This document shows, piece by piece, positions 1 through 32,000 of a stretch of DNA of 32,000 bases. The position numbers and the translations under genes were made by a program. A model generated the notes under the pieces. The model ran no database searches. It saw only the letters and a program-made list of their open reading frames with translations, and was not told where the DNA came from. The stretch's first letter is position 1; each line of letters opens with the position of its first letter. Source of the DNA: Geotalea uraniireducens Rf4. GTDB lineage: Bacteria; Desulfobacterota; Desulfuromonadia; Geobacterales; Geobacteraceae. The DNA lies in contig NC_009483.1 of NCBI RefSeq assembly GCF_000016745.1, forward strand, positions 3,360,001 through 3,392,000, read 5' to 3'.

Positions 1-1065
1 AACCTGCCCGGTGAGATCGATGGGGTTGGCAACGGAGTAAAATGGGGGAAAGCAGTTGTGCAGCCGCTGTCGTATCGCTTCAGGAAGCGGGGTAATCTCA
101 ATTCCATGGCGCGCGCATTCGTCAGCAGCCAGAACCCCCAGCCCGCCGGCGTTGGTCACAATGCAGATCCGGTTGCCGCGGGACGGCCTCTGCCTGGCAA
201 GGGCGTGGCCGGCATCGAGCAGTTCATCCAAATCTCGCACCTCGCGGATGCCGGACTGCCGCATGATCGAACTGAACACCTCGTATTTCCCGGCAAGCCG
301 GCCGGTATGGGAATAGGCCGCACGCTGTCCGCTTTCCCCCTTCCCTGCCTTGAGGATGAGAAGCGGCTTGCGTTGCGCCAGTTTTTCGGCAGCCGCCACG
401 AAGCGCCGCCCGTCCGCCATCGATTCCAGGTAGGAAATCACCACGCCGGTTTCCAGGTCTTCGGCCAGGTAGTCGTAGATGTCGGCTCCATCGATATCTG
501 CGGCATTGCCGTAGTTAACCCCCAATGACACGCCGCGGCCGGACACCGCCAGCGTCTCCAGCAGACAGAGAAGGAGCGCGCCGCTCTGGGAAACCACCGC
601 CACATTCCCCTTTTTCGGCCGTTTCAGGCGTTCGCGGGGGAGAAACAAGGTATCGAGCCTTTGGTACGGAGCGAACACACCGAGACAGTTGGGGCCGAGC
701 AATCGGATGCCCAACTCCCGCCCGAGCCGGACGACTTCCTGCTGCAAAGATTCGCACCCCGTCTCGGCAAAACCTGCGCTGACGATGATCGCGCAACGGG
801 CTTTCCCGGCGTGGGCTGCCAACAGCTCAGGAACTTCCGGCGCAGGACGGAGAATAACGGACAGGTCGACCGTCTCGGGAAGGTCGCGGATTGAAGCGTA
901 GACCGGCACTTCGTCGATCTCGGTATAGTTCGGATTGACCGGATAGAACTTCCCCCGGAAGGCGCGAAGGTTTCTGGAGACAACACCCCCGAGCCGTTTT
1001 TCATCGGCGGAAGCACCGATCAGGGCGATGGAGCGAGGTTTGAAAAGGCAATCAAGGGAATTCAC
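1..1065 (-). CDS. ADP-forming acetyl/acyl-CoA synthetase family protein (CoA-binding plus succinyl-CoA-synthetase-like domains). N-terminal part only; the 3' end runs off the window.
   Basis: Absent from the ORF track because it is open to the window edge. My minus-strand translation from GTG 1065-1063 (AGGAG 8 nt upstream) reads VNSLDCLFKPRSIALIGASADEKRLGGVVSRNL..VDLSVILRPA..AIIVSAGFAE..LGIRLLGPNCLGV..NVAVVSQSGAL..AYSHTGRLAG..ICIVTNAGGLGVLAADE. This is the typical NDP-forming acyl-CoA synthetase layout. Confidence 0.8.
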   Translation of the reverse strand, partial: MNSLDCLFKPRSIALIGASADEKRLGGVVSRNLRAFRGKFYPVNPNYTEIDEVPVYASIRDLPETVDLSVILRPAPEVPELLAAHAGKARCAIIVSAGFAETGCESLQQEVVRLGRELGIRLLGPNCLGVFAPYQRLDTLFLPRERLKRPKKGNVAVVSQSGALLLCLLETLAVSGRGVSLGVNYGNAADIDGADIYDYLAEDLETGVVISYLESMADGRRFVAAAEKLAQRKPLLILKAGKGESGQRAAYSHTGRLAGKYEVFSSIMRQSGIREVRDLDELLDAGHALARQRPSRGNRICIVTNAGGLGVLAADECARHGIEITPLPEAIRQRLHNCFPPFYSVANPIDLTGQV

Positions 1066-1083
1066 GGTCGAAAACTCCTAGGA

Positions 1084-1132
1084 GAGGTTCGAGGTGCGAG
1101 GTGCGAGGTGCGAGGTGCGAGGTGCGAGGTTC
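1084..1132. repeat. Heptanucleotide tandem array, (GAGGTKC) x7
   Basis: Direct reading: gaggttc, then gaggtgc x5, then gaggttc, contiguous. It lies in the 123 nt spacer between the E2 stop (1189) and the acyl-CoA synthetase start (1065). Confidence 0.95.
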
Positions 1133-1188
1133 AAAAATTCCTTATTCCTCGATCCTCGTTCCTTTTTCCTCGGTCCTCGAACCTGTTT

Positions 1189-2361
1189 TCAAACGCTCTC
1201 CATGAACAGCAGGGCCGGATCTTCCAGATAGCGGACGATCTCTGCCAGGAACAGGGCCGCGTCGGCGCCATCGGTGACCCGGTGATCGAAGGTGAGGGAC
1301 AGGGGAAGGATCTTCCTGACAACGATCGCGCCGCGGTAGACCCACGGCCGTTCGACGATGCGGCCGCAGCCGAGGATGGCCACATCTGGCCAGTTGATGA
1401 TCGGGGTGGCAAAGACACCGCCGAAGTGGCCGTAGTTGGTGATGGTGAAGGTGCGCCCCTTCAAGTCGGTGAGGGCAATGGTCCGTTCGTGGGCTTTCTT
1501 GCCGAGCGCCTGGATCTCCTCCGCCAGGGCGATAATGCTCTTTTTGTCCACATCGCGGATGACCGGCACCATCAGCCCGTCCGGGGTCTCCACGGCAATG
1601 CCGAAGTGGTAATGCTTCTTGAGGATGATCGTTTCTGCTTCGGCATCTATGGATGCGTTGAGAAAGGGGTGGTCCCTGAGGGCATGCTGGGCCGCCTTGA
1701 TAAAAAACGGGAGGAAGGTCAGATGCGTCCCCCTTGCCTCCAGCGCCTCTTGTTCCCGCTCACGCAGGTCCCAAAGATCGGTAATATCAGCCTCCTCCGT
1801 GCAGGTAACGGAGGCGGTGTTTCGCTGCGAGGCAATGAGGTTGCGGGCAATGGTCCTTCGTACCCCCCGAAGCGGTAGCCGCTCGACCGGACCAAAGCTC
1901 TCTTCAGGCTGTCGTGGCGTTGCAGCCTGCGACAGGTCCTCGGGGGTGATGCTGCCACGCGGACCGCTGCCCCGAATGCTGCGCAGGTCGACGCCCCGCT
2001 CCCGCGCCAGCTTCCGCACCATGGGGGTGGCGAGAATCTCGGGTTCTTCCTCCGCCTCTGGCAGAACGCCGACGATGCCGTTCGATTTCGCCGGCACAGT
2101 GGAGGCCTGCGTCGGCACTTCTCCCTCCTCGGCAATGGTCAGCAATGTCTCGCCGACCTTGGCAATGTCCCCTTCACCCCGGTAAATGCGGCTGATCGTC
2201 CCCTTACGCGGCGAAGGGACTTCCACCACCGCCTTATCGGTCTCCACCTCCAGCACCCCCTGGTGCTCGACAACCCGGTCGCCTTCCTTTACCAGCCACC
2301 GGCGCAGTTCCACCTCGGTGATCCCTTCGCCGAGGTCGGGAAGTTTGAAATCATAGGGCAT
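1189..2361 (-). CDS. 2-oxoacid dehydrogenase complex E2 (dihydrolipoamide acyltransferase)
   Basis: 390 aa ORF. Lipoyl-lysine motif VETDKAVVEVPSP, a peripheral-subunit-binding region (TPMVRKLARERGVDLRSIRGSGPRGSITPEDL) and the catalytic DHRVTDGADAA motif. AAGGAG lies 7 nt upstream of the ATG. Confidence 0.93.
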   Translation of the reverse strand: MPYDFKLPDLGEGITEVELRRWLVKEGDRVVEHQGVLEVETDKAVVEVPSPRKGTISRIYRGEGDIAKVGETLLTIAEEGEVPTQASTVPAKSNGIVGVLPEAEEEPEILATPMVRKLARERGVDLRSIRGSGPRGSITPEDLSQAATPRQPEESFGPVERLPLRGVRRTIARNLIASQRNTASVTCTEEADITDLWDLREREQEALEARGTHLTFLPFFIKAAQHALRDHPFLNASIDAEAETIILKKHYHFGIAVETPDGLMVPVIRDVDKKSIIALAEEIQALGKKAHERTIALTDLKGRTFTITNYGHFGGVFATPIINWPDVAILGCGRIVERPWVYRGAIVVRKILPLSLTFDHRVTDGADAALFLAEIVRYLEDPALLFMESV

Positions 2362-2402
2362 TGCCCACTCCTTTTTGCCGCATCACGGAAAATCTTCAGA
2401 AT

Positions 2403-2515
2403 CTTTGAACCGCGAAGGCGCAAAGGACGGAAAGAAAACGGTTTTGATATTTTGGACCAAAAATGTTATCGATTTTTACCTTACTTCGCGTCCTTTGCGT
2501 CTTTGCGGTTCAAAG
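2403..2515. repeat. REP/MITE-like palindromic element: 27 bp imperfect inverted repeats (25/27) around a 59 nt AT-rich spacer
   Basis: Left arm ctttgaaccgcgaaggcgcaaaggacg (2403-2429). Right arm cgtcctttgcgtctttgcggttcaaag (2489-2515). It sits in the 199 nt gap between E1-beta and E2. Confidence 0.85.
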
Positions 2516-2560
2516 GTTTTTCTTTATTGTTTTTCTCGTCAATCGCTGTGTCCTCTGTGG

Positions 2561-3523
2561 CTAATATTGCAGCACCTCGTCCAGCGCCGCCCGGATCCGC
2601 TCCGCTGACGGCAGGTAGTGATCGAGGAGCTTTGCCAGCGGCACCGTCACATCGGGGGCCGTAACCCGCAGGATCGGCCCGCGCAGGTGGAGGATCGCCT
2701 CTTCGGCAATGGTGGCGGCGATCTCGGCACCGAAACCGCAGCTCTTCACCGCCTCATGGACAATGACCACCCGGCCGGTCTTCCGCACCGATGCCAGCAC
2801 AGTCTCGGCATCGAAGGGATTGAGGGTCAGGAGGTCGATCACCTCGGCGCTATACTCTCCCACCGCTTTCAGCACCCACTCCAGCATACTCCCCCAGGCG
2901 ATGAGGGTGACGTCATCCCCTTCCCTGACCACCTGCGCCCTGCCGAGCGGTACAATGTAGTCACCTGCCGGAACCTCTTCCCTGATCAAACGGTAGAGCC
3001 GCGTCGGCTCCAGAAAGAGGACCGGGTCCGGGTCGCGAATGGCAGCGGTCAGAAGCCCCTTGGCGGTATACGGCCCGGACGGCACCACCACCTTGACTCC
3101 CGGCATGTGGCAGAAGAATGCCTCCGTGCTCTCCTCATGCATTTCCGGCGCCTTGATGCCGCCTCCATACGGAGTCCGCACCACGAGCGGACAGGTGTAG
3201 CGGGACCGGCTGCGGCTCCTGAGCCGCGCAGCATGGGTGAAGAGCTGGTCAAAGGCGGCGTAGAGAAACCCCATGAACTGGATCTCTGCAATGGGGCGCA
3301 GGCCGTAGACCGCCATGCCGATGGCCGCCCCGACAATGGCCGACTCGGACAGGGGGGTGTCGATCAGCCGCTCCGATCCGAACCGCTCCAAAAGCCCTTC
3401 GGTGATGCGGAACACCCCGCCGTCGCGCCCCACGTCCTCGCCGAGGAGAACGACCCGGTCGTCCCGCTCCATCTCCTCGTTCAGGGCGAGGTTTATGGCC
3501 TGTACCATGTTGAGTAGCGGCAT
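2561..3523 (-). CDS. 2-oxoacid dehydrogenase E1 component, beta subunit
   Basis: The ORF track gives 2561..3637. I trim the start to the ATG at 3523 (MPLLNMVQAINLALNEEMERDDRVVLLGEDVG...), which lies 1 nt downstream of the E1-alpha stop (tgacATG). The protein has a transketolase-like pyrimidine-binding and C-terminal domain pattern. Confidence 0.9.
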   Translation of the reverse strand: MPLLNMVQAINLALNEEMERDDRVVLLGEDVGRDGGVFRITEGLLERFGSERLIDTPLSESAIVGAAIGMAVYGLRPIAEIQFMGFLYAAFDQLFTHAARLRSRSRSRYTCPLVVRTPYGGGIKAPEMHEESTEAFFCHMPGVKVVVPSGPYTAKGLLTAAIRDPDPVLFLEPTRLYRLIREEVPAGDYIVPLGRAQVVREGDDVTLIAWGSMLEWVLKAVGEYSAEVIDLLTLNPFDAETVLASVRKTGRVVIVHEAVKSCGFGAEIAATIAEEAILHLRGPILRVTAPDVTVPLAKLLDHYLPSAERIRAALDEVLQY

Positions 3524-3524
3524 G

Positions 3525-4580
3525 TCAGAGTTCCTTCCGTTGCGCAGCCTGCCGCTGGCCGAGTGTCGCGCAGGCGTGGTCGAACATGTCCGCGGCTGTC
3601 GGCGGCGGAGCAGCCTCCTCCGCACGCACCGCCTCATCGATGGTATCTGCCGCCCGCTGCTTCACGTCCCTGGCGTATTCATCAGACATAAGCCCCCGGC
3701 TCGCCATGAATCGCTCCAGCCGCAGGATCGGGTCTTTGCCGCGCCAGGACGCCACCTCCTCTGGGGAACGGTAGCGTGAGGCGTCGTCGGAGGTGGTATG
3801 ATCGGCCATCCGGTAGGTGAGGCACTCGATGAAGGTCGGCCCGCCGCCGCTCCGCGCCTTGTCCAGCGCCTCACTGGCGGCCCGATAGACGGCAAATACG
3901 TCGTTGCCGTCCACCTGCACCCCCTCGAAACCATAGGCAAAGGCCTTCTGCGCCAGGGTTGCAGACGCGGTCTGACCCTGGACCGGGATGGAGATGGCCC
4001 ACTGGTTGTTCTGGCAGATGAAGACAACCGGAAGCCTGAACAAGCCTGCCATGTTGAACCCTTCGTGGAACTCCCCCTTGGAAGTTGCACCGTCGCCGAA
4101 GTAGGCGACCACGGCCACCGGGTCGCGCCGGTACTTGGCCGCCATGGCCACCCCGACGGCATGTGGGATATGGGTGCCGACGGAGACGCAGATGGGAAGG
4201 ATGTTGAGGTTGTCGGGGGTCCGCTGGCCCCGTTCATCGCCGCCCCAGTACTGGAGCATCAGGTGGATAGGATAGCCGAGAGTGAAATGGACCGCCATCT
4301 CCCGAAAAGACGGGATCACCCAGTCGGTGGGGTGCAGGGCAAAGGCGCTCCCAACCTGGGCCGCCTCCTGCCCCATGATGGGGGGGTAGGTGCCGAGCCG
4401 CCCCTCCCGCTGCAAAGCCAGCGCCCGCTCATCGAAAGTCCGTGCCAGCACCATCAGCTCATACATCCGCCGGATGTCGCTCTCCGTCACTGCAGGCATG
4501 AGCGCATCATCCACTATGCCGCTTTCATCAAGGATGTGCAGGCGCTTCACCGCATAAGTGCTGATAATGTCCTCGGGCAT
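3525..4580 (-). CDS. 2-oxoacid dehydrogenase E1 component, alpha subunit (TPP-dependent)
   Basis: TPP-binding motif YFGDGATSKGEFHEGFNMAGLFRLPVVFICQNNQWAIS. The start is uncertain: ATG 4580 (MPEDIISTY...) or TTG 4652 as in the ORF track. Neither has a clear SD. Confidence 0.88.
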   Translation of the reverse strand: MPEDIISTYAVKRLHILDESGIVDDALMPAVTESDIRRMYELMVLARTFDERALALQREGRLGTYPPIMGQEAAQVGSAFALHPTDWVIPSFREMAVHFTLGYPIHLMLQYWGGDERGQRTPDNLNILPICVSVGTHIPHAVGVAMAAKYRRDPVAVVAYFGDGATSKGEFHEGFNMAGLFRLPVVFICQNNQWAISIPVQGQTASATLAQKAFAYGFEGVQVDGNDVFAVYRAASEALDKARSGGGPTFIECLTYRMADHTTSDDASRYRSPEEVASWRGKDPILRLERFMASRGLMSDEYARDVKQRAADTIDEAVRAEEAAPPPTAADMFDHACATLGQRQAAQRKEL

Positions 4581-4692
4581 GGCTACCGCCGGTATGGGAA
4601 GTAAGGGTGGAGGCTCTGTAGAAGAGTTTAGCCGACCGCGTCCGGCTGTCAACGGAGAGACTGATGCTACGGGGATAGTTGCTGCGTTGAAG

Positions 4693-5142
4693 TCATTTCA
4701 AGTTCTTCCATTGATAAGCCAACTTCCCCCCATAATGCCCCAACATAACCACTACCGGCAGGGCGCTGAACAGACATCCCATGTAGATCCATTTGAAAAC
4801 GCCCCCATCAAAGAACAGGCCGGGATGGATAAGGCGTATGCATGCAGCGCTCCCCACCAGCAAGAATAGGATGGCCGAAAGCCACATCTTTCTGTAAAAA
4901 ACGGGCGCGCGGCCACCGTTAAACTTTGTGCGCCAGTCATGCACGCCGGAGAAAAAGGAGACCGGCACCATGCACGTGGCAATGATTATCAAGTGCAAAA
5001 CGGTACGCTCAAAATACGGATCACCACTGTTAAGGGCCAGAAGCAGGAACAACAGAGCGGCGGGAAGCAGGCCGTTATTGAAATGGGCAGCCACGGCATG
5101 GAGTACCAAGGTTTTACAGATATCCTTAAAAATTCCCGGCAT
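4693..5142 (-). CDS. Small integral membrane protein (about 4 predicted TM helices), function unknown
   Basis: 149 aa ORF with four hydrophobic stretches (LLPAALLFLLLAL, LHLIIIATCMVPVSFF, WLSAILFLLVGSAA, MGCLFSALPVVVML). It is tightly packed with its neighbours. Confidence 0.6.
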   Translation of the reverse strand: MPGIFKDICKTLVLHAVAAHFNNGLLPAALLFLLLALNSGDPYFERTVLHLIIIATCMVPVSFFSGVHDWRTKFNGGRAPVFYRKMWLSAILFLLVGSAACIRLIHPGLFFDGGVFKWIYMGCLFSALPVVVMLGHYGGKLAYQWKNLK

Positions 5143-5146
5143 CGAT

Positions 5147-5560
5147 TCATTCTTTCCCTTGGGGCCCGCCCCTCTCCAGGTACTCTCTCCATGGCTGCCA
5201 GTAATACTTCTCCCATCCCTCGCTTACCCCCTGCACATCGTGATCCGCCACGTTGACATGGACGAGCTCGATCCGTCCCGAATCGCCTCCCGGCCAGAAC
5301 GACATCACCAGGATGGAGTCGATGTCATCCGAGATCCAGTGATCGGCCCGCCAGGTCTGGGCAATGAGTCGGTGCGGCACAGTGTACAACATCGTCCCGA
5401 AAATCATCCCGTTAAACGCCAGAAACGCCGAGCCCGGCGCGGGGCTGATGGTTACCGAGGCGCCGGTAATGGCTGCATGGATCTCCGGATTGAGATACAT
5501 GTCGTAGAGCCGCGCTGCAGGTGCCGGCAAGGTGATGCTCTGCTGGATCGTCTTTGGCAT
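5147..5560 (-). CDS. SRPBCC/AHSA1(START-like)-fold protein
   Basis: The ORF track gives 5147..5638. I trim to ATG 5560 (MPKTIQQSITLPAPAARLYDMYLNPEIHAAITG...), which has GGAG about 10 nt upstream. The N-terminal pattern is typical of Aha1-domain/SRPBCC proteins. Confidence 0.65.
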   Translation of the reverse strand: MPKTIQQSITLPAPAARLYDMYLNPEIHAAITGASVTISPAPGSAFLAFNGMIFGTMLYTVPHRLIAQTWRADHWISDDIDSILVMSFWPGGDSGRIELVHVNVADHDVQGVSEGWEKYYWQPWREYLERGGPQGKE

Positions 5561-5625
5561 GGTTGATGGCTCCGCACTTTTATTTCTGATCGTGCCGCTT
5601 GAATAATCAATCCGAAAAAAAATGA

Positions 5626-6828
5626 TCAGGACCGGCAACCCAGTTCCCTGAACCTGGCGTTGACAGCTTCCAGCTCTTCCGTCCGGCGCCGCAGATCTTC
5701 ATTAAGCTGCTTGATTTCCTCTTCCGCCTGCCTGCGCTCGGTCACGTCCCGCTGCACGGCGACAAAGTGGGTGACTTGATGATTTTTGTCGATAATGGGG
5801 GCAACGTTCCATTCATTGATAAACTCGGTGCCGTCCTTCCGGTAGTTGATCGTCTCGCACCGAAATGTCTGCCTTTGCCAGAGGCGATGCTTCATCTGCT
5901 CCTGCACCTTGCGCTCCGTTTTGGGTCCATGGAGGATGCGGGGGGTCTTGCCGATGACTTCTTCTGCCGCGTAGCCGGTCATGGCAGTGAAAGCCGGGTT
6001 GACAAAGACGATTGTCGGACCCGGCAGATCGAGGTCGGCGGTCGTGATTGTGATCGATTCCCTGGTCTGCCGTACTGCCGATTCCAGGAGCCGCAGCATC
6101 TCCTCCGTGCGTCGGCGAGCGGTAACATCCATGACGCAGATGGGCACATTAACGAACTTTGCGCTGTCGGAGGGAATGGTCAGGCTGATCAGGAGGGTTT
6201 TGCACTCTCCGCGCAGAGTGAGAACAGGAACTTCAGCATCAAAACGCCGTCGTCCCTCGGCGATGGCTTTCAGCGCATCGCGGAAAGCCGGCAGCGACTC
6301 AGGGGTGAACACCCTGCCCAGGGCTCCAAGGAGTTCCGCCGAGCTCTGCGCCGCGAAGATTTCAAGGGTCGTCGCATTGACGTCGAGGATTTTCAAGCCT
6401 TGCAAAATCTGCCGCAGGTAATCCGGTCGTTTGGCGAAGTATTGTCCGTAATCCTTTACCTGTTGGACCTGCAAACTATCCAGGCTCGCCTTGACCCCGG
6501 ACAGGTCCGCTTCCCAGATCGAGACGGGGACGGCATGGAAGAGCGACTGGAACCTCGTCTCGCTCTCACATCGCACCATGGCGACTCGCTCGATCTCTGC
6601 CTGCCCCCGGTTTATCAACCAATAAAGAAAAAGAGCAGTGACGAGGACATAGAGCCATCCTTTGACGGTCTGCAGCCGGATGAGCAGGGCAGGATCGGTA
6701 ACGAGCGCAGCGAGGAGCCGGTCGGAGAAGAGTATCCACAAGCCGCCGAGGATTGCATAAAACATTACGATCCTGGCCGATACCCGCTTGAGCCCGGATA
6801 TGCGTTCTCTAGTTTCTCGATTGTTCAT
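5626..6828 (-). CDS. Membrane-anchored PAS-domain sensor protein with no recognisable output domain
   Basis: 400 aa. Two N-terminal TM segments, two PAS-like regions (FQSLFHAVPVSIWEADL... and ITITTADLDLPGPTIVFVNPAFTAMTGYAAEEVIGKTPRILHGP...YRKDGTEF...VAVQRDVTERRQAEEE), then a short coiled coil and the stop. No HisKA/HATPase, GGDEF or HD motif is visible. Confidence 0.8.
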   Translation of the reverse strand: MNNRETRERISGLKRVSARIVMFYAILGGLWILFSDRLLAALVTDPALLIRLQTVKGWLYVLVTALFLYWLINRGQAEIERVAMVRCESETRFQSLFHAVPVSIWEADLSGVKASLDSLQVQQVKDYGQYFAKRPDYLRQILQGLKILDVNATTLEIFAAQSSAELLGALGRVFTPESLPAFRDALKAIAEGRRRFDAEVPVLTLRGECKTLLISLTIPSDSAKFVNVPICVMDVTARRRTEEMLRLLESAVRQTRESITITTADLDLPGPTIVFVNPAFTAMTGYAAEEVIGKTPRILHGPKTERKVQEQMKHRLWQRQTFRCETINYRKDGTEFINEWNVAPIIDKNHQVTHFVAVQRDVTERRQAEEEIKQLNEDLRRRTEELEAVNARFRELGCRS

Positions 6829-6948
6829 GGTGCTGCCACCTTGATACGTCTCAGAATTACCAGAAACCGGCGACCATTGAGTAAACTATATCAGGAATCA
6901 ACTACTTCACAATTAAAGCAGCAGGTTTTGCATTTATAGCCTTTTGCA

Positions 6949-6972
6949 CAAAAAAAGGGGGCAAAAGCCCCC
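6949..6972 (-). terminator. Rho-independent terminator of the TPR gene
   Basis: Stem gggggc / gccccc (6957-6962 / 6967-6972) with loop aaaa. The plus-strand A-run at 6949-6956 is the T-run downstream of the hairpin on the minus strand. Confidence 0.75.
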
Positions 6973-6976
6973 TTCG

Positions 6977-7010
6977 TCAACCATCAACCATCAACCATCA
7001 ACCATCAACC
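6977..7010. repeat. Heptanucleotide tandem array, (TCAACCA) x4.9
   Basis: Direct reading: tcaacca x4 plus tcaacc. It lies between the TPR gene stop (7014) and its terminator hairpin. Confidence 0.95.
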
Positions 7011-7013
7011 GCC

Positions 7014-7814
7014 TTACAATTTTCTCATTTCTTCCTTCAAACCTTCCACAACGGCTTTGACCTCTGCAATCATCTCCGCAGCCTGGGGCGATTTCTCTTT
7101 CTTCAGGTAGAGCTCGAAATACTTGACGGCATCTGTCAGGCGCTCCTGGTCGATACAGACATTGCCGAGGGTCAGGTAGGACATGGTGAAATTCGGGTCG
7201 AGGCGGATCGCCTCCAGTGTTTCCTTCTCGGCAGCGTCGAGGTCGCCGAGATCGTAATAGAGGTCACCCAGGTTGAAGTAAGCCGTGGCGTCGTCAGGGT
7301 CGATCTCAATCCCTTTCCTGTAAGCGGCAACGGCTTCGTCGTTCTTGCCGAGGCCGTAGTAGAGATCGCCAAGTGCATTAAGGGCGAACACATTGTGCGG
7401 ATCAACCTCCAGGGCGCTGTTGAACGCCTTCTGTGCGTCATCAACCCGCTCCAGACTGTTATAAACGAGTCCGATGCTGACATAACCGTCCGCCTCTTTC
7501 GGTCTCAAATCGGTTACCTTTTTATAGCAGGCAATGGCATCCTTGTGCCGTCCGCCCTCAAAATACAAGTCTCCCAAGGCGGTAAGCGCCTCAACATCAT
7601 CGGGTGCGAGTTCCAACCCGGCAGTGATGGTTTTTATCGCCTCATCCTGTTTTCCCGACTCGGCCAACGCTTCGCCAAGGCAAAAATACCCTTCCGGGTT
7701 ATCAGGTTCGATCTCTATGCAGGCGCTGAACTCTGTGGCTGCTTTCCCGTATTCTCCGGTTTCCAGCAACGAAATCCCCTCTGCCAGGCGCTCGTCGAAA
7801 TTTGTCGTCATCAC
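7014..7814 (-). CDS. Tetratricopeptide (TPR) repeat protein
   Basis: 266 aa with a repeated 34-residue pattern (...A..Y..AIE.DP.NA.AY..LG.LY...G....A...). Confidence 0.85.
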   Translation of the reverse strand: MMTTNFDERLAEGISLLETGEYGKAATEFSACIEIEPDNPEGYFCLGEALAESGKQDEAIKTITAGLELAPDDVEALTALGDLYFEGGRHKDAIACYKKVTDLRPKEADGYVSIGLVYNSLERVDDAQKAFNSALEVDPHNVFALNALGDLYYGLGKNDEAVAAYRKGIEIDPDDATAYFNLGDLYYDLGDLDAAEKETLEAIRLDPNFTMSYLTLGNVCIDQERLTDAVKYFELYLKKEKSPQAAEMIAEVKAVVEGLKEEMRKL

Positions 7815-8055
7815 TCTCCCTCCGCTTTTATTCGATTTCGTGTTAAGGCGAACTATAGCAAAAACGGGGAGTGATTGCCATAAATACCCGTGCCCATCGA
7901 AATATTTAAGTCATACCAATTCCAATCAAGGTGCTATCTTCGTTGGCTCGTCTTCGGCGCCTTGATTTCATCCTTGATTTGAAATTGGATTTAATGCTTC
8001 CCTTTTCCACTACCTGCTTTATAATTGGAGAAATTTTTAAGCAAAGGTACTGATA
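7815..8055. promoter_or_regulatory. Divergent promoter region between the TPR gene and ptsP
   Basis: 241 nt between divergent starts. It contains a TATAAT at 8020-8025 (plus strand, weak -35) and three copies of CCTTGATT (7960, 7972, and one inverted at 7923-7931). Confidence 0.4.
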
Positions 8056-10404
8056 ATGGGCGAAGACAGCCGTGAAACACTGGGACTCCGCACGCTGGAA
8101 GACATCAGCGGTTTGATTCTCCACTCCCACGATTTACAGGAGACGCTGGATAATATAGTCAACCTTGTGGCAAAGCGAATGGGTTCCGACGTTTGCTCCA
8201 TCTACCTTTTGGAAGACGACGGCGAAACCCTCCGGCTCAAGGCCAGCAAGGGTCTTTCCAAGGGGTCGGTAGGAAAGATCACCATGAAGACCTCGGAAGG
8301 CCTCACCGGCCTGGCTGTGGAGCAGCGGGGAATAGTGGCGACCGACAATGCCCCGCTCCATCCACGCTATAAATACTTCCGCGAAACCAAGGAAGAAAAA
8401 TTCCAGTCCTTTCTGGGCGTCCCCCTGTTCGAGCGCAAAACGCCCGTCGGCGTAATAGTCGTTCAAACCCGCGAATCGAGGGTCTTCACCCCGGCGGAGA
8501 TAAGCACCATCTCCACCATCGCCTACCAGATCAGCAGCATCGTCATCAACGCCAAGCTACTCGACTCCGTTCATCAGAAGGAGGAAGAGCGCGCCTTTTT
8601 TGCACTGGAACTCGAAAAAATGAAGGCCGGCGGCGTCATGGAGGGCGTAACTGCCGGACCGGCAAAGAAGAGCGCCAAACAGCCGTTCTCGTTGACCGGG
8701 ACGGCGGTATCACCCGGTTTTTCCTGGGGAAAGATCTATATCCTGAACCGCAACACAAAGGACTGCATCGAGCTGGAACGGATCAGACCGCGCCCGGAAG
8801 AACGCAAGCGGTTTCAGATCGCCCTGGAAAAGGCGAAGATCCAGACACTCTACATGGAAAAACGTGTGGCTGAGATACTCTCCAAAGAGGACGCCGCAAT
8901 CTTCCACAGCCACCTCATGATTATGGAAGACCGCGGTTTCGTTGCCAAGATTGTGGACCTCATAGACAGTGATTACGGTGCAAGCCGGGCCGTGAAGGAA
9001 GTGGTCGGCTACTACGTGCAGGCCTTCTCCAAGATGGAAGACCCGTACCTGCGGGAACGTTCCGCGGACATGGAAGACATCGGCCGGCGCATCATCGATG
9101 CCCTCAACGGCAACAGCCGCACTCAGGCGAAGTTCAGGGAAAAACGGATAATTGTTGCCGACGACATCCTTCCCTCGGACATGGCAACCATGGACCATGA
9201 AAAAATCCTCGGCATTGTCACGGAGAAAGGTAACGTGAATTCCCATGCCGCCATCATGGCCAAATCCCTCGGTATTCCGGCGGTGCTCGGCGTGGATGGT
9301 TTAATGAAGCACATCGCCCTCCGCAACGAGGTGATAGTTGACGGCACTTCCGGGCACATCTACATAAATCCGGACAACAGCATAAAGGTCGAGTACGAAA
9401 GACTACAGCGGGATTTCAGCCTCAAACAGCGCGAACTCGATGGGCTGCGCGACCTGCCGGCTGAAACCAAAGACGGCGTCAGGGTCTCGCTGCGGGCAAA
9501 CATCGGTCTTTTAAACGATGTCAAGGTTGCACTGGCCAATGGCGCCGAAGGGGTCGGTCTCTACCGCACGGAATTCCCGTACATGGCCCGCAAATCCTTT
9601 CCCAACAGGGTTGAACAGTACACACTTTACCGGAAAATACTCGAAGGCTTCCATGGTCACACGGTCGCCATCCGCACCCTGGACATCGGCGGGGACAAAG
9701 GACTTTCCTACTTCGCCTACCCCAAGGAGGACAACCCGTTCATGGGGTGGCGCTCCATCAGGGTCTCCCTGGAAGAGGAAGGCATCTTTCGCGAGCAGCT
9801 CGCCGGAATACTCATGGCCTCGACCTACGGCAAGGCCACCATCATGTTCCCGATGATTTCGAGTGTCGATGAGATCAGGACAATCAAGAGGATCTTGAAA
9901 GAAGTTCAGAACGAACTGGTGCAGGATGAGAAACCGTTCGATACCGACATCCGACTCGGGATCATGGTGGAGATACCGGCCGCCGTCCAGATCGCCGACA
10001 TTCTCATCAAGGAAGTGGACTTTTTCAGCATCGGCACCAACGACCTGATTCAGTACACCATGGCGGCGGACCGCAACAACCCGAAGGTGAAAAAATACTA
10101 CGACCCCTATCACCCGGCCGTGCTGCACTCCATCAAACAAGTGGCTGATGCGGCAAAAAAGGCGCATAAGCAGGTTTCGCTCTGCGGAGAGATGGCCGCA
10201 GACCCGGTTACCGCTGTGCTCCTGCTCGGCATGGGGATAACGGATTTTAGTCTGTCGGCCCCATACATACCTCTCATCAAACAGGCAATACGATGCGTGG
10301 ACATGGCTGAGGCGCGAAGGATCGCCGAACATGCACTGCAGATGGAGAGCAGCAGCGCTATCCGCGAATATCTGGAGAAAATAAAGTCAGAGCTCGGACT
10401 ATGA
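8056..10404 (+). CDS. ptsP: Phosphoenolpyruvate-protein phosphotransferase with N-terminal GAF domain (EI-Ntr)
   Basis: 782 aa. N-terminal GAF-like region, phosphohistidine region GNVNSHAAIMAKSLGIPAV, PEP-utilising TIM-barrel motifs (GLYRTEFPYM, IGTNDLIQYTMAADR, SLCGEMA). Confidence 0.93.
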   Translation: MGEDSRETLGLRTLEDISGLILHSHDLQETLDNIVNLVAKRMGSDVCSIYLLEDDGETLRLKASKGLSKGSVGKITMKTSEGLTGLAVEQRGIVATDNAPLHPRYKYFRETKEEKFQSFLGVPLFERKTPVGVIVVQTRESRVFTPAEISTISTIAYQISSIVINAKLLDSVHQKEEERAFFALELEKMKAGGVMEGVTAGPAKKSAKQPFSLTGTAVSPGFSWGKIYILNRNTKDCIELERIRPRPEERKRFQIALEKAKIQTLYMEKRVAEILSKEDAAIFHSHLMIMEDRGFVAKIVDLIDSDYGASRAVKEVVGYYVQAFSKMEDPYLRERSADMEDIGRRIIDALNGNSRTQAKFREKRIIVADDILPSDMATMDHEKILGIVTEKGNVNSHAAIMAKSLGIPAVLGVDGLMKHIALRNEVIVDGTSGHIYINPDNSIKVEYERLQRDFSLKQRELDGLRDLPAETKDGVRVSLRANIGLLNDVKVALANGAEGVGLYRTEFPYMARKSFPNRVEQYTLYRKILEGFHGHTVAIRTLDIGGDKGLSYFAYPKEDNPFMGWRSIRVSLEEEGIFREQLAGILMASTYGKATIMFPMISSVDEIRTIKRILKEVQNELVQDEKPFDTDIRLGIMVEIPAAVQIADILIKEVDFFSIGTNDLIQYTMAADRNNPKVKKYYDPYHPAVLHSIKQVADAAKKAHKQVSLCGEMAADPVTAVLLLGMGITDFSLSAPYIPLIKQAIRCVDMAEARRIAEHALQMESSSAIREYLEKIKSELGL

Positions 10405-10445
10405 TCCCCCCGAAACCGGCATAATCGGAACCCAAATATTATATT

Positions 10446-10526
10446 TCACGCGACGACGCAAAAAGGCTTTTAAACAAATTATTGGTTCAAGGTTTTAAAA
10501 CGTTGCGTCGTCGCGTCGTTGCGTGA
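10446..10526. repeat. REP-like palindromic element downstream of ptsP
   Basis: tcacgcgacgacgcaa (10446-10461) pairs with ttgcgtcgtcgcgt(cgttgcg)tga (10503-10526). The AT-rich spacer contains ggttcaaggtttt, similar to ggttcaaaggtttt in the 2403-2515 element. Confidence 0.8.
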
Positions 10527-10930
10527 GTCATGCCTTGCTTTTAACATTTTGCTCACATATTGTAACGACTCAAGTCGTAAGCGCCTAACCGGCACCCCAC
10601 CACATAACACTTTCCACATTAAAGCGCATTCAGCGCAATAACGGAACCAATCCGTCATTTACAGGACATGGGCTGACTTTCCATCGCAAATTACGACAAA
10701 CCAAAAATCCGCGGTTGGACCATGGAGACATGGGTGCCGCATTTTTCAGTTGTGTGCTGTTGCCGGGGCGCCCCCACCTGTAATCCGCCGCTATCACAGA
10801 TATTCCGGCGATAACGCAGAGGGTGTGGAACGGAACGTGCAGATTAGAATATTGTAAACTAAGTTTGTTTAAGGGCCAACCAGAGACAAGCTGCAACAGC
10901 ATGTTTCGAGAGACAAGAAAGGAGACGGTA

Positions 10931-11515
10931 TTGCGAAGAACGATTTTCATGTTACTGGGGCTGTTCACCCTGCCGCTCCTTTTCGGATGCGGTTACAACA
11001 CGCTGAAGAGTAAAGAAGTGACGACATCGAAGGCTTGGAACGATCTGGGTTTCGCATGCCGGCAACGCCTTGAACTGGTTGGGAATTATCTGGACATAGT
11101 GCGGAAACACGCGGTCAATGAGAGTAAGGTCCTGCATGATGTTGAAACAGCCACACACGACGCTATCAGTGCCGGCTGCCCCATAACCCCTCCCGATACA
11201 TCGCAAAAACTAAATAGATTCCGCGACGTTCAGGCAGAACTTACCAAGACGCTGGCACGTCTTCAGGTCATCACCGGTAACTACCCTGAGCTAATAAACG
11301 ACTACAGTTACATTACCATCCAGAAAAGGCTTGAAGTCGTGGAAAGCCACATCAACGAAGCGATAACCAACTACAATTCTGCCAGTCATGACTTCAACAC
11401 ATGCAAGAGTACCTTCCCCAACTCGCTGACCAATGCCCTGCTGCTCCGCTATAACGATAAAGAACCTTTCAGGGCCTCTGAAAAAGTCATGCTGGTGGAA
11501 GGCAAAGATTCCTGA
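10931..11515 (+). CDS. LemA family lipoprotein
   Basis: The ORF track gives 10823..11515. I prefer TTG 10931, which has AAGGAGA 5 nt upstream and yields the lipoprotein signal (M)RRTIFMLLGLFTLPLLFGC. ATG 10901 is an alternative start. The body matches the LemA pattern (GYNTL...AWNDL...QRLELVGNYLDIV...YPELI...Y..IQ..LE..E..I..A...YN). Confidence 0.85.
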   Translation: MRRTIFMLLGLFTLPLLFGCGYNTLKSKEVTTSKAWNDLGFACRQRLELVGNYLDIVRKHAVNESKVLHDVETATHDAISAGCPITPPDTSQKLNRFRDVQAELTKTLARLQVITGNYPELINDYSYITIQKRLEVVESHINEAITNYNSASHDFNTCKSTFPNSLTNALLLRYNDKEPFRASEKVMLVEGKDS

Positions 11516-11540
11516 GAAGAGCGGTCTGACATCCATAGGT

Positions 11541-11580
11541 AAAAAAAGAGGGGCGGCTTCAAGCCGCCCCTCTTTTTTTA
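11541..11580. terminator. Bidirectional rho-independent terminator between convergent lemA and pyc
   Basis: aaaaaaa-gaggggcggc-ttcaa-gccgcccctc-ttttttt. An 11 bp GC-rich stem flanked by an A-run and a T-run. Confidence 0.9.
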
Positions 11581-14500
11581 CCCCAGAACCAGCAACAGGT
11601 CATCCTTCTCGACCTTGTCCCCTTCCTTGAACTTGACTTCAGCGATCTTGCCATCTTCTTTGACCTTGATGTTGGTCTCCATCTTCATTGCCTCGGTAAC
11701 CATCAGCACATCGCCGGCACACACTTCATCGCCGGCCTTGACGTTCACCTTCAATACCTTGCCCGGCATGGGGGCGCCGATATGCTGCGGATTGCCCTTG
11801 TCGGCCTTTTCCCGCACAGCCTCGCCGGATACTGCCGACTGGTCGCGCACCGTTACCTGGCGGGCATCGCCATTCAGTTCGAAGTAAATATGGCGGGTGC
11901 CGTCAGGGTGAACGCGGCCAATGGCGTTGAGTTTGATAATGAGTGTCTTGCCCGGTTGAATCTCAATGGATGTCTCCTGGCCCGGTTCAAGTCCGTAAAA
12001 GAAAATTGGTGTCGGAATGACCGAGGTATCCGAATACTCCTGGCGGTGCCGGTCGAATTCAGGAAAGACGTGCGGATAGAGGATGTAAGAGATAAGCCCC
12101 TTATCATCAACCGGATGCCCGACTTTAGCCTCGACCTTGAGCCGTTCTTCGTCGAAATCCACCGGCTCGAGCAGTTCTCCCGGACGGCAGCTGATCGGCT
12201 CCTCTCCCTTGAGAATGATGCGCTGCAATTCACGGGGAAAGCCCTGATAGGGCTGGCCGATCATCCCCTTGAACATCCCCGTTACCGACTCGGGGAAGCT
12301 AAGATCGTCCCCTTTGACGTACACATCGTCCACATCCATGTTGTTCTTCACCAGGAACATGGCCATGTCCCCCACCACCTTGGAAGACGGCGTCACCTTG
12401 ACGATATCGCCAAAGAGCAGGTTGACCCTGTGATACATCTCCTTGCACTCTTCCCAGCGGTCCAACAGGCCGAGACCGGCCACCTGCGGCTTATAGTTGG
12501 AGTACTGGCCGCCGGGAATCTCGTGGTGGTAAACTTCGGCCGTGCCGCTCTTAAGCCCCGACTCAAAGGGCGTGTAGTAGTCGCGCACCGTCTCCCAATA
12601 GTTGGCCAGCTTCTGCAGGCTCTCCTCGTTAAGACCGGTATCCCATTCGCTACCCTTCAGGGCAGCTACCAGGGCATTGAGGTTTGGCTGGGAAGTAAGG
12701 CCCGAGATGGACGAAAGCGCAGCATCGACGATATCCACTCCCGCCTGGCAGGCCATCAGAAGCATTGCGCCGCCGTTGCTGGAAGTATCGTGGGTGTGAA
12801 GGTGAATCGGGATGCCGATCTCAGCCTTCAAAGCCTTTATCAGCTTCGAAGCGGCAAAAGGCTTGAGGAGGCCGGCCATGTCCTTGATGGCAAGGATGTG
12901 GGCACCCATTGACTCCAGCTCCTTCGCCATGTTTACGTAGTACTCCAGCGGATACTTGTCGCGCTTGGGATCGGTAATATCCCCGGTGTAACAGATGGAG
13001 GCTTCGCAGATCTTCCCCTGTTTGCGCACGGCGTCCATCGCCACCCGCATCCCCCTGGTCCAGTTGAGGGAGTCGAAAACGCGGAAGATATCGATGCCTG
13101 ACTGGGCCGCTTCCTCCACAAATCGCTCGACCACGTTATCCGAGTAGTTGGTGTAGCCGACAGCATTGGAACCCCGGAGAAGCATCTGGAAAAGGACATT
13201 GGGGATCGCCTCGGACAGTTTGTGCAGCCTCTGCCAGGGGCATTCCTTGAGAAAGCGCATGGAGACGTCAAATGTGGCCCCGCCCCACATCTCCAGGGAA
13301 AAGAGATCGGAAGCAAGATAGGAGGTCGGTTCGGCAATCTTCAGCAGGTCATAGCTCCTGACCCGGGTAGCGAGCAGCGACTGGTGGGCGTCGCGCATGG
13401 TGGTGTCAGTGACGAGGAGCTTTTTTTGTTCAAGTATCCATTTGGAAAGGCCGTCCGCGCCCTTTTCCATGAAAATGTCGCGGGTTCCAGCTGGCCGCGG
13501 TTTCATGTAATCGATGTCCGGCACTTTGGCGTCAAGCAGATCGGAAGATTTGAGAGGCTTGTCAACCCCGGGCGAACCGTTGACGATTACATCGCCGATG
13601 AAATTGAGGACCTTGGTGGCCCGGTCCTTTTTCTCCTCAAACTTCAAGAGCTCAGGATGCTTGTCGATGAACGACGTGTCGCATTTGCCGTTGAGAAAGA
13701 CCGGATGGGTGATGACGTTTTCCAGGAAGGCAATATTGGTCTTCACGCCGCGGATACGAAATTCCTGGAGGGAGCGGTGCATGATGCGCGACGCCTCCTC
13801 GAAGGTCAGGCCCCAGGAACTCACCTTAACCAGGAGTGAGTCATAGTGAGGGGTGATCTGCGCACCGGTAAAGGCATTGCCGGCATCGAGCCGCACGCCG
13901 AATCCGGCCGATGAGCGATATGCCTTGAGGATGCCGAAATCCGGGGCGAAGTTGTTTGCCGGGTCTTCGGTAGTAATACGGCACTGGATGGCATGGCCCC
14001 ACATCTTGATGGCGTCCTGGTTCGGGATGTTGATTTCGGGATCAGAAAGCGGTTTCCCTTCCGCAACCAGTATCTGATCCTGCACCAGGTTGCGGCCGGT
14101 AATCATTTCGGTTACCGTATGTTCAACCTGGATACGCGGGTTCATCTCGATGAAATAGAAATTCCCCTCCTGATCAAGGAGAAATTCCACGGTACCGGCA
14201 TTGCGGTAGCCAACCTGACCGGCAATCTTGAGCGCTGCGGCACACAGCTCTTCGCGCATCTCCGGGGTGATGCAGAGCGATGGGGCAAACTCCACCACCT
14301 TCTGGTGGCGGCGCTGGATGGAACAATCGCGCTCGAAAAAGTGAACCAGGTTCCCGAAGCTGTCTCCCAGCACCTGCACCTCGATATGCTTCGGGTTCTC
14401 CAGGTAGCGTTCAAGAAAGACCGCCGCATTACCGAAGGCAGCCTTCGCTTCGCTGCGGGCACTGGCAATCCCCTCGACCAGCTCCTTGCGGTTGTTGGCA

Positions 14501-15024
14501 ACCCGCATCCCACGGCCGCCGCCGCCGGCTGCCGCCTTGATGATGATCGGATAGCCGTAGTTCTTGGCAAAGATAAGGGCCTCTTCCTCGTGCTCAATAG
14601 GGTCCTCAGTGCCGGGAACCACGGGAACTCCGGCAGCTACCGCCACTTTACGGGCAGCAACCTTATCCCCAAGCCGTCGCTGCATTTCCGCAGTCGGACC
14701 GATAAAGGCAATGCCGGCCGCCTCGCACTTCTCGGCAAATTCGGCATTCTCCGAAAGGAAGCCGTATCCGGGGTGAATGGCGTCCACATCCCTTTTCAGG
14801 GCCAGGGCAATGATCTCGTCTATGCCCAGATATGCATCGATCGGGCTCTTTCCCTTACCGATCAGGTACGCCTCATCCGCTTTGTAACGATGCAGCGACA
14901 GCTTATCTTCCTCGGAATAAATGGCCACCGTGCCTATGCCCAGTTCGGTACAAGCGCGAAAAATGCGAATCGCAATCTCGCCACGGTTTGCCGCCATAAT
15001 CTTTCTGAATTTCCGTTGTGCCAT
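11578..15024 (-). CDS. pyc: Pyruvate carboxylase (single-chain: biotin carboxylase + carboxyltransferase + BCCP)
   Basis: The ORF track gives 11578..15036. ATG 15024 (MAQRKFRKIMAANRGEIAIR) has GGAGG 7 nt upstream. ATP-grasp motifs, an HMGL-like carboxyltransferase region, and the biotinyl-lysine motif EAMKMET near the C-terminus. Confidence 0.96.
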   Translation of the reverse strand: MAQRKFRKIMAANRGEIAIRIFRACTELGIGTVAIYSEEDKLSLHRYKADEAYLIGKGKSPIDAYLGIDEIIALALKRDVDAIHPGYGFLSENAEFAEKCEAAGIAFIGPTAEMQRRLGDKVAARKVAVAAGVPVVPGTEDPIEHEEEALIFAKNYGYPIIIKAAAGGGGRGMRVANNRKELVEGIASARSEAKAAFGNAAVFLERYLENPKHIEVQVLGDSFGNLVHFFERDCSIQRRHQKVVEFAPSLCITPEMREELCAAALKIAGQVGYRNAGTVEFLLDQEGNFYFIEMNPRIQVEHTVTEMITGRNLVQDQILVAEGKPLSDPEINIPNQDAIKMWGHAIQCRITTEDPANNFAPDFGILKAYRSSAGFGVRLDAGNAFTGAQITPHYDSLLVKVSSWGLTFEEASRIMHRSLQEFRIRGVKTNIAFLENVITHPVFLNGKCDTSFIDKHPELLKFEEKKDRATKVLNFIGDVIVNGSPGVDKPLKSSDLLDAKVPDIDYMKPRPAGTRDIFMEKGADGLSKWILEQKKLLVTDTTMRDAHQSLLATRVRSYDLLKIAEPTSYLASDLFSLEMWGGATFDVSMRFLKECPWQRLHKLSEAIPNVLFQMLLRGSNAVGYTNYSDNVVERFVEEAAQSGIDIFRVFDSLNWTRGMRVAMDAVRKQGKICEASICYTGDITDPKRDKYPLEYYVNMAKELESMGAHILAIKDMAGLLKPFAASKLIKALKAEIGIPIHLHTHDTSSNGGAMLLMACQAGVDIVDAALSSISGLTSQPNLNALVAALKGSEWDTGLNEESLQKLANYWETVRDYYTPFESGLKSGTAEVYHHEIPGGQYSNYKPQVAGLGLLDRWEECKEMYHRVNLLFGDIVKVTPSSKVVGDMAMFLVKNNMDVDDVYVKGDDLSFPESVTGMFKGMIGQPYQGFPRELQRIILKGEEPISCRPGELLEPVDFDEERLKVEAKVGHPVDDKGLISYILYPHVFPEFDRHRQEYSDTSVIPTPIFFYGLEPGQETSIEIQPGKTLIIKLNAIGRVHPDGTRHIYFELNGDARQVTVRDQSAVSGEAVREKADKGNPQHIGAPMPGKVLKVNVKAGDEVCAGDVLMVTEAMKMETNIKVKEDGKIAEVKFKEGDKVEKDDLLLVLG

Positions 15025-15036
15025 CAAAGCCTCCAC

Positions 15037-15281
15037 AAACTGTTTTTTATGTAAAATAAAACATATACACTGATAGTAAAATTTAACACTACTAAAATTG
15101 TTTAGTTATTTTGAATAGTTAGATACTGTATCAGAATGACAATAAAACCAGAATAAAAAAACAAAGTCAACAGTAAACATCCGTTATATTATGAATAATT
15201 GCCAACAAAACAACATATGTAGGTTTACCATTCAATAATTTAATGCTATTATTTACAAAAATTTTTCAAAAGGAGATTTTG
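15037..15281. promoter_or_regulatory. Strongly AT-rich divergent intergenic (promoter) region between pyc and the PPIase gene
   Basis: About 245 nt, almost devoid of G+C runs, lying between two divergently transcribed genes in an otherwise GC-rich context. No individual promoter hexamers are assigned. Confidence 0.5.
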
Positions 15282-16307
15282 ATGATTTCGGCAAAGAAGA
15301 TATTTTCCTACTCGCTTGCAGCCCTTGTCCTTATTACCATCCAGACCTGGTCCGCCTTCGGTGATGAGCAGAAGGCGCCACAAACAGAGCAAAAGAGTGC
15401 TCAAACGACGGAAAAGAAAAGTGCCCCTACCGATCCCGTCGCCAAAGTAAACGACACGATCATCACCCGTTTGGACCTGGATCGTGCGGTGAAAGTACTG
15501 GTTTCCCAAAACAGACTTCCACAGCCGCTGCCCCCCGAATCATTGAAACAAGCTGAGGAAGCCGCCCTCGACCAGCTTATATCCGCAGAGCTCCTCTACC
15601 AGGCTGGCCAGAAAACCGAGATAAGGGATCTGGAGAAGCAGGTCGAAGAAAAGGTCAGCCAAAACAAGGCAAAGTTTCCTTCAGCAGATGAATTCGAAAA
15701 AGCCCTCAAATCCGTGGAAATGACGGAAAAAGACCTGAAAGAGTTCACCCGCAAGGACGTAGTCATCAGCAACTTTATTGAAAAAAATATTGCCGAAAAA
15801 ACCAAGGTTACAGAGGCCGACGCGAAAAAATTCTACGATGATAATCCCGACAAATTCAAGCAGGAGCCGAGCGTAAAGGCCAGCCATATCTTGTGCGGCG
15901 TTGAGGCTAGCGCCACCGCCGAAGAAAAGAAAAAAGCCAAGGAAAAGGCCGAGGCTTTGCTGAAAAAGATCAAAGCCGGTGAAGATTTTGCAACCCTGGC
16001 AAAATCCGAATCAACCTGCCCGAGCAGCAAGCAGGGGGGAGATCTGGGTTTCTTCAGTAAAGGGCAGATGGTTGCCCCTTTTGAAAAGGCAGCCTTTGCC
16101 CTCAAGCCCGGCGAGGTCAGTGACGTGGTGGAAACCCAGTTCGGCTACCACATCATCAAACTCACCGAGAAGAAAGAAGGCGGAACCATCAAGTTCGACG
16201 AGGTTAAGGAAAAGATCGAGAACTACCTGAAGAATCTGAAGATTCAGAAGGCCATAGGCGAATGCCTGGTTGAGCTGAAAGGCAAGGCCAAGATCGAAAA
16301 ATTATAG
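15282..16307 (+). CDS. Secreted parvulin-type peptidyl-prolyl cis-trans isomerase (SurA/PrsA-like)
   Basis: The ORF track gives 15243..16307. ATG 15282 has AAGGAG 6 nt upstream and yields the signal peptide MISAKKIFSYSLAALVLITIQTWSAFG. Parvulin motifs: ASHIL...GGDLGFFSKGQMVAPFEKAAF...GYHIIK. Confidence 0.9.
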   Translation: MISAKKIFSYSLAALVLITIQTWSAFGDEQKAPQTEQKSAQTTEKKSAPTDPVAKVNDTIITRLDLDRAVKVLVSQNRLPQPLPPESLKQAEEAALDQLISAELLYQAGQKTEIRDLEKQVEEKVSQNKAKFPSADEFEKALKSVEMTEKDLKEFTRKDVVISNFIEKNIAEKTKVTEADAKKFYDDNPDKFKQEPSVKASHILCGVEASATAEEKKKAKEKAEALLKKIKAGEDFATLAKSESTCPSSKQGGDLGFFSKGQMVAPFEKAAFALKPGEVSDVVETQFGYHIIKLTEKKEGGTIKFDEVKEKIENYLKNLKIQKAIGECLVELKGKAKIEKL

Positions 16308-16340
16308 GTAAAGAGACCACATAGAAATCAATTTAAAAAA

Positions 16341-16363
16341 GCCCGCTGATGCGGGCTTTTTTT
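16341..16363 (+). terminator. Rho-independent terminator of the PPIase gene
   Basis: gcccgc-tgat-gcgggc followed by ttttttt. Confidence 0.85.
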
Positions 16364-16378
16364 GTTAGAAGGAAATTT

Positions 16379-16599
16379 CCGGGATTTACCCAGCAATGTC
16401 CGTATATGGTTTTTGCATCCGCACGCCCCCCCTCACCCTAGCCCTCTCCTTTAGGCCCGATGTTTGGGTCCACAAGGGGCGAGAGGACTTATAAGCTCCC
16501 CTCCCTTGATGGGAGGGGTTGGGGGAGGGTGCAATGTGCTGGTTTTTATGGCTTGGTGAGTCAGTTCAATTTTTTAACGGACACTACCGGGATTTGCCC
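16379..16599. mobile_element. Insertion-like non-coding element of about 195 bp, flanked by 13 bp imperfect direct repeats
   Basis: Direct repeats ccgggatttaccc (16379-16391) and ccgggatttgccc (16587-16599). Short inverted termini tgtccgt (16397-16403) and acggaca (16577-16583). The interior carries G/C-rich hairpin modules (cccctccc-ttgat-gggagggg; ccctctcc...gagagg). Confidence 0.5.
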
Positions 16600-16814
16600 T
16601 AACCACTGAGAACCTTTACTATCTTTTTATAAAGGTCGTCCGCGTCTATGCCGCAAACCGTCTTGCCGTCAACCGCTGCAAAAGGGGTCTTGTGGCAGGG
16701 GCCGCACTTCTTTATGCAGCCGGTCACCTTCACGTCAAGCCTGGGGAAATTTTCCCGCAGTCGGTTGACGACCTTTGATTTCCCCTTGTTGTGTTCGCAG
16801 AAACGCACTTTCAT
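16599..16814 (-). CDS. DUF1450 (YuzB-like) small cysteine-rich protein
   Basis: 71 aa. The pattern FCEHN...(24)...GCIKKCGPCHKTPFAAVDGKTV.G.DADDLYKKI matches the DUF1450 layout (FC..N ... C...CG.C...PFA.VNG). Confidence 0.65.
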   Translation of the reverse strand: MKVRFCEHNKGKSKVVNRLRENFPRLDVKVTGCIKKCGPCHKTPFAAVDGKTVCGIDADDLYKKIVKVLSG

Positions 16815-16828
16815 GATGCTGGAACCGG

Positions 16829-17344
16829 TTACGCAACAGTAGCCGCAGGCGGTGTAAAGACGCGGGTCGCCAGCTCGTTGTCGAGCATGAGAATACCCTG
16901 GCCATTATCGCCAATCAGCTTCAGCTTGCCGATAATATCGCGATCGTTGTCCTCCTCCTCTATCTGTTCGGTAATAAACCATTGCATGAAAATATGCGTT
17001 GCATGGTCCTTTTCATTGAGGGCCAGATCGATCAAGTCGTTTATACACCTGGTAATAAACTGCTCATGCTTCAACGTCTGTTCGAACATATCGAGCAACG
17101 ACTTGTATTCGCTCGGCGGAGCAGAGATTCCGGAAAGCTCCACATGCTCCCCCTGACTATTGATGTAGTTGTAAAACTTCATGAAATGAACCATCTCCTC
17201 CTGGTATTGCACCATGAACCAGTTGGCAGTTCCCTTCAGGCCGATGGAGTTGGCATAGGAAGACATGGAAAGATAAAGATACGATGAATATAGTTCCACG
17301 TTCATGTGCTTATTTAATGCCGCATACATTTTTTTGTTCAGCAT
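16829..17344 (-). CDS. ftn: Ferritin (non-haem, Ftn type)
   Basis: 171 aa: LNKHMNVELYSSYLYLSMSSYA...QEEMVHFMKFYNYINSQG...LKHEQFITRCINDL...ATHIFMQWFITEQIEEE. Ferroxidase-centre Glu/His spacing is typical of bacterial ferritins. GGAGGG SD upstream. Confidence 0.9.
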   Translation of the reverse strand: MLNKKMYAALNKHMNVELYSSYLYLSMSSYANSIGLKGTANWFMVQYQEEMVHFMKFYNYINSQGEHVELSGISAPPSEYKSLLDMFEQTLKHEQFITRCINDLIDLALNEKDHATHIFMQWFITEQIEEEDNDRDIIGKLKLIGDNGQGILMLDNELATRVFTPPAATVA

Positions 17345-17429
17345 AAAAACTTCCCTCCAGAAAAAAAATAAATTTCGGACACGGGTTGATGTTAAGACAA
17401 GCTATGAATCACCTTTCCACCTTGGTTTG

Positions 17430-17465
17430 CATAATGATTTTCATTATAACGCGAGATAATGATTG
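17430..17465. promoter_or_regulatory. Fur box pair overlapping a -10-like element upstream of the ferritin gene
   Basis: cataatgattttcattata (17430-17448) matches 15/19 positions of the classical Fur box GATAATGATAATCATTATC and is itself a palindrome (ATAATGA-ttt-TCATTAT). An adjacent half-site gataatgattgc lies at 17454-17465. The minus-strand TATAAT (17443-17448) falls inside the box. Confidence 0.6.
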
Positions 17466-17479
17466 CGCCAGTAAAAATG

Positions 17480-18994
17480 TCACGGACCGAGATTGCAGAC
17501 TGCCTTCTCCGCTTCTACGAGCAGCCGCCACAGGTCTTCGCTGTCACCCAGGCCGAGCTTGATAAGATAGGCGGCAATGCTCAGGTTCGTCCTGGCCCGA
17601 AACAGTTCCACCTGCCGGCCAAAGTCTGCGCTGACGCTATCAGCGGCCTCCAGATACGCGTTCAGAAAAAGGGATTCGGGGCAATTGCGCAGGATTTCTT
17701 CGTGATTGAAGAACTGGTTGCGGAACTGGGCCAGAAAGCAGCCGATATCAAACGCGGGGGGAAGCAAAAGGGAACTTTCGAAGTCTATGGCCGCCACATA
17801 GAGGGTAGCCCGGTTCTCCTGTCTGTCCTGGCCGACGAAAACATTTTTGGGATGGAAATCTCCATGCCCCTGCACCAGAAGAGCCGGGGCGTCCCTGACC
17901 AGTTGCTGCTCGGCCTCCCGCACCACTGCCGCAATTTCCGAGGCCTTGCGCAGTTGGGAATGACGAATGTCCGCAAACCGTTCAATATATTTACCGAGCC
18001 TTTTTGATTCCCTTTCCAGAAACTCATCGGCTGGGGTTATCACAAGTCGGCAATTGTGCAGCTTAGCCAGCCAGCGGGCAGTTAAGCGAAGATATTCCGC
18101 GCCGTCCTCCACGGATGCGGTGAGCAGCTTGTCGAACAACGACTTGCCGCGCATCCCCTGCTCGATGAGGGTCATGGAAGCGGCATCCTCGTCGATTGGC
18201 CGCGGCACCCGGTAAAGGCCGCCGTCAAACCCGTGGCTAAACACCGTTTTCATAATATGATAGCCACGTTCCGCCGCATTCCATTTCTGCCGGTTCTCAA
18301 GGGTCTTGATGATAATTCTTTCCCGCTCCTCATCCATCCCTTTGGTGCCGATGGTGACTTCCGTCACCCGGCTATTGGCGCCTGAGCGGGGAATCTCCTT
18401 GAGGAAAGGACGGCAACGCCCCCGTCTGATTTCCTCAGCCAATTCCGCAATGTTATTTATCGGATGATCGAAATAGGTGGGATACGTCCCCGCATAGCTC
18501 TTTCCGTGAGTATCGGTGCCGGCGATGGCAGTGAACCGGTAGCGGTGCCAGTCCTGGAGTCCCCGAGTGTTCCCCCTCACCGTGTGGTTGGAATTGAATA
18601 TCTCGATGCCGTCCAGAAGCGGGTCCTGGAGTTCCTCTTCCGACGGGATTCTTGATCCCCGGTAGGGATGGGCCCAGACAAGCGCCGCCTCGGGATAAAG
18701 CCGGCGGACTTCAAGAAGCGGGGTGCCGCGCGGTAATGTCCGGGTTGCCCCGAAAACCAGGACATCGCCGATTTCCGCACTGCTCAGCTCCTGCCCGGAA
18801 AGGATAAGGAAGTGGTCCGGCACCTCAGCGGCCCGTCGCAGCGAATTCAGATCCTCCATAGCCCAGAGGTGGTGGTGATCGGTCAGGACGATCCCTTGCA
18901 GCCCCTTGGCAAATACCCGCCTGACCAGTTCAACAGCGGAAACGCTGCTGCACGGTGAATGTTCCGCGGTATGAGAATGCATCTCGATGAGCAT
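17480..18994 (-). CDS. Fusion protein: N-terminal PHP-family phosphoesterase domain plus C-terminal aminoglycoside-phosphotransferase-like (APH/protein-kinase-fold) domain
   Basis: 504 aa. PHP metal-ligand pattern MHSHTAEHS..., VLTDHHH, WAHPYR, AGTDTHG. C-terminal kinase-fold catalytic loop HGDFHPKNVFV and metal-binding IDFE. Confidence 0.75.
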   Translation of the reverse strand: MLIEMHSHTAEHSPCSSVSAVELVRRVFAKGLQGIVLTDHHHLWAMEDLNSLRRAAEVPDHFLILSGQELSSAEIGDVLVFGATRTLPRGTPLLEVRRLYPEAALVWAHPYRGSRIPSEEELQDPLLDGIEIFNSNHTVRGNTRGLQDWHRYRFTAIAGTDTHGKSYAGTYPTYFDHPINNIAELAEEIRRGRCRPFLKEIPRSGANSRVTEVTIGTKGMDEERERIIIKTLENRQKWNAAERGYHIMKTVFSHGFDGGLYRVPRPIDEDAASMTLIEQGMRGKSLFDKLLTASVEDGAEYLRLTARWLAKLHNCRLVITPADEFLERESKRLGKYIERFADIRHSQLRKASEIAAVVREAEQQLVRDAPALLVQGHGDFHPKNVFVGQDRQENRATLYVAAIDFESSLLLPPAFDIGCFLAQFRNQFFNHEEILRNCPESLFLNAYLEAADSVSADFGRQVELFRARTNLSIAAYLIKLGLGDSEDLWRLLVEAEKAVCNLGP

Positions 18995-18997
18995 GAA

Positions 18998-19765
18998 TTA
19001 TGGTTTCTCCGTTTTCTCCAGGAACATCTTGATCAGGTCGATCGGCACGGGGAAAATGGTGGTGGAGTTCTTCTCCGCTGCAATCTCGGTCAGGGTTTGC
19101 AGATAGCGGAGCTGCAGAGACATGGGCTCGCCGGACATGACATGGGCCGCACCCGCCAGTTTCTCCGAGGCCTGCAATTCGCCTTCTGCATGGATGATTT
19201 TGGCGCGCCGTTCCCGCTCAGCCTCGGCCTGTTTGGCAATGGCACGCAGCATCTCCTGGGGCAGGTCGATGTTCTTCACCTCAACGTTGGCAATCTTTAC
19301 CCCCCACGGGCCGGTATGGCGATCGAGGATTTCCTGCAGTTCCATGTTGATCTTTTCCCGGTTGGCCAAGAGTTCATCCAGCTCCACCTGTCCCAGTACA
19401 CTACGCAGGGTGGTCTGGGAAAGCTGACTGGTGGCATAGAGATAGTTCTCCACCTCGATGATCGCCTTCTCCGGGGCCATGACCCGGAAATAGACGACCG
19501 CAGACACCTTGACCGTAACATTGTCATGGGTTATGACGTCCTGCGGCGGCACATCGAAAACTACGGTACGCAGAGAAACCCGCACGAGCCTATCGATGCC
19601 GGGAATGATGAAAAAGAGCCCGGGACCCCGCACACCGACAAACCGTCCGAGACGGAAGAGCACGCCGCGCTCGTATTCCGGGAGTATCCTGATGGCGCTC
19701 GCCGCAAACATGAGCAGCAGGATGAGGACAAAGACAAACGGCACGTAATTAAAGATGTCGGACAT
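18998..19765 (-). CDS. SPFH/band-7 (stomatin/slipin-like) membrane protein
   Basis: The ORF track gives 18998..19786. ATG 19765 ([18 protein letters not shown]...) has GGAGG about 8 nt upstream. Stomatin-type core: [16 protein letters not shown]...[19 protein letters not shown]...[13 protein letters not shown]. Confidence 0.9.
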
Positions 19766-19789
19766 TGAGAACCTCCATGATTTCATTCG

Positions 19790-19850
19790 GTAGGGGCAAC
19801 CCTATGTGGTTGTCCTTCTTTTAAGGGCGGCCACCCAGGGCCGCCCCTAC
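19790..19850 (-). other. Intercistronic GC-rich nested hairpin between nfeD and the SPFH gene
   Basis: Inner stem gggcggcc / ggccgccc (19825-19832 / 19839-19846, 6 nt loop). Outer pairing gtaggggc / gcccctac (19790-19797 / 19843-19850). It overlaps the nfeD stop codon and is followed by no T-run. Confidence 0.45.
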
Positions 19851-21121
19851 GCCTTTTTCACCTTGACCCGCATTCCATCCACCGCTACGACCTCTATTTT
19901 ATCGTTCGGCGCGATCTGTTCATCGCTAAAGGCCTGCCAGTATTCGCCCCGCACGAAAACCTTCCCTTCCGGGTCAATCGCCGTCTCCGCCCGCCCCGTT
20001 TCGCCGATCAGTCCTTCCCGGCCGGATACGGGCTTTCTGCGGTGGGCCTTGACGGCAAGGGTCACGGCGCAGACGGCAAATACGGTTGTTGCCAGCACCG
20101 TCACGATGATTACGCTCCATGACACGCGCAGGTATGGTTCCGGCGATTCAAACAATAAAAGCGATCCAAGGATCATGGAAATCACCCCTCCGACTGTCAG
20201 CATTCCGTGGGAAACGATCTTAATCTCGGCAATGAAAAGAACGATCGCCAGCAGTATCAGGAGTACCCCGGCATAGTTGACCGGCAGGGTCTGGAAAGCG
20301 AAAAAGGCGAGAATGAGGGAAATGCCGCCGATAACCCCGGGGAGTATGACGCCGGGATTGGAAAGCTCGAAGAAGATCCCTAGAAATCCGAGCATCATCA
20401 GCACGTAGGCCACATTGGGGTTGCTGATGACGTTCAGTATCTTTTCCCTCGTCGCCATTTCGTATTCTTTTACTTCGGCACCGGTCAGATCCAAGGCGAC
20501 CGACTTGCCGTTCCTGAGAACGTTACGGCCGTCCAGCTTCCGCAACAACTCCCCCCGGTCTGCGGCGATCAGATCGATTACTTTGCCCTCCAACGCCTTT
20601 TCTGCCGACAGGGAAAGGCTTTCCCGCACCATTTGTTTCGCAAGCACCTCATTCCTGCCCCGCTTTCGCGCGATACCTTCAACATAGGCTTCCGCGTCGT
20701 TCACGAGCTTTTCCTGCATTACCTTGTCCGGCTTCTCGCCGATACTGACGGGATGGGCGGCGCCGATGTTGGTTCCAGGCGCCATGGCGCAGATATCGGC
20801 AGCAAGTGCAATGACGGCGCCAGCCGATGCGGCACGGGCTCCGCTCGGAGCAACATAGACGACAACCGGCACCGGACTGGCCATGACATCCTTGACACTG
20901 TCGCGCATGGCACTGTCCAGTCCTCCGGGGGTATCCATCTCCACAAGCAGAAGCATCTCGTTGCTGCGTGCAGCCTCACGCAGGTTGCGTTTCAGATAAT
21001 CAGCGGTGACGGGATTTATGGGCCCATTTATGTCGATGCTCCGCACAACCCCTTTACCGGCAACTGCCGGGAACGAATACGTCATGATGAACAGGGTCAG
21101 GATCAATAAGCGCAGCATCAT
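19847..21121 (-). CDS. NfeD-family membrane-bound serine protease (ClpP-class), partner of the SPFH protein
   Basis: The ORF track gives 19847..21187. I prefer ATG 21121/21118 (MMLRLLILTLFIMTYSFPAVAG signal), with GGAGG just upstream. ClpP-like N-terminal domain (GGLDSAMRDSV...SAGAVIALAAD), multiple TM helices, and a C-terminal NfeD OB-fold (VFVRGEYWQAFSDEQI..NDKIEVVAVDGMRVKV). Confidence 0.88.
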   Translation of the reverse strand: MMLRLLILTLFIMTYSFPAVAGKGVVRSIDINGPINPVTADYLKRNLREAARSNEMLLLVEMDTPGGLDSAMRDSVKDVMASPVPVVVYVAPSGARAASAGAVIALAADICAMAPGTNIGAAHPVSIGEKPDKVMQEKLVNDAEAYVEGIARKRGRNEVLAKQMVRESLSLSAEKALEGKVIDLIAADRGELLRKLDGRNVLRNGKSVALDLTGAEVKEYEMATREKILNVISNPNVAYVLMMLGFLGIFFELSNPGVILPGVIGGISLILAFFAFQTLPVNYAGVLLILLAIVLFIAEIKIVSHGMLTVGGVISMILGSLLLFESPEPYLRVSWSVIIVTVLATTVFAVCAVTLAVKAHRRKPVSGREGLIGETGRAETAIDPEGKVFVRGEYWQAFSDEQIAPNDKIEVVAVDGMRVKVKKA

Positions 21122-21234
21122 TGCCTCCGCAAACCTACCAGAAAAGTATACTTGCTGTGTAGTCACCGTCAAATGGGGCCTTGCCAATTTGATACATAAA
21201 TGTTATTTTTCATCTTGCTCTAATGGTGCTACCA

Positions 21235-22614
21235 ATGAAAGATCGTGTAAAAATCCTGCTGATAGAGGACGAAGAGCCGAGCCGTGAAGCGCTGTTGCTT
21301 CTTCTGAAAGGGAATGGCTTTTCCATCAAGGGGTGCGGCTCCGGCATGGAAGGACTCCGGCTCATGGAAACGGATCGATTCGACATCGTCATTTCCGACC
21401 TTTTCCTTCCCGATATCAGCGGCATAGATATCCTGCAACAGATAAAGGACAGCTCCCCGCACACGGAAGTTATCCTCATCACCGGTCATGCCTCTGCCGA
21501 AACCGCTGTCAAGGCCATGAAAGAAGGGGCCTTCGACTATATCACCAAACCGCTCAACATCGACGAACTCCGCATCATCATTGACAAGGCGGTGGAAAAA
21601 CACCTGCTTGTCAACGAAAACGTCTACCTGAAAAAACAACTCCGCGACAAATACGAATTCGCCAACATCATCGGCAGTTCACCGGCAATGCAGCACGTTT
21701 TTTCCCGGATGAAGAGGATCATCAAGACCGACTCGACAGTCCTGATCCTCGGCGAATCGGGGACCGGCAAGGAGCTGGTGGCCAAGGCAGTCCACTTCAA
21801 CGGCGCGCGCCGGGAGAAACCCTTCATTGCCATCAATTGCTCCGCCATCCCGGAAAACCTCCTGGAGTCCGAGCTGTTCGGTCATACCAAGGGTTCGTTC
21901 ACTGGCGCCATCCGGGACAAGATCGGCAAATTCGAGGCCGCCAACCATGGCACAATTTTCCTCGACGAGATAGGGACTCTCCCCATGCACTTGCAGACAA
22001 AGCTTTTGCGCGTTCTGCAGGAAGAGGAAGTGGAAAAGGTCGGCTCAAACAAGCCGATAAAGCTCGACGCGCGGGTGATTTCCGCCACAAACGTCGACCT
22101 TGAAGAAGAGGTGAAACGGGGAAACTTTCGGGAAGACCTTTATTACCGGCTGAACGTCATTCCGATCACCATTCCGCCGCTTAGGGAAAGGACCGAAGAC
22201 ATCCTCCCCCTGATCCGCCATTTCCTGGAAAAAAATTGCCTGGAGATGCACCGGAGCGTCATGAGCATCGATAAAGAAGCATTCGAAGCACTGGAGCTTT
22301 ATCAATGGCCGGGCAATGTAAGGGAGCTGGAAAACGTGATGGAGCGGATCGTCGCCCTAACCGAAGGGGACCATATAACGCTGCACGACCTTCCCCCCAA
22401 TATCAACAGGGCCTACAGCGAGCGTGAGGAATCGTCTACCCGTGTTACGGAAGACGGAGTGGACCTGGTAAAAACGGTCAACGAGATCGAAAGGAAAATG
22501 ATCGGTGAAGCCCTGGTACTGGCCAAGGGGGTCAAGGCCAGGGCGGCGGTGATGCTCAATCTGAACCGGACGACGCTGGTGGAAAAGATGAAGAGGCTGG
22601 GGATGGAGCAGTGA
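21235..22614 (+). CDS. Sigma-54-dependent two-component response regulator (NtrC family)
   Basis: Receiver domain (KILLIEDE...DIVISDLFLPD...KP), AAA+ sigma-54 activation domain (GESGTGKE, GSFTGA, ESELFGH) and a C-terminal Fis-type HTH. An alternative start 12 nt upstream (21223) is in the ORF track. Confidence 0.93.
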   Translation: MKDRVKILLIEDEEPSREALLLLLKGNGFSIKGCGSGMEGLRLMETDRFDIVISDLFLPDISGIDILQQIKDSSPHTEVILITGHASAETAVKAMKEGAFDYITKPLNIDELRIIIDKAVEKHLLVNENVYLKKQLRDKYEFANIIGSSPAMQHVFSRMKRIIKTDSTVLILGESGTGKELVAKAVHFNGARREKPFIAINCSAIPENLLESELFGHTKGSFTGAIRDKIGKFEAANHGTIFLDEIGTLPMHLQTKLLRVLQEEEVEKVGSNKPIKLDARVISATNVDLEEEVKRGNFREDLYYRLNVIPITIPPLRERTEDILPLIRHFLEKNCLEMHRSVMSIDKEAFEALELYQWPGNVRELENVMERIVALTEGDHITLHDLPPNINRAYSEREESSTRVTEDGVDLVKTVNEIERKMIGEALVLAKGVKARAAVMLNLNRTTLVEKMKRLGMEQ

Positions 22615-22709
22615 AGCTTTTGCTATTATACTGAACCACGCTCGTCGCCAATAACAACTCCTCCCTGCACACTCTGCACATTGACCTCAAAGCCGCCACA
22701 ACTGCACAC

Positions 22710-22878
22710 CTAGGAGCCTGTCGGACTTAGGAATGAATCTACTGCGAGAACGGAAAATCGGTCCATATTCCCGGAAATTTTCGACAAATAGGTCCACTAT
22801 TCGCTCTCAAATTTCCGATAATCTGTCCTCGATTTGCCATTCTCTCGTTACGATTCCCTAAGTCCGACAGGCTCCTAG
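22710..22878. mobile_element. 169 bp palindromic MITE-like element with perfect 22 bp terminal inverted repeats
   Basis: ctaggagcctgtcggacttagg (22710-22731) is the exact reverse complement of cctaagtccgacaggctcctag (22857-22878). The interior is also an imperfect palindrome (gaatctactgcgagaacggaaaatcgg...cggaaattt versus aaatttccg...cgatttgccattctctcgttacgattc). It has no coding capacity. Confidence 0.7.
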
Positions 22879-23079
22879 ATATCAATTTCATCACTTGTCT
22901 CCTTCCTCATCATAAGCGCAGGTGGTTTTCCACCCCGAAACGTACTTTCGGAAGAGGTTTAAGTTATTGACAACAAAGACATAAAGTGCAATAACTGCGC
23001 GTAATCCCTGTTGATTCCTGATTTTTTAGTCCCTCTCCGCAATCCCGAATTTTGATCAAAGCCCGGGAGGCAACCTAGT

Positions 23080-24228
23080 TTGAGCAAATATCAGTATTAC
23101 GAGTTTCTCGCCATTGACCGCCCGCTCTCGCAAAAGGAGATGGAGCACATGAGGGCACTATCCTCCAGGGGACACATCACTCCGGTCAGCTTTTCCAACG
23201 AATATCATTGGGGCAACTTCAAGGGTGATCCCAATGGTTTGATGCGGCGTTTCTATGATGCACATGTCTATCTTGCCAACTGGGGAACGGCAGTTTTCAT
23301 GCTCCGTCTTCCCATGACTGCTCTTGACCGCAAGGTTTTAAAGGCGTTCACGGTTAACGGGGTGTTCGAGGTTGAAGCCTCTCCGACGCACTGGATTTGT
23401 TCATGGAACCTGGATGACTCGGAGGATTACGACCGGGTCGGCCCGGAAGATGGCTCCGGCTGGATGGCGCGGCTCGCGCCGCTGCGCGAGGAGCTTCTGC
23501 GCGGCGATCTGCGCAGTCTTTACATAGGCTGGCTGGCAGCGGTTTCCATGGGCGCGGATGAGGACGAGTTGGAACCGCCGATGCCTGACGGTCTCGCCCC
23601 TTTTACCGCGGCGCAGGAAGCCCTTGCCGAGTTCCTTGAGGTGGATATCGATCTGCTGGCAGGTGCGGGCATGGAGCGCCCCAACGCCCGGAGCATGGCT
23701 TGTGAGCACGAGATCGACCCCTGGCTGGACGCGTTGCCGATGGCGGAGATGCGTCTCTTGGTGCGAAAGCTCTTGACCGGCCAGGAAGTTGAGGCCGAGC
23801 GCGAGGTGAAAAGCCGGTTTGCCGCTTGGCGCAAAAGCACCGGCGATGCACCTGCCGCTCTCCCGCGAAGGACAGTGGCGGAGCTGTGGCAATTGGCAGA
23901 AAAGGCCGAGGAGGCCCGTCTTCTGCAAGAGAAAAAGCGGCGTGAGCAGGCGGAGGCCAAGCGGCTCAAGGAGCGGGAAGCGAATCTCGCTAGGCTGGCC
24001 GAAAATTTCCCCAAGGCTTGGCAGGCTGTCAACCAGCGGGTGCAGGTAGGGTCGGGAAAGGCGTATGATGAAGCCTGTCAGGCTCTGGTCGATCTGGCCG
24101 AGGCGTATGCCAAACACGCCAGCAAGCAAGCCTTCGATGCCGAGTTGCGCCGGTTCATGGCCGGCCATGGGCAACGGAAGAGTCTGATGCAGCGGCTGGT
24201 GAAGGCGAAGCTAATGCGGAGTGCTTGA
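23080..24228 (+). CDS. Hypothetical protein: conserved-looking N-terminal domain plus a charged coiled-coil C-terminal half
   Basis: 382 aa. TTG start with GGGAGG 10 nt upstream. N-terminus MSKYQYYEFLAIDRPLSQKEM...; C-terminal Lys/Glu/Arg-rich helix (EKAEEARLLQEKKRREQAEAKRLKEREANLARL). The long antisense ORFs here are typical high-GC artefacts. I cannot assign a family. Confidence 0.7.
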   Translation: MSKYQYYEFLAIDRPLSQKEMEHMRALSSRGHITPVSFSNEYHWGNFKGDPNGLMRRFYDAHVYLANWGTAVFMLRLPMTALDRKVLKAFTVNGVFEVEASPTHWICSWNLDDSEDYDRVGPEDGSGWMARLAPLREELLRGDLRSLYIGWLAAVSMGADEDELEPPMPDGLAPFTAAQEALAEFLEVDIDLLAGAGMERPNARSMACEHEIDPWLDALPMAEMRLLVRKLLTGQEVEAEREVKSRFAAWRKSTGDAPAALPRRTVAELWQLAEKAEEARLLQEKKRREQAEAKRLKEREANLARLAENFPKAWQAVNQRVQVGSGKAYDEACQALVDLAEAYAKHASKQAFDAELRRFMAGHGQRKSLMQRLVKAKLMRSA

Positions 24229-24512
24229 AACTCCGGTTCGGAGGCCGCGCAAGCGGCTGAATCTCGCCTGAAGCAGGAACCCTCTGTTCATACATGCAGT
24301 GGAAACAGTCAATACCGTCGGGGAGCACGTGAAGTGAAAAGGAGCCCAAGCAACGTACAGATACGGCATCAGCGCATACCTACGAAAACAAGTTTATCCA
24401 GCCTGATTCGGATGAGCGGTTCGCCTTTATCGCAGGGTATACCGACGGTGGCTTCCCGTACGGAACCACATGGGATGAATTGCCGGGAGAGACTTATGCC
24501 GAGGAGGCGACG

Positions 24513-24923
24513 ATGACGGATAGAAAAGCCTCGAACGCCACATTCCGCGAGTGGACTCCGGATTTCGACAAATGGCCGAGTTCATGGATGGGTGTCAAGG
24601 AAGATCTCGAATACGGCAGGAAGATCCTCCCCTATTTCGAACATTTCCTCCAGGAATTGTATGATGAAGGTTTCTCCAGAAAGACCTTTGTCCAGTATCG
24701 GGATAATCTGTGGCTTCTGGGCGGAACGATCATCACGGGGGTCTCGAATTACGAGGAACACCACATCGATCCGTTTGAGAAACTGTATGATTCTGTAATA
24801 TCTGACGGCATCCTCCCTGATCATTATGATGATATGAGTGAAGCCGAGTTGTATGCTTTTGCCAGAATGTGCCGCAGGTTAGAGAAGTTTCTTGATCAGC
24901 ATTATCGGGCTCTTTTCTTATAA
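24513..24923 (+). CDS. Hypothetical protein; the central region resembles a phage-integrase SAM-like (core-binding) N-terminal domain
   Basis: ATG 24513 with GAGGAGG 6 nt upstream (the ORF track starts at TTG 24480). YFEHFLQELYDEGFSRKTFVQYRDNLWLLGG recalls the F..FL..L...G.S..T...Y...L pattern. The reading frame stays open and protein-like upstream as far as a TGA at 24330 (see findings). Confidence 0.6.
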   Translation: MTDRKASNATFREWTPDFDKWPSSWMGVKEDLEYGRKILPYFEHFLQELYDEGFSRKTFVQYRDNLWLLGGTIITGVSNYEEHHIDPFEKLYDSVISDGILPDHYDDMSEAELYAFARMCRRLEKFLDQHYRALFL

Positions 24924-24937
24924 AACTGGAGAGGCAA

Positions 24938-25792
24938 ATGAAGATGAAAAAGAGTGGGAAAAACGCCCACCCCGCAGCCAGGGCCGTACTGGAAGATCTC
25001 GGCAACAAGGAGTGGCGTTTCGCTGAGATACCGTATGAAACGGAGATGAAGTTTAACGATCTGCTCGACGCGCGGGATTTTGGCAGCGTCACTCCTGCGG
25101 AGATGGAGCGGCAACTCAGGGAGCTGCTGCATGAGACGCCCAACTTCATCGATGTGTATCATCATCTGGCGATGCTTCTCGACCAGCGGGGGAAGAGACA
25201 TGAGGCCCAACTGCTGTGGCAGCAGGCGGTGAACATCGGCATGCAGTGTTTCATCGAAAAGTTCAGCGCCGCCGGCAACAAGCTGGAATGGGGCTGGCTC
25301 GAAAACCGCCCCTTTCTGCGAGCCTATCATTCACTTGGACTTCAACACATGGAGAGCGGTAATACCGAGATGGCCCTCTCCATCTTCAGGACGATCATGT
25401 CCCTGAATTCGGGCGACAACCAGGGTGTCCGTGCGCTCGTGGTCGATTGCTGCCTGAAACTGAAAATGTACAAGGACGCCCTGGCGGTATGCGAGGATTC
25501 GCTCGGCGACCACATGGCCGAAACGGTGTACGGCCGCGTTCTGGCTCTTGTCGCCCTCAAGCGGATGACCCAGGCGGAAAAGGCGCTCCGGCAGGCGGTT
25601 ACTGTTTTGCCGTTGGTGGCGGGAGAGCTTGTGAAAACCCGCCATACGCGACCGAGGAATATGCGCGAAGGGCACTATACCGTCGGCGGAGCCGATCAGG
25701 CTTGGTACTACTGGCAGGAGGCGGGAGAGTATTGGGTGCAGGTGCTGGGGGCGATTGAGTTTGTCAGGGAGCGGTTGAAGGGGCGGGGGTAG
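24938..25792 (+). CDS. Hypothetical TPR-like helical repeat protein
   Basis: 284 aa, with GGAGAGG SD 5 nt upstream. Helical-repeat signature (PFLRAYHSLGLQHMESGNTEMALSIFRTIMSLNSGDNQGVRALVVDCCLKLKMYKDALAVCE...). Confidence 0.7.
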   Translation: MKMKKSGKNAHPAARAVLEDLGNKEWRFAEIPYETEMKFNDLLDARDFGSVTPAEMERQLRELLHETPNFIDVYHHLAMLLDQRGKRHEAQLLWQQAVNIGMQCFIEKFSAAGNKLEWGWLENRPFLRAYHSLGLQHMESGNTEMALSIFRTIMSLNSGDNQGVRALVVDCCLKLKMYKDALAVCEDSLGDHMAETVYGRVLALVALKRMTQAEKALRQAVTVLPLVAGELVKTRHTRPRNMREGHYTVGGADQAWYYWQEAGEYWVQVLGAIEFVRERLKGRG

Positions 25793-25897
25793 AGGGCTTC
25801 TGTTGAATAGAAGACGTCTGGAGGGGGCGCAATAAATTGTCCGAGAAGGAGTTTGATTTACTAAATTCAAGATGAAGGGGCTTGAGGAGAGTAGCGT

Positions 25898-27511
25898 ATG
25901 GAGGAAATTGATAAACTCAGCAGCGAGAATAAATCATTATTTCCAGGGTTAGCCATATTCGAAAACGATTACGCACATGCCCTCATACATTTGGCATGGT
26001 ATCGCGAAGATAAGAAACGATTTCTTGTCTTTGGAATGGTTGAATTGTTCCCCGCTGAGTTCCCTCCCCCGGAGCCGTCGGGAAAAATGTCTCTGTCCAC
26101 AATAAATTTCGGAAGACAGCATGATTTGAATATCCAGCGAGTTGTCATATCTTCAAAAGATGCTTTGTCTTGGTATCTGGAGTGCCGCAACACATCTATT
26201 ACTATTCCTGCAGCGTTTGGAGAGAAGTTAGCAGGGAAAGCCCTTCAAACTAGTCCTTTAGCAGAAGAGCCATCGTGGTCACATCTGATAACGAGCAATG
26301 ATCTTCCGTTTCATTGTTGGAGTGTTGTCCGCGCTCATCATCTTATTCAAGAAAATGTCCCTGAAGAAATCAGTAAGCTATTTACCAGCACCGAAATTAT
26401 CTGTTGGCTGAAAGACAAACTTTTCTTCGATTTACAGAATTATCAGGAATGGAAAGGCTCTCTTCATCTTATTGCCCCCAATCCCGTTTTCCGTTTATTT
26501 CACCAGAGGCTTGGTATAACTGAAAACGGTTTCGAATCGAGCGATTGTCACATAGAACCGCGAGCAGGTCGTGACTTAGCTGCGCTTGATTTGTATCTGT
26601 CAGAACGCCATCCTACCGGGATCGTATCGTTTTGTAGAAAGGAAATAACGGAACCTTATTTTTCACTCCCCCATGTCGAGCATACAGAAAAAGTGGAATA
26701 TCTGATCCATTCGAAACAATATGGGGTATTGGACTGGCATGAACCGGTTTCTTTCCTGCGAAGCATCCAATTTCAATCAAATCTCATTACCGGCAAAAAG
26801 ATAGTCAATGTCCCCGATAATCGGGGAGAGAGCTATGAGGTGCCACAACTTTCGGCGGCGTCATCGGGGATTGTGGGTGAGCGGGAACCGGCATCTCCAA
26901 TTACCTCACATCTTCGTAAACATGAAGCGATGCGGAAGCGCCGTAAGGAATCAGAACGTCTGGGTCAGAAATGGTTTCACGGGAACCAAGAAGAGGCCAC
27001 GATTTTTGTTAGAGAGCTTATCAAGAATGCGAAAAGAAGGGTATTTATTGTTGATCCATACTTTGCCACGGTGGAGCTTTTTAGCTTTGCCTTTGCAACC
27101 AGCCGGTCCGAGATAGAAGTTGTTATATTGACGGCAGCCAAAGACAACCTGATGAATAAGGACAGGGCTGATTCAAACCGTGATGCAGGCGAGGTTCTCC
27201 TTTCGCAAGTTCAGGCATATAGGCAGAATGGAAAGATTAAAGTCTTTGTCATGACGGGGAGTCCGCCGGCAGTGCATGACCGTTTTCTGGTTGTGGACAA
27301 CGATGTCTGGCTTTCGGGAAATTCGCTGCATACCATTGGGAAAAGGGCTGGAACGATGATCAAGCTCCCATGTCCTGATGAGGTGGCAAAGAACTTGGAG
27401 AATATCCTGACTAGTGATCGAGTCAAGCCTCTTGAACAGTGGGTACTAGATCGCCGTTCGAACAAAGGCATTGAACTCGAGAGTTCAGAACGCAAGGACT
27501 CTTCTCAATGA
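25898..27511 (+). CDS. Hypothetical 537 aa protein: unknown N-terminal region of about 350 aa plus a C-terminal PLD-superfamily-like domain with Arg in the Lys position (H-x-R-x4-D-x6-G)
   Basis: GGAGAG SD 8 nt upstream. C-terminus: RRVFIVDPYFATVEL...EVVILTAAKD...VHDRFLVVDNDVWLSGNSLHTIGKRA. The spacing of H, R, D and G equals the canonical HxK(x)4D(x)6G of PLD/Nuc enzymes. The stop overlaps the next start (ATGA at 27508-27511). Confidence 0.75.
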   Translation: MEEIDKLSSENKSLFPGLAIFENDYAHALIHLAWYREDKKRFLVFGMVELFPAEFPPPEPSGKMSLSTINFGRQHDLNIQRVVISSKDALSWYLECRNTSITIPAAFGEKLAGKALQTSPLAEEPSWSHLITSNDLPFHCWSVVRAHHLIQENVPEEISKLFTSTEIICWLKDKLFFDLQNYQEWKGSLHLIAPNPVFRLFHQRLGITENGFESSDCHIEPRAGRDLAALDLYLSERHPTGIVSFCRKEITEPYFSLPHVEHTEKVEYLIHSKQYGVLDWHEPVSFLRSIQFQSNLITGKKIVNVPDNRGESYEVPQLSAASSGIVGEREPASPITSHLRKHEAMRKRRKESERLGQKWFHGNQEEATIFVRELIKNAKRRVFIVDPYFATVELFSFAFATSRSEIEVVILTAAKDNLMNKDRADSNRDAGEVLLSQVQAYRQNGKIKVFVMTGSPPAVHDRFLVVDNDVWLSGNSLHTIGKRAGTMIKLPCPDEVAKNLENILTSDRVKPLEQWVLDRRSNKGIELESSERKDSSQ

Positions 27512-27939
27512 AACTACCGCAGAACAGGCTAACTGATATCGGCTCGATACCTTCACCTTCAGCGAAGGTTATCGAGCGGCCTGAGTTAATTTGGCCATCA
27601 ATCCCCGATAGCATTGATGTCGAAAATGTCAAGGAACACGACCGGTTTACGGCCCCTGATCATTGGATCATCAAAACGCGCCGAGAATTTTCAGATGCTT
27701 GTAAAAGGGAAGAATCCCCTGGGCTTGGTTGTGGCTTGTTTTGGGAAAAACTCCAGGAATCTGAACAGATATTGATACTCGACAAACATTTCGACAAACA
27801 AGCCATGATCACGCTACGAGAAAGGCTTCGTGGTGGTAGGATGAAGATTCAGGACTTGCGTATCATCACTTCAGATGATGGTGCTCGCGACCTGTTTTCA
27901 GATATTGCCAGATTAAATACCGAAGGTGATTGGTTGTAA
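27508..27939 (+). CDS. Hypothetical 143 aa protein: N-terminal part of a small paralog of the upstream PLD-like domain (apparently frame-disrupted)
   Basis: Contains EHDRFTAPDHWII (first HDRF motif). Its ILILDKHFDK...LRIITSDDG aligns by eye with RVFIVDPYFAT...VVILTAAKD of the 537 aa protein. It ends at TAA 27937-27939, just before the expected second motif. Confidence 0.6.
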   Translation: MKLPQNRLTDIGSIPSPSAKVIERPELIWPSIPDSIDVENVKEHDRFTAPDHWIIKTRREFSDACKREESPGLGCGLFWEKLQESEQILILDKHFDKQAMITLRERLRGGRMKIQDLRIITSDDGARDLFSDIARLNTEGDWL

Positions 27940-28150
27940 GTCATATAAACGGCATGACAAACAATTTGACATATTTCATGATCGTTTTGCCGTAAATAAT
28001 GATGAGCTATGGCATTTTGGCGGCACCGTAGGCGGCATCCAAACTGACCTTACAGCTGTAAGCCGTGGATGGAATGCTGTATTTCGGAATTTTATTGATC
28101 TCTTTGATCGAGTCTGGAACGCTCTTTATATGCCTGGGGGACGGAAATGA
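27926..28150 (+). CDS. Hypothetical 74 aa fragment: C-terminal part of the same paralog, in the +1 frame
   Basis: Carries FHDRFAVNNDELWHFGGTVGG, the counterpart of VHDRFLVVDNDVWLSGNSLHT. It has only a GTG start with no spaced SD. Its frame is open back to 27917. Its stop overlaps the next start (ATGA at 28147-28150). Confidence 0.5.
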   Translation: MIGCKSYKRHDKQFDIFHDRFAVNNDELWHFGGTVGGIQTDLTAVSRGWNAVFRNFIDLFDRVWNALYMPGGRK

Positions 28151-30186
28151 AGGATGCTCGCCTAGTGGCGAATTATCAATATGCTCAGAAGCTGGATGCC
28201 AATATTGTTGATGGCAAGACTGTGATCCAAGAGTCTTGGTTTGAACAGGCTGTTGCGGCCATCGTCAAGACCCCTTTACTAATGACCTTCGAGAGCAGAC
28301 TTGAGTCGTGTCAAGACTTTGAGAAATTTGTTGAACAAATTGAGAAGTCTGACAGAAATGAATTGCCGGGCCAAGCCGTTGCAATCATAGAACAATTGCC
28401 AACTGGTTTTCCAGATGAGCTAGACGCAGTATCGAGTGGAGACCATGAGGCATCAAACCATGCAGCGTGGGTGTGGGGTAGCGCGCTTGCTCGTATTTGT
28501 GCCGGTTCAAATTCCATTAAAGAATTACTGGAAGCTGGCTGGCGCCTTGCAGGGCATGAAGTTGCGGCAGAGGCATTTCTAGAAGGAGTCACTTCCGCGC
28601 TTGTCCGAGAAAATGCAGATTGCGTACATGCAGCTTTGAATGACTTGGTTGACAACATTGCCGAACAACCGGAGCTGTGCGTTTATTCGAGCGAGCGGGA
28701 GCGCTTTTGTCAAGCGGTAGAGGATTGGAAAGAGGAAGCAGATCTTTCTAAGGTCTGGTCTCTGAATGCTTTCGAATACTTCCCCGTTTACTGTGAGTCG
28801 ATAGGTGTGCTTGAAGCAGTTCGAAGAAGTGATCCTTCTCAATATTTGAAGTTGTTGGAGCTAACTGCTCTACCGCCAGCGATAGAAAATGCCTTCAGAA
28901 GACTCGATATCTTTTACGATTTTGATGTGATTTTACAGCTACTGTCTGTTGCGCCCTCAATACTTGAACCCGATGGCAACAACCGGGTTTGGAATCGAAA
29001 ACTGACCGCTCCGATACTTCTAAATAAAGGATTGGAGCATATAAGAGATCTTGCTGATGTCATATTTCGTACAAACGATGAAGAGCGGGACAAGGCAGAA
29101 TCGATACGTGATCGGGAAGCTCATTCGCTTTTATGCCGTCTGACGGAGGCGCTGCTCGGGCGACAAGATGGGACATTTCTGGCAGTTCACTGGATGTGCC
29201 ATTTGATCGGAACGAACGGTCCAAAACCATGGAGCAATACCGACCGCTGGACACCGATTCCAAGCACCATCGAAGCAGTGGCATCAGGTTTACATTCGAA
29301 GGGAATACAACTTGAAGACATTGTTAACCTCTTTCCAAAGTATGCCATTCCGAAAGGTGACGATCTAATAAAGCTACATCAAAGTGGAATCGGCGATCTT
29401 GACCGACATGCGAAACCTTCTGGGTTGGATATATTGTTGGCCTATCTTTGGATCATCAATCAAGCCGATACCGAGATTTCGTTGAAAGACGAAATGACGT
29501 TGAATTTTTTTGAAACCTTGCTTGTTCGGCAGGATGGTGGTTTGTACATTGCTATCCCTGAAGCCTGCCCGACTGTCCGTGAATATTATCCTGCCCTACT
29601 CTATGCCACACATGACCATCCGGTTGAAACTTGGAGCAAGAGTTGGGCATTGCTGTCTGAGCAGCGCCGACTATTCCGGCACCGCTGGTCTGACGATACA
29701 GTACCACGCTCCGAGGACCCTAGCTTCTGTCTGGCAAATATTGGTCTTGCCACAGTTGACTGGCTGATTTCTCCGGAGGTCGCCAACTTTGACCAAGCAC
29801 TCCCCCTGTGGAGAACTATTTTTGACGCCGTCTTCAACGTTGTAATTACTCCACCATCCTTCAACAATGATCACTGGCGTAACCTTATCGCAAAACTCTT
29901 CAGCAGGTTGCCGCTTGTATCAACACCTTCAGATCGCTCCTCCATTGTTGTTGAATATTTACTTCGTTTAGGTGGTGATGACGAGCTGTTCATCTGGTGT
30001 TTGGCGAATGCCTGCCAAAATGGTGCGTTGATCAGTGATGTTGCTCTGACAATTAAACATTCAGGTGCAGACTTGAGAAACCGCATGGATGCCTATATCA
30101 AATGGGAGGGTCGAGACAGTAACCGAAGAAAGAATGACAAGGTGATGGAGGTATGCCAGAACCTGCTTCAGCAATTACAGCCATAA
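28147..30186 (+). CDS. Hypothetical 679 aa protein, apparently all-alpha, with no recognisable catalytic motif
   Basis: Long ORF with no competing ORFs of comparable length. Translationally coupled to the upstream gene. I found no Walker A, HKD, HNH, DEAD or TM segments by eye. Confidence 0.75.
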   Translation: MKDARLVANYQYAQKLDANIVDGKTVIQESWFEQAVAAIVKTPLLMTFESRLESCQDFEKFVEQIEKSDRNELPGQAVAIIEQLPTGFPDELDAVSSGDHEASNHAAWVWGSALARICAGSNSIKELLEAGWRLAGHEVAAEAFLEGVTSALVRENADCVHAALNDLVDNIAEQPELCVYSSERERFCQAVEDWKEEADLSKVWSLNAFEYFPVYCESIGVLEAVRRSDPSQYLKLLELTALPPAIENAFRRLDIFYDFDVILQLLSVAPSILEPDGNNRVWNRKLTAPILLNKGLEHIRDLADVIFRTNDEERDKAESIRDREAHSLLCRLTEALLGRQDGTFLAVHWMCHLIGTNGPKPWSNTDRWTPIPSTIEAVASGLHSKGIQLEDIVNLFPKYAIPKGDDLIKLHQSGIGDLDRHAKPSGLDILLAYLWIINQADTEISLKDEMTLNFFETLLVRQDGGLYIAIPEACPTVREYYPALLYATHDHPVETWSKSWALLSEQRRLFRHRWSDDTVPRSEDPSFCLANIGLATVDWLISPEVANFDQALPLWRTIFDAVFNVVITPPSFNNDHWRNLIAKLFSRLPLVSTPSDRSSIVVEYLLRLGGDDELFIWCLANACQNGALISDVALTIKHSGADLRNRMDAYIKWEGRDSNRRKNDKVMEVCQNLLQQLQP

Positions 30187-30251
30187 ACGCAAGAAAATTT
30201 ATTACTCTCCATGCCCATAAAAACACTTGCATAGGAAGCGAGAAACATCGC

Positions 30252-30884
30252 ATGAATAAAAAACTCACCATCATGGTCTCCTCTTCGGTCTACGGCATCG
30301 AGGAACTGCTGGACCGGATTTATACATTGCTGACCGCCTTCGGTTTCGAGGTCTGGATGTCGCACAAGGGGACGGTCCCGGTGTTCTCGAACCGTTCCGC
30401 CTTTGACAACTGCCTTGCGGCCGTGGAGAAATGCGACCTCTTCCTCGGGCTGATCACGCCTTATTACGGCAGCGGGAAGGATGAGGACGGTATCTCCATC
30501 ACCCATTTCGAGCTGCGCAGGGCCATCGAACTCAAGAAACCTCGCTGGCTTCTGGCCCATGACCACGTGGTGTTTGCCCGTACGTTGTTGAACAACCTGG
30601 GCCATGAAGGAAAAGAAAAACGCGGGAGATTGAAACTGAAGAAGAACAACGTCATTGACAACCTGCGCGTAATCGATATGTACGAAGAAGCGATCCTTTC
30701 GGAGAAACTCTTACGCGACAGACATGGCAACTGGGTTCAAAAATTCAGCACCGATGACGACGCGGCGCTGTTTGCCACGGCGCAGTTTTCCCGCTATCAG
30801 GAAGTGGAGGCGTTCGTGCAAGAGAACTTCAATGATAAAGATCATATCTCCCTGTCGCTCAAGGAACGTGGAGGCCGCCCATGA
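30252..30884 (+). CDS. DUF4062 domain protein
   Basis: The ORF track gives 30153..30884. I prefer ATG 30252 (MNKKLTIMVSSSVYGIEELLDRIYTLLTAFGFEVWMSH...CDLFLGLITPYYGSGKD..GISITHFELRRAIELKKPRWLL). This is the DUF4062 pattern: a beta-strand directly at the N-terminus, then S.VY.LEE.R, an acidic/Cys residue before the second hydrophobic strand, then YG...G.S.TH.E...A. Confidence 0.7.
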   Translation: MNKKLTIMVSSSVYGIEELLDRIYTLLTAFGFEVWMSHKGTVPVFSNRSAFDNCLAAVEKCDLFLGLITPYYGSGKDEDGISITHFELRRAIELKKPRWLLAHDHVVFARTLLNNLGHEGKEKRGRLKLKKNNVIDNLRVIDMYEEAILSEKLLRDRHGNWVQKFSTDDDAALFATAQFSRYQEVEAFVQENFNDKDHISLSLKERGGRP

Positions 30885-32000
30885 AGCCGGAAAAGCTAAG
30901 GGAACTTCTCCTTCTTGGCGAAAGCCAGCATGTGGAATTCAAGTCGCAGTGCCGGAATCCGGATGTTGTCGGGACTGCGGTGTGCGGGTTTCTCAATACC
31001 GGCGGCGGCTCCGTTGTCTGCGGCGTTGATAGCAAGGGAAACATCCGGGACATTGATAAGCCAAATGAAGTCGTGATCATGCTGGAACAGGCACTGCAAG
31101 GCGTATCTCCCAAGGCGCTGGTTTCCATCTCTGTTCATGAGGTTGAAGGAAAGCCTTTGATCGTTGCCGAAGCGCCAGCCGGTCAGGATATTCCCTATGC
31201 GTTCAACAATGTGATCTACATCCGTGAGGGGGCGCATACCAAAGCGGCCGACGTGGAAACCATCCGGGACATGGTGCTTCGCAAATCGGTGGAACCGGAA
31301 CGATGGGAAAGACGGTTTTCCACCGCCGAGCCTGAAAGCGATGTCGACCTGCAGGAAATCAGTAGAACCGTTACCGCGATCCTGAAAATACGTCGTACTT
31401 TTTTCAGGGATACGGCAAATCCCCTCATGGTTCTGGAGGACCTTTCCGTGGCCAAGTATGGCCGTCTTACCCAGGGGGGGGATGTCCTGTTCTGCAAGAA
31501 TCCGGCTGCCCGCTTTCCCCAGGTTCGGGTTCGGGCCGCATGTTTCACCCAGGACAAGGCCAGTGATACCTTCCGGGATATGAAGTCGTTCGAGGGGCCG
31601 CTCGTATCCGTGCTCGAACAGCTCTTCGATTTCATCATTCGCAACACCGCGACAGTATCTCGGTTCAGAAAGACTATTCTAGAGCGTCAGGATGAGTCCC
31701 TCTACCCTTCGGAAGCAATCCGGGAAGCCTTGGTCAATGCGTTCGCCCATCGCGACTATGCCGACTTTTCCGGCGGCATTACAGTACATATCTATCCCGA
31801 CCGGCTGGAGATATGGAACTCAGGCAACCTGCCCGAGGGCATTACGCTGGACACGCTGGCAAAAGGGCATCTATCGGTTCTCAGGAACCCGGACATCGCA
31901 CATGTGCTTTATCTGCGCGGTCTTATGGAAAAACTCGGCCGCGGCAGCATCCTTATTCTTCAGGCATGCGCAGAGCGGGGGCTTCCCAAGCCCACATGGC
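30881..32000 (+). CDS. Schlafen/AlbA_2 domain plus HATPase_c_4 (RecG-C-terminal-like) putative DNA-binding protein; the 3' end runs off the window
   Basis: Absent from the ORF track because it is open to the window edge. My translation from ATG 30881 (overlapping the DUF4062 stop as ATGA) reads MKPEKLRELLLLGESQHVEFKSQCRNPDVVGTAVCGFLNTGGGSVVCGVD...PLIVAEAPAGQDIPYAF...IYIREGAHT (AlbA_2 pattern), then ...PSEAIREALVNAFAHRDYADFSGGITVHIYPDRLEIWNSGNLPEGITLD...RNPDIAHVLYLRGLMEKLGRG (HATPase_c_4 pattern). Confidence 0.8.
   Translation, partial: MKPEKLRELLLLGESQHVEFKSQCRNPDVVGTAVCGFLNTGGGSVVCGVDSKGNIRDIDKPNEVVIMLEQALQGVSPKALVSISVHEVEGKPLIVAEAPAGQDIPYAFNNVIYIREGAHTKAADVETIRDMVLRKSVEPERWERRFSTAEPESDVDLQEISRTVTAILKIRRTFFRDTANPLMVLEDLSVAKYGRLTQGGDVLFCKNPAARFPQVRVRAACFTQDKASDTFRDMKSFEGPLVSVLEQLFDFIIRNTATVSRFRKTILERQDESLYPSEAIREALVNAFAHRDYADFSGGITVHIYPDRLEIWNSGNLPEGITLDTLAKGHLSVLRNPDIAHVLYLRGLMEKLGRGSILILQACAERGLPKPTW

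Follow-up and report, generated by a model that had tools for sequence, protein, structure and literature searches.

A PLD-fold protein and its alpha-solenoid partner in Geotalea uraniireducens as a candidate anti-phage module

The locus of Geotalea uraniireducens described here comprises three co-directional genes on the forward strand, P1, P2 and P3, and raises the question whether they form a defence module and whether, as an earlier note on this DNA proposed, that module is an undescribed one with a variant-PLD nuclease as effector. The reading that we favour, by a little over even chances, is a defence or conflict module in which a solenoid protein regulates a PLD-type effector. The P1-P3 operon appears to be a multi-gene relative of two proteins whose anti-phage activity was validated recently.

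Layout, conservation and neighbourhood of the locus

The open reading frames in the window, the whole stretch of 32,000 nucleotides analysed, lie at positions 25898-27511 (P1, 537 aa), 27508-27939 and 27926-28150 (P2, 143 and 74 aa in different frames) and 28147-30186 (P3, 679 aa). They are coupled by the ATGA start/stop overlaps noticed earlier, at 27508-27511 (P1/P2) and 28147-28150 (P2/P3). The low G+C content of the cassette was likewise borne out, with 0.462 for 25898-30186 and 0.553 (1-22614), 0.549 (22615-25897) and 0.541 (30187-32000) for the flanks. The DUF4062 and Schlafen-type genes described beside the operon were recognized by Pfam as a DUF4062 protein (30252-30884, forward strand; 2.5e-16; the frame opens at 30153 with M34 as the likely start) and a protein with SLFN_AlbA_2 and HATPase_c_4 domains (30881-32000, forward strand, running off the window; 1.9e-17 and 1e-16). 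Both are context outside the conserved module, and the DUF4062 gene does not recur beside P1-P3 at other loci. The region would be a horizontally acquired conflict cassette, most likely an anti-phage one.

P1 and P3 are adjacent in all 66 informative loci, so the predicted co-occurrence of these genes holds and P3 is an obligate partner of P1. Adjacency with common direction was found by HMM in 63 of the loci, and in the other three P3 is divergent (hhalign probability 97.5%). The loci are distributed among Alpha-, Beta- and Gammaproteobacteria, Desulfobacterota, Myxococcota, Acidobacteriota, Nitrospirota, Gemmatimonadota, Spirochaetes, Bacteroidales and Firmicutes.

P3 (28147-30186) is predicted to be an all-alpha solenoid of the ARM/HEAT-like type. 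The AF2 model (pLDDT 92.3, pTM 0.90) is helical throughout except for a short beta hairpin (residues 273-282), and structural matches to ARM, HEAT and karyopherin proteins are weak (TM up to 0.3); the model confidently presents an alpha-solenoid with no enzyme or catalytic fold. P3 gave no match in Pfam, NCBIfam or PADLOC and is thus outside the annotated families, in line with the earlier finding of no recognized motif. Its homologs form 228 clusters at 50% identity among 1.84 billion representatives. P3 of some lineages carries a fused STAND NTPase (AAA_16/nSTAND1), a hallmark of immune-system sensor/switch proteins. Most homologs are free of an NTPase, as is P3 of the window, so the earlier statement that an ATPase is lacking is correct for this locus. 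STAND/Avs-type and other sensor-plus-effector systems likewise pair a nuclease-like effector with a large protein of repeat or solenoid type, and share the AAA_16/nSTAND1 NTPase with the fused P3 homologs but not with P3 of the window.

Apart from the P1-P3 genes themselves no recurrent neighbour was found at the examined loci. Defence genes are frequent neighbours there, as had been expected, and include RM II and IIG, SIR2, DRT1, GajB, SoFic, IetS and MADS. Many of the nearest neighbours of homolog loci are housekeeping genes. Plasmids, integrases, recombinases and IS elements lie near or carry homolog loci, and viral contigs yielded no homolog, which is neutral evidence. The location on plasmids and beside integrases, recombinases and IS elements, the patchy distribution, the low G+C content and the recurrent decay of P2 would also suit a non-immune function of a mobile element, either an addiction module with P1 as toxin and P3/P2 as antidote or an inter-bacterial toxin with its immunity protein. 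This is improbable, because no secretion marker, T6SS, Rhs or CDI genes recur among the neighbours examined, P3 is much bigger than typical antitoxins and immunity proteins and in some cases carries a STAND NTPase, and the related single proteins tested so far, described below, give phage protection.

The PLD-fold domain of P1 and its relatives

In P1 (25898-27511) a beta-rich N-terminal region (about residues 20-330) is joined by a long linker helix to a C-terminal PLD-fold domain (about residues 355-525; 26960-27472, forward strand) of the HDR (MIT_C/RhuM-like) type. More than 120 homologs with a length of 512-560 aa were found, and the AF2 model has a pLDDT of 92.7 and a pTM of 0.82. The PLD fold is supported by Foldseek matches to NucT, Nuc, SauUSI, Zucchini, PssA and PLD1/2 (E 1e-6 to 1e-4); against PDB the values are 5e-6 for NucT, 1e-4 for Nuc, 2e-5 for PssA, 3e-5 for SauUSI and 1e-6 to 2e-5 for TrmBL2 and FAM83. 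Pfam PLDc_2 (cutoff 27) scores 27.0 bits with the whole protein and 30.1 bits with the domain alone. Of the proposed variant-PLD nuclease the PLD fold is therefore retained, while nuclease activity is a prediction, since the fold is common to lipid enzymes and non-catalytic proteins.

As far as they are characterized, PLD proteins of prokaryotic conflict systems that have one lobe and a similar size (Nuc, NucT, BfiI, SauUSI) are nucleases. Together with the Foldseek matches, and with the finding that no transmembrane or lipid-binding element is recognized in P1, P2 or P3, this makes it improbable that P1 is a phospholipid-directed PLD enzyme whose activation harms the membrane (abortive infection) rather than nucleic acid, even though phosphatidylserine synthase, bacterial and human PLD and poxvirus envelope lipases are matched as well as nucleases are. 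The related domain of MITD1, according to the title of Hadders et al. 2012 as cited in PMC12065111, binds membranes, which would also favour a lipid target.

VFIVDPYF and VHDRFLVVDNDVWLSGNS are present in P1 as read in the earlier note. The first contains D386-P-Y-F (27053-27064, forward strand), in which the acidic residue directly follows PLD-fold strand 2 (residues 381-385 of the model) and D386 and Y388 are invariant among 71 homologs. The second, H460-D-R-F-L-V-V-D467-..-W471-..-G474-N-S476-L (27275-27328, forward strand), is of the HxK(x)4D(x)6G type with Arg for Lys. As H460, D461, R462, F463, L464, D467, W471, G474, S476 and G481 are invariant in the same 71 homologs, the motif is far beyond chance. 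By profile alignment it falls on HFKGFIIDDSVLYSGASLN of the Escherichia coli phosphatidylserine synthase PssA, with HDRFLVIDD..G.SL set on HFKGFIIDD..GASLN, which confirms Arg in the position of the HKD Lys; the canonical Lys is missing from every member of the P1 family (n=71). Single-HKD nucleases (Nuc, NucT, BfiI, the SauUSI nuclease domain, Zucchini) have the same fold, lobe size and H-x-(K/R)-x4-D-x6-G spacing. P1 differs from them by the invariant Arg and an identity of only 10-18%, and any such activity of P1 is putative.

The domain of P1 may be catalytic with Arg in place of Lys. The set of His, Asp, Arg, Asp, Gly and Ser is invariant in P1 and in RhuM-type C-terminal domains and is kept in at least 27 of 28 P2 sequences (27/28 for the Asp of HDR), and the motif coincides exactly with the catalytic residues in PssA. 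Such conservation is typical for active sites, and Arg can give the same positive charge as Lys. These observations speak against a non-catalytic binding module by which P1-P3 would act through sequestration or scaffolding instead of cleavage, with DNA (as TrmBL2) or membrane or protein (as MITD1 and FAM83) as the ligand. We consider such a module unlikely, while noting that TrmBL2 and FAM83/BJ-TSA-9 are the top Foldseek matches, that the membrane binder MITD1 shares DPY and IHDR with P1, that three of 17 domain sequences weakly match Pfam SACK1 (FAM83; best E 0.011) and that the canonical Lys is absent throughout. An HDR version of the PLD site was described for human MITD1, BrxL and Menshen NsnC by authors who take it as catalytic (PMC12065111). 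In these MIT_C-type domains (MITD1, BrxL C-termini, NsnC PB-PLD1) an acidic residue follows strand 2 and HDR precedes strand 5, for which D386 and H460-R462 are the equivalents in P1. MITD1 matches the P1/RhuM profile weakly (E 0.59), with DPY on DPY and IHDR on IHDR, and none of the 17 domain sequences matches Pfam MIT_C at E up to 1, so that the sequence profiles gave no significant match to this type. The MIT_C-type systems differ in their partner domains (MIT, AAA+/Lon-like BrxL, NsnC).

The expectation that P1 has no named relative proved wrong. Residues 77-505 match NCBIfam NF040700 (VPA1262_N_dom) with 297 bits (cutoff 80; E 2.1e-88); what remains of the claim that residues 1-350 show no recognized motif is that no separate domain match was obtained from Pfam, NCBIfam or PADLOC. 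A preprint of 2026 presents the VPA1262 family as the anti-phage protein Juno and gives no mechanism for it (bioRxiv 10.64898/2026.08.01.741415). The PLD-fold domain of P1 is colinear with positions 385-504 of the Juno/VPA1262 profile (NF040699; E 3.1e-8), and both are hosted by mobile islands rich in defence genes. Juno differs as a single protein (profile of about 1026 positions) from the 537-aa P1, which is always followed by a separate solenoid of about 650 aa and in many cases by a small paralog. With the full-length VPA1262 model P1 reaches 31.9 bits, far under the family cutoff of 325, and none of 71 P3 homologs matches that model, so a transfer of the Juno phenotype rests solely on the shared N-terminal module.

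A second relative is already listed in PADLOC, where the candidate PDC-S05, which corresponds to RhuM-family proteins, matches the HDR domain of P1 at about 1e-13. For one PDC-S05 representative, protection of E. coli from T7, T5 and T4 has been reported, about 1000-fold in the case of T7 and T5 (bioRxiv 10.1101/2024.09.26.614923). RhuM/PDC-S05 proteins and P1 have homologous C-terminal domains with invariant A..A..D.Y and IHDRFL(I/V)IDD..G.S..LG. A RhuM protein is a single polypeptide of about 300 aa with Pfam Virulence_RhuM on the N-terminal part; P1, which gave no Pfam match to this part, has a beta-rich region of 350 aa and an obligate solenoid partner instead. The operon would be an uncharacterized multi-gene form of a familiar type of defence effector; the P1 family, the HDR domain and the motif type have all been described.

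The accessory gene P2 and a proposed mechanism

P2 (27508-28150, forward strand) is a small paralog of the PLD-fold domain of P1, as confirmed by hhalign against the C-terminal domain (probability 98.5%, E 3.6e-15). Intact P2 proteins elsewhere have 214-227 aa. The alignment of 28 homologs shows one conserved motif, HDRFAV..D..W.FGG, encoded in the downstream fragment (27977-28018, forward strand), with H160, R162, F163, A164, D167, W171 and G174 in all homologs, D161 in 27 and the upstream D86 conserved along with this set. The other HDRF of this gene (EHDRF, 27637-27648, forward strand) was rejected as a conserved motif and is a lineage-specific coincidence, its His being replaced by Gln, Leu or Tyr in homologs and only its Asp being kept (27/28). 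The middle gene accordingly does not carry two HDRF motifs, and P2 is a single-lobe paralog rather than a two-lobed HKD protein.

P1 would be the effector, with one HDR-type PLD-superfamily phosphodiesterase lobe and a beta-rich N-terminal region, and P3 would bind P1 as sensor or regulator. In PLD enzymes of the single-lobe type two lobes together make up an active site and dimerization is needed, so P1 may work as a homodimer or, in the roughly half of operons that have P2, as a P1-P2 heterodimer to which P2 would bring a second HDR lobe. Infection would cause P3 to release the active dimer or to assemble it, and the dimer would then cut phosphodiester bonds, most likely of DNA or RNA, and stop phage replication. 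Dimer formation, the nucleic-acid substrate and P3 as sensor are each a tentative part of this proposal.

State of the locus in Geotalea uraniireducens

P2 sits between P1 and P3 in about half of the loci and is a pseudogene in the window, which refutes an obligatory three-gene unit. Decay of this accessory gene recurs across loci. The frameshift seen earlier was confirmed as a broken frame, and is more than a mere shift: DNA alignment of the window with the related loci L088 and L001 places an 11-bp deletion between 27920 and 27921 (forward strand), where ATGTGACTCTG is present in L088, a relative with an intact 217-aa P2 and a P1 97% identical in protein. With P2 destroyed by this deletion, the locus either still works with two components or is in decay. 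Between P1 and its closest relative there are 14 nonsynonymous changes and one synonymous change, among them P128S at a position where Pro is conserved in 69 of 70 sequences. The nonsynonymous excess, P128S and the broken P2 would fit a loss of function in G. uraniireducens.

Organization of the locus and conservation of the operon

An ORF scan of the window placed P1, a protein of 537 aa, at 25898-27511 on the forward strand, followed on the same strand by the middle gene P2, which is divided over two frames (27508-27939, 143 aa; 27926-28150, 74 aa), and by P3 (679 aa) at 28147-30186. This is the arrangement described in the earlier note, and the two ATGA start/stop overlaps were likewise found in the sequence, as was the low G+C content of the cassette (0.462 for 25898-30186 vs 0.54-0.55 on either side). 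Upstream of about 22.6 kb the window holds housekeeping genes for pyruvate carboxylase, a PtsP-like protein, SurA, ferritin, NfeD/SPFH proteins and a sigma-54 regulator. Three ORFs between the sigma-54 regulator and P1 (23080-25792) may belong to the same island; they encode a 284-aa TPR protein and proteins of 382 aa and 147 aa without family match, the latter weakly matching PDC-S02 (E 0.018), and the G+C content of all three is ordinary at about 0.55. The expected DUF4062 and Schlafen-type neighbours are present downstream by their Pfam matches: a DUF4062 protein with a likely start at 30252 (its ORF opens at 30153 and, from there, would overlap P3 by 34 nt), followed by a protein with SLFN_AlbA_2 and HATPase_c_4 domains that runs off the window at 32000. 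Neither matched a PADLOC model, and neither recurs beside P1-P3 elsewhere. Scans for consensus promoters and terminators delivered sites no more frequently than in shuffles, and zero tRNAs that could mark an integration site lie within the window.

When one genome per GTDB species was scanned with the motif, 321 relatives were obtained, including some RhuM-like proteins, of which the best 80 were examined; plasmid and metagenome loci were added to the set. Linkage was counted in the 66 loci where P1 is full-length and the downstream sequence long enough. A P3 homolog lies directly downstream of P1 on the same strand in 63 of these, and a divergent P3 (hhalign probability 97.5%) occupies the remaining three, so that P1 and P3 are adjacent in 66/66 loci. 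P2 is intact between them in 29 loci, split or partial in seven and absent from 30. The intact three-gene form is exemplified by Paraburkholderia fungorum CP157346.1 (L003) and Klebsiella variicola pML9ba2 (L005), the two-gene form by Pseudomonas mediterranea (L018). Because P1 and P3 are always linked and P2 is often missing, P1 and P3 are regarded as the core and P2 as accessory; the three-gene unit proposed previously thus holds for P1 and P3, but not for P2. A split or partial P2 together with a standard P3 occurs in five loci, namely the window, Azospirillum argentinense Az39 plasmid p3 (L006, 8533-9215), Magnetospirillum fulvum (L010, 11634-12004), L026 and L059, and P1 and P3 are intact in the last four; two further loci (L065 and L067) combine a partial P2 match with a P3 of the divergent type. 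P2 is apparently prone to loss, and this accessory lobe seems to have been lost repeatedly.

Clustering of all flanking ORFs revealed no further recurrent gene. Large upstream ATPases, present in several loci, were considered as an additional partner and rejected, as these neighbours are not related to one another (one is an SMC-like ATPase, one an SF1 helicase and one a type IIG RM enzyme) and the clustering was negative. Homologous proteins of about 1700 aa adjoin P3 in four loci from Acetobacteraceae and Devosia, immediately 3' and on the same strand in L058 (7759-12855), L060 and L066 (9145-14370), whereas that of L042 has the opposite orientation. Scanning the L058 protein gave a weak AAA_16 P-loop match. 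This protein may be a lineage-specific fourth component. In the two-gene locus of Methylorubrum extorquens CM4 plasmid pCMU01 (L007) a 260-aa protein without Pfam match (10647-11426) overlaps the end of P3, and a 1319-aa SIR2-family protein (11530-15486) is next on the opposite strand.

Family, fold and HDR motif of P1

P1 is not an orphan: NF040700, the model of the VPA1262 N-terminal domain, matches residues 77-505 over profile positions 3-477 of 478 with 297.1 bits (E 2.1e-88; cutoff 80 bits), and close homologs carry the NCBI name of VPA1262 family N-terminal domain-containing protein. By protein search, over 120 homologs of 512-560 aa were retrieved as stand-alone proteins, and full-length P1 was found in 65 or more species-level genomes representing over 10 phyla. 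An NCBI-annotated VPA1262 N-terminal-domain protein on a Bacillus wiedmannii plasmid (H76; NZ_CP036072.1, 169326-170147) extends this family within the Bacillota past the loci from Selenomonadales and Lachnospiraceae. Searches of the P1 and P3 sequences against the PDB gave chance-level matches alone.

The AF2 model of P1 from an alignment of 71 homologs is confident (pLDDT 92.7, pTM 0.82). It starts with a region rich in beta strands (about residues 20-330), which a long helix connects to an alpha/beta domain (about 355-525). A specific fold could not be assigned to the N-terminal region, for which just weak Ig/FN3-like or GH2-like beta-sandwich matches were obtained. The C-terminal domain was placed in the PLD superfamily by Foldseek (E 1e-6 to 3e-4, probability 1.00), so the model and the structural search bear out the PLD fold predicted for it. 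Pfam PLDc_2 passes at the borderline on whole P1 (27.0 bits vs a gathering cutoff of 27) and scores 30.1 bits on the domain alone; 11 of 17 related domains match, the best at 2e-10. The structural matches include NucT, Nuc, SauUSI, Zucchini, PssA (phosphatidylserine synthase) and PLD1/2, as well as poxvirus and giant-virus PLD proteins. With PssA and PLD1/2 in the same list as NucT, Nuc and SauUSI, a lipid could be the substrate of P1, which we consider quite improbable.

Twelve residues are invariant in the 71 P1 homologs: D386, Y388, H460, D461, R462, F463, L464, D467, W471, G474, S476 and G481. The signature HxK(x)4D(x)6G(S)xN with its Lys does not occur in P1, the Lys position being held by Arg (R462) in 71/71 sequences, and the invariant H460, D467, G474 and S476 keep the canonical HKD spacing. 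In the domain profile HDRFLVIDD..G.SL aligns on HFKGFIIDD..GASLN of E. coli PssA, by which the Arg takes the position of the HKD lysine; invariance and alignment thus agree with the Lys-to-Arg variant recognized earlier. An acidic residue after strand 2 combined with HDR before strand 5 is the site type defined in the 2025 Menshen paper (PMC12065111) and reported there in MITD1 MIT_C, in BrxL C-termini and in an NsnC effector. The P1 model fits the definition of this HDR subgroup, with D386 following strand 381-385 and H460-D461-R462 entering strand 462-466. The non-catalytic proteins TrmBL2 and FAM83 are also among the Foldseek matches, and the HDR domain might accordingly have a binding role without catalysis; set beside the invariance of H460, R462 and D467 at HKD spacing, this is unlikely in our judgement.

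None of 17 domain sequences matched Pfam MIT_C at E up to 1, and the domain profile matched MITD1 in the PDB weakly (E 0.59-0.97). Within this statistically weak match, DPY and IHDR of the PLD-like domain of human MITD1 (PDB 4a5z/2ymb) coincide with the invariant P1/RhuM residues. These sequence resemblances hint at a common ancestry of the MITD1 domain with HDR effector domains of prokaryotes.

Partner proteins and state of the window copy

P3 showed zero matches to the family models of Pfam, NCBIfam and PADLOC. Searching all 1.84 billion representatives with HMMER gave relatives in 228 clusters at 50% identity, nearly all of them stand-alone proteins of about 650 aa; a word-indexed protein search with an 11-sequence alignment returned the identical 6 proteins as the single-sequence query. 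The AF2 model from a 71-sequence alignment (pLDDT 92.3, pTM 0.90) is helical nearly throughout and has weak structural matches of ARM, HEAT and karyopherin type (TM up to 0.3). As modelled, P3 is a solenoid without enzyme fold. A minority of P3 homologs (P0222, P0252, P0269, P0270 and that of locus L063 at 8812-12396) carry a C-terminal AAA_16/nSTAND1 NTPase; this STAND-type P-loop NTPase is fused to the solenoid at about residues 780-1010.

Intact P2 homologs comprise 214-227 aa. The middle gene was correctly taken as a short paralog of the P1 domain: the profiles of P2 and of the PLD-fold domain match with an hhalign probability of 98.5% (E 3.6e-15), with the P1 N-terminal region as control giving a probability of 0.07%. 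Asp86 and the set H-D-R-F-A..D..W..G are kept in 28 P2 homologs. The first of the two HDRF motifs that had been read in P2 is not conserved among these homologs, and the interpretation of P2 as a two-lobed HKD protein is therefore wrong. P2 is a candidate second lobe for the P1 active site. Towards its N-terminus and outside the PLD-like lobe, P2 contains a short conserved motif, P-x-L-x-W-P ... D ... P (residues 22-44 in the L001 copy; window 27580-27650), with P22 conserved in 28/28 and W26 in 25/28 homologs; this motif could be a docking peptide.

In L088, the closest relative of the window locus, P1 is 97% identical in protein and 99.1% in DNA, and P2 is intact with 217 aa. Compared with it, 11 bp are missing from the window P2 at the junction of 27920 and 27921; as a base-calling slip would hardly produce a gap of this length, P2 is treated as a pseudogene in the window. 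Window P1 (25898-27508) and L088 (181-1791) differ at 15 nucleotides, 14 nonsynonymous and 1 synonymous, in a comparison of small numbers against a short read-assembly contig. One of the changes in the window is P128S at a position with Pro in 69/70 homologs. Such a pattern is not that of strong purifying selection; it fits diversifying selection or else a relaxation of constraint, as in decay. The window copy is partly degraded.

Relation to known defence proteins and proposed function

The VPA1262 family of anti-phage proteins was renamed Juno in a 2026 preprint (bioRxiv 10.64898/2026.08.01.741415). By the NCBIfam models P1 has the N-terminal module in common with Juno, but is not a member of the family by score: it reaches 31.9 bits on the full-length model NF040699, where 325 are required, with an alignment limited to P1 residues 359-468 (profile positions 385-504). 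No support was obtained for P3 as a homolog of the VPA1262 C-terminus: 0/71 P3 homologs match NF040699 at E up to 1 and no fusion of P1-P3 type was found among the best 150 P3 relatives. Searches of plasmids by tblastn with P1, its C-terminal domain and a divergent Klebsiella P1 retrieved N-terminal-domain or RhuM proteins alone and no full-length VPA1262.

The RhuM family shares the C-terminal HDR PLD-like domain with the same invariant residues, whereas its N-terminal RhuM region is not found in P1. The PADLOC candidate models PDC-S05, which correspond to RhuM-family proteins, match P1 residues 359-502 at about 1e-13; Pfam Virulence_RhuM has no match in P1 and matches the N-terminal part of RhuM-like proteins at 1e-23 to 1e-25. 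According to tblastn and locus scans, the HDR domain forms the C-terminus of RhuM-family members about 300 aa long, from Bacteroidales among other groups. Protection has been tested for relatives only, for Juno (bioRxiv 10.64898/2026.08.01.741415) and for one PDC-S05 gene, which cut the plating of T7 and T5 about 1000-fold in a cold-seep study (bioRxiv 10.1101/2024.09.26.614923).

Single P1-P3 loci adjoin a type II RM pair, integrases, plasmid recombinases and IS elements, or a SIR2 protein, a type IIG RM enzyme and an SF1 helicase. The nearest-neighbour ORFs of about 30 loci, 110 in all, gave PADLOC matches to RM II and IIG, DrmMI/PglX-type methylases, mad2, mad8, SoFic, IetS, Drt1a and GajB; many nearest neighbours are housekeeping genes, and the enrichment of defence genes near P1-P3 is qualitative, being without a background set. 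No relative was found in IMG/VR by the motif patterns used. Integrases, recombinases and IS elements next to some loci would also be expected if the operon served a mobile-element function other than immunity; we regard such a function as very improbable.

The effector domain family, its motif and the link to defence are known already from the literature and curated databases, and the locus is classified as a multi-gene version of an already known type of defence effector. The earlier view, by which the effector of a conserved conflict operon is a variant PLD protein, was right in kind, with its novelty overstated and P2 mis-described. Single-lobe PLD enzymes pair two lobes into one active site. 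For the mechanism considered here, the protein folds, the invariant motif, the paralogy of P2 to the P1 domain, the strict linkage of P1 with P3 and the STAND fusion in some P3 homologs are taken as directly observed; by analogy to the single-lobe enzymes, P1 would pair two lobes, P1-P1 or P1-P2, into an active site, P3 would act as sensor or regulator, and activation would lead to phosphodiester cleavage that blocks phage replication. We tentatively consider it possible that P1 and P3, with P2 as an optional second lobe, form a widespread unnamed anti-phage system in which an ATPase-free alpha-solenoid sensor gates a catalytic Arg-variant (HDR) PLD phosphodiesterase.

The P1-P3 operon is a candidate natural 'split' relative in which the Juno mechanism can be dissected, and a tractable model for the question, asked also for BrxL and human MITD1, of whether the HDR (Lys-to-Arg) PLD site is catalytic. 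If the proposal is true, the anti-phage repertoire would gain a compact ATPase-free system of two or three genes, and the HDR domains related to that of P1 in RhuM, BrxL and eukaryotic MITD1 would be enzymes derived from a prokaryotic immune effector.
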